A DNA stretch of 52,136 nucleotides. It comes from Chloroflexota bacterium (lineage in GTDB: Bacteria > Chloroflexota > UBA11872 > UBA12225 > JAJDUF01). Each line of letters begins with the position of its first letter. Positions within the stretch are counted from its first letter, which is position 1. The notes under the pieces are model-generated. The model saw only the letters and a list, made by a program, of their open reading frames with translations. It was not told the DNA's origin and did not search any database. The position numbers were made by a program, and so were the translations under genes. Shown here one piece after another: positions 1 to 52,136 of this stretch. The stretch spans positions 1 through 52,136 of the forward strand of contig JAJDZR010000271.1 in the NCBI GenBank assembly GCA_022824545.1. The letters are read 5' to 3'.

Positions 1-306
1 GTCGGCGCCGTCTCGGTGCATGGCTCCAATGGGCTATGGGGGCTGCTGGCGGTCGGTATCTTCGCCGATGGCAGCTACGGTGACGTCAAGGGCTTGATCG
101 TCGGCGACGTTGGGCAGCTGCTCGCGCAGCTCGTGGACGTCGGTGTAGTGCTCGTCTGGGGCTTGGGGACCGGCTTTATCCTGTTCGGCATTCTCAAGGC
201 CACGATGGGGCTGCGTGCTCCCGAGGAGGAGGAGTTGGCGGGCCTTGACGTGGCGGAGCACGGGACCGAGGCCTACCCGGCCGACACGACGGCGACGGCG
301 GCCTGA
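1..306 (+). CDS. amt: Ammonium transporter (Amt family), C-terminal fragment; the gene starts upstream of the window
   Basis: Frame 1 is open from nt 1. Translation VHGSNGLWGLLAVGIFADGSYG...GFILFGILKATMGLR matches the conserved C-terminal helices of Amt proteins. Stop TGA at 304-306. Confidence 0.85.
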   Translation, partial: VGAVSVHGSNGLWGLLAVGIFADGSYGDVKGLIVGDVGQLLAQLVDVGVVLVWGLGTGFILFGILKATMGLRAPEEEELAGLDVAEHGTEAYPADTTATAA

Positions 307-318
307 TCTGAGTAATCG

Positions 319-373
319 CGGCGTCCTGAACGCCGACCTACGGTGACCGGCTGATCCGAGAGCAGCCGGTCAC
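319..373 (+). terminator. Two stem-loops just after the amt stop: cggcgt/acgccg at 319-335, and gtgaccggctg/cagccggtcac at 343-373
   Basis: An 11-bp perfect stem with a 9-nt loop is followed by tctgctt. The U-tract is weak, so this is only a candidate intrinsic terminator. Confidence 0.35.
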
Positions 374-441
374 TCTGCTTAATGGAGCGTTCACTGGCCG
401 GACAGAACCTGCGGAAAACCCGGTATCGCCGCCTCGCGCGG

Positions 442-471
442 TTGACAGAATGACCTGCGGTAGGCTACTTT
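442..471 (+). promoter_or_regulatory. Candidate sigma-70-type promoter (TTGACA-N18-TACTTT) for the solute-binding protein gene
   Basis: Perfect -35 TTGACA at 442-447 and a TAnnnT hexamer 18 nt downstream, in the 373-nt gap before the CDS at 680. Confidence 0.25.
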
Positions 472-516
472 TTGCAGCGACATTCCGCTTTGGGGATGAG
501 TACACCTATCCACCGG

Positions 517-538
517 CCCCTTCCCTGGAGGGAGGGGG
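517..538. repeat. GC-rich palindromic repeat, C-rich/G-rich arm type (ccccttccctggagggaggggg)
   Basis: Same CCCTCCC...GGGAGGG arm design as the copies at 2186-2232, 13783-13812, 36704-36729 and 36745-36778. Confidence 0.5.
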
Positions 539-679
539 TTGGGGTAGGTGAGATCAGGAAAACTACTCAGAAGGAGGCGGCGGAGCGAGCGTAGAGCGAC
601 AGTGGTTGTGTGCGAGGCAAGCAGTTGAGGGTACGGACAGCACCCTCGTAAGCAACTTCCGTGAAGGAGGAAGAGCCAG

Positions 680-2104
680 ATGGCAGGTGTAATCCGCAGA
701 AAGTATCTCGGTGGAGCCGCGGCGGCTTTGGGCGGTCTCTTGGCTGCCGCGTGCGGTGAGCCAACGGTGCGCTACGTCGGGCAGCCGCAGGCCGGCCCAG
801 CCGGCCCAGCCGGTCCCGCCGGGCCGAAGGGTGCAACGGGCGCGCAGGGTGCCCAAGGCGCTGCGGGCGCAACCGGCATGGCGCCGGTGCAGCTCCGCAT
901 TGGGATGAACGCCCGCTTCCACTGGGGCGAGGACGTTGGCCAGGAGATCACTGCGCCGCTCTTGGAAGCCAATCCCTGGTTGAGCTTTGACCTCATTCCG
1001 AGCTACAACCTGACCAAGTTCCGCACCGAGGCGGCCGGCGGCGCGCCGCCCGACGTCTACTCCAGCGGCAGCTACTGGGCACAGGAGGACTACGTGCTCG
1101 GCCTGACCATCCTGCTGGAGGACTACATCAAGACCAGCAAAGTGCTCGACAAGTCCGACGTGTGGGAATCATTGCGTCTTGACGTGGAGTTCAAGGGCCA
1201 AATGACGGCCATGCTCTACGCGCCGGATACGCGCATCATGTACACGCATGATGACAACGCCCGTAAGGCCGGCATTGATCCGGATAGTCCCCCGCAGAGC
1301 TGGTCCGAGCTTGAAGAGAACGCCTTCAAGGCGTTCAGGAAGGCGGACGACGGCAAGGTCGAGCACGCCGGCTGGTACCCCTTCTGGGGCAGCGGCGGCC
1401 CGTACCTGTGGATGGTGCCATACTGGCAGTTGGGTGGCGAGCTGCTCAACCAGGAGCAGACCGAGGCCGTCTTCAACAACGATGAGGCCATCACGGCGCT
1501 GACCTGGCTGAAGAAAATCGTGGACGGCCAGGGCGGCTTTGCGGCGCTGGATGAGTTTCGGGCGGGGCGCCGAGGCCATGCGATCCTGGTCCAGGGCGAC
1601 CAGACCTACCTGCACGCCACGCTGTCGGAGCGCGGTGAGACGATCCGTCCCGCCGACCCGAACTTGGAGTTCCATGTCAGCTCCTACCCGTTGCCCGATG
1701 CCGGCGGCGTGGTGGCAAACTACGGCGGTTGCCACTCGCTCCCGATTGCCAAGCTCAGTGAGCATCCGGACGAAGCCTGGACGTTCATCGAGTGGGTGAC
1801 GCGCGAGGACAACAACATCAAGTTCGCTAACCGCTTCGACCGCGTGCCGGTGCGGATCAGTAGCACGAACTCCGATGCCTACATCCAGGGCGATGCGGCC
1901 AAGATGCTGCAAGCCCAGGAGATGACCAAGCGTCGGTTCGTGATCGCCGCGCCCGGTGGGCGCGAGGCGCTGCGGCATCAGAACGTCAGCACCCCGGTCA
2001 TCAAGGGCGAGGCGTCCGTCAAGGATGCGCTTGACGAGGGCGTGCGGCTGACGAACGAAGTGCTGGCCAAGTTCCGGCGCCAGGCCGAAGAGCGCGGGCT
2101 GTAG
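680..2104 (+). CDS. ABC transporter extracellular solute-binding protein (family 1, sugar-type), Tat/lipoprotein signal, with a collagen-like Gly-X-Y linker
   Basis: SD gaaggagg lies 8 nt upstream. The N-terminus IRRKYLGG...LLAAAC is Tat-like with a lipobox-like Cys. Ten consecutive GXY triplets follow (GPAGPAGPAGPKGATGAQGAQGAAGATG). The rest is typical SBP_bac_1-like sequence (WYPFWGSGGPYLWMVPYWQLGG). Confidence 0.85.
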   Translation: MAGVIRRKYLGGAAAALGGLLAAACGEPTVRYVGQPQAGPAGPAGPAGPKGATGAQGAQGAAGATGMAPVQLRIGMNARFHWGEDVGQEITAPLLEANPWLSFDLIPSYNLTKFRTEAAGGAPPDVYSSGSYWAQEDYVLGLTILLEDYIKTSKVLDKSDVWESLRLDVEFKGQMTAMLYAPDTRIMYTHDDNARKAGIDPDSPPQSWSELEENAFKAFRKADDGKVEHAGWYPFWGSGGPYLWMVPYWQLGGELLNQEQTEAVFNNDEAITALTWLKKIVDGQGGFAALDEFRAGRRGHAILVQGDQTYLHATLSERGETIRPADPNLEFHVSSYPLPDAGGVVANYGGCHSLPIAKLSEHPDEAWTFIEWVTREDNNIKFANRFDRVPVRISSTNSDAYIQGDAAKMLQAQEMTKRRFVIAAPGGREALRHQNVSTPVIKGEASVKDALDEGVRLTNEVLAKFRRQAEERGL

Positions 2105-2113
2105 TTCAGCGGT

Positions 2114-2322
2114 GCGCCTCACCCCCACGCCCCCGCTCCACCTGGTGGAGCGGGGGCGTGGGGCGGGGGGTTGTAGTCTGGTGTGTCCCCCTCCCTAACC
2201 CTCCTCCGGAACTGGCTCCAGGGGAGGGAGGATGCCGCCCCCCGTGAAGGCGGGGGGCGTACTGTCGTTGGGGCGAGGGCTGCAATCCACCGGCGATGGT
2301 AGATTCCCGCGAAAGCGGGAAT
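2114..2322. repeat. Cluster of four different GC-rich palindromic elements
   Basis: Components: head motif GCGCCTCACCCCC plus a 19-bp-arm palindrome (2124-2162); a CCCTCCC...GGGAGGG element (2186-2232); cgccccccgtgaaggcggggggcg (2236-2259); attcccgcgaaagcgggaat (2303-2322, identical to 48852-48871). Confidence 0.65.
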
Positions 2323-2354
2323 GACCGGATAATGTCAACGCGGAAAGAGTCCCG

Positions 2355-3050
2355 ATGACACTGACACCGGAGCAGACCTGGCTCTTCAGGACCAACGGCT
2401 ACGTCAAGCTGCCGGGTGTCTTGCCGCCGCAGCTAGTGGCCGACCTGAAGGCTGCCGTGCAGCACGACATTGACCAGGCGGTCGAGCCGGTCGTCCGCAA
2501 CCATGACGGCAAGATCGTCCGTATCTCGAACATCCTCGACCGTGCGCCGATCTTTCGCGACCTGGCTGCCCATCCGTTCATCCTCGACCCGCTGGAGCGA
2601 CTGCTCGGCCCCAACATCGAGGTGCTACGTAACCGCCACAATCACGCCACGATCCGGCTGGCGGAGCGCCGAGACCTGCCGCTGCACCGCGATGTGTCGC
2701 AGTGGAGCCGCCCCATCGTCTCGGTGATCGTCTTCCTCGAAGAGTCGCGCTGCGAGAACGGCGCCACGCAGATCGTACCCGGCACACACCTGCTGCCCTG
2801 GGTACCGAATGTCGAGACGGCCGCGCAGCAGATGGGCCTGCGCGATCAGGTTGTGCGCGTAGAGATGCCCGCTGGCGGGGTGCTCGCCACGCACAGCCTG
2901 GTGTTCCACACTGTTGGCCTCAACCGCACGACTGGGACCCGCACGAGCATTACGCTGGGCTATCACAGCGCCGACGAGTTGGCCGCCGGCGATGATGCAC
3001 AGCGCCTGCTGGTCCGTGGCGAGCGCGTGTACGCCGGCCACAGCTACTAG
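2355..3050 (+). CDS. Phytanoyl-CoA dioxygenase (PhyH) family Fe(II)/2-oxoglutarate oxygenase
   Basis: FRTNGYVKLPGVL start, an HRD (HxD) motif and a distal His (THSLVFHTV) are typical of the PhyH family. Confidence 0.8.
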   Translation: MTLTPEQTWLFRTNGYVKLPGVLPPQLVADLKAAVQHDIDQAVEPVVRNHDGKIVRISNILDRAPIFRDLAAHPFILDPLERLLGPNIEVLRNRHNHATIRLAERRDLPLHRDVSQWSRPIVSVIVFLEESRCENGATQIVPGTHLLPWVPNVETAAQQMGLRDQVVRVEMPAGGVLATHSLVFHTVGLNRTTGTRTSITLGYHSADELAAGDDAQRLLVRGERVYAGHSY

Positions 3051-3142
3051 GAGCACAGCACATCATGGCTGCGACACAACCCGCCCCGGGCAAGTGTTCC
3101 AAGGGACAGTCTGATACTCTCTCTACAGGTGGTCCACCCGAC

Positions 3143-3148
3143 TATAAT
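3143..3148 (+). promoter_or_regulatory. Perfect TATAAT -10 box 6 nt upstream of the antitoxin ATG (leaderless-type arrangement)
   Basis: gacTATAATcagggcATG. There is no SD between the box and the ATG. Confidence 0.4.
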
Positions 3149-3154
3149 CAGGGC

Positions 3155-3436
3155 ATGAGCATCATCTACTCTACGGAAGAAGCCAGGGCACGGTTCCCGA
3201 CAATCCTCCGGCATGTGCGTGCGGGGAATATGGTCACCATCACCTGCGACGGAAAAGCCGTGGCCGAAATCCGTCCGGTCGAGCAGGACCTGCGGGAAAA
3301 TCTGACCACCGAGGAGTGGTTCAATTACCTGCGACAGCGCGGGATACTGAGCGGATCGGGAGAGAAATGGCAGCCGCCTGAGGGCGTGGAGCCTAATCCG
3401 GGCGCACTCGAACGGTTTCTCGCCGAGCGGGGCTAG
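3155..3436 (+). CDS. Type II antitoxin, Phd/YefM family
   Basis: MSIIYSTEEARARFPTILRHVRAGNMVTITCDGKAVAEIRPVE is a typical Phd/YefM N-terminus. The stop overlaps the toxin start by 1 nt. The longer track ORF from 3065 is probably not used. Confidence 0.75.
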   Translation: MSIIYSTEEARARFPTILRHVRAGNMVTITCDGKAVAEIRPVEQDLRENLTTEEWFNYLRQRGILSGSGEKWQPPEGVEPNPGALERFLAERG

Positions 3437-3822
3437 TGAGCGTGAGTCGTGCCTACATTGGCACGTCCGTGATAGCCGCCATTGCCCTTAATGAAGTGGG
3501 CAGCACTGATCACGCCCGGCGGCTGGGCGACTTTTCTCAGCTCTTCTCCTCGAACCTGCTCGAAGCCGAGGTGCGGGCAGCGCTTGCTAGAGAAGGACGT
3601 CAATTCGAGGCCGGATTCATCTCAGGCATCGAGTGGGTCTTTCCGGACCGCTCCCTCGGCCCCGAGTTGGCTGTGGCCTTGGCGGCCGGTTATCTGCGCG
3701 GGGCTGACCTATGGCACATTGCTACAGCCCTCTATGCCGCCCCGGAGCCGGGCGAGATTGCATTCGTGACACTCGACAACCGCCAGCGAAGCATTGCTGT
3801 TGCCCTCGGGTTCCGGGCGTGA
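3436..3822 (+). CDS. vapC: PIN-domain VapC-like toxin (first catalytic Asp position is Gly)
   Basis: GTG start overlaps the antitoxin stop. PIN pattern: AYIGTSV (normally D-T-S/N-V), LLEAEV, GADLWHIATAL, FVTLDNRQ. Confidence 0.7.
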   Translation: MSVSRAYIGTSVIAAIALNEVGSTDHARRLGDFSQLFSSNLLEAEVRAALAREGRQFEAGFISGIEWVFPDRSLGPELAVALAAGYLRGADLWHIATALYAAPEPGEIAFVTLDNRQRSIAVALGFRA

Positions 3823-3838
3823 GCCGAAGGAGTTCATT

Positions 3839-4795
3839 GTGTCCGCATCCGGTCCTGCTCTACAAGGGTCCCAGCCGCAGAGGATCGAGGGGATTGTGCC
3901 GATTATCCCCACGCCATTCGACCCGGACACCGAAGCGGTGGACTATGCCGCGCTCAGTCGCCTCGTCGAGTTCGCTGCCGGCCGAGATTTCGGGGCGATC
4001 TGTCTACCGGCGTATGCAAGCGAGTTCTATAAGCTGGATGAGGATGAGCGCTTCCGAGTCGTCGAGACTGCCATCACGGCCGCAGCGGGGCGCGTGCCGG
4101 TCGTTGCCCAATCCAACCACCCCGCGGCCCGCGTCGCTGCGGCCGTAGCCCGGCGCAACGCCGACTGCGGTGCGGACTTGATCTCCTTTGCCATCCCGCG
4201 CCAGTTTGCGCTCACCGACGACGACCTCTTCGACTATTGCAGCACGATCATGGGCGCCGTGAAGTTGCCGGTACTGATCCAGGACTTCAATCCGGGCGGG
4301 CCGAGCATGAGTCCCGCCCTATGCGCGCGGCTGCACGCGGCGCATCGGAACTTCCACTACGTCAAGCTCGAAGAGCCTCTGCTGGGACACAAGATCGCCG
4401 CCATGCGGGAGGCGACCCAGGACCAGGTTGGCGTGCTGATCGGCTGGGGCGGCATGTATCTCATGGAGCTACTGGCGGAGGGAATCTGCGGTCTCATGCC
4501 CGGACTGGCCAAGGCGGACCTCCAGGCGCGAGTCTGGCGTCTCGCGCAGGCCGGCCAACTGGACCAGGCACAGGACATCTACGAGGTCGTCCTGCCGCTG
4601 GTGGTCCTCAGTCTCCAGAACCTGGAACTCTCCCACCAGCTAGAAAAGCGCCTACTGGTGGCGCGTGGTGTGCTCGATCATGCCACCGTCCGGCAACCTA
4701 CCTATACGCCACGACCACAGGTGCTAGAGTACGCCGACCGGCTCAACCAGCGCGTACTTGCGCTGCTGGATACGCTAGGACTGCCCGCGGCCTAG
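3839..4795 (+). CDS. Dihydrodipicolinate synthase/N-acetylneuraminate lyase (DapA) family class I aldolase
   Basis: SD GAAGGAG at 3826-3832 with GTG at 3839. IVPIIPTPFDPD...VDYAALSRLVEF and YVKLEE (Schiff-base Lys region) are typical of the DHDPS family. Confidence 0.8.
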   Translation: MSASGPALQGSQPQRIEGIVPIIPTPFDPDTEAVDYAALSRLVEFAAGRDFGAICLPAYASEFYKLDEDERFRVVETAITAAAGRVPVVAQSNHPAARVAAAVARRNADCGADLISFAIPRQFALTDDDLFDYCSTIMGAVKLPVLIQDFNPGGPSMSPALCARLHAAHRNFHYVKLEEPLLGHKIAAMREATQDQVGVLIGWGGMYLMELLAEGICGLMPGLAKADLQARVWRLAQAGQLDQAQDIYEVVLPLVVLSLQNLELSHQLEKRLLVARGVLDHATVRQPTYTPRPQVLEYADRLNQRVLALLDTLGLPAA

Positions 4796-4851
4796 CTCCC
4801 ACCCTGGTCCTCCATCGTTGCGATCCCTCGTTGCGGTAGGGAAGAAACGTC

Positions 4852-4880
4852 GTCCCCCCGCACGCGGGGGGACCATAGGG
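4852..4880. repeat. Palindromic repeat GTCCCCCC-N6-GGGGGGAC followed by CATAGGG
   Basis: gtccccccgcacgcggggggaccataggg. Near-identical design at 13824-13856 and 36787-36817; a variant at 2236-2259. Confidence 0.65.
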
Positions 4881-4901
4881 AGGCCGGAAGGAGAACCGCC
4901 G

Positions 4902-6371
4902 ATGATAACCGTCTCCAGCCCGCCGGAGGCCCCGGCAGCCACTCCGACAGTCGAGGAAAGCGATGCGCCGGCTGAGGACGCTCTGCCGCTCGGTCAGGTT
5001 CAACCGTGGATCTGCCGCGAGAATATCGCGCCGCGTATCTGGTCGGAGGCTGACCGGACGGTGCTGTGGATGGAGTCCAACGGCAGTGAAGGCTGCTATG
5101 GCGGCTGGGAGCTACTCTTTCCGGTTGTTTCCCAGCCGCCGGCCCGCGCCGCACCACACCTGGCACCGTCTGTGCGGCGCGGGCCAGCGAGTGATACGTT
5201 GCTGCTGGAGCTGGCGGCGGAGGCAACCGGGCTGGAGCGTGGAACCGACGAGTTGGTGGTCGAGGCGTTCTGGTACGACGATAGCGGCGCGGAAGTGAAC
5301 TGGGACCCGGTGTTGCTGGACCGCGCCACTATGGATGACGACGGTCGCTTGTCCCTACGCTACGCCAAGGCGCTCCGGTATCCGGCCGGCGCGACGCGGC
5401 TCGGTGTCCGCTGCGGCCTGCGCTGGTCGCCGCAGGGTCGGGTGCGCTGGCATGGCTGGCGCTTGCAACGGACGGCGCCGCGACCACCGCGGACGCTGCG
5501 CTTGGGCGTTGCCTCGGGGTGGCCGGGCAAGTGGGTGAGCGCGGCGGCAAGCATTGCCCACTATGTCGAGCAGTGTCGCCGGGCCGGCGCAGCGGGCGTT
5601 GATCTCGTCTGCCTGCCGGAGACGATCCTGAGCTACGGCAGCCCGGACCGTAGCCCCGCGGCCATCCACGCGCAGGCCGTCCCGCTGCCGGGGCCATGGC
5701 TGGAGCCGTTTCGGGAAGTGGCCCGTGCGTACCGCATGGGTATCTGCTTCTCGGTGCTCGAACGGGCCGGTGCTCACAATGAGTTGGTCTACAACACGGC
5801 CCTGTTGCTCGGCCGCGAGGGGGAGCTAATCGGCACCTACCGCAAGGTACATCTGGCCCTCGTGGAGGCCCGACAGGGTGTAGCGGCGGGACACGAGTTT
5901 CCGGTCTATACGTTCGACGGCGTAACGGTGGGGATGGGCATCTGCATGGATTCGTCGGCTGCCGAGACCTGTCGCATCCTCGCGCAGCGCGGCGCAGAGA
6001 TCATGCTCATGCCGATCATGGGCGATTTTCGCGCCACTCGGTGGGTACACGGCGCCAGCGAGTTCGACACGGAGCGCTGGAAGCTGGTGCAACGCGCCCA
6101 TGCCTTTGATAACCACCTCTACGTCGTCGCCTGCCGCAACGCCAACTTCGGGAGCGCCATCACCGCGCCGTGGGGCGAGATCATCGCCTACAACGATGGC
6201 GACCGCGACCTCATCTGGGCCGACGTGGAACTGGATCGGCCGCGCTCACACCCGCTGGGCGCCTCAATCCAAGCCGTGCTGTCATCCATGCGCCGGCCCT
6301 CCGTCTACGGCTCACTGGCCGACACAACCCACCCTGTCGGATCAGCCCGCCAGCGCGGCCGCTGGGGCTGA
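4902..6371 (+). CDS. Carbon-nitrogen hydrolase (nitrilase superfamily) with a ~215-aa N-terminal domain of unknown function
   Basis: SD ggaaggag with ATG at 4902. The C-terminal domain has the E-K-C triad context (VCLPET, YRKVHL, GMGICMDS). The track ORF from 4818 reads through a repeat element. Confidence 0.8.
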   Translation: MITVSSPPEAPAATPTVEESDAPAEDALPLGQVQPWICRENIAPRIWSEADRTVLWMESNGSEGCYGGWELLFPVVSQPPARAAPHLAPSVRRGPASDTLLLELAAEATGLERGTDELVVEAFWYDDSGAEVNWDPVLLDRATMDDDGRLSLRYAKALRYPAGATRLGVRCGLRWSPQGRVRWHGWRLQRTAPRPPRTLRLGVASGWPGKWVSAAASIAHYVEQCRRAGAAGVDLVCLPETILSYGSPDRSPAAIHAQAVPLPGPWLEPFREVARAYRMGICFSVLERAGAHNELVYNTALLLGREGELIGTYRKVHLALVEARQGVAAGHEFPVYTFDGVTVGMGICMDSSAAETCRILAQRGAEIMLMPIMGDFRATRWVHGASEFDTERWKLVQRAHAFDNHLYVVACRNANFGSAITAPWGEIIAYNDGDRDLIWADVELDRPRSHPLGASIQAVLSSMRRPSVYGSLADTTHPVGSARQRGRWG

Positions 6372-6391
6372 GGCGCCTCACACTTTGGATA

Positions 6392-7897
6392 CTAGCCACT
6401 ACTGGCGACGGGCCGGTCGAAGCCATCGCGGGGCTGAGGGAGCGCGCCGCCGTGGTTCCAGACGGTTTGCTCGGTGGTCAGCAGCCGGTTCAGCAGTAGC
6501 TCGGCGTGCCGCTGGACCTCGTCCCGATAGGCCGGGTCGCCGGCCACGTTAACCAGCTCCTGCGGGTCCCGCTCCAGATCGTAGAACTCTACGGGGTTGT
6601 CGCGGCCGGAGTAGACGTACTTGTAGCGCGCGGTACGCAGGCACTTGCTCCGATGAGTGCGGTCGTTGCTCACGTACTCGCATAGGACGGCGTCTTTGGT
6701 CGGCGGTCGGGTGGTGGCCGTAGGAGATTCCAAAATGGAGCGCAGGCTGATACCCGGAAGCTCGCCCGGCTGCGGAATACCGGCGTAGTCGAGGATCGTC
6801 GGGGCGAGGTCAACGTGCTCCACAAGGCTGTCCACCGGGCGGGGCCCGGCTCCGGCCGAACTGCCCGGCGGCACGACGATGTAGGGAGCGCGGATGACTT
6901 GCTCGGTGAAGTTACCCTTCCCCAACATGCCGAAGTCACCCAGCATCTCGCCGTGGTCGGTGGTGAAGATGATGAGGGTGTTGTCCAGCAGCCCCCGGCG
7001 CGTGAGGGTGTCCATAATACGTCCCATCATGGTGTCAATAAAGGACACCATCCCCCAGTAGTAGGCGATGATCTTGCGGATTAGGTCCTCGCCGCCCTCG
7101 CGGTCGAAGCGGCTGGGCCGGTCAGCGCCGGGGGCGTTGAGCTGGCGGGCGTACAGCAGGGGCGGAATCGAAATGGCATCCTGCTCGTACATGCTGGCGT
7201 ATGGCTCCGGTGGATCGAACGGTCCATGCGGGCCGCAGAAGCCACACCAGAGGAAGAAAGGGCGCTCCGGCGCGCCGGTATCCGGCCGCTCCAGGTAGCG
7301 CCAGGTGTTCTCGCCAATCCAGTAGTCCACGTATTCGTCGGCAGCAAGCGTGTTCACGATGGCCGTGGATTGCTGGCGATACTCGGGCCGGCGGCGTTGC
7401 TCGTAGATGGACTCGTAAGCACCGGGACGTTTTCGTTCGAGCCATTCCGCATAGACGGGGCCAAGCTGCGAGGGACCGAACGGCGATCCTTCGGCGACCG
7501 TCCAGCGTGACCCTTTCCCCATCGTCAGGGCCGTCTCGTCGAAGCCCTTGGGCGGCAGCATGTGGATTTTGCCGAAGGCCGCCGTCGCGTAACCGGAGGC
7601 CTGCAACCGCTCCATGAACGTCGTCTCCCAGGGCGGGAGGCCCGGCGTGCTGCCGATGACCGACTCCATATGCTCCATGCCGTGCTGATGCGCGTAGCGG
7701 CCGGTCTGCATGCAGGCGCGGCTGGGCATGCACACCGGGTTCTGGATGTAGCCGTGCCGAAAGAGGGTGCCCCGCGCTGCCAGTTGATCCAGGTGCGGGG
7801 TTCGCACGTGCGGGTTGCCGGTGACGCCCAACGTGTCGTAGCGTTGCTGATCGGTCGTAACCAACAGGATATTGGGGCGTCGTGGTGTATCTGCCAT
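6392..7897 (-). CDS. Sulfatase (arylsulfatase family, formylglycine-dependent)
   Basis: PNILLVTTDQQRYD and the CMPSRACMQTGRY (C-x-P-x-R) signature. The ATG at 7897 gives the canonical N-terminus. Confidence 0.9.
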   Translation of the reverse strand: MADTPRRPNILLVTTDQQRYDTLGVTGNPHVRTPHLDQLAARGTLFRHGYIQNPVCMPSRACMQTGRYAHQHGMEHMESVIGSTPGLPPWETTFMERLQASGYATAAFGKIHMLPPKGFDETALTMGKGSRWTVAEGSPFGPSQLGPVYAEWLERKRPGAYESIYEQRRRPEYRQQSTAIVNTLAADEYVDYWIGENTWRYLERPDTGAPERPFFLWCGFCGPHGPFDPPEPYASMYEQDAISIPPLLYARQLNAPGADRPSRFDREGGEDLIRKIIAYYWGMVSFIDTMMGRIMDTLTRRGLLDNTLIIFTTDHGEMLGDFGMLGKGNFTEQVIRAPYIVVPPGSSAGAGPRPVDSLVEHVDLAPTILDYAGIPQPGELPGISLRSILESPTATTRPPTKDAVLCEYVSNDRTHRSKCLRTARYKYVYSGRDNPVEFYDLERDPQELVNVAGDPAYRDEVQRHAELLLNRLLTTEQTVWNHGGALPQPRDGFDRPVASSG

Positions 7898-8046
7898 GGT
7901 ATGACCGTCCCTTTCTCGTGGAGTTGAGGATACGCGGCGCACTACGGGAGCGCAATCGGGCTCTCATTGCCCGTTGGCGGTAGTACACTAGTTGAGATGG
8001 GCCGAGCGTGCAGTTAGCCGGGGCGCCCGGCAGGGGGAGGAAGCTG

Positions 8047-8979
8047 ATGGCACGGTATACGCAGGTGGCAACGGTTTCTTGGCGTGGTGGAACCGCCGGC
8101 GCGACGCCGGAGGAGAAGATCGCGGCCAATCGTGCCGGCCAGCTAGAGTTGGTCGAGCGCGCTTGTCTCGACCGGCCCGATTTCGTCTGCATGACCGAGG
8201 TCATTACCTGGTACGGGTTGGGCAAGGAGCACCTATCGCTCATCGCCGAGCCGCTCGACGGTCCCACCGTCCGGACCTTCGCGGAAGTGGCCCAGCGGCA
8301 CGCTTGCTATGTTGTTGTTCCAATCTACACGCAGGAAGACGGCCGTATCTTCAACTCCCAGGTGCTGCTCGACCGGCGCGGCGAGATCGCTGCCGCCTAT
8401 CACAAGATTCACCCGACGATTGGCGAAATCGAGATGGGGGTCACGCCGGGGACCGAGCCGGTGGTCGCGCACACCGACCAGGGCCGGGTGGGCTTTGCGA
8501 TCTGCTTCGATCTCAACTTCCGGGACGTGGCGGAAGGGAACGCGGCAGGTGGCGCGGAGCTAGTGTTTTTCTCCTCCATGTACCCCGGCGGACTACAGCT
8601 GCAAATCTGGGCGCACGACTTCGGAGTCTTCATCGCCTCGGCTACGCCCGGCGACCGGGCGCGGATCGTGGACCCGCTGGGGCGCGTGCTGACCGAGTCG
8701 GATGCGACGTATAACCCGATCCTATCCAAGCGGCTGAACCTGGACTATGCCGTCATGCACCTCTCGGAGAACTGCGCGCAGTTCGAGGCGATCAAGCGGA
8801 AGTACGGCGCGGGGATCGAGTTGGACGTGACGCGGCCGGAGGCGATCTTCTGTATGTACTCGCACCTGCCCGACGTGACCTGCGAGGATGTCATCGGGGA
8901 GTTCGAGTTGGAGCTGCGGACTCGCTACTATCGCCGCGCCAACCATATCCGCGCCGCGGCCCTCCCGCGCCGTAAGTAG
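8047..8979 (+). CDS. Carbon-nitrogen hydrolase family protein
   Basis: SD gggggagg with ATG at 8047. E-K-C context: FVCMTEV, YHKIHPT, GFAICFD. Confidence 0.8.
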   Translation: MARYTQVATVSWRGGTAGATPEEKIAANRAGQLELVERACLDRPDFVCMTEVITWYGLGKEHLSLIAEPLDGPTVRTFAEVAQRHACYVVVPIYTQEDGRIFNSQVLLDRRGEIAAAYHKIHPTIGEIEMGVTPGTEPVVAHTDQGRVGFAICFDLNFRDVAEGNAAGGAELVFFSSMYPGGLQLQIWAHDFGVFIASATPGDRARIVDPLGRVLTESDATYNPILSKRLNLDYAVMHLSENCAQFEAIKRKYGAGIELDVTRPEAIFCMYSHLPDVTCEDVIGEFELELRTRYYRRANHIRAAALPRRK

Positions 8980-9053
8980 GGGCCGCGCCTCACGTCCCGT
9001 CCCCGGAAACGATCATCCCATCGCCGCTCTGTGCTAGAGTAGGACAGCGGCTA

Positions 9054-9194
9054 CTCAGTACCAATGAGTTGCACGCCGGTGTCCCAGTGCTGCTGCCGCG
9101 AGGTGGTGGGAGTGGTGTATCTGTGCCCCCTCACGGTCAGCACTGGGATAGTGCGGTTCATTGGTACTGAGCCACAATCCCGACCGTGAGGGAG
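9054..9194 (+). promoter_or_regulatory. Structured 5' leader candidate: long imperfect inverted repeat plus a possible SD-sequestering pairing
   Basis: ctcagtaccaatga...tcccagtgctg (9054-9092) pairs with cagcactggga...tcattggtactgag (9138-9171). ccctcacggtc (9128-9138) is complementary to gaccgtgaggg (9182-9192), which overlaps the SD GAGGGAG of the 9202 ORF. Confidence 0.3.
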
Positions 9195-9201
9195 CTTCCT
9201 T

Positions 9202-9723
9202 GTGGATCAGATACCGTGGCTACTCATCGCCTTCATTGGATTTTTGCTCCTGCTGTTCCTACTCCGGGTGCTCGGATCGCCCTCGAATGACATTGAGGAT
9301 GAACTCGAGCAACTACAGGGGTATCGGAGAAGAGTTTCGCCACCCACCACCGAGCCAATAAGTACCTCGCCCAAGGACTGGAGCCGGCGCCAGCACCGCC
9401 TGGCGCATATGGGTGCGCCCTCGCCAGGTGCGCGGCAGCCAGTATGGCTGGCGAGGGCACGGCAGGAAGCTGGTATTCAGCGACCACCGGTGGATCACGC
9501 GAGCTCAGTGCAAGCGGTGGTGAACTCTGCTACCGCGAGCAACCAGCAGCGGAAGCACCGCCCCACGCTGCGCGTAGGGGTATACGGCCACCCTCCCTAC
9601 GACGATGACGCAGACCGGGAAGCAGAGATCGGAATGTCGCTTGCAGAGGAGTACCCCCCTGACGAGTATTTCCATGACACGGACTGGGATGACCACGACG
9701 TGGATTGGGGAGAGACAAAATGA
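9202..9723 (+). CDS. Hypothetical membrane-anchored protein: one N-terminal TM helix, a low-complexity middle, and an acidic D/E/W-rich tail
   Basis: GTG start 7 nt after GAGGGAG. TM helix IPWLLIAFIGFLLLLFLLRVL. Lies in a visibly lower-GC stretch. No family recognised. Confidence 0.5.
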   Translation: MDQIPWLLIAFIGFLLLLFLLRVLGSPSNDIEDELEQLQGYRRRVSPPTTEPISTSPKDWSRRQHRLAHMGAPSPGARQPVWLARARQEAGIQRPPVDHASSVQAVVNSATASNQQRKHRPTLRVGVYGHPPYDDDADREAEIGMSLAEEYPPDEYFHDTDWDDHDVDWGETK

Positions 9724-9905
9724 CAGGGATTGGAGATAACGCCAAATGTCAGGTCGAGCTTGCCTTCATGCGAAGGTTGCTCGACGACTACAGCACATCT
9801 CGCAAAGAAGGTGACAACTTCCAGGGATAAATTCGGAAACACGACGTACCGTGTCTTGACTAGACAAACTGACCCACGGCCGAGAGTCACGAAAGGGGAC
9901 TGCTC

Positions 9906-10286
9906 ATGACTGACTACCATCAGCAGGACGTAGCCCTGCTCGGAGGTCACTGGGAACGGCAGATGCACGATGCCATCACTGCCTGGAATGCTGTTGCTGC
10001 TAGACTGGGCACTCGTATCCAGTCACCGCCAGGCAACCATCTCTTGACAATCAGGCAGCGCATCGAGGCTTTGGACCAGGAGATGAAACAGCCACCAGCC
10101 TATATCAAGCCTCCAGAGGTATGGGGTCGGCTTGACAAGGGACTAGAAACCCAGATTCAGGTACTTGATGACATTCTCCGCAGCCCAAACCCAATAGCCT
10201 GGCTAGAGCGCCTAATCGAAGAAGACTCTGCGTCTCACGCTCACGCATTCGCTTCATCACCGGACGCCAGCGAGCATGAGCAATAG
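9906..10286 (+). CDS. Hypothetical protein, predicted helical, no family recognised
   Basis: ATG preceded by aaagggga. Lower-GC codon usage than the flanks. Confidence 0.45.
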   Translation: MTDYHQQDVALLGGHWERQMHDAITAWNAVAARLGTRIQSPPGNHLLTIRQRIEALDQEMKQPPAYIKPPEVWGRLDKGLETQIQVLDDILRSPNPIAWLERLIEEDSASHAHAFASSPDASEHEQ

Positions 10287-10520
10287 CCCAGTAGACCCTC
10301 TCCGAGACTTTGCTTAGGTTCAGGTGCGCTGGTGGTTCGAGAAGATCATGGCAAGGCGGCTATGAAACAGGCGCAGGGGTATTCCTAAATCAGTTGAGGA
10401 AGTGGAGGATAGAGGAAAACGATTGATAGAACTAGCTAGAGAAGAATGGTAGTGATGTACCAACATCACAATAGCAGCGAGTGGGCCGAGCAACTTGCTG
10501 GCCGCTATTAGGGAGTGGTC

Positions 10521-11336
10521 ATGGGCGAGTTCGCTGAACTCAGCCAAGAAGTCCGCGACATTTGGGACCGCAATGCCGCGTTCTGGGATGAGCGGATGGG
10601 CGAGGGCAACGACTGGCACCGGCAACTGATCGCGCCGGCGCAGGAGCGCCTGCTGGCATTGCAACGGGACGAGTTGGTGCTGGATGTTGCCTGCGGCAAT
10701 GGCCAGTTCGCGCGTCACATGGCCCGTCTCGGCGCACGGGTTCTTGCCTCGGACGTGGCTCCGCAGATGATCGAGCATGCGCGGGCACGGACTACCGAGC
10801 AGGCCGACCGCATCGAGTATCGCGTGCTCGACGCGACAAGCCGCGAGCAGCTGCTCGCCCTGGGAGAGCAACGCTTCGACGCTGCGGTGTGTACGATGGC
10901 GCTAATGGACATGGCCGCTATCGAGCCACTGCTGGCAGGGTTGAGCCGGCTGCTAAAGGTCGGTGGGCGGTTCGTGTTCTCGGTGCCCCATCCCTGCTTC
11001 AATGCCGCCGCCCCCCGCATGAGGAAGGCGGTGGAGATTGAGGAGCGGGACGGCGAGCTTGTCGCGGAGTATGCGATCAAGGTCTCGTCGTATATCCGAC
11101 CAGCCGCGGCGAAGGGGGTAGCAATGTTCGGCCAACCGGCGCTGCAATACTACTTCGAGCGACCGCTCAGTCTCCTGTTCGAGACATGCTTCCGGGCGGG
11201 CTTTGCCCTCGATGGCCTGCTCGAGCCGGTCTTCGAGCTGCCGCCGCGACCGGAGCGGCCCGGTAGCTGGGAAAATTACCCGGAAATCCCGCCGGTGCTC
11301 GTGGCCCGGATGCGGCTCCTGCCGTCGAGTTCGTAG
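10521..11336 (+). CDS. Class I SAM-dependent methyltransferase
   Basis: Motif I VLDVACGNGQFARHMARLGARVLASD. SD agggag 5 nt before the ATG at 10521. Confidence 0.85.
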   Translation: MGEFAELSQEVRDIWDRNAAFWDERMGEGNDWHRQLIAPAQERLLALQRDELVLDVACGNGQFARHMARLGARVLASDVAPQMIEHARARTTEQADRIEYRVLDATSREQLLALGEQRFDAAVCTMALMDMAAIEPLLAGLSRLLKVGGRFVFSVPHPCFNAAAPRMRKAVEIEERDGELVAEYAIKVSSYIRPAAAKGVAMFGQPALQYYFERPLSLLFETCFRAGFALDGLLEPVFELPPRPERPGSWENYPEIPPVLVARMRLLPSSS

Positions 11337-11514
11337 CCAGCCGCGCTGTTCCCCCGTCCTCTTCCGTCGGAAGGAGGCGCAACGTGGCCGGTGTAGCCAC
11401 GCATCGCCTGCCTCTGCTACAATGCGGCGCAGACGAACATCTGTTCAATCACCGCCGTCGCACTGCTCTCCTCGCCACTTGTGCGGAGCGGGTGCGGCGC
11501 ATTGACAGCAACCA

Positions 11515-13800
11515 ATGAACCTCGATCAGCTACTCAACCGGTTACGGGAGACGCCCTCTTTCCGCGACAACCTGACCGCCTGGCGCTTGGAGCCGCCGCG
11601 GGCGGCGGCGTATGCCGCGTGGCCGGCGGGCCTCGATCCACGGCTCACGACAGCGCTGGAACGCCGGGGCATCGGCCGTCCCTATACCCATCAGGCGTCC
11701 GCTATTGAGGCGATCCTGGACGGCCGTGATGTTGTCGTGGTGACGGCGACGGCGTCAGGAAAGACGCTCTGCTACAACGTGCCGGTACTCCAGTCCATTC
11801 TCGATGACGATGCCAGCCGGTCGCTCTATCTGTTTCCGACCAAGGCGCTGAGTCAGGACCAGTACAGCGAGCTACACGGTCTGATTGAGACGTTGGGACT
11901 GGACATCAAGACGTACACCTACGATGGCGATACGCCTGGCAGTGCGCGGCGAGCGGTGCGATTGGCCGGGCATATCGTCATCAGCAACCCGGACATGCTC
12001 CACACCGGCATCTTGCCGCAGCATACGAAATGGCAGCGCCTCTTCGAGAATCTGCGCTACATCGTCATTGACGAGCTGCATCACTATCGCGGCATCTTTG
12101 GGAGCCACGTCGCCAACGTTCTGCGCCGGCTGCTGCGAGTGTGCGCCTTCTATGAGTCCACACCTCAGATCATCTGCTGCTCGGCGACCATCGCCAATCC
12201 GGCGGAGCTGGCCGAGTCACTGACCGGCCGACCCTTCGAGACGGTTGAAAACGATGGCGCTCCGCGCGGTGGCCGTCATTTCATCTTCTACAACCCGCCC
12301 GTCGTCAACCAGCAGTTGGGCATTCGCAAGAGCGCCGTCACCGAGGCGGCGAGTCTGGCCACGCAGATGTTGAGCAATGACATTCAGACGATCGTCTTTA
12401 CACGCTCGCGTGTCCGCACCGAGGTGCTGCTGTCGGCGATCCGGCGCCGCTCCAAGCTGCCCAATGACCAGGTGCGGGGCTATCGCGGTGGCTATCGGCC
12501 CTTGCAGCGCCGCGAGATCGAGCGTGGCTTGCGCTCCGGGCAGGTCCGTGGCGTCGTGGCGACGAATGCGCTGGAGCTAGGCATTGACATCGGCCACCTC
12601 GACGCGGCCATCCTGTGTGGGTATCCGGGCACGATTGCCAGCACGCGGCAGCAGTCCGGCCGCGCGGGACGGCGTGCGACGACCAGCGCCGCCATCTTTG
12701 TGGCCTCATCGTCGCCGCTGGCGCAGTTTGTCGTCACGCATCCCGATTACTTCTTTGCACGTTCGCCGGAGCATGGGCTGGTCAATGCCGACAACCTCTA
12801 CCTCCGCATGAGCCATCTCGCCTGCGCCGCCTTTGAGTTGCCGTTCGAGGACGATGAGCAGTTCGGCGCCGAGGGCACTGGGCGGGCGCTCGCGCAGCTG
12901 GAAGACGCGGGTGTGCTCCAGCACGAGGGGGCGAGCTGGTATTGGACCGGTGAGGACTATCCGGCCGAGGCTGTCAGCCTGCGCTCAGCTCAACGCGAGA
13001 ACGTCGTGATCGTAGATGTCACCGCGCCGCAGCCGCAGGTGCTCGGCGAGTGCGACCCCTTCAGCGCGCCAATGCTCGTGCATGAGGACGCGATTTACAT
13101 ACATGAAGGGCAGCAATATCACGTCACCAAGTTCGACTGGGAGCAGAAGCGCGCCGAGGCCAAACGAGTGAACGTGGACTACTACACCGATGCCGACTTG
13201 AGCTTCAACGTAGCCGTACTCCAGGACGAGGGGCGCGACCACGGCGCGGCGCTGGAGCAAGGATATGGTGAGGTGCGCCTGGCGTTTACCTCCACCATCT
13301 ACAAGAAGATCAGAATGCTGACCGGCGAGAACGTCGGCTGGGGCAAGATTGATCTGCCGTCCCAGGAGATGCACACCACCGCCTACTGGACGGCCGTACC
13401 CGAGAAGCTCGCCGCGCAGCTCGGTAGCCAGCGGTTGCAAGGCGGTCTACTCGGCCTCTGCAATCTGCTGGTGAATGTCGCGCCGCTGTTCCTGATGTGC
13501 GACCCGCGCGACTTGATCGCCGTACCGCAGATCAAGAACCCGTTCACTGGCCGGGCGACGATCTTCCTCGCCGACAACTACCCCGGCGGTGTGGGCTTTG
13601 CACGCCAGCTCTTCCAAACCCACCGGCCGGTCTACGCGGCGGCCCGACAGTTGGCGCAGGATTGCGGCTGCGAGGATGGCTGCCCTTCCTGCACCGGACC
13701 GCGCGACGAAATCGGTCCGCAAGGCAAAGACGGCGCGCTACAGTTGCTGGCGGCAGCATTGGAAGACGCGCCTCACCCCCGGTCCCCTCCCCCGGATTGA
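11515..13800 (+). CDS. DEAD/DEAH-box helicase with a C-terminal DUF1998/4-Cys zinc module (MrfA/YprA-like)
   Basis: Walker A TATASGKT, DELH box, helicase C motifs (VATNALELGIDIG, QQSGRAGRR), C-terminal CGCEDGCPSC. Length 761 aa. Confidence 0.9.
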   Translation: MNLDQLLNRLRETPSFRDNLTAWRLEPPRAAAYAAWPAGLDPRLTTALERRGIGRPYTHQASAIEAILDGRDVVVVTATASGKTLCYNVPVLQSILDDDASRSLYLFPTKALSQDQYSELHGLIETLGLDIKTYTYDGDTPGSARRAVRLAGHIVISNPDMLHTGILPQHTKWQRLFENLRYIVIDELHHYRGIFGSHVANVLRRLLRVCAFYESTPQIICCSATIANPAELAESLTGRPFETVENDGAPRGGRHFIFYNPPVVNQQLGIRKSAVTEAASLATQMLSNDIQTIVFTRSRVRTEVLLSAIRRRSKLPNDQVRGYRGGYRPLQRREIERGLRSGQVRGVVATNALELGIDIGHLDAAILCGYPGTIASTRQQSGRAGRRATTSAAIFVASSSPLAQFVVTHPDYFFARSPEHGLVNADNLYLRMSHLACAAFELPFEDDEQFGAEGTGRALAQLEDAGVLQHEGASWYWTGEDYPAEAVSLRSAQRENVVIVDVTAPQPQVLGECDPFSAPMLVHEDAIYIHEGQQYHVTKFDWEQKRAEAKRVNVDYYTDADLSFNVAVLQDEGRDHGAALEQGYGEVRLAFTSTIYKKIRMLTGENVGWGKIDLPSQEMHTTAYWTAVPEKLAAQLGSQRLQGGLLGLCNLLVNVAPLFLMCDPRDLIAVPQIKNPFTGRATIFLADNYPGGVGFARQLFQTHRPVYAAARQLAQDCGCEDGCPSCTGPRDEIGPQGKDGALQLLAAALEDAPHPRSPPPD

Positions 13801-13857
13801 GCTACCAGGGGAGAGAATAGACCGTCCCCCTGCGAAGAGGGGGGGGCCATAGGGTGG
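13768..13857. repeat. Composite GC-rich palindromic repeat cluster overlapping the last 33 nt of the helicase CDS
   Basis: Head motif GCGCCTCACCCCC (13768-13780), tcccct...agggga hairpin (13783-13812), gtccccctgcgaagaggggggggccataggg (13824-13856). Confidence 0.6.
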
Positions 13858-14007
13858 CTAACTAGGACGCCAGGCTGTTGGTATGGCGTGTGTACTGCCG
13901 TCCTCGCGCAGCCGTCACAATGCAGATCACGAACCTGGAGTGGCGCGGTAGTCTTTGCCATACCAGCTACTTACCGACACAGTATTGCCGCTACCCTATT
14001 TCCCGCC

Positions 14008-14274
14008 ATGAAGGATGATTCGCGTACTGCGACGCGCACGCCCAGCCGCCGCCGGCGCCGGCTCCAAACGATGCTGCGCTGGCAGGCGCTCGGCACGCGG
14101 CTGCTCGCGCTGCTGGCAGTGGTAGTGCTGCTCGGTGGCGGAGTAGCCTGGCTGATACGCGGCACCGGCAACCCGTTCATCGGGATCATGTTCCTGGTCT
14201 TGGGCCTCGTCCTCGTTGGCACGGTGATACTGTTCCTGCAAGTGCTACGGGTGATCGGCGGGCAGGAGCGGTGA
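14008..14274 (+). CDS. Small hypothetical membrane protein: Arg-rich N-terminus and two TM helices
   Basis: MKDDSRTATRTPSRRRRRLQ..., then LLALLAVVVLLGGGVAWLI and IMFLVLGLVLVGTVILFLQVL. The start is chosen within the longer track ORF. Confidence 0.4.
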   Translation: MKDDSRTATRTPSRRRRRLQTMLRWQALGTRLLALLAVVVLLGGGVAWLIRGTGNPFIGIMFLVLGLVLVGTVILFLQVLRVIGGQER

Positions 14275-14426
14275 GCGCGGTCGGTACTCTCTACCGCCCG
14301 GCGAGGCGGCAGTACCGCAAACGATGGGGTAGACTTGGGCCGCTGGCCCGGGCCAGGGAGACTTGATGAACCACACCGCGATGTGCGGATGCAGTGCCGG
14401 AGATGCTTTCAGTTGGGAGCAGTGAC

Positions 14427-15695
14427 ATGATTACCTCGCTCCGGCTCGTCAATTTCAAGAACTTTGCCGATGAGACCCTCCCCGTTGGCCCATTCACGGT
14501 GATCGTGGGCACGAACGCCAGCGGCAAGAGCAATATCCGTGACGCCTTCCGATTCCTGCATGGCATCGGTCGCGGCTATACGCTGTCGGAAATTTTCGGT
14601 GGAAAGTACGGTCCCGGTGGCCAGCTGGAGTGGGCCGGTATTCGCGGCGCAACGAACGAGATCGTCCGCTTCGGGCAACCGGGTTTCTCGATTGAGGTTG
14701 AGGCAGATCCGTTCATTTATTCGATCACGGTTGGTGATGATCGGAAGAGTCCGGATCTATTTCGGGTCGAGAGAGAAGAGCTTAGAGTAAAGTATCGTCC
14801 GATTTACACGAGCCACCCGGGTGTTGGTGACCCTGTTCATGCACAACGTGACGATAGATACCTACTACTTCGCATGGCAAGGACCGGGGAGAAAAGGAAG
14901 TACGGCCATCGAGTCCAGGTGAGGTGGGATCAACCCGCACTAACCCAACTCCGGGATCACCGAAAGGTAGTGCGAGATCATAAGGTTCTCGCCGAATTTG
15001 TGATCAATGGTTTTGCCAATGCACGCTTCCTTGATCTTGTACCGGACCTTATGCGACAGCCCGCTTTCCCCGGCCAAATCATATTGGGCGACAGCGGCGA
15101 GAACTTGCCGACAGTGCTGCGGGAGATCTGCGCCGATCCGCAGCGCAAGGAAACGCTGGCCGCGTGGACCCGCGAACTGACACCGATGGACGTGCGGGAC
15201 TTCGAGTTTCCGACTGACCCGATCACCGGCCGAGTCCAGCTCGTTATTCGGGAAGCGAACGACCGAGCGGTATCCGCATACGGTGCTTCGGACGGCACGC
15301 TGCGCTTTCTCACCACGCTGGCTGCGCTGCTGGGCAAGAACCCGGCCGGTCTCTATTTCTTCGAGGAGATTGACAACGGCATTCATCCTTCGCGGATGCG
15401 GCTGTTGATTGACCTGATCGAAGGACAAACTGCAAAGGGTGAGAGTCAGGTGGTCACTACTACGCATTCACCTGACCTGCTGGCGTTGGTCAACGACAAG
15501 ACGTTTGAGACTACCTCCGTCGTATACCGTGATGAAGACTCGGCTGACGGCATAATTCGCCCCGTGGCGAAACTGCCCAAAGCCCGAGAGCTACGGCGGA
15601 GCCAGGGCCTCGGACGCCTGCACACAACGGGCTGGATGGAAGACATACTCGCCTTCTCGGAGGAGGCAAACAAAGACGGGGAGAATGGAGAGTGA
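14427..15695 (+). CDS. ABC/SMC-like AAA ATPase (AAA_15/AAA_21 type)
   Basis: N-terminal LRLVNFKNF, Walker A GTNASGKSN, signature-like ASDGTLRFL, Walker B LYFFEEIDNGIHP, H-loop TTTHSPDLL. Visibly lower GC than the flanks. Confidence 0.85.
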   Translation: MITSLRLVNFKNFADETLPVGPFTVIVGTNASGKSNIRDAFRFLHGIGRGYTLSEIFGGKYGPGGQLEWAGIRGATNEIVRFGQPGFSIEVEADPFIYSITVGDDRKSPDLFRVEREELRVKYRPIYTSHPGVGDPVHAQRDDRYLLLRMARTGEKRKYGHRVQVRWDQPALTQLRDHRKVVRDHKVLAEFVINGFANARFLDLVPDLMRQPAFPGQIILGDSGENLPTVLREICADPQRKETLAAWTRELTPMDVRDFEFPTDPITGRVQLVIREANDRAVSAYGASDGTLRFLTTLAALLGKNPAGLYFFEEIDNGIHPSRMRLLIDLIEGQTAKGESQVVTTTHSPDLLALVNDKTFETTSVVYRDEDSADGIIRPVAKLPKARELRRSQGLGRLHTTGWMEDILAFSEEANKDGENGE

Positions 15696-16246
15696 ACGTC
15701 ATTGTGATCCCTGAAGACTTTCGCAAGGACCAATACATCCTCAAGCCGCTGTTCTCTCGTCTTTTCAGACGTCTTGGCACCCGTTCCGTAAGAGTTCGGG
15801 TTTGTCAGGACCCTTTGCTTGGGGGTATTGACGAAGCGCTGAAATTGGAGCGCTTGCAGGAAGTCATCGAACGATACCCGATGGTGGATGTTTTCATATT
15901 GTGTGTTGATCGTGATGGAATCGTTCAGAGACGTCAACGGCTCGACCGGATTGAAGAGGAATTCGGATCGTCGTTCTTTGCCGAAAGTGCCTGGGAAGAG
16001 CTTGAGACTTGGGTGTTGGCTGGGCTGGACCTGCCCAGTGAGTGGCACTGGGGCAATGTTCGAGCAGAAGTCGAGGTCAAGGAACATTACTTTGATCCGC
16101 TTGTAGCGCAACGCGGCCTATCCGACTCGCCTGGGGGTGGCCGAAAGGTCTTGGGAGAAGAAGCATCGCGCCGTATTGGTGCTATCCGCCAGAAATGTCC
16201 CGATGATTTTGATGCCTTGGTCCGGCGGCTCGGAGCAGCCGTCTGA
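15692..16246 (+). CDS. Small TOPRIM-like protein (DUF4276-like), partner of the upstream ATPase
   Basis: GTG start overlaps the ATPase stop (GTGA). N-terminal VIVIPEDFRKD (conserved Glu) and FILCVDRDG (DxD) fit a TOPRIM-type acidic site. 184 aa. Confidence 0.65.
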   Translation: MNVIVIPEDFRKDQYILKPLFSRLFRRLGTRSVRVRVCQDPLLGGIDEALKLERLQEVIERYPMVDVFILCVDRDGIVQRRQRLDRIEEEFGSSFFAESAWEELETWVLAGLDLPSEWHWGNVRAEVEVKEHYFDPLVAQRGLSDSPGGGRKVLGEEASRRIGAIRQKCPDDFDALVRRLGAAV

Positions 16247-16261
16247 GCGAGGGAAACGAGA

Positions 16262-17284
16262 TCAACCTGGTCCGGAGAGCCAGGTGCCGGCGCAGATTTG
16301 GGCGGCCGTGCGGATGGCTTCGATGGTGCTCGTGGGGTCGGCGATCCCCTGGCCGGCGATGTCGAAGGCGGTGCCGTGATCCACGGACGTGCGGACAATC
16401 GGTAAGCCCAGCGCGACGCTGACACTCTCCTCGAAGCCGTGAACCTTCACCGGGATGTGGCCCTGATCGTGGAACATTGCCACTACCGCGTCGAACTCAC
16501 CCCGCATGGCCCGCACGAACACCGAATCGGCCGGGAGTGGCCCCGTCGCCGCGATTCCGGCGGCGCGAGCCGCTTCAACCGCCGGACCGATCTCCTCGAT
16601 TTCCTCGCGGCCCAGGTGGCCGCCCTCGCCGCCATGGGGGTTGATGGCCGAGACGGCGATGCGCGGCCGCGCCAGGCCCCAGGAACGGAAGTGGTGATCG
16701 GTCAGTTGGATGCGGCTCAGGACGCGCTCGCGCGTGATGCGGTCGAGGGCCTCGCGCAGGGAGTAGTGCGTGGAGAGATGGACGGTGCGGAGCTTACCGC
16801 TGACGAGCATGGTGGCCTGTTCCGGCGCATCGAGCACGCGGCCGAATAGCTCCATATGGCCCATATCCTTGTAGCCGGCAAGCTGAGTGGCCTCTTTGTT
16901 GATCGGCGCCGTCACTATCCCCGCCACCTCACCAGCGCGCGCCAAGTCCAGCGCCCGTAGGACGTAGGCCATCGCCGCCGCGCCCGCCTCGGCGGATAGC
17001 TCACCCGCTCGGACGTTCGAGGAGACATTGGCGAGATCAACCACATCGAGGACCCCGGGACCGTAGACAACGTCGCTCGGCTCATTCACCGAGCGCACCA
17101 CCAGCCTACTAGCGGCATCCAGGCTATGGACGACCTGCTCCAGGCAGTGAGCATCGCCGACCACCAGGGGACGACACCACTCGTGAAGCGGCGCGGTCAT
17201 GAATGCCTTGGCAAGCACCTCCGGCCCAATGCCGGCCGGATCGCCCATCGTACACGCCAACAGTGGCCGGTTGCTGCTTCCCAT
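16262..17284 (-). CDS. pdxA: 4-hydroxythreonine-4-phosphate dehydrogenase
   Basis: TMGDPAGIGPEV, VHLSTHYSL and TSVDHGTAFDIAGQGIADP are PdxA signatures. Confidence 0.9.
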   Translation of the reverse strand: MGSSNRPLLACTMGDPAGIGPEVLAKAFMTAPLHEWCRPLVVGDAHCLEQVVHSLDAASRLVVRSVNEPSDVVYGPGVLDVVDLANVSSNVRAGELSAEAGAAAMAYVLRALDLARAGEVAGIVTAPINKEATQLAGYKDMGHMELFGRVLDAPEQATMLVSGKLRTVHLSTHYSLREALDRITRERVLSRIQLTDHHFRSWGLARPRIAVSAINPHGGEGGHLGREEIEEIGPAVEAARAAGIAATGPLPADSVFVRAMRGEFDAVVAMFHDQGHIPVKVHGFEESVSVALGLPIVRTSVDHGTAFDIAGQGIADPTSTIEAIRTAAQICAGTWLSGPG

Positions 17285-17374
17285 TGCGCTGGAGTCTCCT
17301 CTGACTGCTTGTTCTGCGCGGCATTGGATTCTATCGGATGATGCCGAGGGGTCACTTCTGCACCGTGCGCTGGG

Positions 17375-18580
17375 CTAGGGTAGAGAAGGATGCGCGACTA
17401 GGCTTTGGATCAGGTCTAGGGTGCGCCGTGTGGCGTCCGGTGCTCCCAGACGGGCGGCATTCTGCCCCATTTCCCAGCAGAGGTCCGGCTGTTGGAGCAG
17501 GAGGGCTACGGCATCGGCCGCCTCCTGAGGGCTGGGGGCAAAGAACCCGGCCTGCCCTTGCACCACGTAGGGGATATTGCCGCCTTCTTGCCCCCCGGCC
17601 GGCCGGCTCAGGACCAAGGGCCGCCCCACGGCGAGCGCCTCGCTGACCGTCACCGAGCCGGGTTTCGTGGCGATGATGTCTGCGGCAGTCATTAGGTCGG
17701 CCGTAGACGGCACGTATCCATAGACCCGCACCGGGAGCGGCCAGGCGACCCCTTCCAGTGCGTTCCGAGAGCGCACGTTGCTGCCGGTGACGACCGCGAT
17801 CTGAAACACGTGGCCTTGTCGCGCCAGCGCGGCCACCGCTCGCACCCGCTTGACCAAGCTGCCGGCGCCGGCACCGCCGCCCATGAACAGGACGAGTGGT
17901 AACTCCGGGTCGAGGTCGAGCCGCTGGCGCAGCTCCGTCTGACTGGCCGGTTTGGTCTCGTCGCTTTCCGTAAGATCGTGTGAGTCTGGTGGTGTTGTCG
18001 GCACATGGCGGCGGCCGTATTCGGGGCGCAGGGGGATGCCGAGGCGGACGATCCGCTGCGGTGCAACGCCATAGCGCATGAGCGTGGCCGCGGCGGTCTC
18101 CGAGCCGGCGACATAGTGATCCACCCCGCCGGCTACCCAGACGCGATGTACGTCAACGAGGTCCGTCACGACGGTCACGATAGGCTTGTCGGCGAGGAAC
18201 GACGACTGCCGCCGGGCCGCAACGGCCGCGCGGACCATGAGCGGATGGACCGAAACCATCACGTCCGGCGGCTGCACTTCCGCGGCGGCCATGACCCGGC
18301 GGACCAAGGATTGACCGGCCAAGGCATGGTAGATCAGTGGGCATAGTGGACTATTGGTGGCTGCATAGATCGCCGACCACAGCCACGGCACATGGACGAT
18401 GGTCGGCTCGTAGAGATGAGCGAGGTGGTCCGTCCAGCGCGGCTTGGCGGGAGCAAGCACATCGAGCACATCCATGGCGAACCGCCCCGGCCTGGCTTTG
18501 GCAGCCTCGGCCAGGGCCTCGCCCACTACGACGTGCCCGGCTCCTGTCCGGGCTGCCGTCAAGAGCAGCACACGTGTCAC
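17375..18580 (-). CDS. Glycosyltransferase, MGDG synthase/UgtP-like (GT28 family)
   Basis: N-terminal LLLTAARTGAGHVVVGEALAEA, C-terminal ATKPGSVTVSEALAVGRPLV. GTG start. Confidence 0.8.
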   Translation of the reverse strand: MTRVLLLTAARTGAGHVVVGEALAEAAKARPGRFAMDVLDVLAPAKPRWTDHLAHLYEPTIVHVPWLWSAIYAATNSPLCPLIYHALAGQSLVRRVMAAAEVQPPDVMVSVHPLMVRAAVAARRQSSFLADKPIVTVVTDLVDVHRVWVAGGVDHYVAGSETAAATLMRYGVAPQRIVRLGIPLRPEYGRRHVPTTPPDSHDLTESDETKPASQTELRQRLDLDPELPLVLFMGGGAGAGSLVKRVRAVAALARQGHVFQIAVVTGSNVRSRNALEGVAWPLPVRVYGYVPSTADLMTAADIIATKPGSVTVSEALAVGRPLVLSRPAGGQEGGNIPYVVQGQAGFFAPSPQEAADAVALLLQQPDLCWEMGQNAARLGAPDATRRTLDLIQSLVAHPSLP

Positions 18581-18585
18581 CGGTA

Positions 18586-19875
18586 TCAGCCCGATTCTGC
18601 CTTGCCGGCGCCGACCAGTTCAGGCGCTGCGCCGTTGGGCGCCATCGTCGGCGCCGGCTCTTCCTGTACCGGCAGGTCTTGGCCCAGTTCGGTTTCCTCC
18701 TCGGTGCCCGGACGGAGATGTCCCACTGCGGCCTCGATCTCCGGGATGCTCGCCTCCAGCGCCTGGACGACATCGAAGTCGAGCGCCTGGCCGGCATCCT
18801 GCTTGATGATGGCGAGCGCCCGCTCGATAGAGAAGGACGGCTTGTAGTAGCGCTTCATGCGTAGGGCATCGTACACGTCGGCGACGGCCAAAATGCGGCC
18901 ACCCAGCGTCAGGTCGGCATCGTGGAGACCGTCGGGGTAGCCCTTCCCGTCCAGCCGCTCGTGGTGCTGCCCAGCGATCACCGGGATGTCCTCAAAGCCA
19001 CGCAGAAACTTGATATTGGCTAGGATGTCGCGCGTGAAGCGCGGATGCGCCTTCAACTGTTCCCATTCTGCTTCCGTGGGCCGCCCGGCCTTGGTGAGCA
19101 CGGCATCGGGGACGCCGATCTTACCGTAGTCGTGCAGCAGCCCGGCCAAGCGGATACACTCGACATAATCGCCCTCCAGGCCCAACTTCCGCGCCAGGAT
19201 TTCCGCTGAAGCGGCCACGCGCTGTGAATGGCCGCTCGTTTCCCGGTCGCGTGCGTCCACGGTACTAGCAAGGGTAGTAACTAAGCTCACAAAAGACTCG
19301 CGCTGCGCCTCGTACAACTGGGCATTCTCCAGGGCAATCGCCGCCGAGGCCGCAATGGCTTTGAGATAGGTCAAGTCCTCGTAGTCGAAAGCGGCGCCGT
19401 TATGCTTGTTGATGACCTGGAACACCCCTAGCCGGTCACCCTGGCTGTTGTCCATGGGCATGAGCAGCATGGAGCGTGTGCGGTAGCCAGTTCTCTGGTC
19501 CCACGTCTTGTCGAATCGAGGGTCCTGGTAGCAATCGGGGATTAGCAGGGTGACACCGGTTTTTGCCACGTGACCAGCCAAGCCGGCGCCGAGGGGCAAG
19601 CGGATTTCCTGAATCTCCAGCTTGGATACGGCGCGTGTCCATAGCTCTTGGCGCTCGTGGTCCACGAGATAGATTGTGGCGCGGTCGGCGGCCAGCGCCT
19701 CGGTAGTCTTCGTGGCAATCAGCGGCAGCAGCACGTCCAGCTTCATTTCCGCCGCAAGCAGGCGAGTGATGTCCAGCGCCCGCTCGAGCCGTACTTGCCG
19801 GCCACGTAGGGCTACGATCTCGGCCGCGAGCCGGTCCCGGCTAGGTAGCCTTTTTGCGTCGGTGCTCTGTGTCAT
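18586..19875 (-). CDS. GAF-domain HD-GYP phosphohydrolase (likely cyclic-di-GMP phosphodiesterase)
   Basis: GAF region, then HSQRVA...LHDYGKIGVP...HHERLDGKGYPDGL (HD-GYP). Confidence 0.85.
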   Translation of the reverse strand: MTQSTDAKRLPSRDRLAAEIVALRGRQVRLERALDITRLLAAEMKLDVLLPLIATKTTEALAADRATIYLVDHERQELWTRAVSKLEIQEIRLPLGAGLAGHVAKTGVTLLIPDCYQDPRFDKTWDQRTGYRTRSMLLMPMDNSQGDRLGVFQVINKHNGAAFDYEDLTYLKAIAASAAIALENAQLYEAQRESFVSLVTTLASTVDARDRETSGHSQRVAASAEILARKLGLEGDYVECIRLAGLLHDYGKIGVPDAVLTKAGRPTEAEWEQLKAHPRFTRDILANIKFLRGFEDIPVIAGQHHERLDGKGYPDGLHDADLTLGGRILAVADVYDALRMKRYYKPSFSIERALAIIKQDAGQALDFDVVQALEASIPEIEAAVGHLRPGTEEETELGQDLPVQEEPAPTMAPNGAAPELVGAGKAESG

Positions 19876-20129
19876 CCCAAGCTGCCCTTACCAATGCCAA
19901 GAGTACCGTGGATTCCGGACAGCCGCGGCGGCTCCGGCAGAACCGCCAGCGGTGACCGCCGCACAGTGTATCGCACCCGGCTAGCGCGCGGATGCACCGG
20001 CCTGAGCACCCGGCATAATGACGGCGCCTCCAACCCTGTGCTATGGTCATTTAATCAGGTAGCATTCCTTTCCCGTATCGTCTTGTGCAGCAGCGAAACG
20101 CTCGCCCTACGCAGGGAAGGTAGACAACC

Positions 20130-20744
20130 GTGGCCGTGCCACACTTCATCCCCATTCAGACTGTACGGCGGCCGGCACAGTCTCCGACACCCACCGCGCC
20201 GCCCGGCCTGGCGCCGGAGCACAATGGCGCTGTAGAGGCGGCCCTGCCAGCGGATGCCACAGTCACCGTGCGACGCGCTCGACTCGGCGATGTGCCGGAG
20301 ATCAAGGCCCTTATTGATTTCTACGCGGCGCAGAACCGGATGCTCTTCCGCGCTCAGGCGGAGCTTTACGAGACGATCCGCGAATACCATGTGGCGATCT
20401 GCGAAGCGGCCGACGGTGCCGCACGAGTAGTGGGTGCCAGCGGACTGCACGTCACGTGGGAAGACTTGGCCGAGATCAGGGGGCTGGCGGTGGCGCCGGG
20501 CGCGGCCGGGCGCGGCGTCGGCACCAAGCTGGTCCGTGCCTGCCTAGCCGAGGCCGTCGAACTGGGATTGCGTCAAGTCTACACGCTCACGCTCGTCCCC
20601 GAGTTCTTCGAGCGGCTCGGCTTCGAGCGTGCCGAGCGCGACTCGTTGCACATCAAGGTGTGGTACGAGTGCTATAAGTGCCCGAAGTTCGCCAACTGCG
20701 ATGAGATCGCGATGATCCGCCCGGTAGGACCGGAGCGGCCATAG
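20130..20744 (+). CDS. GNAT family N-acetyltransferase (N-acetylglutamate synthase-like); start uncertain
   Basis: RGLAVAPGAAGRGVGTKLV acetyl-CoA motif. GTG at 20130 after ggaagg; an internal GTG is possible. Confidence 0.75.
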   Translation: MAVPHFIPIQTVRRPAQSPTPTAPPGLAPEHNGAVEAALPADATVTVRRARLGDVPEIKALIDFYAAQNRMLFRAQAELYETIREYHVAICEAADGAARVVGASGLHVTWEDLAEIRGLAVAPGAAGRGVGTKLVRACLAEAVELGLRQVYTLTLVPEFFERLGFERAERDSLHIKVWYECYKCPKFANCDEIAMIRPVGPERP

Positions 20745-20920
20745 CGTGCCGAACGCACTAGCGGCGCTCGCCCCCGGCTATCTATCCGGCAAGTCCACGC
20801 CTATAGTTCCACAAATCCCCCTTCCCCTGTAAGCCCCGAGGAAGTCGTTGCCGGATAGGGTATGGCGTGCCACGAGCCGCGCCGAGTTGCGTTGCGCCGA
20901 CGTCTCCCTTGACGTCCGAT

Positions 20921-20956
20921 CATATTATTGACATACATATGTATCATATGAATGCA
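20921..20956. promoter_or_regulatory. AT-rich patch with TTGACA and a perfect 12-bp palindrome ATACATATGTAT; possible promoter/operator
   Basis: catattaTTGACatacatatgtatcatatgaatgca stands out in a GC-rich intergenic region 140 nt upstream of the 21095 ORF. On the minus strand it reads TTCATA-N17-AATAAT. Confidence 0.25.
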
Positions 20957-21094
20957 TCTAGCCATGTTGCGGCCTCTCCGCCGTGAACGGTGGTGCAATC
21001 CGGATTCCGGCTCTCGCTGGCGTGACCGGGCGAGTTGGCCGGTGTCCTCGCGGACGCTAGAGGGTGGAGGCACCTCGAGTAACGGGGTCATCGC

Positions 21095-21523
21095 ATGAAT
21101 AGAGAATCCAGAGAGTCGATCTGGAGCGTACCGGCCAGGTGGCAAACGATCTACTTCACCTTGTTCAACGCCTGTTTCATCGCCGGTACGGTTCTGACGA
21201 TCTCGCAGGAGTGCTGCCTGGAGCACTCGCCGGACGGAGTGGTCAAGTCGCTATTGGATATAATTCAGGGCGGCGCGACGGCGGCGATTTTTTCGGCGGC
21301 GACTGCTCTCGTTGTCACGGAGGGTTGGACGATGCTTTCGACGATGCTTTCGACGATGCTCACGCGGAAGACGGAGGAGTATCTTGCCAAGCGATACGAG
21401 CAGGGCCGGGCCGAGGCGTTGGTCGAAGTGGAAGCATGGAACCGCCGCCGCCTGGCAGCAGAGGCTCAGGGCGAGCCATTCGATGAGCCGCTGCCAGCGA
21501 CTACCAAGCAGCCCTCAACGTGA
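21095..21523 (+). CDS. Hypothetical membrane protein containing a 12-nt tandem repeat (MLSTMLSTML)
   Basis: Two hydrophobic helices, then a charged helical tail. No family recognised. Confidence 0.45.
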   Translation: MNRESRESIWSVPARWQTIYFTLFNACFIAGTVLTISQECCLEHSPDGVVKSLLDIIQGGATAAIFSAATALVVTEGWTMLSTMLSTMLTRKTEEYLAKRYEQGRAEALVEVEAWNRRRLAAEAQGEPFDEPLPATTKQPST

Positions 21524-21600
21524 GGCCCGGGTAGTCAGTTACTCTGGTAGGCAATCGTCCTTCGGCGAATTGACTACCACCTTTGGCCGTCCGTTCTCCG

Positions 21601-22356
21601 CTACGCTGCGGTCCAGCCGCCATCTACATAGAGCACCTGGCCGGTGATGAACGCACTCGCCTCCGCGGCGAGGAAGACGGCCATGCCGACGAGGTCCTCC
21701 GGCTGCCCCGGTCGTCCGAGCGGGGTCCGACTGACGACCCACTCCTTGAACGCCGGGTCCTCGAGTAGCGGCGCCGTGAGCGGCGTTTCGATCCAGCCGG
21801 GGGCGATGGCGTTGACCCGAATTGCGTGCTGGCCCCACTCCACCGCGAGCGCCATCGTCAGTTGCCCGACGGCGCCTTTCGTTGCACCGTAGACGGCCCG
21901 CTGCGGCATACCTTGCCGGGTGGTCAGTGAGGCGATGTTGATGATCGAGCCGCCGCGTCCGGCCGCAATCATCGCGCGACCGGCGGCCTGACAGGCGACC
22001 AGCGTGCCGCGCAGGTTGACGTTGACGATCTGCTCGAAGTGTGCGGTCGGTACATCTACCGTTGGCTCGCGGATATTCATGCCGGCGACGTTCGCAACGA
22101 TATCGAGCCGGCCAAGCTCTTGCACGGCCCGGTCTATCAGCGCTGCGACGGCTGCTGAGTCGGCAACGTCCGTCGGAATGGCGAGCGCCTGCCGGCCCTG
22201 TGCCGCAGCGCTCGCGGCCACGTCTGCGAGGGCGCTAGAGGTGCGGCTGGCCAGCACCACGTCCGCGCCCGCCGCGGCGAAGCCCAGCGCCAGCGCCTTG
22301 CCGATACCCCGGCTCGCGCCGGTCACGAGCGCAACTTTGCCATCCAGCTCGAACAT
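21601..22356 (-). CDS. SDR family oxidoreductase (gluconate 5-dehydrogenase/KduD-like)
   Basis: KVALVTGASRGIGKALA, NIASL, YGATKGAV. AGGAG 7 nt before the ATG at 22356. Confidence 0.9.
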   Translation of the reverse strand: MFELDGKVALVTGASRGIGKALALGFAAAGADVVLASRTSSALADVAASAAAQGRQALAIPTDVADSAAVAALIDRAVQELGRLDIVANVAGMNIREPTVDVPTAHFEQIVNVNLRGTLVACQAAGRAMIAAGRGGSIINIASLTTRQGMPQRAVYGATKGAVGQLTMALAVEWGQHAIRVNAIAPGWIETPLTAPLLEDPAFKEWVVSRTPLGRPGQPEDLVGMAVFLAAEASAFITGQVLYVDGGWTAA

Positions 22357-22498
22357 CTCCGTGCTCCTGATGTGTCCGTCATCTGCCATATCCATCCGGC
22401 GACAGCCTGGCAGTATACCCTGGCCGCAGCCGGGTATGATGTAGATGGGCGGTACCGACAGGGCTTATGGCCAGTTGGCCGGCGCGGGAGGTGCATTG

Positions 22499-23953
22499 AT
22501 GGCTGTGCAATACGAAGACCCGGACTGGTGCGAGCAACATCGTCTGCGGCTTGATTACAGCTATGTCATGGAGGCCACGATTGGTACGCCCGTGGGCGTG
22601 AGCCGGCGCGAGCTTGCCGACGCAGCCACGCGGCTGGCGGCGATTGACGCGCGGGTGCGCGGCGAGTACCAGGCCGGAGTCCTCGGCTTCATGGATCTCC
22701 CTACTACCATGACGGCCGATGTGCCGCGCTTGGTCGAGACGGCGGACCGGCTCGCGGCGGCCGGTGACGCGCACGTAGTCCTGGGAATCGGCGGCTCGTA
22801 TTTGGGGGCGCGCGCGCTCTTCGAGGCGCTGGCGCATCCCTACCACAACGAGTTGCCGCGCGAGGAGCGCCAGGGTCGTCCACGCCTCTACTTTGCCGGC
22901 AACGGGATGGACACCGATTCGCTCCGGGGCCTACTGGACCGCCTGCCGATCCGGCCCGGCGCCGATCCGGGCGGTCGCTTTACGCTTAACGTCATCTCCA
23001 AGTCGGGAGAAACGTTGGAAACGGCACTCGCATTTCGGCTCCTGCGACGGCAGGCGGAGCGGGTCTGGGGCGTCGACGCACAGCAGGCTATCGTTGCCAC
23101 GACGGATGCCGCCCGCGGACGGCTGCGCGACTTGGCGACGGCCGCCGGCTATGAGTCTTTCGAGATACCCGACAACGTTGGGGGGCGCTACTCGGTACTG
23201 ACCGCCGTGGGCCTGCTGCCGGCGGCGGTCGTGGGTATTGACATCGCCGAGCTGCTCGCTGGAGCGCGCTACATGGCCGGCCTGTGCGCGGCCAGCGATC
23301 CTTACCTCAATCCGGCCTACCTCCTCGCCATTCTCCATACGCTCATGTACCGGCAGAAGGGCCGCACGATCTCGGTATTCGCGGCGTGGAGTCCCCGTCT
23401 GGAGGCCGTGGGGCTGTGGTACGACCAGCTGCTGGCCGAGAGCCTGGGGAAGGACGGCATTGGTCCGACGCCGCTGACGGTCGTGAACTCGCGGGAGCTA
23501 CACTCGCGCGGGCAGCAGCACCAGGAGGGCGCCCACGATAAGCTGATTACGAACGTGGTCGTGGCCGAGCCGAGCCATGAGCACGTGGTGCTCCCGGAAG
23601 TGCCCGGCGATGGGGATGGCCTGAACTACTTGGCCGGCCGGACGTTGCACGACGGCCAGCAAGCGGCCATTGAGGCAACCGCCTTTGCCTACCGCCGTGC
23701 CGGCCGGCCGACACTCGACATCACGCTGCCTACTGTGCGCCCGTTCACGGTGGGCCAGTTGATCTACCTGCTGGAGTTGACGACCGTGGTCGAGGGCTGG
23801 CTGCTCGGCGTCAATCCGCTCGACCAACCGGGCGTGGAAGCCTACAAGAACTTCATGTTCGGCCTACTGGAACGGCAGGACGCGCCGCAGTTTGCCCGCT
23901 ACCGCGCAGCGCTCACCGCCGCCGGCCCTCGGCCAGACGAGTTCCGGTGGTGA
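22499..23953 (+). CDS. pgi: Glucose-6-phosphate isomerase
   Basis: GIGGSYLGARA, ISKSGETLET, GGRYSVLTAVGL and QLLAESLGK are PGI signatures. SD gggaggtg. Confidence 0.9.
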   Translation: MAVQYEDPDWCEQHRLRLDYSYVMEATIGTPVGVSRRELADAATRLAAIDARVRGEYQAGVLGFMDLPTTMTADVPRLVETADRLAAAGDAHVVLGIGGSYLGARALFEALAHPYHNELPREERQGRPRLYFAGNGMDTDSLRGLLDRLPIRPGADPGGRFTLNVISKSGETLETALAFRLLRRQAERVWGVDAQQAIVATTDAARGRLRDLATAAGYESFEIPDNVGGRYSVLTAVGLLPAAVVGIDIAELLAGARYMAGLCAASDPYLNPAYLLAILHTLMYRQKGRTISVFAAWSPRLEAVGLWYDQLLAESLGKDGIGPTPLTVVNSRELHSRGQQHQEGAHDKLITNVVVAEPSHEHVVLPEVPGDGDGLNYLAGRTLHDGQQAAIEATAFAYRRAGRPTLDITLPTVRPFTVGQLIYLLELTTVVEGWLLGVNPLDQPGVEAYKNFMFGLLERQDAPQFARYRAALTAAGPRPDEFRW

Positions 23954-23970
23954 GCTTCCTTGCCCCCACC

Positions 23971-25302
23971 TCACCCCATCGAGGGCCAGTCAAGCATCAG
24001 GACCTGCACCGCCTCATCCTTCTCAATGCGCGTCGTCTGCCGCGGCACGACGACAAGGCCGTTGGCGCGGTGCATGGAGGTGAGAATGCCCGATCCCTGC
24101 TCGCCGGTCAGGTGCGCTATCCACTCATCTCCGTCACGAGTCACGATGGCGCGCATGTAGTTTTCGCGGCCGCTGCGGTTGGAGATGTGGTGCGCCGCCC
24201 GGGCCCGAATGGCGGTCTTGGCCAAGCGTGTGTGGCCGGCTAGTGTGAGGAGGGCCGGGCGCACCAGAATCTCGAAGCCGACCATCGTCGAGACCGGGTT
24301 GCCCGGTAGCCCGATGAACGGCACGTCGAGCAGCATTCCGAAGGCCACCGGCTTGCCGGGGCGCATGTCAATGGACCAGAACGAGACGTCGCCGTCGTGC
24401 GCCAGGATGTTCTTGACCACGTCGTAGTCACCCATCGAGACGCCGCCGGTGGTCACGATCATGTCTGCACGCTGCCCACGTCGCAGTAGCTCGCGCAGGG
24501 ACTCGACCGTATCGGCGGCGATGCCGAGCATGAGCGGCTCGCCGCCGTACCAACGCACCAGTGCCGCCAGCGAGTAGCTGTTGGCATTGCGAATGAGGCC
24601 GGGGGCGAGCGGCCGGTCAATCTCGACCACCTCGTCGCCGGTGGAGAGAATCGCCACGCGCGGTCGCTGTACCACTGCAACACTGCTCCTGCCCAGGGAA
24701 CCCAGCACACCCACCTCGGCCGGGCGGATCACCGTGCCGCGCGCGAGGATCGTGTCGCCTTGACGCTGATCCTCGCCGGCGTGCCGCACGTTATCGTCGT
24801 ACTTGACCGCCTTGAAGACGCGCACCGCACGCTGCGCGGCAATGGCGGTAGCGGCTTCCGCTGCGCCGTGCCAGCCGCCGAACGCCACACCGTCGGTCAG
24901 CTCGTAGGGCACGATGCTGTCGGCACCGGGGGGGAGCGGTGCGCCGGTCAGGATGCGGTAGCATGTGTTGGCCGCTACCGGCTGCTCGGTAGTAGCGCCG
25001 GCCGGCAGCTCACCTAGCACGGCCAGCATCACCGGGCGATCATCGCGGGCTGCCTGGATGTCGGCAGCCCGTACCGCGTAGCCGTCCATCGCCGAGTTGT
25101 CGAAGGGCGGGACATCGTTGGGCGCTACCACGTCCTCGGCGAGCACCCGGCCCAAGGCGTCCAGTATGGGTACGTGCTCCGACGGGAGGGTCGAGAAGTG
25201 GGCCAGAATACGCTCGCGCGCCTCGTTGACGGTCAGCATCAGGTCGGTTGCCGGGCCGGACGGTGCTGCCGGCGGCGGCGCGTTGCCGGTGGTGCTAATC
25301 AT
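23971..25302 (-). CDS. moeA: Molybdopterin molybdenumtransferase
   Basis: LTVNEARERIL, DNSAMDGYAV, STGDEV, TTGGVSMGDYD, PGKP, LPGNPVS. Start at 25302 chosen for the GAGGA SD. Confidence 0.9.
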   Translation of the reverse strand: MISTTGNAPPPAAPSGPATDLMLTVNEARERILAHFSTLPSEHVPILDALGRVLAEDVVAPNDVPPFDNSAMDGYAVRAADIQAARDDRPVMLAVLGELPAGATTEQPVAANTCYRILTGAPLPPGADSIVPYELTDGVAFGGWHGAAEAATAIAAQRAVRVFKAVKYDDNVRHAGEDQRQGDTILARGTVIRPAEVGVLGSLGRSSVAVVQRPRVAILSTGDEVVEIDRPLAPGLIRNANSYSLAALVRWYGGEPLMLGIAADTVESLRELLRRGQRADMIVTTGGVSMGDYDVVKNILAHDGDVSFWSIDMRPGKPVAFGMLLDVPFIGLPGNPVSTMVGFEILVRPALLTLAGHTRLAKTAIRARAAHHISNRSGRENYMRAIVTRDGDEWIAHLTGEQGSGILTSMHRANGLVVVPRQTTRIEKDEAVQVLMLDWPSMG

Positions 25303-25320
25303 CGCTCTTCCTCGGTCGTG

Positions 25321-25360
25321 GGCCTCACCCCCGGCTCCGCTCCACCATGTGGGGAGAGAC
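25321..25360. repeat. Copy of the CCTCACCCCC-headed GC-rich element
   Basis: ggcctcacccccggctccgctccaccatgtggggagag resembles 2114-2163 (gcgcctcacccccacgcccccgctccacctggtggag). Confidence 0.4.
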
Positions 25361-25373
25361 GACGGCTGTCTCG

Positions 25374-27023
25374 TCACTCTGATGGCAGCCGCAACGGCGC
25401 GTCTGGCTGATGGCTGAAAGCTGTCGGCTGAAAGCTGTCGGCTCCTGTGCGGAGCTTCCGCAGGATGTCCCAGTAGGCGCCGCGCGCGCCCTGCCTGATT
25501 TCCTGCACTAGCTCGCTATTGTCATTGTAGTTGTAATTGGCGCCGGTTTCCCCTTTGCGACCACCCACGAAGAAGCGCGCATCGCCACCCACTAGCTCGC
25601 GCAAGTAGTCCACCGCGGCTACGGCGGTCTCCCCGGCCAGGCGGCGCCCTGCGGCTTCGCTCGCGGCCTGCTGCTCGTCCGGGTCAACTGCATGGTCGCC
25701 GAGTGCCGCCGACAGATAGAACACCGGCTCCACGAGGTCATCGTTGCCGGTCAGCACGCCATGCAGGTGCGGATTGGCCGGGTCCAGCCGGCCGTCCCCG
25801 GCATTAAGCGAATCTTGACTGATGGCAGTGCCAGGGTAGAGGCGCACGCCCATCGCTGCGCCAACACAATCCGGCTCCAGGCGCTTCATCAGTTCGATGC
25901 TCTCCCGTAGCGTCTCGCGCGTTTCGCCGGGGCCGCCGAGCAAGAGATCGTACATGAAGGTGAGGCCGGCGCGGCGACAGGCATCGGCCGTGGCGACGAG
26001 CGTATGGACGCCGAAGACGCGGCCCAGCGATTGCAGCATGGTCGGATTGCCGGCATCACCGCCGAAGTTGATCCCCACGCACCCGGCCCGGCGGAGCAGG
26101 GCCGCCAGATCGTAGTCGAAGGGGATCGGCGACGCATAGGTGTACCAACGCACGCGCTCATGTAGGCCATGCTCGATGAGTGCCGTGCATACGGCACGGG
26201 CGTGGCGCCGCGGCAGGTTGAACTCGGCATCGCAGAGGTGGAACGTATCAACGCCGTTGGATAGCAGGGCCTCGATCTCGACCAGCAACGCATCCACCGG
26301 CCGGAGGCGGTAGCGCCGGCCCTTGGCAATCGGGTCCACGCAGTACGTACAGCGCATCGCGCAGCCCCGCTTGGTCTCGATCCCGGCCTGTCCACCTTCA
26401 CGGAAGTAGCGGTCGTGGTCTATCCAGCGTCGCTCCATCATCAGCAGGTCGTCGAGTGGCGCAAAGGCCGGGGCATTGCGCTGCAACCGCACGGTGCGGT
26501 CGGTACCGTTGGCTGCCAGCTCAGGCCACGGCAATGCCCGGCCGCGCTCGTCAACGGCGTAGATCAGGCCGGGTACTCCATCCGGTGGCTGCCCCTGCTC
26601 CAGGGCGTTGGCCAAGGCGACCGCTGCCGTTTCGCCATCTCCGGCGATGCCCAACTGCACTCCCAGGCGCTGCATCACGCCCTCGGGCATGACCGAGAAG
26701 CCCACGCCGCCGAGCACGAGTGGCGCCGACGTGTGCCGGCGCAGTGCGGCGATGACCTCGTGGTAGAGGGGCAGAAAGGACTCTTGGCTGGCAAAGTAGC
26801 AGTCGTCGGTGTTGCGGACGGTCAGTCCGACGAGATCGGGCCCGGGACGACCGGCTGCAAATCGCTCACCAATCGCGCCGACGGCATCGGGCACAAAGCA
26901 CAGGTCGAGCAGTTCGACGTGGTGACCGGCAGCGTCGAGCGCCTGCGCCACATAATCGAGGCCGATAGGCGCCACGGCCGGCTTCATGCGGTTGGCGTTG
27001 ACCAGCAAGACGTTCAATCCCAT
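25374..27023 (-). CDS. B12-binding domain radical SAM protein
   Basis: N-terminal Rossmann-like VLLVNANRMKPAVAPIGLDYVAQAL, then CX3CX2C (GCAMRCTYC). SD ggaggg before the ATG at 27023. Confidence 0.85.
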   Translation of the reverse strand: MGLNVLLVNANRMKPAVAPIGLDYVAQALDAAGHHVELLDLCFVPDAVGAIGERFAAGRPGPDLVGLTVRNTDDCYFASQESFLPLYHEVIAALRRHTSAPLVLGGVGFSVMPEGVMQRLGVQLGIAGDGETAAVALANALEQGQPPDGVPGLIYAVDERGRALPWPELAANGTDRTVRLQRNAPAFAPLDDLLMMERRWIDHDRYFREGGQAGIETKRGCAMRCTYCVDPIAKGRRYRLRPVDALLVEIEALLSNGVDTFHLCDAEFNLPRRHARAVCTALIEHGLHERVRWYTYASPIPFDYDLAALLRRAGCVGINFGGDAGNPTMLQSLGRVFGVHTLVATADACRRAGLTFMYDLLLGGPGETRETLRESIELMKRLEPDCVGAAMGVRLYPGTAISQDSLNAGDGRLDPANPHLHGVLTGNDDLVEPVFYLSAALGDHAVDPDEQQAASEAAGRRLAGETAVAAVDYLRELVGGDARFFVGGRKGETGANYNYNDNSELVQEIRQGARGAYWDILRKLRTGADSFQPTAFSHQPDAPLRLPSE

Positions 27024-27163
27024 GGCCGGCCCTCCAGTGGTGCCGCACCTCGCGGTGTCGTTGTGCCATGACTCGGTAGGCTGATGGTACAGTGAGGATA
27101 GCAGCCTGTGACTACTGAGAGACCAAGCACGCAATGTAGGACGTACCTACCGGGAGGCAAGCG

Positions 27164-27409
27164 ATGGGCAAGAACGAGTTGCTGGATCGCATCTCCATTG
27201 ATCCACGCATTTGTCATGGCAAGCCGTGTATTCGCGGTACGCGCATCTTTGTTTCTATCATTCTGGATAATCTTGCTGCTGGGATTGCTGAGGCGGAATT
27301 GCTTGCTGCCTATCCCCCACTTACCTCCCAAGACATACAGGCTGCATTGGTCTACGCTGCGGAGTTAGCTCGTGAGCGCTGGGTGCCCATTGCCGTCGAG
27401 GGGACATAA
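27164..27409 (+). CDS. DUF433 domain protein (antitoxin-like partner of DUF5615)
   Basis: ISIDPRICHGKPCIRGTRI is the DUF433 signature. SD gggagg. Confidence 0.85.
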   Translation: MGKNELLDRISIDPRICHGKPCIRGTRIFVSIILDNLAAGIAEAELLAAYPPLTSQDIQAALVYAAELARERWVPIAVEGT

Positions 27410-27784
27410 GTGCGGTGCAAGCTAGATGAAAACCTAGCGCCAGAATTGGTCCGACTTTTCAGGGAGGCGGGTCATGAGGCGGCTTCAGTTCGGGATCAGG
27501 AGTTACAGGGTGCTTTGGACGGTACGCTCTGGAGAGTCTGTCAGATTGAGCAGCGATGTTTAGTGACCTTGGACCTGGACTTTGCCAACCCCTTGGCGTA
27601 TCCACCGGCAGGTACTCCAGGGATTATCGTACTTCGGCCACCGAAAGCGCTACTGCCGCTCGTCCGTAGACTTATCCAACAGGTCTTGGACTACGTCGAG
27701 AAAGAGACGGTCGAGAGCCGCCTCTGGATTGCGGAGGTAGGCCGCATTCGTATCTACGATCCTGCCGAGGAGACACTTTCTTGA
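27410..27784 (+). CDS. DUF5615 family PIN-like protein (toxin-like)
   Basis: KLDENL...VTLDLDF pattern. It starts immediately after the DUF433 stop. Confidence 0.8.
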   Translation: MRCKLDENLAPELVRLFREAGHEAASVRDQELQGALDGTLWRVCQIEQRCLVTLDLDFANPLAYPPAGTPGIIVLRPPKALLPLVRRLIQQVLDYVEKETVESRLWIAEVGRIRIYDPAEETLS

Positions 27785-27803
27785 GGCATAGTCAGGAGTG
27801 GCC

Positions 27804-28952
27804 ATGACGAACGCATCTGCCGAACGACTACGCGAGGTGTTCCTATTCAGTTACCTGTGGGATATTGTGGACGAGGGTCCGGAGCACTTTGCTCAACGGC
27901 TGGTAGAGCAGCTTGGCGTCACCGGCGTTGCGCTCGCCGTCGCGTATCACGATGGCCGGTTCCTGCTGCCGCACCACTCGCGGCGGCGGATGTACATACT
28001 GGAGCCGCACGTCACCTACTTCCCCAACGACCTGTCGCTCTACGACGACACACCGCTCAAGCCGACCCAATGGTCCGAGCTAGGTGATGGCCCCGACAAC
28101 GCTTTCGCGCAGACCAAAGCGGCCCTGGATCGCGCCGGATTGGAGCTACAGAGCTGGACCGTCTACTGCTACAACGAGCGTTTGGGTACCGCTCATCCCG
28201 AATACGCCGTCGAGAACGCCTGGGGCAGCCGCTATACGTTCGGCCTGTGTCCGGCGCAGGAAGCGGTGCGGACTTACGCGCGGGCCTTGACCGAAGATGT
28301 CTGCCGCGCGACGGGGGCCGGTTCGCTCTGGCTGGAGTCGCTCGACTACCGCGACTTCGACTACTGCGGCTCCGAGTCAATCGTGAAGATCACGGCCGAC
28401 CTCGATCCGCTGCAACGACAGCTCGCCTCACTCTGCTTCTGCCCGGCCTGTCTGCAAGTCGCGGCGCGAGCCGGCGTGGATGGCGAGGGCGTGCGTGTGA
28501 CCGCGCGGGAGACGTTCGACCGGTTCTTGTGCGCGCCGGAGCCGTCCGAGGCGCCGGTTGCCGAGCGCCTCGCCGATTGGCCCGACGTGGCGGCGTACAT
28601 CGCTGCCCGTGATGCACAGGTCAAGGCACTCCACCAGGAAGTGGTTGCCATCGCCGCCCGGCATGGGGCGCGGTGTTTCCCGGACGTTGCGGGGATGCTG
28701 TCGCAGAACCCGCCCTCGGCCGCAGCGGTGCGCTCCGAGGCGGCAGCACTGCGCGCGGCGCACCCCGACTTGCTACCCTGCGCGATGCTGCGGCCCGAGT
28801 CGAAGGACGGGCGCAGTCCGGGCTACTGGTCGGACGTGACTCGCTACTGTGTCGAGGCCGACGTCCCGCTGTACTTCATCTACAACTACGGCTTGGTCGA
28901 AGACTCCATCCTGGAAGCCATCGGCGCCGTGCTCACCGGCCGAAATCTATAG
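27804..28952 (+). CDS. Hypothetical protein (possibly a glycoside-hydrolase-like TIM barrel; family not recognised)
   Basis: AGGAG 5 nt before the ATG. Long ORF with native codon bias. Confidence 0.6.
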   Translation: MTNASAERLREVFLFSYLWDIVDEGPEHFAQRLVEQLGVTGVALAVAYHDGRFLLPHHSRRRMYILEPHVTYFPNDLSLYDDTPLKPTQWSELGDGPDNAFAQTKAALDRAGLELQSWTVYCYNERLGTAHPEYAVENAWGSRYTFGLCPAQEAVRTYARALTEDVCRATGAGSLWLESLDYRDFDYCGSESIVKITADLDPLQRQLASLCFCPACLQVAARAGVDGEGVRVTARETFDRFLCAPEPSEAPVAERLADWPDVAAYIAARDAQVKALHQEVVAIAARHGARCFPDVAGMLSQNPPSAAAVRSEAAALRAAHPDLLPCAMLRPESKDGRSPGYWSDVTRYCVEADVPLYFIYNYGLVEDSILEAIGAVLTGRNL

Positions 28953-29720
28953 AGTCAGGCAAGCCTCGGTGGCGAGCCAGAACAGCTTCTCCCGCACTGA
29001 TGTCTGCTTGTCCCAGCGTCGAGAATCCCATTCATCGCTGCTGACATCATCACCGCCATAGAGGAGTTGTCCGAACGTCACGCCACGAAACCGGGCAACG
29101 GCAAAGAGGGCAGCAGCTTCCATCTCCACCGTGGCGCAACCTTCCGCTCGACGCAGTTGCACCTTGGCGAGTGTTTCCCTGTAGATAGCGTCGGTGGTCC
29201 ATGTCTTGGCCAGGACATACCCAATGTTGTGGCGTTTGAGTGTCCGTTCGATGGCTGCGACCGCCGCCGGGCTGGCAGCTACCTCCCGGCTCGGCGGCAG
29301 ATAGTGATACGAAGTGCCCTCGTCACGCACAGCGGCGGTTGGGACAACGATGTGTCCCAAGGCGATAGTCTCATCAAGGACACCTGCGCCACCGCAGGCG
29401 ATGAACTTCTCGCACCCCAACGCGATCACTTCTTCCAGCATACAGGCGGCCAACGGTGCGCCCACTCCGGGGTGAAACAGAGCGACTCGCTGACCATCCA
29501 CGGCTAGCTCGTACACGGGATGGGTGCCGATCTCGCTCGACAGCGACGCGATCAGCGTAGTCTGGCCCTCTTCCTGCAAGCGCGTAATCACGTCTTGGAA
29601 GAAGGTCACAACGCAGTGCTTCGGCACGTCGGCCGGCTCAATCACACGATGCGGCTCGATGACCGCCTCCCGTTCAGGATCGAACTCCAAGATTGGGTAC
29701 TCTCTGTGCAGCCGCTTCAC
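28947..29720 (-). CDS. Nucleoside phosphorylase (PNP/UDP family 1, uridine phosphorylase-like)
   Basis: HPGVGAPLAA, FIACGGAGVL, VEMEAAALFAVA. AGGAGG 5 nt before the GTG. Confidence 0.8.
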   Translation of the reverse strand: MKRLHREYPILEFDPEREAVIEPHRVIEPADVPKHCVVTFFQDVITRLQEEGQTTLIASLSSEIGTHPVYELAVDGQRVALFHPGVGAPLAACMLEEVIALGCEKFIACGGAGVLDETIALGHIVVPTAAVRDEGTSYHYLPPSREVAASPAAVAAIERTLKRHNIGYVLAKTWTTDAIYRETLAKVQLRRAEGCATVEMEAAALFAVARFRGVTFGQLLYGGDDVSSDEWDSRRWDKQTSVREKLFWLATEACLTL

Positions 29721-29776
29721 CCGGTCCTCCTAGGAGCATGGTAGTGCTGTACCGGGAGTGCCATCTGCGACTGCAC

Positions 29777-30871
29777 TTAGAGGGTTGTCGGTACTTCTTC
29801 CCAGCGGCCGGACTTGGCGGCCAGGCCGGCTGTCTCGACAAGCGCCTGCACCCGCCAGCCGTCGCGGATGGTCGGGTGGCAGTCGCGGCCGGAGCGGATC
29901 GCCGCGACAAACTCGCTGAACACGCGCCGGCCCATCGCCGCCAGCAGGCCGGCGTGCTCGTCTACGCCGGGGCCGAGGTCTGGTTCGATGGCCTCGGTCG
30001 GGTGGCCGTAGCGGTAGACCTCAGCGTGCTCCAGCCCGTCGGTCACGACGGCCGCTTTCGTCCCGTTGATCTGGATCATCGAGCGGCCCAACGGCTTGTC
30101 CGAGTCGACGTGGCCGACGCGGCTGGTGGCAATCGTGCCGTGGACGCCGGAGGCAAAGCGCAGTGCCAGCACCACGTCGTCGTCCAATGTGAGCGGCATC
30201 GTGCCTCCGGTGGCCGGGTCGGGTACCTCCTGCACCACGGTCCGCAGACTGGCGGCGATGTGGGTGATCGGACCACCGATGAGCACCGAGAAGTTGAGCA
30301 TGTGTGATCCGAGATCGCTCAAGACGCCGGCCGAGCTACGCGCGGCGTCGTACCGCCACTGCGCCGTCAGCGCCGCTCCGAGCAGTCGGGGGTTGTAGCG
30401 TTGGGTGTGAATACTAATCAACTCACCGAATTGGCCGTCGCGTACCCGCCGCACCAGCTCCTGCGCGATGGGCGCGTAGGGCAGCAGGAAGCCCGTCATC
30501 GTCCGCACGTTCGCCCGCTCGCACGCCGCGACCATCTCGCTGGCCTGCGCGAGGTCCATGGCGACCGGCTTCTCGCAAAAGAGGTGCTTGCCCGCCGCCG
30601 CCGCGGCCAGAACCTGTTCGTGGTGGGCGTCGTCGGGGGTACAGATCACCACGGCATCAATGTCCGAGGCGAGCATCTCTTGCGGGTCCTGCGTGACTAA
30701 CTCGACGCCAAAACGCTCGGCAAACTCCTGCGCGGGCGCCGGGCGCGGCCCGCACACGGCCGTCACCTCCGCGCCGGGTACGTCGGCTAGGGCCTGCGCG
30801 TGGGCGCCGGCAATAAAGCCATAACCAAAGAAGCCGAACCGGACCGTCTGTTCACCTGAATTGCTTGCCAT
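29777..30871 (-). CDS. Gfo/Idh/MocA family oxidoreductase
   Basis: VRFGFFGYGFIAGAHAQAL Rossmann N-terminus and EKPVA motif. Confidence 0.85.
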   Translation of the reverse strand: MASNSGEQTVRFGFFGYGFIAGAHAQALADVPGAEVTAVCGPRPAPAQEFAERFGVELVTQDPQEMLASDIDAVVICTPDDAHHEQVLAAAAAGKHLFCEKPVAMDLAQASEMVAACERANVRTMTGFLLPYAPIAQELVRRVRDGQFGELISIHTQRYNPRLLGAALTAQWRYDAARSSAGVLSDLGSHMLNFSVLIGGPITHIAASLRTVVQEVPDPATGGTMPLTLDDDVVLALRFASGVHGTIATSRVGHVDSDKPLGRSMIQINGTKAAVVTDGLEHAEVYRYGHPTEAIEPDLGPGVDEHAGLLAAMGRRVFSEFVAAIRSGRDCHPTIRDGWRVQALVETAGLAAKSGRWEEVPTTL

Positions 30872-30951
30872 CACTGCACCTCGTCGTCTTGATGCCGTTA
30901 TGATACCGTGACGATTGGCCGGCGGTGGCCGGTGTGCGACGGGAGGAAACG

Positions 30952-31926
30952 ATGATCCAGACGCGGCCCTTCGGCTATGATCGCCAACCGGTCCCCGAGA
31001 TCGGGATGGGCTGCTACCGCATCACCACCGACATGGGCGTAGACCGCCCGACGGCCCTGGCCACGCTGCAACGGGCATACGAGCGAGGCGTGCGCTTCTT
31101 TGACACGGCGCCGCTATACGGCCACGGAGAGGCCGACGCGCTGTTAGGCGAGGCCTTTGCCCACGTCCCTGACGACGAGATCATCATTGGAGCCAAGCTG
31201 AGTGGTCCCACCGACAACCTCTGGGACTACACCTACGACAATTGCATGAGAGGCTTCGAGCAGACCTTGCGGCACCTGAAGCGAGACTCGGTGCAAGTCC
31301 TGCAGATCCATGGCAACCCCGGCTGGCGAGACCTGGCAGCGGACCACCGCCGGGAATGGCACGACGTGTTCGGGAAGGGCATGGCCTACGAGGCGCTGCT
31401 CAAGATCCGCGAGCAGGGCGGGTGCAAGTACATCGGCGTAACGAGCCATTGGTCGCCACACCTCCAGCACTGCCTGGAGCACGCCGGGTTCGACAGCGTA
31501 GAGATCGCCAGCCACTACAACCTGCTGATGAATGCAGCCCGGCGAACGGTGCTGCCAGTGGCCGAGCGCACCAACACCGCGGTGGTTGTGGCCACGCCCT
31601 TGTTCGCCGGCCGCTTGGTTTCGTTGGCGGCCCTGGAGTCCCAAGGGGTGCGCCGCAGCGGGGACTCCGCGCCGGCAGCGGCAGTTCTGCGTGAGGTGCT
31701 GGCCGAGACGGGCTATTCGCTACCGCAGTTGGCGCTGCTGTACCTCCTGGACGATCCGCGGATCACGTGCATCATTCCCGGATCGGCGAACGTCGCGGAG
31801 CTAGAGGCCAATCTGACGGTGACAACGCTGCCGCGGCTGCCCGCGGACATCATCGAGCGGCTCCGCACCGTCGGCCTGCCGTACCCTTACCTCAAAGATG
31901 AAGCTATGACGCTCGTGCCGGTGTAG
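30952..31926 (+). CDS. Aldo/keto reductase
   Basis: GMGCYRIT, FFDTAPLYGHGEAD, VLQIHG, IGVTSH. SD gggagga. Confidence 0.9.
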   Translation: MIQTRPFGYDRQPVPEIGMGCYRITTDMGVDRPTALATLQRAYERGVRFFDTAPLYGHGEADALLGEAFAHVPDDEIIIGAKLSGPTDNLWDYTYDNCMRGFEQTLRHLKRDSVQVLQIHGNPGWRDLAADHRREWHDVFGKGMAYEALLKIREQGGCKYIGVTSHWSPHLQHCLEHAGFDSVEIASHYNLLMNAARRTVLPVAERTNTAVVVATPLFAGRLVSLAALESQGVRRSGDSAPAAAVLREVLAETGYSLPQLALLYLLDDPRITCIIPGSANVAELEANLTVTTLPRLPADIIERLRTVGLPYPYLKDEAMTLVPV

Positions 31927-31988
31927 CAGTGGCGGTGAATTCCTGATCCGGTACGGTGGCCTGGTGGCGGCTAGAGCGTGAGTGACTC

Positions 31989-32651
31989 ATGGGTCAATTC
32001 AGCAAAATCCGTCTGCCGCAAGGCCAGGCGTGGCGGGGAGCGGTGATTGTCGTCGTCGTCTTGGTCTTGCTGGTCGGCACACTTATCGCGCTGAATCTCA
32101 CCTTGACCGGCACAGGCAGGCTCAAGGACCTGGCCAGTGTGATCCAATCGGTTGTCACCGCTTTTGCACTCATAGTAGGCGGTATCTTTGCCGCATATAA
32201 ATGGCAGGTCTTCAGAGAGGCCGAGCCGCATCTCACTATAGACAACAAGGTGTCACACCGGCGCATCGGTGACGGCTACGTCCACATTGCCGTGACCGCA
32301 ACCTTGCACAACAGTTCGAAGGTCAAGATGGAGTTTCGTGAAGCATTCTTCCTTCTGCAGCAGATTTCGCCAGTATCGGATGAAGAGATCGAAAGGTTAT
32401 ACGACCAGGCATACACTGGTGAAGAACAAGGGGACCTGCAGTGGCCTACGCTTGACGAAACCCTTCGCACATGGCGCGACAATGAATTAATCGTAGAACC
32501 AGGAGAGTCACATCAGGAAATATGGGAATTCATAGTATCTAAGGATGTTGAGTCGGTTATGATCTACACATACTTCTATAATTCGAGATTGCCTCAAGTT
32601 CCCCAAGGTTGGGGGGCAACGACGGTCCTTGATATAGTGACCCGTGGCTAA
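31989..32651 (+). CDS. Hypothetical 2-TM membrane protein with a ~150-aa C-terminal soluble domain; strongly AT-shifted gene
   Basis: TM1 AVIVVVVLVLLVGTLIALNL, TM2 VVTAFALIVGGIFAAY, then strand-like segments (YVHIAVTATLHN, VKMEFREAFFLL, VMIYTYFYN). No family recognised. Confidence 0.6.
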   Translation: MGQFSKIRLPQGQAWRGAVIVVVVLVLLVGTLIALNLTLTGTGRLKDLASVIQSVVTAFALIVGGIFAAYKWQVFREAEPHLTIDNKVSHRRIGDGYVHIAVTATLHNSSKVKMEFREAFFLLQQISPVSDEEIERLYDQAYTGEEQGDLQWPTLDETLRTWRDNELIVEPGESHQEIWEFIVSKDVESVMIYTYFYNSRLPQVPQGWGATTVLDIVTRG

Positions 32652-32679
32652 TGATGCGTCCACATTGGAAGGAGGGGAT

Positions 32680-32847
32680 ATGCCAGCCAAGAGGCAGTGG
32701 AGAGACGACAGGGCGCCCCCAGCGAGACCTGACAGGGTGCATACGAGGGGAATGGCGCCGAAGGTGAGGCCACCGAAAGCCTGGGACTCGAGTAAACCGC
32801 CGGGCGGGAAATTGCCGCCGCCGCAGAAACCCAAGCAGACTACTTGA
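32680..32847 (+). CDS. Candidate small (55-aa) basic Pro/Lys/Arg-rich protein
   Basis: Strong SD GGAAGGAGGGG 4 nt before the ATG at 32680. Low-complexity sequence, so coding status is uncertain. Confidence 0.3.
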   Translation: MPAKRQWRDDRAPPARPDRVHTRGMAPKVRPPKAWDSSKPPGGKLPPPQKPKQTT

Positions 32848-32999
32848 ACCGCATCAACATCAATCACCGTCGAGCCGGACAAGTGCGGCGCCGTCTGCCT
32901 GGAGTATCCGCTCTCCCAACAGTCCCCCTGTTCCGCTGGTGTGCGGATTCCCGCGTCTGCAGCAATGACGGGCGCTACCTAACCACTCACCATCAGACA

Positions 33000-34619
33000 C
33001 TAAGGCCGGGTGAGAACCTCTCCTGGCAGCGTGCCGAGGTGGTTGCTGCCGCTCACGACGAGCTCGCCGTTCACCAGTACGTGCTCGATGCCGTCCGGGT
33101 ATTGGTGCGGCTCGTCGAAGGTGGCGCGGTCGCTGACCGTCGCCGGATCGAAGACGACGAGATCGGCGTCCAGTCCGGGCCGGACGATCCCCTTGGCGGC
33201 GAGGCCGAGGCGTTGAGCCGGGCCGCTGGTCATCTTGCGGATCGCTTCCTCCCAGGTGAGCAGGCCAAGCTCGCGCACGTAGCGGCCCAAGACCCGGGGA
33301 TGCGTCCCGTAGGAGCGGGGATGCGGCTTGCCCTCGGACAGTGGCCCGTAAGGCGCGGCGACGCTGCCGTCGGAGCCGATCATGCCCAAGGGGTGCGCGA
33401 GCACCCGGCACACGTCGGCCTCGTCGAGTTGAAAGTAGACCATATGCGCCGCACCGCCCAGCGTGTCGAGCACGTAGGCCACCGTCTCCTCGCCGCTGAG
33501 ACCCAGCGATGTGCCGATCTGCTCGATGGTCTGCCCCTCCCAGGACTTGTGCGCCGCCGTTGGTACCCAGGAGACGATGATTGTGTGCCACCCCTCAATT
33601 CCGGCGGCGCGCTCGCCGATGCCGGCCACGACGCGCTCGCGCTCGACCGGGCTGCGGAGGCGAGCGCGGAGCGCCGGTGCGCCGCCTTCGTGCGCCCAGT
33701 CGGGCAGGAGCGAGCCAAGCCCCGAGCTGCTGGCGATGTAGGGGTAGGCGTCGTAGGCCACATCTACACCGCCGGCACGGGCGGCCTGCATCATCTCCAG
33801 CGTCTGGACCGTCTTGCCCCAGTTGGGCGGGCGGGCTGCCTTGTGGTGGGCGATCTGTACCGGTAGCTCCGCGCGGCGACCAATCTCGATGGCCTCGTCC
33901 ACGGCGTCGAGGAGCGTGTCGCCCTCCCCGCGAATATGACTGAAGTACAGTCCGCCGCGCCGCGCCGCCACCTCGGCCAAAGCGACGATCTCGTCCGTGT
34001 CGGCATACGAGCTAGGCGGATAGATCAGCCCGGTGGAGACACCGAAGACGCCATCGTCCAGTGCGTCATCCAGCAGGCGGCACATCGCCGCCAACTCATC
34101 GGCGGTAGGCGGGCGGTGCTCCATCCCCATGACTTCACCCCGCAGGGTGGCGTGGCCGGCCAGGGGCGCCACGTTGACGGCTACACCTTGGCGGCGCAGC
34201 CGGTCGAAATACTCGCCGAAGGTCCGCCAGTCGCGGCGCAGGCCCTGTCCGGCGGCCCGTTCGCCGATCCGGCGATTGAGGAAGGCGCCATTGAGCGGGC
34301 CGATTGGGGCCGGGGCGCTGCCACAGTTGCCGATGACGACCGTGGTCACACCCTGTCGTACCTGACTCTCCGCCGGTGGGTTGACCAAGAGCGGCAGGTC
34401 GGAGTGGGTGTGCGGGTCAACGAACCCTGGCGTGACAAAGCAGCCGGTGGCGTCGAGCACGGTCGCGGCCGTGGCCCCCTCCGACTGACCGTTCTGATCG
34501 TTCATCGGCAGACGTTGGACGGCAGCGATCTTGCCGTCTTGGATGGCGACGTCGGCCCGAAACCAGGGGGCTCCCGTTCCGTCAATCACCCTCCCGCCCC
34601 GAATCAGCACGTCTGTCAT
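33000..34619 (-). CDS. N-acyl-D-amino-acid deacylase (D-aminoacylase) family amidohydrolase
   Basis: LIRGGRVIDGTG...DVAIQDGKI, GFVDPHTHSD, and a C-terminal VLVNGELV pattern. Confidence 0.9.
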   Translation of the reverse strand: MTDVLIRGGRVIDGTGAPWFRADVAIQDGKIAAVQRLPMNDQNGQSEGATAATVLDATGCFVTPGFVDPHTHSDLPLLVNPPAESQVRQGVTTVVIGNCGSAPAPIGPLNGAFLNRRIGERAAGQGLRRDWRTFGEYFDRLRRQGVAVNVAPLAGHATLRGEVMGMEHRPPTADELAAMCRLLDDALDDGVFGVSTGLIYPPSSYADTDEIVALAEVAARRGGLYFSHIRGEGDTLLDAVDEAIEIGRRAELPVQIAHHKAARPPNWGKTVQTLEMMQAARAGGVDVAYDAYPYIASSSGLGSLLPDWAHEGGAPALRARLRSPVERERVVAGIGERAAGIEGWHTIIVSWVPTAAHKSWEGQTIEQIGTSLGLSGEETVAYVLDTLGGAAHMVYFQLDEADVCRVLAHPLGMIGSDGSVAAPYGPLSEGKPHPRSYGTHPRVLGRYVRELGLLTWEEAIRKMTSGPAQRLGLAAKGIVRPGLDADLVVFDPATVSDRATFDEPHQYPDGIEHVLVNGELVVSGSNHLGTLPGEVLTRP

Positions 34620-34796
34620 GGTCTACTCCCGTCCTCTGCGACCACAGCCAGGTCTACACAAGCCGATGCCTGCTAAGGTGGTGCAGACGTGGTGCGTCAC
34701 TCGCTCGCTTGCGGGTACGCTACGCTTGCCAGCACGGCGGCCGCGCCCGGGTATGTGCCTCGCGCGGCGTTGGGAGCCATTGTACGGGCAACGAAC

Positions 34797-35645
34797 ATGA
34801 GCAACAGGCCAACTCACCGAGGTCGGATGCCGCTACGGCCGGGCGCTTCGACGCTCTTTGCCGCGCACGGTCAGCCGCTCACCCCGGCGCTGCTCGACCT
34901 CATGCAGCAGTTGGGCTTGGTGGCTATCGAGATTGCGGACTACCACCCCAACTTCGACTACACCGATGGCAAGCTGCTCGACCGGATGCGGGGATGGATG
35001 GAGAGCCGCGGCTTGGCGCTCAACTCTATCCATGCCCACTTCGAGCAGCGCCAGCCCGGCAGCGATTTGGCCGACCCGGGCGCGGCCCAACGGCGAGAAT
35101 CGGTGGCGCTGTACCGCAGCGGGCTGGCTGGGCTGGCGCGGCTCGGCGGCGACATCCTCGTGACTCACCACATCGCCATTCCAGAGCCGGATCAGGAGCC
35201 GGAAGCGTATGCGCGGCGCCGCGACGCCTTTGTGACCAGCCTGGGCGATCTGGCGGCTACCGCGACGGACCTAGGCGTGCGGCTGGCTATCGAGAACGTC
35301 CCCTCAGGCTGGCGATCCGACGTGCGGAACTTGATGGCGCTGATTGAGGATGCCGGGGCTTTCCCGGCGGTAGGTGTGTGCTTGGATACCGGGCACCGCC
35401 ACCTCGGGGGCGACAATCCGATGGCGATTCGGACCCTCGGCTCGTACCTGATTACCCTGCACATCCATGACAATCATGGTGAGCGGGACGAGCACATCAT
35501 GCCGTTGGACGGCACGATCAATTGGGTCCCGGTGGTTGCGGCGCTGCGGGAGATCGAGTATCCCGGAGTCTTCATGTATGAGATTGGCGCGATGGCCAAT
35601 CCGCAAGACATCCCGGCGAACTACCGCACATTGATGGCTGGGTAG
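34797..35645 (+). CDS. Sugar phosphate isomerase/epimerase (xylose isomerase-like TIM barrel)
   Basis: LAIENVP, CLDTGH, LHIHDN. The start is uncertain (34797 or a downstream ATG). Confidence 0.8.
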   Translation: MSNRPTHRGRMPLRPGASTLFAAHGQPLTPALLDLMQQLGLVAIEIADYHPNFDYTDGKLLDRMRGWMESRGLALNSIHAHFEQRQPGSDLADPGAAQRRESVALYRSGLAGLARLGGDILVTHHIAIPEPDQEPEAYARRRDAFVTSLGDLAATATDLGVRLAIENVPSGWRSDVRNLMALIEDAGAFPAVGVCLDTGHRHLGGDNPMAIRTLGSYLITLHIHDNHGERDEHIMPLDGTINWVPVVAALREIEYPGVFMYEIGAMANPQDIPANYRTLMAG

Positions 35646-35665
35646 AGGGACAGGAGGCGAACGAT

Positions 35666-36658
35666 ATGGGAGCACCATTTCGACTAGGACTCATCGGCGC
35701 CGGCCGGCAGGGACGCCACCTGTCTTCGGCGGCCCTGGCCCTTGGGGACTGCGAGCTGGTGGCCTGCGCGGACCCGGACAGCGCCGTCGCCGGCCAGACG
35801 CAGCGCGACTTCGGCTACCAGCACACCTATCGCGATCATGAGACGCTCCTCGCGGAGGCAGCGGTAGACGGCGTGCTTGTCGCCACGCCACACAACCTCC
35901 TGGCATCGGTATCGCACGCGGTGATCGCGGCCGGGCGACACGTTTTTATCGAAAAGCCGGTTGGCGTCAACGCCGGCGAGGTCCAGGGGGTCGTTGCCGC
36001 TGCTGAGGCTGCCGGCGTGACCCTGATGGCCGGATACTGCCTGCGCTATACGCCGGTGCGGCTGCTGATGAAGGAGCTGATTGACGACGGCGCTATCGGT
36101 GACATCGTGTTCATCAGCGCCGGCAAAGGTGGCGCGCCGTTGAGCGGCTGGCTGGCCGATCCGCAGGCCGGCGGTGGGCAGCTACTCTTCTTGGGCAGCC
36201 ACGTGAGCGATCAGCTGCTGTGGATTGTCGGGCAGCCGGCGACGCAGGTGTATAGCACGATGCGTTACCGGCCGGGGACGGACGTTGATGTTACCTCGGC
36301 CTTCATGCTCACCTTTGCCAACGGCGTGACGGCCCAGGTGACCTGCTCGCATGAAGTGAGCCAGCCCTATGACTTCGTGGAGGTGTACGGCACTCGCGGT
36401 CGGGTGCGTGCGGACTGGCCGCTCAACACGGTGGTCGTGCAGTCGGACGTGGTTGCTGCCTACCGGGAGCCGACGGCTATCCAACACACCGGCGATCCGT
36501 TCGACCCGATGTACATCGCCGAGGTACGGGAGTTCGTCGCGGCTGCGCGGGCCGGCCGGCCGGCTGCGATCCCCGGCGCGGCAGCGGTCGCCGTGTCGGC
36601 GATCCTCGATGCCGTCAAAGAGTCGCATCGGCGCGGTGAGGCGGTGACGTTGTCGTAA
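35666..36658 (+). CDS. Gfo/Idh/MocA family oxidoreductase
   Basis: FRLGLIGAGRQG, FIEKPV. SD aggagg. Confidence 0.85.
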   Translation: MGAPFRLGLIGAGRQGRHLSSAALALGDCELVACADPDSAVAGQTQRDFGYQHTYRDHETLLAEAAVDGVLVATPHNLLASVSHAVIAAGRHVFIEKPVGVNAGEVQGVVAAAEAAGVTLMAGYCLRYTPVRLLMKELIDDGAIGDIVFISAGKGGAPLSGWLADPQAGGGQLLFLGSHVSDQLLWIVGQPATQVYSTMRYRPGTDVDVTSAFMLTFANGVTAQVTCSHEVSQPYDFVEVYGTRGRVRADWPLNTVVVQSDVVAAYREPTAIQHTGDPFDPMYIAEVREFVAAARAGRPAAIPGAAAVAVSAILDAVKESHRRGEAVTLS

Positions 36659-36689
36659 GGGTGGGCCTCGGGGGGCTGTTGCCTGGCCT

Positions 36690-36820
36690 GGCCCCCTCCC
36701 TCGCCCTCCCCCGTCCCGACGGGGGAGGGGATAGACGGTGCTGACTCCCTGGCCCGTGGCCATTGCAACGGGGAGGGAACCCGCCGTCCCCCCGCCGCAG
36801 CGGGGGGACCATAGGGGGGC
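36690..36820. repeat. Cluster of three GC-rich palindromic elements
   Basis: Perfect 12-bp-arm palindrome ccctcccccgtc/gacgggggaggg (36704-36729); tccct...aggga hairpin (36745-36778); gtccccccgccgcagcggggggaccatagggggg (36787-36817). Confidence 0.65.
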
Positions 36821-36857
36821 CAGCCGCCCAGCAGTAGAGCGGATACCAGGGTGTCCT

Positions 36858-37691
36858 ATGGCGGGAGAGTTGCAGCGCCCGATTATCGGCTATGGCCGCA
36901 CGGCGGACATCTATCGCTGGTCCGCTACCGAGGTACTGAAGCTCTACCATGCAGACCGGCCACCCGACTTGGTGGATCGCGAATGGCACAGCGCCCAACG
37001 GGTCCAGGCCCTGGGACTGCCGGTGCCTGCCGTCGTCGGGCAGCGCCGGGTAGACGGGCGGCGCGGCCTCATTTACCGGTACATGGCGGGGCCAACGATG
37101 CTGCAGCAGTTCGGCAAGACGCCGTGGCGGGTGCTCGGTTTGACCCGCCGGTTTGCCGAGCTACACGCTGCCATTCATCAGCATACGGTCGCAGACTTGC
37201 CCTCCCAGCGCGAGCACTACGCTGACCTGATCCGGCAGACAACAGCCATATCGAATACAACGAGTGCGGCGGCCTTGGCAGTGCTCGAATCGCTGCCCGA
37301 CGGCACGCAGCTATGCCACGGCGATTTCCACCCGGACCAGATTATCCTGACCCCTCAGGGACCGGTGATTATTGACTGGCTGACGGCGTGCCGCGGCAAT
37401 CCTCTCGCCGACGTGGCCCTGACGGCATTGATTCTGGAGGTCGGGAACCCACCGGCCGGCCGGATCAGCGGCCTCCTCGTGAGGCCGGCCCGTAGCATTG
37501 CCCGGTCGCGGTATCTGCACTGGTATGCCACTATTACGGGGGCAGATCGGGAACAGCTTGCGGCCTGGCAGCTACCCATCGCCGTCGTCCGCCTCAGCGG
37601 GAACTTCCCGGGCGAGGCCGCGCGCTTGCTGTCCCTGATCGGCAAACTGGAAGCGCAGCACGCGGTCTATACGAGGAGGAAGGGCAGATGA
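36858..37691 (+). CDS. Phosphotransferase family protein (APH/choline-kinase-like)
   Basis: LCHGDFHPDQIIL (Brenner-type HxDxxxxN region) and IIDWL. The track ORF from 36738 reads through the repeat cluster. Confidence 0.75.
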   Translation: MAGELQRPIIGYGRTADIYRWSATEVLKLYHADRPPDLVDREWHSAQRVQALGLPVPAVVGQRRVDGRRGLIYRYMAGPTMLQQFGKTPWRVLGLTRRFAELHAAIHQHTVADLPSQREHYADLIRQTTAISNTTSAAALAVLESLPDGTQLCHGDFHPDQIILTPQGPVIIDWLTACRGNPLADVALTALILEVGNPPAGRISGLLVRPARSIARSRYLHWYATITGADREQLAAWQLPIAVVRLSGNFPGEAARLLSLIGKLEAQHAVYTRRKGR

Positions 37692-39007
37692 GCAACGTGC
37701 CGATGACCCGGCCGGAGGAGCTGTTGGCCCTCCACGAGACGCCATATTTTCATTCCTCGACCTTCACCGAGCTTGACGACGGTCGCATTCTCCATGCGGC
37801 GGGCACGACTTTCACCACGTCGGACGATGGCGGTATCACCTGGTCGGAGCCGTTCGAGCGTCGCGATACCGACGGCGCTCCCGTCGGCGGGAGCGGGACC
37901 TCGCTCGTGCGGCTGTCGGGCCGCGGCGTGGGCCTGCTATCGCTGCGGCAGGACGCGGAGGAGTCCCGGCGCGGCATTCACCACCTGGTCTTCTGGCGCT
38001 CACCGGACGGCGGCGAGACTTGGGAGCCTCCGGTGCAGGTGACCCCGCCCGGTCTCCCGGCGCACGCCTACCAGGACGTGCTGCTCCGCACGTCGTCGGG
38101 CCGCATCATCGTGCCGGTCTACGGGACGCTCGGTCAGCGGGCCGGTCCGGGCGACGTGCGGCCGCCCTTCTCCGGCAAGCTGATCGGTGGGCAGTGGGTT
38201 TCGACGGCAGCGCACTTCTTCGATCCGCGGTTCTCGTTTGTCTACGTCTGCTACTCCGACGACGACGGCCGCACGTGGCGGCGCAACGGGGACGGCGAAC
38301 TGATCATCCTCCACGACTGGAATGCGACCTACAGCTACGTCAACGAGCCGAGCGTGGCCGAGGTCAGCCCCGGCCGCCTGCTGATGGTGATGCGGACCGG
38401 GCTGGGCCGGCTGTTCCAGTCCTGGTCGGAGGACAATGGCGAGACTTGGTCGCGGCCGGCGCCGACATCGCTCGCCGCGACGACCACGCCGGCGCAGATT
38501 CGCTCGATCCCTGCGACCGGGCACCTGCTCATCGTCTGGAACCAGGAGACGGAGGATGAGGTCAAACGCGGCTACAACCGGACGCGCATCTCGGCGGCGA
38601 TCAGTCGGAATGGGGGCAGCGTCTGGGAGTTCTTCCAGAACGTCGAGTCCATCCATGAGACGACGCGCGTCGAGCCAGGACCGATCCAACCCGTGCGGCC
38701 GGCCGAGTACTATTTCATGCCGGGCGTGGCGGCGCCGGAGCGGGAGGTCGAATATATCACCGAAGACGCCAGCTACGGCCGCTGGTCGTATCCGTCGGTG
38801 TTCGTCGGCCGGGACCGCGTGCTCATCGCGCACAGCTATACCACGATGGACGAGCATCCTACGCGCGCCGAGTTGATTGATAGCAAGTCCAAGCCGGGCG
38901 GCTTCAGCCAGAAGCTCAAGGTACTCCCGCTCACCTGGTTCTACGGTGGCAAGGAGCCGGCCGACAATCCGTTCATACCGCGCGCGGAAGAGCCGGCGAC
39001 GCCGTAG
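37688..39007 (+). CDS. BNR/Asp-box repeat protein (sialidase-like beta-propeller), no signal peptide seen
   Basis: Five Asp-boxes: SDDGGITW, SPDGGETW, SDDDGRTW, SEDNGETW, SRNGGSVW. ATGA overlap with the upstream gene. Confidence 0.8.
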   Translation: MSNVPMTRPEELLALHETPYFHSSTFTELDDGRILHAAGTTFTTSDDGGITWSEPFERRDTDGAPVGGSGTSLVRLSGRGVGLLSLRQDAEESRRGIHHLVFWRSPDGGETWEPPVQVTPPGLPAHAYQDVLLRTSSGRIIVPVYGTLGQRAGPGDVRPPFSGKLIGGQWVSTAAHFFDPRFSFVYVCYSDDDGRTWRRNGDGELIILHDWNATYSYVNEPSVAEVSPGRLLMVMRTGLGRLFQSWSEDNGETWSRPAPTSLAATTTPAQIRSIPATGHLLIVWNQETEDEVKRGYNRTRISAAISRNGGSVWEFFQNVESIHETTRVEPGPIQPVRPAEYYFMPGVAAPEREVEYITEDASYGRWSYPSVFVGRDRVLIAHSYTTMDEHPTRAELIDSKSKPGGFSQKLKVLPLTWFYGGKEPADNPFIPRAEEPATP

Positions 39008-39041
39008 CCGGTCTGGCCTAGCCGGATGAAGTAGCTGACCT

Positions 39042-40730
39042 ATGGTGAAAATGAGCGGAGGCGAAGCCCTCGTGAAGTCCCTCGTCAGGGAAGGCGTGGA
39101 GGTCGTATTCGGGATTCCAGGGGTACAGCTGTACGGGATCATCGCCGCGCTACGGGATGAGCCGGGCATCCGCATGGTCACGACCCGCCACGAGCAGGCC
39201 GCGGCATACATGGCCGACGGTTATGCTCGTGCATCAGGAAAACCGGGAGTAGCGCTGGTGGTGCCGGGCACGGGGCTGTACAACGCTGCCGCCGGCCTAG
39301 CCACGGCCTACGCCCGCTCCTCGCCCGTGCTCCTCATTGCCGGCCAGGTCCCGCGCGGCCTGATTGGCAAGAACCTCGGCCCCCCTCACGAGATTTCGGA
39401 CCAGCCGGATGTGGTGCGCCCCGTGACCAAGTGGCGGCGGCGGGCGCTCAGGCCGCGGGAGATACCGGAAGCGGTGTTCGAGGCGTTCAGACAGCTACGT
39501 ACCGGCCGGCCGCGTCCCGTGCTGATCGAGGTCCCGCCCGAGGCTGGGGTGGAGCGGGAGGAAGTCGAGCTGCGGAATCCGGCTCCGGTCTCGCGCATTG
39601 TGCCCAGCCCGGAGCAGCTGCGGGATGTCGCCCGTGTCATTGCCCAATCGCACCTGCCCCTGATCTACGCCGGCGGCGGCGTGGCGCGCTCAGACGCAGA
39701 ATCGGCCCTGGTCAAACTGGCTGAAGCGACAAACATCCCGGTAATCACGTCCAGCGGCGGCAAGGGCACCATGCCGGACAGCCATCCGCTGTGTTACGGC
39801 TCCTGTTTCAGCCCGCGGGGCGAGCGGCAGGAGATGAACCAGTTGTATGAAGTGATGGAATCTGCCGACGTCGTGATCGGAATCGGCACCCGTTTTTCGC
39901 TGGGCAATCCGGCCGGCGAGGCGTCCACGTTGGTAAACATCAACATAGACGACACCGAGCTGACAAGAGTCCAATCCAACACCATCCCCCTGCATGGCGA
40001 CGCCAGAGCGACCATTGAGGCTCTGCTGCCCTACCTTATCGAGGCCGGGGTGGGCGAGCGCCCATCGCCCGTCGAAGCGGTCAGCGCGGCACGGCGCCTG
40101 ATTGCCTACTACGACATCAGGCTCAAGGAGCCGCAGTACCCGATTCTGGAGACAATCCAGCACAGCATCCCGGAGGACGCTTTCATCGTCTGGGATGTCA
40201 CGCAGTTCGGCTACTACGCCCGCACTCACTACCAGGTTAAGCACCCCAAGACGTACATAGATTCCGGCTATTCGTTCAACCTTGGCTATTCATTTCCGAC
40301 CGCGCTGGGCGTGAAGGTGGCGAAACCCGACCGCCCCGTGGTATGCATGGTCGGAGACGGCGGGTTCATGTTCAACGCAGTTGAGCTTTCCACGGCGGTC
40401 AAGTACGGGATCAATGTCACGACCGTCGTCTTCAGGAACGACGCCTACGGCAACGTTGCCAATGACCTGAACGAGGTGTTTGACGGAGCTTACGAGACCG
40501 ACCTGCACAACCCGGACTTTGTCAAGTTCGCCGAGTCATTCGGCGCAGTCGGCCTACGGGCCGACGACCCCATGGACCTGGGAACGCTGATCCCGCTTGC
40601 GCTGGAGCGCCAGGCACCGGTGCTCATTGACGTACCCTTCGGAGATATGCCCATACCACGCGCCCCGCAGATGGCGCCTTACTATGCGCTGCCCTGGACC
40701 ATGCCCCAGGAAGGGCTGATCGAGTCCTGA
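39042..40730 (+). CDS. Thiamine diphosphate-dependent enzyme (acetolactate synthase large-subunit-like)
   Basis: GGEALVKSLVREGVEVVFGIPG, HEQAAAYMADGYAR, GDGGFMFN ThDP motif. Confidence 0.9.
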   Translation: MVKMSGGEALVKSLVREGVEVVFGIPGVQLYGIIAALRDEPGIRMVTTRHEQAAAYMADGYARASGKPGVALVVPGTGLYNAAAGLATAYARSSPVLLIAGQVPRGLIGKNLGPPHEISDQPDVVRPVTKWRRRALRPREIPEAVFEAFRQLRTGRPRPVLIEVPPEAGVEREEVELRNPAPVSRIVPSPEQLRDVARVIAQSHLPLIYAGGGVARSDAESALVKLAEATNIPVITSSGGKGTMPDSHPLCYGSCFSPRGERQEMNQLYEVMESADVVIGIGTRFSLGNPAGEASTLVNINIDDTELTRVQSNTIPLHGDARATIEALLPYLIEAGVGERPSPVEAVSAARRLIAYYDIRLKEPQYPILETIQHSIPEDAFIVWDVTQFGYYARTHYQVKHPKTYIDSGYSFNLGYSFPTALGVKVAKPDRPVVCMVGDGGFMFNAVELSTAVKYGINVTTVVFRNDAYGNVANDLNEVFDGAYETDLHNPDFVKFAESFGAVGLRADDPMDLGTLIPLALERQAPVLIDVPFGDMPIPRAPQMAPYYALPWTMPQEGLIES

Positions 40731-40761
40731 GACGCTGCGTCCCTGCCCTTATGTCTGTGGA

Positions 40762-41247
40762 TTAGGATGGCGTCGCGTCGCCGGCGCGGACGGCGCGGAG
40801 GGCCGTGGCGATGCCTGCCGTGTCCAGGACCATCTCGGAGATGCCGACCTCCTGGGCATACACCTCCGGTGGGACCTGCGTGGCAATCTCCGGCTCGGTG
40901 ATGTGATACACCGGCAGACCCAGGGCCGTGCCGGCCAGCGCGCCGGCCCACGCCGGGTCGCCCTCGGTTACCGTCAGGCCATAGACCTGACTGCTTTCCG
41001 CGTTCGGGGTCCCGAGGAGCACCACCACCTCGTCGCGGCCTACGTCGTCAACGACCCGCTTGATGTTCTGTTGACCATCCAGGTCAAGCGCTCCGGCGGA
41101 CGTTCAGACGAAACAGTAGGTGTCCTCCAGCACCACGTCCGCCCCGGCGCCGCGGGCACAGGCGGCGATGGCCGGGCCGGGCACACCGTCGCGCTCACCG
41201 AGCGCCACTACCTTCTTCCCCGTCAACGCAACCTCGCTTGTTGCCAT
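40762..41247 (-). CDS. grdA: Glycine/sarcosine/betaine reductase complex selenoprotein A; in-frame UGA (Sec) at 41104-41106
   Basis: From the ATG at 41247 (SD AGGAGGAAGG): [61 protein letters not shown], joining the track ORF 40762-41028 in frame. The CxxU motif is as in GrdA. Confidence 0.9.
41057..41090 (-). promoter_or_regulatory. Candidate SECIS stem-loop downstream of the grdA UGA
   Basis: mRNA CGCUUGA CCUGGAUGGUCAACAGAACA UCAAGCG, or an inner UUGACC-UGGAU-GGUCAA hairpin, beginning about 14-19 nt after the UGA. Confidence 0.35.
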
Positions 41248-41280
41248 GTCACCTTCCTCCTGCGCCGTATTGTGAGCAGA

Positions 41281-42741
41281 CTACGTTCTACGTTCAAGTA
41301 CGAAAGAGAGGCCGTCGGCCATCTGGGTCATGCGGCCGAGAAACAAGCTCCCCTTAGCTAGGAACATCACCCGCTGTAGCGTCCCCGCAGTCATACCGGC
41401 GATGGCGTGACCGAGGTATGGCACGGCTGAGGCAATGTGCCCTTGGGTCGGCGCGAAGCCCGGCATTCCGTGTGCTTCCACAAAGTCGGGGATGGCCTCC
41501 CGTTGCAGCTCGCCGTTGACTGTCGCCAAGGCGCCGATCAGCCGATAGTTGAGCAGGGGCACATTCCCACTGCCGGCCGGCTCGGTAATCTCCGGGTCGT
41601 GTAGCTCGGTCGCGTAGCGGTCAATCGCATCGAAGCGCCAGCCGAGCCGCTGCAACGGTTCAGCGACCAGTGCTTGGAAGATGGCCTGCTGGGACGCGCC
41701 GGCACTCACCGGATGCTTGCCGACGCTATCGAGACGCAAAACCGGGCTATGCCCATCGTCGGCGCCAACGAGGATAGCAACGCCGGCGAGTACATCCTCT
41801 AGGATCGGCTGATCGTGCTTCAGATGCCCCAAGAACTTCATGCCCAGCTTTGCCAGCGAGCAGCCGCCGACAACGGCTACCTCGCGGAACAGGCCCGACG
41901 CCACCAGCCCGGCCGCGATGACGAGCGCATGGACCGGACCGCAGCAGAACGCCTTCACGTCGGCGCCAGTGGCCTGCAGGCAGCCGGATAGCTCGCCGAC
42001 GGCTTTGGCCAAGTTGCCGCCGCCACGCTGATAGCGGTCACCGACGGCCTCCTCGCCGCAGTTAATCAGGTACTCCACCTGATCCGCCGGTACCGGGCCG
42101 GCGTGCAAAAGTGCGCGCAAGGCCAGCACGGCCGTTGCCTTGCAGGTGAGGTTTTCCAGCAGTACGTCTGCCGAGAGTGAGGTGTCCTGGTCGTGATCGC
42201 TGCGGATGCAGCCCACCAAGCGTCCGTCACCCAAGATCAGCGGTAGTGCCGACTCGGATTGCTCGATGCGCGACAAGGGCCGCCCGGTGCCGAGGCGGTC
42301 GAGATCGTCCGGCGTGATGAGGGGGTGCTGACCGAGGATGGTCCGGACCTCCTCGGTGAACTCCTCGGAGAGGGTCACGAGGTTGAAGTCGTCGGCGACC
42401 TTGAGGAAGCCGTAGAACGGCGTTTCATCCAGTAGCTCACCGAACGGGCCACGGAAAGACCGGTCCGGGCCAACGGGCGGCGCCTCGGCCTGTGAACACC
42501 ACCACGGCCGCTCCAGCGCCCACAAGTCCTCGGGCCGGCGAGCGCCGAGAAAGACTTGATGCGGTGGATAGGCCGCGGCCTCGTCGAACGAGCGCAGCCG
42601 CGCCCCCAGCTGCTCACGCAGCGCCGCGTCTCCCGGCAACTCGCGCACGGGCTTGGAGCCGTACTGCACCAGGCCGGGCACGTGCGCCAGCGTATAGCGC
42701 ACGTCTTTGATGACTACTCGGTTCGTGGTCAGTTCTGACAT
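41281..42741 (-). CDS. grdC: Glycine/sarcosine/betaine reductase complex component C, beta subunit-like
   Basis: VIKDVRYTLAHVPG..., LRSFDEAAAYPPHQVFLG, INCGEEAVGDRYQRGGGNLAKA resemble GrdC. Sits between grdE and grdA. Confidence 0.7.
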   Translation of the reverse strand: MSELTTNRVVIKDVRYTLAHVPGLVQYGSKPVRELPGDAALREQLGARLRSFDEAAAYPPHQVFLGARRPEDLWALERPWWCSQAEAPPVGPDRSFRGPFGELLDETPFYGFLKVADDFNLVTLSEEFTEEVRTILGQHPLITPDDLDRLGTGRPLSRIEQSESALPLILGDGRLVGCIRSDHDQDTSLSADVLLENLTCKATAVLALRALLHAGPVPADQVEYLINCGEEAVGDRYQRGGGNLAKAVGELSGCLQATGADVKAFCCGPVHALVIAAGLVASGLFREVAVVGGCSLAKLGMKFLGHLKHDQPILEDVLAGVAILVGADDGHSPVLRLDSVGKHPVSAGASQQAIFQALVAEPLQRLGWRFDAIDRYATELHDPEITEPAGSGNVPLLNYRLIGALATVNGELQREAIPDFVEAHGMPGFAPTQGHIASAVPYLGHAIAGMTAGTLQRVMFLAKGSLFLGRMTQMADGLSFVLERRT

Positions 42742-42813
42742 CGCGTTCAGTCGGCAGCGAGGCAGCGCCGGGCCGGGGATAGGTCTTCCCGGTCCTGCAG
42801 CGCCGCTCGCTGC

Positions 42814-44103
42814 TCACGCCTCCAGGCCACTGTAGCGGTTGAAGCCGTAATGGTCGTCGTAGCGGCGGGGCGGCTCCAAGGGGCCGGCGGTGGGAACCTG
42901 CTGATCGCGCAAGCGGCCGATGACCCGCCGGTCCGAGCCGATGACCCGCTCCACGGGCGGCAGGGATTTGAGGTCGGTGAGGTCGTTGTAGATGAAGCCG
43001 GTGCTGACGATGGCATCGGCCTCCGGGAGCGGCTCCAGCAAGGTCGGCACGCCGCCGGCAGAGGAGTCTTCGCCGGTCATGAACACCGTCTTGATCCCGA
43101 GCTGCTCGCACGCCTGCACGGTGCGAATCACCTCGATGAACTCGTTGCCGCCGGCGTCCCACGTGACCAAGGCGCCCTGCGCGTCCAGCATACGGGCCAT
43201 CTTGGCCGCCTGGTTGGCCATCAACTGCTTCTCGTGCTGGGTCGTCCACTCGGTCCGGAAGGCGATCACGCCGAGGAAGTTGAGGTCTACGCCGTGTCGC
43301 CGGTAGAGTTCGCGGAGCACCGGATTATTCATCACGGTCCAGGACATGGCAAACGGCGACCGATAGGGGCCGGTGACTGCCCCGTCGAGCACTTCGTTCG
43401 GATGTAGCAGCCAAGGGGGCGTCAGGTGCGTCAGGCCGTAGGTGGCGGTACACCAGGTCGTGGGCGAGCCGGACATCGCCTGCGGTGAGTGCAGGCACCA
43501 GATGTAGACGACGCGGGGCAGCGCCGGGTCCACCGGCGGTAGCTCGTAGACCTCTTGCTCCGACGGCTCCAGGTCCTTGGTGGTTGCTGCCAGCCGATCT
43601 GCGACAGTCAGCACGGCAGCGTGTACCGCTTCGTTCTTGGCGTCGTTGCCGAGTGCCGGGTCCGGCTCGACGACCACGCAGAGATTCAGTAGCGATGCGA
43701 TGGGGAGGCGGTCGGCCCACGGGCCGGACATGTCAATGAAGACCTCGACGAAATCGCCGCCGGCCTCGTGCCAGTTCACCTCCGACACTTCGGCAACGCC
43801 CATGCCGGTGAGCCGGTGCGTGCGTCCCTCGCCGACAGTCTCGATGGGCCGACCGCAGACCCCAGGGTAGGCCACGCCGGCGCCCGCAACCTTGATGCGC
43901 GGCTCGACAACATCGCGCAGCGGCCAGATGCGGACCGATTCGCCCGGCCGCGCCAGCTCCAGGTCCACCGTAGCGATGCGTGGATCGGCCCGCACCGCGG
44001 CGAGCAGCTCATCGCGATTCACTTCCAGCAGCCCATCAGACCAGCGCGTGTGGGCGCCGAATTTGATGTCATGCACCGCGAAGGTTCCTAGCTCAAGACG
44101 CAT
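42814..44103 (-). CDS. grdE: Glycine/sarcosine/betaine reductase component B alpha/beta proprotein homologue (GrdE/GrdG/GrdI family)
   Basis: MRLELGTFAVHDIKFG...VDLELARPGESVRIWPLRDVVEPRIKV matches the GrdE N-terminus. SD GGAGGTG. The ATG at 44103 overlaps the grdB 3' end by 11 nt. Confidence 0.8.
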   Translation of the reverse strand: MRLELGTFAVHDIKFGAHTRWSDGLLEVNRDELLAAVRADPRIATVDLELARPGESVRIWPLRDVVEPRIKVAGAGVAYPGVCGRPIETVGEGRTHRLTGMGVAEVSEVNWHEAGGDFVEVFIDMSGPWADRLPIASLLNLCVVVEPDPALGNDAKNEAVHAAVLTVADRLAATTKDLEPSEQEVYELPPVDPALPRVVYIWCLHSPQAMSGSPTTWCTATYGLTHLTPPWLLHPNEVLDGAVTGPYRSPFAMSWTVMNNPVLRELYRRHGVDLNFLGVIAFRTEWTTQHEKQLMANQAAKMARMLDAQGALVTWDAGGNEFIEVIRTVQACEQLGIKTVFMTGEDSSAGGVPTLLEPLPEADAIVSTGFIYNDLTDLKSLPPVERVIGSDRRVIGRLRDQQVPTAGPLEPPRRYDDHYGFNRYSGLEA

Positions 44104-45454
44104 GTCCCACCTCCGCTTCCGCTGCGACTTCATCCAGGTCATCCGGGTCGAACAACGTCGGACCGCTCACGTCGGTCTGCAACGCGCGGAGGGCCGTCTG
44201 CACGATGCGTAGTCCGTAAGCGAAGTCCTTCTCCGGACCGAGGTTGGGATCGCCGCAGACGTGCTCGATGCGGGCGCCCCGGATGACCCGGTTGGCGCCG
44301 GTCGTGAGCGGGAGACCGTGAATAGCGGAGATCATCGCCACCGGGATGCCGTGCCGTTCGATTTCCTTTGCCATCGTTGCGCCGCAACGATTACAGGTCC
44401 CTCAGGTGGCCACTAAGAAGCAGCCGTCGGCACCGCCTTCGCGTAGCTCAGTGCCGAGCTGGTCGCCGAAAGCCTGGGACTTGTCAACGGGCGTCGCCAC
44501 GCCGGGCATGGTGAAGAGGTCGGGAAAGACGCCGCCGATGACGCCTTCCGCTTCAAGGTAGCGGAGATGGCGTAGGGGGCAGATGTAGTTCGGGTTCTCG
44601 CTCGAGGTACCGTTGAAGTAGCCGCCGTGGAAGGCTTCCCAATCGTCGGGAGTCAACGTGAACCGGCCCTCGACGGAGTAGCGGTAGTAGCGGTGCGGAT
44701 TGCCGTTGAGCTGCCGTTCGGGGTTGCCCTTGGGGATCAGCCCGCCGGTACTCACCAGGGCGATCTGCGCGCTCCGCAGGTCGGCGATGGGCGCCGCCGG
44801 TACCACGCGCTCCGGCACTTGGATCGGCACCTCGGTCTGGAAGGGCTGGCCGTTCAACTTCGCCACGAGCATGTCGAGCGCCCGCTGGTAGCCTGGCGCT
44901 TCCCGCTGGCTGAACACCCGCAATCCGCGCGGCAGGTAGCTCTCCGCCGCGGCCGGTCCCAAGTCCTCGCCGCGCCCGAGCTTCAGCGCGAGGCGCGCCA
45001 TGGCTGCCAGCGCCGCTTGCATGTCCAGCGGCCTATCGCTGGTCGGCACGGCCACCATATGCAGGCGCTCCCCGGCCAAACCGGGGTTTTCCGGGTACAT
45101 GCCGGTCACGGCGGGAATGCCTAGCTCGTGCGCGATCCGGCACACCAGACTGCACGCGAGGCCGTAACGCCCGGCATTGAACGCCGGCCCGGCGACCAGC
45201 ACGTCCGGCTGCCACTCGGTCAGCGCCGTCCGCAGCGCCGCCTGCGCGGCATCGCCCTCCTCGTTGACGTAACTATCGCCGCCGATCAGCGTAGCGACGA
45301 TGTCGCCTTGGCCAGCGAGTTGGACCTGCAGGGCGCGACCGGGGCCAGCCGCGCCCGCTCGCGCCTCGACCGGATGACCGGCCTGCTCCTCACCGCCGAT
45401 CCCGGCAAAGAACTGGTTCAGGTAATGGACGACGCGCACCTTGGTATCAGTCAT
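44093..45454 (-). CDS. grdB: Glycine/sarcosine/betaine reductase component B selenoprotein (GrdB/GrdF/GrdH family); in-frame UGA (Sec) at 44402-44404
   Basis: VRVVHYLNQFFAGIGGEE...CFLVAT-U-GTCNRCGATMAKEIERHGIPV. Track ORFs 44402-45508 and 44093-44374 are in the same frame, separated only by the TGA and 9 sense codons. Confidence 0.9.
44373..44391 (-). promoter_or_regulatory. Candidate SECIS stem-loop 10 nt downstream of the grdB UGA
   Basis: mRNA AUCGUUGC-GGC-GCAACGAU, an 8-bp perfect stem with a G-rich apex. Confidence 0.45.
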
Positions 45455-45618
45455 GTACGCACTCCCTTGCCCACGATTCACCATTGGGTCCTGGTGGGTG
45501 TGTCTCAACTACCGGCGCCTGCCGGTGAATATTCTACTGGAATCGACACCCGGCACACAGCGTAAGGGACATGCCCGCTGTAGAATCCGGGCAGCAACAC
45601 GACGCTACGAGGCAAGCG

Positions 45619-46887
45619 ATGACTGATGGCACCATGAGCCGCGCCGCACTCACTCCCCACGCCGCGCCGCTGGCGCAGGACTATACAGTGGTGCGGCACA
45701 TTGCCGATCCCGATGTGTTCACGGCAACGCCAGCACTGCTCCGGCTATCCAGCGGCCGGCTGTTATGCAGCTTTTCGCTGGTGACGCGGGTCGGACGGGC
45801 GCCGGGTCACCCGGAGCGGGCGCTGGGGACGTATTTCTATACGAGCGACGACGGCGGTCGGACGTGGGAGGAGACCGGATCGGTAGCCCTCGACGACGGG
45901 CTGGTCTTCATTCACCGCGACCGGCTGTATCTGCTGTGCAACCGGCCGGGCCGCGGAGACATCGTGGTGACGGCCAGCGATGATGAAGGCGCGAGCTGGC
46001 GGGAGCCGGTGACGCTGTTTGCGGGGCGCTTCTGGAATACGTTCACGCCCCATGCCGTTCGCGACGACACCTTGTACTGGGCGTTGGGGGCGCCGAATGC
46101 CGGCGGCAACTTCAATCGTACCGGATCGCGGATCGTCGTCGTGGCCGGTGACCTGGCAGCCGATGACTTGCTGGACCGGTCCCGCTGGCGGATTTCGCCA
46201 TATCTCGCATACCCTGGCACACCGGCCGGCCTCAGCGCCGGGCTACGCGATGACGTCGCGCAGGGCGAGGTGTATCCGGCCGACGGTGATGATCTGGTGA
46301 CATCGTTTCCGGGCCGGCCAGCGGACCACGGCGATCACTGGCTGGAGCCGAACGTCGTCAACGTCAACGGCCGCATCCGCGTTTTCGTCCGGCTCCGCAT
46401 TGACCGCCAGACGACCGCGCACCTCTGCGCCGTGTGTGACGTGGCCGACGACGGCGAGGAGATCGAGCTGCGTTTTACGCAACTTCATCCGTTGCCAGGC
46501 AACTGCTACTTCCACATTATCCGGGATGAGCCACAAGGATACTACTGGGCAGCAACCAGCCTGCCGACGCGCACGCAGGACCTGGAGTGGGGACGGGAGA
46601 TGGCGGCGCGGGGGCTGCTGAAGGGACGCGCCGGCAACGAGCGCCGGTTTCTGATGCTGATGTATAGCCTGGACGCGCTGAACTGGTTTCCGGCCGGCTG
46701 TATTGCCATGTGGCCCAGCCCAGGACAGGGCTTCCAATACAACGCGCTCCTCGTTGACGGAGATGACCTGCTGGTGTCGTCGCGCACCGCGAAAAACGCG
46801 CCCAATCAGCATGACAACGATCTGGTGACCATCCACCGTGTCCGCGATTTCCGCGCGCTGGCGCTGAACCTCCATCCGGTAGTCTGA
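45619..46887 (+). CDS. BNR/Asp-box repeat (sialidase-like) protein; start uncertain (45571 or 45619)
   Basis: Asp-boxes TSDDGGRTW and ASDDEGASW. GAGG 6 nt before the ATG at 45619. Confidence 0.7.
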   Translation: MTDGTMSRAALTPHAAPLAQDYTVVRHIADPDVFTATPALLRLSSGRLLCSFSLVTRVGRAPGHPERALGTYFYTSDDGGRTWEETGSVALDDGLVFIHRDRLYLLCNRPGRGDIVVTASDDEGASWREPVTLFAGRFWNTFTPHAVRDDTLYWALGAPNAGGNFNRTGSRIVVVAGDLAADDLLDRSRWRISPYLAYPGTPAGLSAGLRDDVAQGEVYPADGDDLVTSFPGRPADHGDHWLEPNVVNVNGRIRVFVRLRIDRQTTAHLCAVCDVADDGEEIELRFTQLHPLPGNCYFHIIRDEPQGYYWAATSLPTRTQDLEWGREMAARGLLKGRAGNERRFLMLMYSLDALNWFPAGCIAMWPSPGQGFQYNALLVDGDDLLVSSRTAKNAPNQHDNDLVTIHRVRDFRALALNLHPVV

Positions 46888-46908
46888 TCGGCAGAGGAAT
46901 ACGACACC

Positions 46909-47550
46909 ATGTACATCCCCAAGGCATTCCAAGTGTCGGACAGTCGAGTGCTGGCGGAGTTCATCGCCAGCAACAGCTTTGCGACGCTCATCAGCTCAGT
47001 GCAGGGCAGCCTTTTCGCGACCCACTTGCCGCTGATCCTCGAACAGTACCGATCATCGCCGGGAATGCTCCTGGGACACATGGCCCGCGCTAATCGGCAC
47101 TGGCGCGCATTCGACGGGCAGCAGGAAGCGTTAGCGATTTTCCACGGGCCTCACGCTTACATTTCGCCGAGTTGGTATGCCTCGTCGTCACCGGCCGTAC
47201 CCACATGGAACTACGCTGTAGTGCATGTGTACGGTGTGCCGCGCGTCGTTGCTGACGAGCAATGGCTCTCCGACTTTGTTGATCGGTTGGTGAGCATCTA
47301 CGAGGCCGACAAGCCGCGGCCATGGCCAGGGATACTGCCCGCAGACCTCAGAGCCAGCCTCTTGACATCCATCGTAGGCTTTACGATGGACATCACGCGG
47401 GTTGAGGGCAAGTTCAAACTCGGCCAGAACCGGTCGCTCGACGATCAGCGTGCAATGGTGCAGCATCTTGAGGCACAGGCGGATCCAGTTGCCCAGGTGC
47501 TAGGGAAACTCACGAAGCAGCGGTTTAACCAGCACGCTCAGACTGGCTAG
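46909..47550 (+). CDS. paiB: FMN-binding negative transcriptional regulator, PaiB family
   Basis: MYIPKAFQVSD...FATLIS...ATHLPL, YISPSWY, KFKLGQNR are PaiB signatures. Confidence 0.85.
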   Translation: MYIPKAFQVSDSRVLAEFIASNSFATLISSVQGSLFATHLPLILEQYRSSPGMLLGHMARANRHWRAFDGQQEALAIFHGPHAYISPSWYASSSPAVPTWNYAVVHVYGVPRVVADEQWLSDFVDRLVSIYEADKPRPWPGILPADLRASLLTSIVGFTMDITRVEGKFKLGQNRSLDDQRAMVQHLEAQADPVAQVLGKLTKQRFNQHAQTG

Positions 47551-47987
47551 GGTAACGCTTCAGGTGTGAGCACGGTCAACCCGTACTGGGCGAAGTGGCG
47601 GTCGAAGGCCAAGGCGTGAGTAATCCCCAGGCGCTCCATCACCGCAAAGCTGGTGGCATCCGTGAGTGAGAAGCCCTTATCTGCGTACTGAAAGATAATC
47701 GCCATGGCGCGCTGCTCGTCAGCGACCGTGACTCGCTCGATCCGCGTGGTGCTCTGGGACAGTTGCCGCAGGAAGGCGGTCGCATGGGGCTGGCCGAGGC
47801 GGGACAGAAAGAGCGCGTGTGTTTCGGCGATAATGAAATTCGTGGTGACGGGTAGCCAGTAGTGGTCGGACAGCCACGCCCAGCACGTGCGGGCCTCCTG
47901 GTAATGGGCATCGCGGGGTTGAATCAGCGCCAAGAAGCCGGAGCTATCCAGAAACACCCGATGGGAGCCGGTCGTGGTGATGCTCAC
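47547..47987 (-). CDS. vapC: PIN-domain VapC toxin
   Basis: VFLDSSGFLAL, IIAETH, SLTDATSFAVMERLGI, AFDRHF. GTG start overlaps the antitoxin stop (GTGA). Confidence 0.85.
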   Translation of the reverse strand: MSITTTGSHRVFLDSSGFLALIQPRDAHYQEARTCWAWLSDHYWLPVTTNFIIAETHALFLSRLGQPHATAFLRQLSQSTTRIERVTVADEQRAMAIIFQYADKGFSLTDATSFAVMERLGITHALAFDRHFAQYGLTVLTPEALP

Positions 47988-48277
47988 GGCTGGGGTGTAT
48001 ATGCCTCCGCTAAGTACTCGTGCTTCTTGGCGGCATCCGTGGGCGGCGCATCCGTCGCGGAGCCGACAAGCTCCCAGAGCGGATCGTCCCTGGTAAGCGG
48101 TTGGTCTTCACGGTGAGCAGGCGGTGCCACTGCGACCTGATAGCGCGTGCCGCTACGCTCGACGATGACCGGCTCGCCTTGAATAGTGAGCCGATCCAGG
48201 ATCGCCGCGGGATCGCGTACAAACTCCTCAAAGGGAATGGTCGTGTGGGTGGGCTGCGCTGCGCTCGCCTTTTGCAT
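47984..48277 (-). CDS. Type II antitoxin (Phd/YefM-like) of the adjacent VapC
   Basis: MQKASAAQPTHTTIPFEEFVRDPAAILDRLTIQGEPVIVERSGTRYQVAV. Start chosen at the internal ATG, 6 nt after a TATAAT box. Coordinates follow the ORF track frame. Confidence 0.7.
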   Translation of the reverse strand: MQKASAAQPTHTTIPFEEFVRDPAAILDRLTIQGEPVIVERSGTRYQVAVAPPAHREDQPLTRDDPLWELVGSATDAPPTDAAKKHEYLAEAYTPQP

Positions 48278-48283
48278 AGGACG

Positions 48284-48289
48284 ATTATA
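48284..48289 (-). promoter_or_regulatory. Extended -10 promoter (TGcTATAAT) 6 nt upstream of the antitoxin ATG (leaderless-type)
   Basis: Minus-strand sequence atgcTATAATcgtcctATG. Confidence 0.4.
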
Positions 48290-48379
48290 GCATGATGCCG
48301 GCGCGGGCGCACTGCCGGCTATCGTTGGTCGCTGGGTTGCGTATGTTACACTGGGGAGCGAAGCGAATACGGTAGGTGT

Positions 48380-48661
48380 TGACGAGGACACGTCCTGGTC
48401 CGGTGGCGCGGCAGAGAGGGGAGGCCACCGGCTGCAAGCCTCCCATGGAGATGAGGCCGGGATACCGCCTCCGAGCCGGTCGGCTGAAGGCGAGCGGTCC
48501 GCGCTAGAGCGGAACGGCGCTGCTGCGTAAGCCGACCCCGGTGGCTCTGGATAGCAGCCGGCGAGTGCGCCACGCTTGCCCGGCCGGGCAGTGCGGCGAA
48601 TTCGGGTGGAACCGCGCGAGGCCGTGCCTCCCGTCCCGAAAGGGCGGGGGGTGTTTTGTTT
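48380..48661 (+). promoter_or_regulatory. T-box riboswitch leader (tRNA-Thr sensing) upstream of thrS
   Basis: T-box core AAUUCGGGUGGAACCGCG at 48599-48616. Terminator cctcccgtccc-GAAA-gggcgggggg at 48627-48651 plus tgttttgttt. AGAGA-containing stem upstream. ACC (Thr) codon candidates at about 48426 and 48463. Possible promoter TTACAC-N16-TACGGT at 48346-48373. Confidence 0.7.
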
Positions 48662-48754
48662 GGCTACTGGTCCAGTTGGCGCAGAGACGACTAATACGAC
48701 AGGTCGGTGCGATGAACCCTGCGATCACCGAGCAGTGGGCAATAGAGGTGGCTT

Positions 48755-48925
48755 CCCCGGCCGTTCACCGCGGCCGGGGCGCGACCACGTGCTAGACAAC
48801 GGTGACGTTGCCTAGTCGTGCCCGCAAGAGGAGACCTTTGCGTAACCCGTCATTCCCGCGAAAGCGGGAATCCACCCCCCTCACCCCCGGCCCCCTCTCC
48901 ATCGCAGAGGGGGCCGGGGGTGAGG
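48755..48925. repeat. GC-rich palindromic elements inserted between the T-box terminator and the thrS start
   Basis: ccccggccg/cggccgggg hairpin (48755-48779); attcccgcgaaagcgggaat (48852-48871, identical to 2303-2322); cctcacccccggccccctct...agagggggccgggggtgagg (48879-48925). Confidence 0.6.
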
Positions 48926-48966
48926 CAAGACACCCCATATCCTGAAATCAGAGATAGGAGATTGCG

Positions 48967-50814
48967 ATGAGTAAGAACGACGCTGGTGAGGGCGCTGCGG
49001 CGCCGAGCGATAGGCCGATTCCACCGGATACGCTGCGGCATTCTGCTGCACACGTGATGGCGGAGGCGGTGCAGCAAATCTGGCCGAACGCGAAGTTCGG
49101 CATTGGGCCGCCGATTACCGACGGCTTCTACTATGACTTCGACCTGCCCCGGCCGCTGACGCCGGATGACCTGGCTCAAATCGAGCGCCGGATGCGGCGG
49201 ATTATCAAGGCCAACCTGCCCTTTTCGACCCAGGAGATCGAGGGCGCGGCGGCCAAGCAGTTCTTCCGAGAGCGCGAACAGCCGTATAAGCTGGAGCTAA
49301 TCGAGGCGCTGACGGCCGGCGAGGCGAGCGGTGAGGTGGCCGACTCGCCGGATGCCGCCGGTGTGCAGGCGGGCAAAGTGCAGCTTTACCAGCAGGGTAA
49401 GTTTCTCGACCTGTGCGGTGGGCCGCACGTCGCGCGCACGGGGCAGATCGGGCCGTTCAAGCTGCTGCGCGTCGCTGGCGCTTACTGGCGTGGCGACGAA
49501 AACCGCCCGCAGCTACAGCGCATCTACGGGACGGCCTGGCATACCCAGCAAGAGCTTGACGACTACCTGTGGAAGCTCGAAGAGGCGCGCCGACGCGATC
49601 ACCGCCGCCTCGGCACCGACTTGGGGCTGTTCTTCTTCAACGAGCAGGTCGGCGGCGGCCTGCCGCTCTGGGAGCCGGACGGCGCAATCCTGCGGAGCGT
49701 GTCCGAGGACTTCTGGAAGGAAGAGCATCGCAAGTGGGGCTATGAGTACGTCTATTCGCCGCATATCGGCACGGCGGATCTGTGGTCAAGCTCCGGTCAC
49801 TTGGAGTTCTTCCGGGACGCGATGTACGCGCCGATTGACATTGACCAGCAGCAATTCCTTCTCAAGCCGATGAACTGCCCTTTCCACGTGCAGGTCTACC
49901 GGCGCCGGCTGCGCTCGTACCGCGAGTTGCCGGTGCGATATTGCGAGCTGGGCACGGTCTATCGCTACGAGCGGGCCGGCGTGCTGCACGGCCTGCTGCG
50001 CGTGCGCGGCTTTACGCAGGACGACTCGCACATCTTCTGCCGGCCCGATCAGCTTGAAGACGAGATCAACGGCGTACTCGATCTCGGCCTGCACCTGCTG
50101 CGCTCGTTCGGCTTTCACGAGTACGAGATCGAACTTTCCGTGCGCGATCCGAACAACCTGGACCAGTACATGGGTGGCGACAAGGAGTGGGAGCAGGCCG
50201 AGGGCGCGCTGCGGCGTGCCCTCGAAGGGCACGATCTCGACTTCCACGTTGCCGAGGGCGAGGCGGTCTTTTACGCACCAAAGATTGATATTCACCTGCT
50301 CGACTCGCTCGGCCGCACGTGGCAATGTACAACTATCCAGGTGGACTTCAACCTCCCGGAGCGTTTCGATCTGGGCTACATCGGCGAGGACGGCGCCGAG
50401 CACCGGCCCTTCATGGTCCATCGCGCGCTGCTCGGCTCGCTGGAACGGTTTCTCGGCACGCTGATCGAGCACTACGGGGGCGCCTTCCCGCTGTGGCTGG
50501 CACCCGTGCAGGCCATCGTGCTACCCATCGCCGACCGCCACAACGCTTACGCGGCGGAAGTGGCAGCGGCGATGGAGCAGGCCGGTCTGCGCGCGCGAGT
50601 AGATAACCGCTCGCAGCGTATCGGAGCGAAAATACGGGAAGCGCAACTCCAGAAAATTCCGTATATGCTCGTCGTCGGCGACCGGGAGGCGGCGGCGCAG
50701 CAGGTGGCAGTACGCCAGCGCAGCGGGCAGGATCGCGGGACGGTCGCGCTGCCGGAGGTCATTGCCGTCATGCAGCGCGAAGTCGCAGAGAAAACGAGCG
50801 AGCCGCTGCTGTAG
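48967..50814 (+). CDS. thrS: Threonine--tRNA ligase (appears to lack the N-terminal TGS domain)
   Basis: [13 protein letters not shown] (editing-domain HxxxH) already at residue ~25. Class II motifs [35 protein letters not shown]. Anticodon-binding C-terminus. Confidence 0.95.
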
Positions 50815-50855
50815 TAAAATAGTTGCAGAGCACACCAAACCCGAGGAGACGGCTT

Positions 50856-51905
50856 GTGAAAAAGATACCGGTAGGTATTCTGGCTGCGACGGGCATTGTC
50901 GGGCAGCGGTTTATCCAGCTGCTTGCCGACCATCCGTGGTTCGAGATCACGGCGGTCGCCGCCTCGGAGCGCAGCGCCGGTAAGCGTTACGCCGACGCGG
51001 TGCATTGGCTGCTACCGACACCGATCCCGGAGCGGGTGGCCGACATGACGGTGGTCGAGAGCCGGCCACCGCTCGACTGCGCGCTCGTGTTTTCTGCGCT
51101 GCCGTCGGACGTGGCGCGGGAGGTCGAGCCGGCGTTTGCCGCGGCCGGCTACGTCGTCAGCAGCAACGCCAGCGCCTATCGCCAGGAGCCGGACGTGCCG
51201 CTGTTGATCCCGGAGGTCAACCCGGACCACCTCGGCTTGCTGCCGTCGCAGCAGAAGAGTCGCGGCTGGGATCACGGCTGCCTGGTGACGAACCCCAACT
51301 GCTCGACGATAACGCTGGTGATGGCACTCAAGCCGCTGGTTGACGCCTTCGGGGTCGAGCAGGTCATCGTCACCACGATGCAAGCGACTTCCGGCGCCGG
51401 TTATCCGGGTGTGCCGTCGCTCGACGTGATTGACAACGTGCTCCCGCACACCGATGGCGAGGAGCCGAAGATGGAATGGGAGCCGCTGAAGCTGCTCGGT
51501 TCGCTGAACGGGGTGGAGATCACGCTGGCGGACCTGCCGATCAGCGCCCACTGCCATCGCGTAGCCGTCTGGGACGGGCATACGGAGGCCGTCTCGGTCA
51601 AGCTCGGTCGCCGGGCGACGGCCGACGAGCTACGGCAGGTGCTGCACGACTTCCGGGGCTTGCCGCAGGAGTTGGGACTGCCGAGTGCGCCGGAGCGGCC
51701 CTTGTCGGTGCCGGCGGCAGAGAATCGACCGCAGCCGCGTCTGGACCGCGATGCTGCCGGTGGCATGGCGACGGCGGTAGGCCGCATCCGGCCCTGCCCG
51801 ATCCTCGACTGGAAACTGCTGGTGGTCGGCCACAATACGGTCCGCGGCGCTGCCGGGGCCGCCATCCTGAACGCCGAGCTGATGAAAGCACAGGGTTACC
51901 TGTAA
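50856..51905 (+). CDS. asd: Aspartate-semialdehyde dehydrogenase
   Basis: [24 protein letters not shown] (active-site Cys), [12 protein letters not shown] at 50856, 8 nt after GAGGAG. Confidence 0.9.
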
Positions 51906-52006
51906 CGGCGCTGGTGCCGCCGTGTGACGTCGGTGTGTATCGAGTTGCTTCTGCACCAGGATAGGTTACGGACGCTCCGTGCCAGGACCTGCGGGAGCCG
52001 GAAGTG

Positions 52007-52136
52007 CTACTTCTCTTTCCCAGTTGACGGATCTTCCTGCATCAACTCCTGCAGGACGGCCTCTTTGACCTGTGCCTGAAATTCCCAGGGTAGGTCCATG
52101 GCGGCCTCAATTGCCGTCTGTGCCGCGTAGCTAACG
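52007..52136 (-). CDS. 3' end of an unidentified CDS running in from beyond the window
   Basis: The open frame on the minus strand ends ...MDLPWEFQAQVKEAVLQELMQEDPSTGKEK with stop TAG at 52007-52009. Too short to classify. Confidence 0.3.
   Translation of the reverse strand, partial: VSYAAQTAIEAAMDLPWEFQAQVKEAVLQELMQEDPSTGKEK

Follow-up and report, generated by a model that had tools for sequence, protein, structure and literature searches.

The question raised by this locus is what is encoded by two overlapping genes, an ABC-type ATPase (A) followed by a small protein (B), in a 52,136 nt stretch of Chloroflexota DNA (contig JAJDZR010000271.1; hereafter the window). The original prediction was that they form a candidate defence system of an uncharacterised kind. 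This no longer holds, since the combination of an ABC ATPase with a DUF4276 protein is catalogued by PADLOC as HEC-01 ('Hma-embedded candidate 01', made up of the ABC ATPase HEC-01A and the DUF4276/Toprim protein HEC-01B; Payne et al., bioRxiv 10.1101/2024.01.29.577857, supplement), and 'TOPRIM-linked OLD-ABC' dyads inside Hma/BREX-related loci have already been described (PMC12839542). The accompanying statement that ATPase–DUF4276 pairs have no demonstrated function is likewise out of date. A HEC-01 representative protected Escherichia coli against at least one of T4, T5 and T7 (PMC12881386), the HEC-01 of P. agarici was not protective when first tested, and deletion of mad3 or mad4, which encode such a pair within the MADS system, weakens defence.

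Our analysis shows that the window pair is a divergent, unannotated lineage of this known 'ABC ATPase + DUF4276/Toprim' class (HEC-01-like). The placement follows from strict synteny, from links of the B family to DUF4276 and HEC-01B, and from the different partner protein in PDC-M07, whose ATPase is related to A. The nearest catalogued relatives of the pair are HEC-01 and Mad3/Mad4. As to its role, the balance of the evidence favours a mobile two-gene defence module, in which an OLD-type ABC ATPase and a separate small Toprim-like predicted nuclease would act in a PARIS-like manner.

The two genes and the ATPase

The features of the pair are collected in Table 1. Homologues of A start at MITSLRL, and we therefore take the ATG at 14427 as the start rather than an alternative in-frame GTG at 14394, which would give a protein of 433 aa. 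Homologous sequences form 4118 clusters for A and, with clustering at 90% identity, 3071 for B, and hence both are genuine genes rather than chance ORFs.

Table 1. Sequence features of the A–B gene pair (positions in the window)
Feature	Position	Strand	Remarks
Shine-Dalgarno of gene A, GGGAG	14414..14418	+	7 nt 5' of ATG 14427; direct sequence reading
Gene A, ABC ATPase (AAA_21/AAA_15/SMC_N), 422 aa	14427..15695	+	ORF; PDC-M07A-like, predicted sensor/motor subunit
A, Walker A/P-loop GTNASGKSN, residues 28-36	14508..14534	+	G28 and N30-N36 invariant in 52 homologues
A, hypervariable beta-rich insert, residues ~81-200	14667..15026	+	Candidate trigger-sensing surface
A, ABC signature ASDGTLRFL, residues 287-295	15285..15311	+	S288-R293 invariant in 52 homologues
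A, Walker B FFEEID, residues 311-316	15357..15374	+	E313 and E314 invariant in 52 homologues
A, H-loop TTHSPDLL, residues 345-352	15459..15482	+	(Near-)invariant in 52 homologues
Shine-Dalgarno of gene B, GGGGAG	15678-15683	+	8 nt 5' of GTG 15692
GTGA overlap, B start (GTG)/A stop (TGA)	15692..15695	+	Translational coupling
Gene B, DUF4276-like (Toprim-like) protein, 184 aa	15692..16246	+	Predicted metal-dependent nuclease effector
B, motif VIVIPED, residues 3-9	15698..15718	+	E8 directly after strand beta1, the Toprim Glu position; D13 invariant too
B, motif CVDRDG, residues 71-76	15902..15919	+	D73-x-D75 directly after strand beta3, the Toprim DxD position
B, motif WEELETW	15992..16012	+	E103-x-E105 after strand beta4; aligns with ELEAF of HEC-01B/DUF4276

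Gene A had been predicted to encode a 422 aa SMC/ABC-type ATPase with four motifs, and it does so, with all four motifs in place and invariant or nearly so across 52 homologues. Both profile and fold matches assign the protein to the SMC/OLD class of ABC ATPases. It matches Pfam AAA_21 (E = 1e-31), and its AF2 model (pLDDT 83) retrieves SMC, Rad50, PtuA and OLD heads in Foldseek (E ~1e-13), as well as the Thermus scotoductus OLD structure 6P74. Weak matches to Rad50/SMC/RecN-like repair ATPases were returned by NCBIfam.

Conservation along A is very uneven. Over 75 loci, the majority-residue conservation of the insert is 0.32–0.53, compared with 0.7–0.97 in the ABC core; in the AF2 model the insert forms strands at residues 86–166 and a helix at 183–197. 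B is uniformly conserved, whereas the insert of A is hypervariable, which is the pattern expected of a diversifying sensor combined with a fixed effector.

Conservation of the pair and its genomic context

The original prediction proposed conservation of the gene pair as a check, and the result is clear-cut: A is the immediate upstream neighbour of B in 80 of 80 genomes, drawn from about ten phyla. The predicted GTGA coupling is not peculiar to the window, as a 4-nt ATGA or GTGA overlap is kept in 81/83 family loci. Pairwise distances for A and B are correlated (Mantel r = 0.62, p = 0.001), and the two proteins co-evolve.

In the window the pair is flanked on the left by an MrfA-type DEAD/MZB helicase and on the other side by PdxA, and no neighbouring defence genes were found there, which counts against the defence reading. 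The PADLOC matches of the MrfA helicase and of a methyltransferase are generic and domain-level, the mad2 match at 10515-11336 being to a generic methyltransferase domain. An 88 aa ORF with two TM segments upstream of A was rejected as a third component, as it is present in the two closest relatives only.

Elsewhere in the family, the pair is found on the same strand between HmaB (1e-111) and HmaC (6e-76) in 23/83 loci (28%), often adjoining a canonical HEC-01 pair. This sharing of loci with canonical HEC-01 indicates that the two are paralogous lineages. In 58 of the 83 loci (70%), those of the window and of its close relatives among them, there is no Hma gene within 10 kb.

The position strictly between HmaB and HmaC suggests an alternative, in which restriction-like systems of the Hma type have the pair as a dependent accessory, a guard or backup effector that monitors the integrity of Hma and fires when a phage inhibits it, in the way that PrrC does for EcoprrI; the window copy would then be an orphan that does little or nothing by itself. 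OLD-ABC/Toprim dyads have been read as a backup effector layer (PMC12839542), and Mad3/Mad4 also act inside a larger system. However, in the copies that stand alone the ORFs and motifs are intact and the 4-nt overlap is retained, and B is under strong constraint in all family loci, with or without Hma, so we regard this explanation as unlikely.

Composition and horizontal transfer

The low-GC acquired islet that had been predicted between the helicase region and pdxA is indeed there. The GC content is 0.54–0.59 over positions 14500–16250 against 0.62–0.69 in the flanks, and the GC3 values of A (0.65) and B (0.55) compare with 0.73–0.81 in the immediately flanking genes. The same is seen across the family, with the GC of the pair below that of its flanks in 77/79 loci. 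Sequence identity is about as high between phyla as within them, some cross-phylum pairs being 90–95% identical, and one copy lies on a megaplasmid near an integrase. The family is sparse (333 loci among 185,579 species genomes), and decayed copies exist. The pair is thus a horizontally acquired low-GC islet among ordinary genes.

Searches for a vehicle or an integration site gave negative results. No copy of the pair was present in INPHARED (50,697 phage records) or IMG/VR (2.9 million viral contigs), and this too counts against the defence reading. When the window PdxA was used to look for an empty site in metagenome contigs, the best relative was 56% identical and none carried the pair. Direct or inverted repeats around the module, as att sites or TSDs, were limited to short chance matches, none of which brackets it; the window contains no tRNA genes that could serve as integration sites, and promoter and terminator signals were at chance level.

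A patchy, transfer-driven distribution and low GC are also what would be expected of a selfish addiction (TA-like) module, with B as a toxic nuclease and A as its ATP-dependent antidote, maintained by post-segregational killing and horizontal transfer with no immune benefit. The Pfam description of AAA_21 as a 'putative AbiEii toxin, Type IV TA system' domain fits this, as do the megaplasmid copy and the decayed copies. It is hard, however, to explain in this way why the pair is found again and again at one specific position within a defence system, with other defence cassettes next to it. The hypervariable insert of A suggests an arms race with outside targets, and a related member of the class protected against phage. 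We think it quite improbable that addiction alone accounts for the pair.

Assignment of the partner protein

B was described in the original prediction as Toprim-like or DUF4276-like, with a Glu and a DxD site. Support for this comes at the level of the family and not from the window protein, which matched no profile in Pfam, PADLOC (both at E ≤ 1), NCBIfam or PHROGs; PDB sequence searches with B and with a B-family profile returned only noise. Among 60 diverse relatives, 33 match DUF4276 (PF14103; best E 2e-7), 18 match HEC-01B (best E 1.6e-6) and four match mad4. Weak matches to RloB were found for seven of the 60 and a marginal one to AbiLii for one (best E ~0.002). Alignment of the B and HEC-01B families by hhalign gave a weak score (E = 1.2e-3, probability 19.5%), with residues 2-130 aligned and E8, D73xD75 and E103xE105 in register, D73xD75 lying opposite D66-Q-D68. 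According to published work, DUF4276 and RloB are both members of the Toprim superfamily and share its Glu and DxD positions (PMC12065111). B therefore appears to be Toprim-like and DUF4276-like, as judged from sequence comparisons in which the relationship is visible only for the family and the link to DUF4276 is transitive.

The residues concerned are well conserved. Across 60 sequences, with identities as low as 34%, E8 and D13 do not vary; E105 is invariant as well, and the conservation of E103, D73 and D75 is 90% or higher. Overall, identities of 55–95% are kept across about ten phyla.

A Toprim domain is expected to have three alpha/beta layers built around a parallel sheet of strand order 2-1-3-4. 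In the AF2 model of B (pLDDT 87.6), four beta-alpha units are followed by a helical C-terminus, with beta1 at residues 2-7 and beta3 at 67-72, and the predicted order of secondary-structure elements is consistent with Toprim. The fold check proposed for B gave a divided answer. Among the top viral fold-search matches, the one closest in structure, at rank 2, is an RloB-like viral protein (BFVD model; TMq 0.54, probability 1.0). Against the PDB, Foldseek gave nothing significant (E ≥ 0.009) and no Toprim or OLD structure in the top 50, and the Toprim fold is thus without independent confirmation from a solved structure. These results also qualify the prediction that B does not look like RloB: window B itself does not match the RloB model, so that this much stands, but the viral fold match and the seven weakly matching relatives go the other way. 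The companion prediction, that B is unlike DUF4435, agrees with our searches, in which AriB/DUF4435 models matched neither B nor any of the 60 relatives.

The best PDB fold matches are generic flavodoxin-like and other alpha/beta folds, including lumazine synthase and the low-molecular-weight and arginine phosphatases, and this raises the alternative that B is a non-nuclease Rossmann/flavodoxin-like protein (for example one that binds a nucleotide or a cofactor, resembles a phosphatase or serves as an adaptor), with the task of regulating the ATPase or coupling it to some other effector. The invariant basic residues R74, R80/R81, K130 and R151 could bind phosphate, and the Toprim HMM is matched directly by just one of the 60 relatives, at E = 0.13. 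Nevertheless, the PDB matches are themselves non-significant (TM 0.3–0.4). The acidic residues, moreover, fall at the exact Toprim Glu, DxD and post-beta4 positions, aligned with DUF4276 and HEC-01B, and relatives match DUF4276, RloB and AbiLii. A non-nuclease role for B seems to us rather improbable.

Proposed mode of action

For a defence module of an ATPase and a predicted nuclease, PARIS offers the best analogy, and here the split-OLD, PARIS-like logic of the original prediction is retained. In PARIS a sensor scaffold releases a nuclease, which cleaves tRNA (PMC11464382, PMC12839542). By analogy, A and B would be made in fixed proportion from the coupled operon, and a complex of the two would hold B inactive. 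The hypervariable insert of A may recognise a trigger that derives from the invader, possibly an anti-restriction factor or another phage protein, or else nucleic acid of abnormal structure. When ATP is bound or hydrolysed at the site formed by Walker A, Walker B, the signature and the H-loop, a conformational change would follow by which B is released or activated. Its acidic cluster (E8, D73, D75, E103 and E105) is predicted to bind a divalent metal and to cut nucleic acid, the target being possibly tRNA of the host, by comparison with AriB, or DNA, by comparison with OLD and GajA. Infection would be stopped, probably with loss of the infected cell. In the Hma-embedded loci the pair probably serves as a second-line effector; the window copy stands alone.

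A housekeeping role, as a RecF-, SbcCD- or RecN-like ATPase and nuclease in DNA repair or chromosome maintenance tied to the adjacent MrfA-type helicase, might be suggested by that neighbour, by the resemblance of the A fold to Rad50, SMC and RecN heads and by the weak NCBIfam matches, but is very improbable for a family of merely 333 loci, with foreign composition, cross-phylum transfer, frequent Hma embedding and varied contexts (the relative L082 has no helicase neighbour).

Returning to the defence module, a further proposal, which we put forward tentatively and think somewhat doubtful, is that the B family is a distinct Toprim-like effector lineage, unseen by existing models and carried on a PDC-M07A-type ATPase that is usually paired with a PIN-like protein. 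Since the B family adjoins canonical HEC-01 in shared Hma loci, its trigger or substrate could differ from that of HEC-01, and Hma loci might then be arrays of paralogous ATPase–nuclease sensors with exchangeable effectors.

Significance of the lineage

The pair does not constitute a new category, as both the ABC-ATPase + Toprim dyad and its Hma/BREX-related embedding have been described. Current annotation tools would miss it, though: PADLOC would see a PDC-M07A with no partner, and B has no annotation from Pfam or NCBIfam. For Chloroflexota, Latescibacterota, Binatia, Acidobacteriota and comparable uncultured groups, defence inventories consequently under-count such pairs. B provides a small, well-conserved, Toprim-like predicted effector in which E8, D73, D75, E103 and E105 are targets for mutation, and the mapped insert of A is a candidate specificity determinant. 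One ATPase lineage also shows a natural swap of effectors, since its partner is PIN-like in PDC-M07 but Toprim-like in the window pair.

Comparison with known systems

The concern that the pair might match an already named system proved partly justified, in that A matches both PDC-M07A and HEC-01A. HEC-01 has the same layout as the window pair, with an ATPase of ~400 aa followed by an adjacent, co-directional small protein of ~190 aa, and HEC-01B has the same E...DxD...ExE series of motifs as B. Like the family of the window pair, HEC-01 recurs between hma genes and is also found outside Hma, the window copy being one that stands alone. The differences are that window B is matched by no HEC-01B or DUF4276 model, that its alignment with HEC-01B is confined to residues 2-130, the C-terminal helical part being distinct, and that A is closer to PDC-M07A. 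A scores 2e-34 (117 bits) against HEC-01A, compared with 6e-191 for the canonical HEC-01A proteins in related loci, and BLASTP against the P. agarici HEC-01A gives local matches only.

PDC-M07, a PADLOC phage-defence candidate, consists of the cassette FAM_00005>>FAM_01367, exemplified by Photobacterium pAQU1, where the order is HsdM-HsdS-[A-B]-HsdR. It too has two genes, its ATPase is of the same lineage as A, and its cassette, as in the Hma-embedded loci of the window pair's family, lies within a system of the restriction type. Of the PADLOC models, PDC-M07A fits A best (9.4e-60; residues 1-409 of 422), but a true PDC-M07A scores 1e-206 with its model, so the relationship is distant. The partner proteins differ altogether. 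True PDC-M07B has 161 aa and is PIN-like (IIDTS...SLDSD), and its hhalign probability with window B is 2.7%. The PDC-M07B models perform well on Photobacterium (9e-75) and match neither B nor any of its 60 relatives, and B was accordingly rejected as a PDC-M07B; with a PIN-like protein as the true PDC-M07 partner, the window pair carries a different effector on a related ATPase.

In MADS, Mad3 and Mad4 are an ABC ATPase and a DUF4276 protein, the type of pair seen here, within an eight-gene methylation-associated system. A matches mad3 (3e-24) but reaches only 91.4 bits against the NCBIfam MAD3 equivalog NF047739, for which the cut-off is 420 bits, and no other mad genes lie near the window pair, whose neighbours are ordinary genes.

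PARIS combines the ABC ATPase AriA with the DUF4435 Toprim nuclease AriB. A matches AriA models at 5e-32 and 8.5e-18, mostly through the generic AAA_21 C-terminal block, the best stretches being the generic blocks 278-353 and 1-44, and no AriA chain was among the PDB sequence matches or the top 50 fold matches of A. AriB (35 kDa, DUF4435) is about twice the size of the DUF4276-like B, and PARIS is typically borne by phages or satellites, unlike the family of the window pair, which was found in no viral collection.

The AbiL (AbiLi/AbiLii) and Rlo (AAA_21 ATPase with RloB) pairs of type I R-M loci likewise combine an ATPase with a small Toprim-like partner, often in restriction loci. A matches AbiLi (8e-24), while window B itself matches neither RloB nor AbiLii. 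Finally, OLD, Gabija GajA and HEC-04 share the two catalytic modules with the window pair, but carry them as one fused polypeptide with a canonical Toprim_OLD domain, where the window pair has two ORFs, each with its own start and Shine-Dalgarno sequence, and a second module of the DUF4276 type.

Identity and conservation of the gene pair

The gene pair (Table) is real, and its structure had been read largely correctly in the original prediction. It is not, however, a new kind of system, as had been proposed, but a divergent branch of the established ABC-ATPase + DUF4276/Toprim class, one that present family models miss. It is HEC-01-like, after PADLOC's 'Hma-embedded candidate 01', and 'TOPRIM-linked OLD-ABC' is a published name for such a class (PMC12839542). 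The pair closes an annotation gap, gives an example of effector swapping and offers a clean target for experiments.

Table. Positions of the two genes and their motifs
Feature	Position	Strand	Description
Gene A	14427-15695	+	ORF, 422 aa
Gene B	15692-16246	+	ORF, 184 aa, co-directional with A
Walker A	A residues 28-36	+	motif
Signature motif	A residues 287-295	+	motif
Walker B	A residues 311-316	+	motif
H-loop	A residues 345-352	+	motif
VIVIPED	B residues 3-9	+	motif
CVDRDG	B residues 71-76	+	motif

Both reading frames lie exactly where they had been placed, on one strand, and the sequence bears out the predicted GTGA overlap at 15692-15695, in which the GTG start of B overlaps the TGA of A. 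The ATG of A at 14427 is preceded, 7 nt 5', by a Shine-Dalgarno sequence, GGGAG, and homologues begin at the same MITSLRL, which makes the GTG at 14394 an unlikely start; GGGGAG lies 8 nt 5' of the B start. The lower G+C of the module was confirmed, with a GC of 0.54-0.59 across the pair and 0.62-0.69 beyond it, and GC3 agrees (A 0.65, B 0.55; immediate flanking genes 0.73-0.81).

Scanning a single genome per species yielded 333 loci, of which the best 80 are spread over Chloroflexota, Latescibacterota, Binatia, Acidobacteriota, Alpha- and Gammaproteobacteria, Gemmatimonadota, Nitrospirota, Rhodothermia and Actinomycetota; record names by themselves suggest that some source genomes are sponge-associated metagenome bins. 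Conservation of the pair across genomes was clear: an A homologue lies directly upstream of B, on the same strand, in all 80, and in 81 of 83 loci the two genes overlap by 4 nt, as ATGA or GTGA. Distances among A and among B homologues correlate (Mantel r 0.62, p 0.001), with mean pairwise identity higher for B (0.67) than for A (0.57).

Decayed copies, with B intact, were also seen. In the relative loci L031:7377-10004 and L073:7538-10004 (coordinates within each locus), A is interrupted by inserts of ~1.2-1.3 kb, and in L004/L005:8758-10004 and L045:8761-10004 it is fragmented. L004 and L005 (contig CBDDDS010000003.1) are two copies of the pair ~16.7 kb apart, inverted and with identical local gene maps; they reflect an inverted duplication or else an artefact of assembly.

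The ATPase

The four motifs on which A had been called an SMC/ABC-type ATPase are in place and are invariant or nearly so in 52 homologues; the Pfam matches are AAA_21, AAA_15 and SMC_N. The top PADLOC match, over the full length, is PDC-M07A, from a phage-defence candidate (9e-60), followed by HEC-01A (2e-34) and then AriA, mad3 and AbiLi. The AlphaFold model (pLDDT 83, pTM 0.86) matches the ATPase heads of SMC, Rad50, PtuA and OLD (E ~1e-13 to 1e-11). It includes an insert rich in beta strands and lacks a long coiled coil. Variability is centred on residues ~81-200, where conservation is 0.32-0.53 versus 0.7-0.97 in the ABC core.

The small partner

The window B itself has no match in Pfam, PADLOC, NCBIfam or PDB sequences, and the TOPRIM/DUF4276-like character predicted for it is instead supported through its relatives and its motif positions. 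B is nevertheless a member of a large family without annotation, which comprises 3071 clusters at 90% identity and 551 representatives at 50%. In an alignment of 60 members, with identity down to 34%, E8, D13 and E105 are invariant, and conservation is 90% or higher at D73, R74, D75, R80, E103, W107, K130, E131, R151 and C169. When these 60 were scanned separately against family models, 33 matched DUF4276 (best E 2e-7), 18 matched one HEC-01B model (best E across HEC-01B models 1.6e-6), seven RloB, four mad4 and one AbiLii; HEC-01B is annotated in RefSeq as 'DUF4276 family protein'. Aligned profile to profile with an HEC-01B family built from the HEC-01 sequences in the supplement of Payne et al., the B family matched over columns 2-130 (E 1.2e-3, probability 19.5%), and the three acidic motifs all fell in register. 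DUF4276 and RloB were placed in the Toprim superfamily by precisely these Glu and DxD positions (PMC12065111). Given these positions, the in-register motifs and the matches of its relatives, the most fitting description of B is a divergent sister lineage of DUF4276.

The B model is confident (pLDDT 87.6, pTM 0.82), comprising four beta-alpha units followed by helices, with E8 directly after beta1, D73xD75 after beta3 and E103xE105 after beta4. As to the expected Toprim fold, a RloB-like protein (rank 2, TMq 0.54) gave the closest structural match within the top hits to viral models, whereas Foldseek against the PDB was uninformative. B thus appears Toprim-like by motif and predicted topology, solved structures having given no confirmation.

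Genomic neighbourhood

In 23 of 83 loci the window-type pair occupies the 'embedded' arrangement within Hma by which HEC-01 was defined (Payne et al. preprint, bioRxiv 10.1101/2024.01.29.577857), lying on the same strand between HmaB (DUF1156 methylase, 1e-111) and HmaC (DUF499 ATPase, 6e-76). HmaA (SNF2 helicase, 3e-121) is upstream in 14 of the 23, and two more loci have HmaC only. Canonical HEC-01 pairs are often in the same loci (HEC-01A 6e-191, HEC-01B 2e-47), and the window lineage is therefore a paralog coexisting with HEC-01, not replacing it. The window itself is not a defence island: the genes around the pair encode a CN-hydrolase, a SAM methyltransferase, MrfA helicase, PdxA, a glycosyltransferase, a GAF-HD protein and a GNAT.

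Two or three tandem 'ABC ATPase + small protein' pairs occur in the Hma loci L008:8751-12361, L034:8697-13337, L019:3395-10564 and L012:8751-14484, where the window-type pair adjoins canonical HEC-01A/B; in some of them another HEC-01-like pair fills the HmaA-HmaB slot. Upstream of Latescibacterota Hma-like loci, where HmaA would be expected, sits a ~1,100-1,200-aa protein with no Pfam or PADLOC match (L013:133-3789; similar in L017 and L019). A ~83-aa ORF (about 8497-8760 in L009, L013, L017 and L019) fills the 257-nt gap between HmaB and A.

Mobility and insertion site

The GC of the pair is below that of its flanks in 77 of 79 loci (mean difference 5.9 points). Identity within phyla (A 0.59, B 0.69) is barely above that between phyla (A 0.55, B 0.66), and some pairs from different phyla are 90-95% identical, to which mis-binned metagenome-assembled genomes could contribute. 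Neighbours differ among loci (LepA, Rieske, TPP-enzyme, AcrB and enolase-family genes), and one copy is on a Brasilonema megaplasmid near an integrase; none was found in the phage and viral-contig collections searched. The window has no repeats bracketing the module and no tRNA gene. The pair adjoins pdxA in close relatives (~88% identity), with a different left flank in one, and a search for an empty site found none, no close relative being available.

Directly upstream of A is an ORF of 88 aa, predicted to encode two TM helices (14008-14274, the internal-Met reading of ORF 13888-14274). It is 90-92% conserved in the two closest relatives only; the other 80 loci lack it. In L082 it still accompanies the pair despite a different flank further left. 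Between the CN-hydrolase and methyltransferase genes there is a second low-GC insert (0.53-0.61; ~1.5 kb, 8980-10508), which holds ORFs 9202-9723 (173 aa) and 9906-10286 (126 aa), neither with a Pfam or PADLOC match, and the close relative L081 has just 147 bp there. ORFs 27108-27784 and 31989-32651 (GC3 0.58-0.60 versus ~0.8 in neighbours) may be other acquired genes.

Proposed mechanism and comparison with known systems

Alongside the sequence, structure-prediction and genomic features observed here, we infer complex formation, trigger, substrate and phenotype by analogy, the best-supported reading being a sensor-effector pair like PARIS (AriA ATPase + AriB nuclease), whose mechanism is established (PMC11464382, PMC12839542). 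The coupled genes would yield a stoichiometric complex, in which the variable insert of A would sense an invader cue and an ATP-driven rearrangement would activate B to cut nucleic acid via its acidic metal site; the outcome would be abortive infection or a backup defence layer. Within the class, a cold-seep HEC-01 representative protected E. coli from one or more of T4, T5 and T7 (PMC12881386). In MADS, an eight-gene methylation-associated system, defence is reduced on deletion of mad3 or mad4, and mad5 can be deleted only jointly with mad2 or mad3. Counting against the PARIS-like reading, the HEC-01 of P. agarici failed to protect when it was first screened.

The supplement of the Payne et al. 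preprint defines PDC-M07 as the cassette FAM_00005>>FAM_01367, FAM_00005 being an ATPase family also used in HEC-01 and HEC-02; the passages of its text and supplement consulted hold no description of the PDC-M07B partner. A true PDC-M07, on Photobacterium damselae pAQU1 (L164:6001-7777), sits inside a type I R-M operon, flanked by hsdS and hsdR (HsdM-HsdS-[A-B]-HsdR), its A scoring 1e-206 and its B 9e-75 on PDC-M07B models. That B is 161 aa long and reads as PIN-like (IIDTS...SLDSD); compared directly, the window B is unrelated to it. Thus, whilst the ATPase of the window pair is related to PDC-M07A, its partner is DUF4276-like rather than PIN-like, and the window pair therefore carries a different effector on a related chassis. 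By PADLOC rules, a complete-system call would not be made for it.

Follow-up and report, generated by a model that had tools for sequence, protein, structure and literature searches.

A cluster of four co-oriented minus-strand genes (40762..45454), carried by a Chloroflexota genome from a sponge metagenome, encodes a GrdB-type selenoprotein, a GrdE-type α-subunit, GrdC and selenoprotein A. On balance, grdB-grdE-grdC-grdA is probably an intact, expressed-type operon for a Grd-type selenoprotein reductase that belongs to a distinct and widespread subfamily. Textbooks describe Grd-type reductases as enzymes of strict anaerobes that ferment amino acids, where their value lies in the acetyl phosphate and ATP gained through GrdD. 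The selenocysteine-dependent four-gene version described here has neither GrdD nor a pyruvoyl site, and yet it is strongly conserved in lineages usually held to be aerobic. SAR202, sponge Chloroflexota, Entotheonella and soil Rokubacteria are globally abundant and generally regarded as aerobic heterotrophs. We lean towards the reading that the encoded enzyme works independently of both GrdD and a pyruvoyl group, and that it would act on a substituted acetate without formation of a Schiff base.

Organization of the cluster

The features of the cluster and its flanks are given below. Positions refer to the window, i.e. the whole stretch of DNA that was analyzed (52,136 nucleotides).

39042..40730, convergent with the cluster: ThDP enzyme (Pfam scan)
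40762..41247, minus strand: grdA, selenoprotein A, 161 aa, Cys45-x-x-Sec48 (NF040748, 186 bits; PF04723, 183 bits)
41071..41087, minus strand: SECIS-like hairpin of grdA, UUGACC-UGGAU-GGUCAA, beginning 17 nt 3' of the UGA (fold prediction)
41104..41106, minus strand: in-frame UGA of grdA, Sec48 in 'YCFVU' (UGA in related grdA)
41281..42741, minus strand: grdC, 486 aa, KAS III/thiolase fold, Cys266-Cys267, Cys294, no C-terminal tail (NF040746, 606 bits)
41941..41946, minus strand: codons of Cys266-Cys267 of GrdC (Cys-Ala in classical GrdC)
42814..44103, minus strand: grdE-like α-subunit of protein B, 429 aa, unprocessed type (PF09338, 295 bits)
43363..43365, minus strand: codon of Tyr247, which aligns with the pyruvoyl-forming Cys242 in Acetoanaerobium sticklandii GrdE
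44093..45454, minus strand: grdB-like selenoprotein B, 453 aa, Sec351 (PF07355, 364 bits; TIGR01918 subfamily, 405 bits)
44364..44401, minus strand: SECIS hairpin directly 3' of the grdB UGA (Rfam RF01990 SECIS_4, 50.7 bits, E 4.7e-10)
44402..44404, minus strand: in-frame TGA of grdB, Sec351 in 'LVAT-U-GTCNRC' (U in all related GrdB-like genes)
45455..45570: divergent intergenic region 5' of grdB, presumed promoter region, no riboswitch
Start at 45571 (or at Met17, 45619), divergent from the cluster: BNR_2 protein (Pfam scan)

An earlier note, made from the sequence alone, had named the four genes, their order B-E-C-A on the minus strand and the flanking ThDP and BNR proteins; the family models match all four genes at these positions, and both neighbors were found as described. 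Its suspicion of a Chloroflexota origin is likewise borne out, as the most closely related loci stem from Chloroflexota MAGs and the source is a sponge metagenome. The 486-aa protein, whose identity it had left open to refutation, is indeed GrdC, with 606 bits against a cut-off of 450 for the equivalog model NF040746.

The ATG of the grdE-like gene runs 11 nt into the 3' end of grdB, which itself is preceded by the ribosome binding site AAGGGAG, 8 nt 5' of its ATG. In consensus scans for promoters and terminators, the scores of the real sequence did not exceed those of shuffled sequence. In agreement with the earlier reading by eye, a glycine riboswitch was not detected 5' of the cluster, nor was any other RNA family, and the sole Rfam match in 40700..45700 (E<=1) is SECIS_4. 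The window also encodes an O2-dependent PhyH dioxygenase, which, together with the known lifestyles of the lineages concerned, makes an aerobic host lifestyle plausible. The ThDP neighbor falls into the uncharacterized PRK08266 group, a member of which is also located 3' of grdA in locus L041; as a functional clue it was dropped, since its association with grdA is too sporadic.

The two selenoproteins

Selenoprotein A passes its equivalog model NF040748 (cut-off 130 bits) and retains the CxxU redox motif, and UGA is found in 37/37 related grdA genes. In the hairpin of grdA, the synonymous sites of the string CTTGACCTGGANGGTCA[AG] are invariant across 35 distinct sequences from several phyla. 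The selenocysteine column of the GrdB-like protein is equally uniform (U in 53/53 genes from related loci), its SECIS element exceeds the gathering score of RF01990 (38), and the redox motif UxxCxxC is retained as 'UGTCNRC'. Comparison with three related MAGs gave dN/dS values of 0.06-0.13 for all four genes and on both sides of the UGAs, indicating strong purifying selection.

While the GrdB-like protein clears the subfamily model TIGR01918 by far (cut-off 65), it fails each of the substrate-specific models, namely the GrdB equivalog TIGR01917 (382 bits, cut-off 602), GrdF (NF040794, 420 bits, cut-off 800) and GrdH (328 bits, cut-off 775), the GrdH score lying below those for GrdF and GrdB. 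The published GrdB motif AHGGxD[QTAP]..RV[IL]PxD..TxGNxTxV (PMC9751293) is not matched either, as the protein reads FHGGYFNG..YICPLR..MPGVATPV instead, and the GrdF motif IHGGYDR..TTGTGT (PMC9751293) is not present. Its clade shares an aromatic-rich signature of its own (FHGGYFN, NPNYICPL, MPGVATPV, LVATUGTCNRC), which lacks the Asp of HGGxD that the three amine-specific B proteins have in common. In addition, STUG has become ATUG, so that Ala takes the place of the Ser in S-T-U, a residue that has been proposed as another possible origin of the carbonyl group (PMC10838667).

The unprocessed α-subunit

Alignment with A. sticklandii GrdE places Tyr247 and Phe251 of the α-subunit where GrdE has Cys242 and Cys246, and both Cys residues are replaced throughout the clade, whose homologues are likewise 429 aa long. 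The earlier note had suspected that the autoprocessing Cys is missing, and the alignment confirms this: judged by these residues, a Cys-derived pyruvoyl group cannot form in the α-subunit. The further proposal that such a loss would mark a betaine-type, GrdI-like enzyme was not borne out. Both GrdI and FarE lack the cleavage Cys and are not proproteins (PMC10838667), as does most of the PF09338 diversity, which is mostly uncharacterized. The unprocessed form thus being the majority in this family, it is not diagnostic of betaine specificity; moreover, the α- and β-subunits fall outside the GrdE/G/I and GrdB/F/H groups, and the GrdH score is far below its cut-off. The α-subunit also fails the models of GrdG (NF040793, 230 bits, cut-off 780) and FarE (147 bits, cut-off 675).

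GrdC and the local absence of GrdD

For GrdC, 43 sequences of the clade were compared with 68 classical ones, the latter having been gathered through GrdD, so that their 68/68 linkage to GrdD is circular. The active site reads Cys-Cys in 37/43 clade sequences and Cys-Ala in 68/68 classical ones, while Cys294 is present in 40/43 of the former and replaced by Gly in 68/68 of the latter. Furthermore, the clade is devoid of a C-terminal tail of 35 residues, with 3-19 aa in its place, whereas the tail spans at least 34 aa in every GrdD-linked GrdC examined. An AlphaFold model of GrdC (pLDDT 89.5) has FabH, OleA and PqsD as its best PDB folds. These differences, which the earlier note had missed, constitute the best evidence that GrdD may be dispensable, and the Cys266-Cys267 pair, Cys294 and the missing tail offer a defined handle on the workings of protein C.

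Pfam scans of essentially all long open reading frames revealed no PF02504 (GrdD/PlsX), GrdX or thioredoxin in the 52-kb window, just as the earlier note had read from the immediate neighborhood. With A. sticklandii GrdD, GrdX, TrxA and TrxB as queries, tblastn gave no match (E<=1e-2) in either the window or 57 related loci. The relatives were inspected over about 10 kb on each side, and the absence applies to these loci. None of the 43 clade GrdC genes (0/43) has GrdD (PF02504/NF040747) in its locus, whereas grdD directly follows grdC in every classical locus examined; in some classical organisms, grdC-D is split from grdE-A-B clusters (Peptoclostridium acidaminophilum, locus L058). A scan of JGI metagenome contigs for GrdD returned classical low-GC clusters for all of the best 80 loci and is silent on distant GrdD forms.

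A subfamily found in several phyla

What the earlier note took for a minimal, reordered cluster peculiar to one genome proved to be the conserved architecture of a clade that extends over several phyla. The combination of grdB-grdE and grdC-grdA without grdD recurs in 57/57 related genome loci from Chloroflexota, SAR202/Dehalococcoidia, Entotheonella, Rokubacteria, Binatia, Acidobacteria and Nitrospinota, i.e. the module is kept in at least six phyla, and it is also found on complete chromosomes (e.g. OY759972.1, OZ241866.1 and OY282375.1). In neighbor-joining trees of the α- and β-subunits, which include a small number of references and lack a PrdAB outgroup, the characterized GrdE/G/I and GrdB/F/H split off to the exclusion of the window clade in 100/100 bootstraps. 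Sponge and marine metatranscriptome contigs that are 90-97% alike span parts of grdB, grdE and grdC; these contigs come from relatives, were assembled at low depth and may stem in part from DNA.

Comparison with characterized systems

The betaine reductase GrdH/GrdI of P. acidaminophilum, which operates with GrdA, GrdC and GrdD, shares the two-selenoprotein A/B/C logic of the window cluster as well as UxxCxxC and CxxU; a PGAP-named betaine reductase locus also lies on plasmid pCR1A of Enterococcus gilvus (L062). At the position of the cleavage Cys, GrdI carries Phe and the window protein Tyr. However, the systems are not orthologous, as judged from the GrdH score and the trees, and the window clade differs further by HGGY[FY]N in place of HGGxD, ATUG in place of STUG, the di-cysteine, tail-less GrdC with Cys294, and the absence of a linked BCCT/OpuD transporter, grdD and trxAB.

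The glycine reductase of A. sticklandii (L059) shares the Sec positions and the SECIS type, with identities of 44% (A), 42% (B-β), 34% (B-α) and 43% (C-β). Its gene order, GrdX-TrxB-TrxA-GrdE-GrdA-GrdB-GrdC-GrdD, differs from that of the window, which lacks GrdD, GrdX, Trx, the pyruvoyl-forming Cys242 and the glycine-specific GrdB motif. An unprocessed α-subunit and use of the shared GrdA/GrdC machinery are found in the fluoroacetate reductase FarBE of Cloacibacillus porcorum, which extends the family to non-amine substrates (PMC10838667). FarB is reported to lack CxxC (PMC10838667), unlike the GrdB-like protein of the window, and the far operon includes an antiporter and an Fe-S oxidoreductase in an anaerobic Synergistota host, neighbors that are absent from the window cluster. 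Finally, the D-proline reductase PrdA/PrdB, another selenoenzyme that cleaves a C-N bond, consists of distant homologues of the α- and β-subunits. The window proteins fail both its models (PrdB 67 bits, cut-off 300; PrdA 29 bits, cut-off 700), and Prd involves neither GrdA nor GrdC nor an acyl intermediate (PMC10298544).

Proposed mechanism and substrate

Given that both a glycine-binding cofactor site and an acetyl-phosphate-forming subunit are missing, the enzyme probably cleaves a compound other than glycine, and glycine and sarcosine are unlikely substrates. Protein B, composed of the GrdB-like protein and the uncleaved α-subunit, could bind an α-substituted acetate whose leaving group does not need activation as a Schiff base. 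Sec351 would then attack C2 and expel the leaving group, before the carboxymethyl group is passed to Sec48 of GrdA. As Cys45 of GrdA forms a Se-S bond, the C2 unit could end up as an acetyl thioester on Cys266 of the FabH-like GrdC. GrdA would be re-reduced by a housekeeping thioredoxin system, which is assumed to be encoded elsewhere in the genome. Without GrdD, GrdC itself may hand the acetyl group on to CoA, phosphate or water, and the extra cysteines of GrdC may take the place of the GrdD cysteine.

The leading guess for the substrate is glycine betaine or a related onium-acetate. It is suggested by motifs rich in aromatic residues (in B, [FY]HGGY[FY]N; in the α-subunit, a Tyr at the site of cleavage, where GrdI has Phe) and by the osmolyte-rich sponge, marine and soil habitats, that is, by motif composition and habitat only. 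As a tentative extension, the cluster could define a new class of Grd-type enzymes without pyruvoyl group or GrdD, in which a di-cysteine, tail-less GrdC frees the C2 unit, possibly to CoA, and which cleaves an abundant onium-acetate or an unknown substituted acetate in aerobic or microaerobic marine, sponge and soil bacteria (SAR202, Entotheonella, Rokubacteria and others).

Alternative explanations

The same distinct subfamily with a non-glycine substrate might still rely on a GrdD that is encoded elsewhere in the genomes and forms acetyl phosphate. Grd components can be split, as in P. acidaminophilum, where grdE-A-B stands without grdC-D, the relatives were viewed over about 10 kb per side, and thioredoxin genes are certainly unlinked as well. 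Nevertheless, 43 loci of several phyla include grdC and not one includes grdD, although grdD directly follows grdC in the classical loci examined, and the loss of the GrdC tail with the gain of Cys267 and Cys294 is what a changed partner would lead one to expect; we regard this reading as rather unlikely. The substrate could also be neither amine nor onium, such as a halo-, thio- or otherwise substituted acetate, with a role in detoxification or scavenging in sponge, marine and soil settings. Halogenated metabolites are abundant in sponges. FarE is unprocessed too, the mostly Cys-free PF09338 family is largely uncharacterized, and the Asp of the amine-specific B proteins is lost. This is nonetheless improbable in view of the poor score with the FarE model, the retained CxxC, the lack of linked dehalogenation or export genes, and a degree of conservation among marine and soil phyla that is so high as to suggest a ubiquitous substrate.

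It is very unlikely that the cluster encodes a conventional glycine or sarcosine reductase from a lineage that has diverged, with a different route to the carbonyl cofactor and with grdD and trx located elsewhere. Public annotations name clade members accordingly, GrdA and GrdC pass their equivalog models, and the top NCBIfam matches overall are GrdF and GrdG; but neither cleavage-site Cys is present, the Ser that might supply the carbonyl (PMC10838667) is Ala, the GrdB and GrdF motifs fail together with the Asp of HGGxD, and the substrate-specific proteins score far below the cut-offs and lie outside the characterized groups. That the cluster is a decaying remnant, or that its in-frame stops are real and the genes pseudogenes, has a negligible probability: two in-frame TGA codons and a missing grdD could be read in this way, but the low dN/dS on both sides of the UGAs, the SECIS elements and the invariant UGA of grdB-like and grdA genes effectively refute it.

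Should the new-class reading hold, selenium-dependent osmolyte or C2 catabolism would extend beyond anaerobic Stickland fermenters. If betaine-like osmolytes are cleaved, methylamines would arise from a source that has gone unrecognized, and the cycling of carbon and nitrogen in the sea and in sponges would include a step that depends on selenium. A different substrate would widen the range of reactions known for this family, much as fluoroacetate did through FarBE.

Annotation and neighborhood of the related loci

Public annotations call the clade members glycine, sarcosine or betaine reductase, and these labels are without support. A sequence search of the PDB with the α- and β-subunits returned no relative, and the clade was not found described in the literature on grd genes in SAR202, sponge symbionts, Entotheonella and Rokubacteria, a paper on Olavius symbionts being irrelevant. 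Across lineages, a neighbor survey of the related loci found only the four grd genes in common, with no transporter or catabolic gene consistently linked. The gaps between the grd genes of relatives contain unrelated open reading frames. One SAR202 subgroup carries deacetylase-like genes, a GMC oxidoreductase and a Dpp-type ABC transporter near the cluster, and in Entotheonella an EVE-domain gene is located nearby.

Gene Cluster and Encoded Products

The grd genes of the window belong to a large, conserved branch of Grd-type selenoenzymes whose loci contain no grdD, and which has no pyruvoyl site and is equipped with a modified GrdC. Four closely packed genes occupy positions 40762-45454 of the minus strand. 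Read-through of the TGA at 44402-44404 fuses two ORFs; the resulting protein has 453 aa and contains the motif LVAT-U-GTCNRC. Read-through of a second TGA at 41104-41106 yields a 161-aa protein with YCFV-U. The products were identified with NCBIfam and Pfam models:

grdB product: selenoprotein B, glycine/betaine/sarcosine/proline family (TIGR01918, 405 bits)
grdE-like product: component-B alpha subunit (PF09338, 295 bits)
grdC product: GrdC (NF040746, 606 bits; cut-off 450)
grdA product: selenoprotein A (NF040748, 186 bits; cut-off 130)

The earlier note, which had described this cluster from sequence alone, was correct regarding the four genes, the identity of the middle protein as GrdC, and the flanks, i.e. 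a convergent ThDP enzyme (stop at 40730) and a divergent BNR_2 protein; its interpretation as a whole is partly supported. The ATG of the grdE-like gene at 44103 is preceded by GGAGG and creates an 11-nt overlap with the end of grdB, AAGGGAG is located 8 nt upstream of the grdB ATG, and the gaps measure 72 nt (grdE-grdC) and 33 nt (grdC-grdA). Because of this overlap, the short gaps and the ribosome-site-like motifs, grdB-grdE-grdC-grdA look like a single operon.

As had been noted, grdD, grdX and thioredoxin genes are not encoded locally: a Pfam scan of essentially all long ORFs in the window revealed no PlsX-like GrdD domain, GrdX or thioredoxin. The window also lacks tRNAs, and the sole Rfam match in 40700-45700 (E<=1) is a SECIS element, hence the noted absence of a glycine riboswitch holds as well. 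This element (SECIS_4) matches 38 nt directly 3' of the grdB UGA with 50.7 bits (gathering score 38). A hairpin, UUGACC-UGGAU-GGUCAA, follows the grdA UGA. The string CTTGACCTGGANGGTCA[AG] is invariant among 35 different grdA sequences, which come from several phyla. It is frozen even at synonymous sites, with codons that are rare in such GC-rich genomes (CTT, GGT), a signature of RNA structure within the coding region. The UGA codon is conserved in 53/53 grdB-like and 37/37 grdA genes, and each gene of the cluster shows a dN/dS of 0.06-0.13 when compared with three related MAGs. In addition, sponge and marine metatranscriptome contigs (90-97% alike) cover parts of grdB, grdE and grdC, which is weak but consistent evidence for transcription in relatives. 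The four genes are thus functional rather than remnants.

Distribution

Of the words sampled from the region, 97-99% occur in two sponge metagenome runs. Complete MAG chromosomes bearing the cluster include OY759972.1, OZ241866.1, OZ242293.1, OZ243944.1, OY282375.1 and OZ253476.1. The nearest genome loci are found in eight Chloroflexota MAGs (alpha-subunit identity 93-96%), followed at 58-74% identity by SAR202/Dehalococcoidia, Candidatus Entotheonella/Tectimicrobiota, Rokubacteria/Methylomirabilota, Binatia, Acidobacteriota, Nitrospinota and others. In all 57 related loci grdB precedes the alpha-subunit gene, and grdC and grdA adjoin this pair: they lie downstream on its strand (as in the window) or form a grdC-grdA unit on the other strand. 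Clustering of all ORFs in these loci uncovered nothing beyond the grd genes that is conserved across lineages, so the four-gene set forms a unit. The description "minimal, reordered" thus fits a whole clade and does not mark an accident of one genome. No paper on this Grd branch was found in the literature; the branch is so far undescribed, the basic system itself being already known.

Some SAR202 loci harbor two to three B/alpha pairs around a single grdC-grdA pair, mirroring the clostridia, in which proteins A and C serve several substrate-specific B proteins. In three SAR202 loci (L012, L014, L025), the paralogous pairs match the window pair at 41-49% identity. Each of them contains Sec, and their scores stay under every known equivalog cut-off. 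A gene for a UGSC-family (seleno)protein is situated near such pairs at L012:13005-14360. In three long-read MAG loci (L046, L055, L033), grdC, grdE or grdB appears in split or frameshifted tblastn segments, probably assembly indels and not pseudogenes.

Comparison with Characterized Systems

Four reference loci were fetched for comparison:

L059, Acetoanaerobium sticklandii, classical operon: grdX-trxB-trxA-grdE-grdA-grdB-grdC-grdD
L060, Peptoclostridium acidaminophilum, sarcosine genes: grdG-grdF
L061, Photobacterium cluster: trxB-trxA-grdA-grdA-grdC-grdD-grdE-grdB
L062, Enterococcus gilvus, betaine cluster (PGAP-named): trxB-trxA-grdA-grdC-grdD-grdI-grdH-BCCT

The window proteins share 44% (A), 42% (B), 34% (alpha) and 43% (C) identity with those of A. 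sticklandii. For GrdD, GrdX, TrxA and TrxB of the classical operon, tblastn (E<=1e-2) gave no match in the window or in the 57 related loci, covered with 10-kb flanks.

The autoprocessing Cys suspected to be missing is indeed replaced. Where A. sticklandii GrdE reads DGAILSGN-C242-VSA-C246-DKNPTY, the window alpha subunit has DGAVTGP-Y247-RSP-F251-AMSWTV, and no clade member carries Cys at either position. Both Cys are required for autocatalytic pyruvoyl processing, and GrdI and FarE, which have neither, are not proproteins (PMC10838667). Hence, the window alpha subunit is not a pyruvoyl proenzyme. GrdI has Phe at the first cleavage position, and the earlier note had proposed that a missing Cys would point to a GrdI-like, betaine-type enzyme. 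This criterion turned out to be non-diagnostic. A search of 1.84 billion representatives returned 241 clusters at E<=1e-30; only 9 of 115 full-length representatives carry Cys in the cleavage column, all nine grouping with GrdE/GrdG, and Tyr or Phe occurs there most often. Unprocessed alpha subunits are thus the rule in the family, and the absence of Cys alone does not imply betaine.

Nor do other features place the clade with GrdH/GrdI. Equivalog scores remain far under the cut-offs for selenoprotein B (GrdB 382/602, GrdF 420/800, GrdH 328/775) and the alpha subunit (GrdG 230/780, FarE 147/675). With the GrdG model, a true GrdE reaches 666 bits and GrdI reaches 345 bits, compared with 230 bits for the window protein; GrdI is thus closer to GrdE/GrdG than the window protein is. 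In neighbor-joining trees of both subunits, the characterized references split off with the window clade and SAR202 paralogues outside (100/100 bootstraps), contrary to a GrdI-like placement. The window selenoprotein B also fails the glycine- and sarcosine-specific motifs defined previously (PMC9751293). Clade members instead display [FY]H[GA]GY[FY]N, NPNY[IV]LPL, [LM]PGV[SAG]TPV and LVATUGTCNRC, and have lost the HGGxD Asp present in GrdB, GrdF and GrdH.

GrdC was compared between 43 clade-type and 68 classical sequences, the latter drawn from L059, L061, L062 and 80 metagenome loci found via GrdD.

Table. GrdC features in classical and clade-type loci
Residues 266-267: classical Cys-Ala, 68/68; clade Cys-Cys, 37/43
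Residue 294: classical Gly, 68/68; clade Cys, 40/43
C-terminal tail past the SFVxE motif: classical at least 34 aa; clade 3-19 aa
grdD in same locus: classical 68/68 (circular, because these loci were reached through GrdD); clade 0/43

This circularity does not extend to the sequence features that distinguish the two sets. A confident AlphaFold model of the window GrdC (pLDDT 89.5, pTM 0.92) finds its best structural matches among KAS III-type enzymes (FabH, OleA, PqsD, priming ketosynthases; probability 1.0), which bear acyl groups on the cysteine equivalent to Cys266.

Proposed Reaction and Substrate

In glycine reductase, a carboxymethyl-selenoether forms on protein B (step 1) and the carboxymethyl group moves to the Sec of protein A (step 2); phosphorolysis affords acetyl phosphate (step 4), and thioredoxin re-reduces protein A (step 5) (PMC10298544). 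Compared with this scheme, the window cluster has intact A, B and C-beta parts but no Schiff-base cofactor or C-alpha subunit. Presumably, the leaving group of the substrate needs no carbonyl activation, and GrdC itself would resolve acetyl-Cys266 to CoA, phosphate or water. Its added cysteines perhaps take part in acetyl release. The reductant would be provided by the housekeeping thioredoxin system.

The aromatic-rich motifs would be well matched to a trimethylammonium or sulfonium group bound through cation-pi interactions. Based on this motif composition and the osmolyte-rich habitats, glycine betaine or a related onium-acetate is the leading candidate substrate. A non-amine substrate of the FarBE kind is possible; FarE likewise lacks the cleavage Cys, and its model scores the window alpha subunit far under cut-off. 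Betaine or an onium-acetate remains the favored candidate.

Genomic Surroundings

The label "aerobe" is based on an O2-dependent dioxygenase of the PhyH type encoded in the window and on the generally known lifestyles of these lineages. Further genes of the window include:

14394-15695, plus strand: AAA_21/AbiEii-like ATPase, then an overlapping 184-aa ORF without family match (to 16246)
23971-27146, minus strand: B12-binding radical SAM enzyme adjoining MoeA
37688-39007 and 45571-46887, plus strand: two paralogous BNR_2 (sialidase-like) proteins flanking the ThDP-grd block
39042-40730, plus strand: ThDP enzyme
47547-47987, minus strand: PIN-domain protein, 4-nt overlap with the upstream ORF
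47984-48391, minus strand: 135-aa ORF without Pfam match

The ThDP enzyme is nearest to the uncharacterized PRK08266 group (532 bits, cut-off 571), followed by 5-guanidino-2-oxopentanoate decarboxylase. In an unrelated locus from Deferrimicrobiaceae, the gene directly after grdA (L041:4460-6022) encodes a clear member of PRK08266 (801 bits); the ThDP-grd link may be functional or due to chance. A gap of 31 nt (40731-40761) separates grdA from the ThDP gene in the window. In relatives, 2-7 kb are inserted at the same junction, and the insert at L001:13397-19267 is an entire type I restriction-modification system (hsdR, hsdS, hsdM). The site appears to be a variable insertion hotspot. An EVE-domain protein gene, absent from the window, lies directly 3' of grdA at L018:13505-14005 and in eight other Entotheonella/Binatia loci.

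The 47547-48391 genes look like a VapBC-type toxin-antitoxin pair, and 14394-16246 may represent a defence or toxin-antitoxin module. The radical SAM enzyme matches tryptophan 2-C-methyltransferase best, although its 291 bits do not reach the cut-off of 500. Neither BNR_2 protein has an NCBIfam match; together with a sulfatase, two CN-hydrolases and the PhyH dioxygenase, they form a set typical of sponge-symbiont catabolism.
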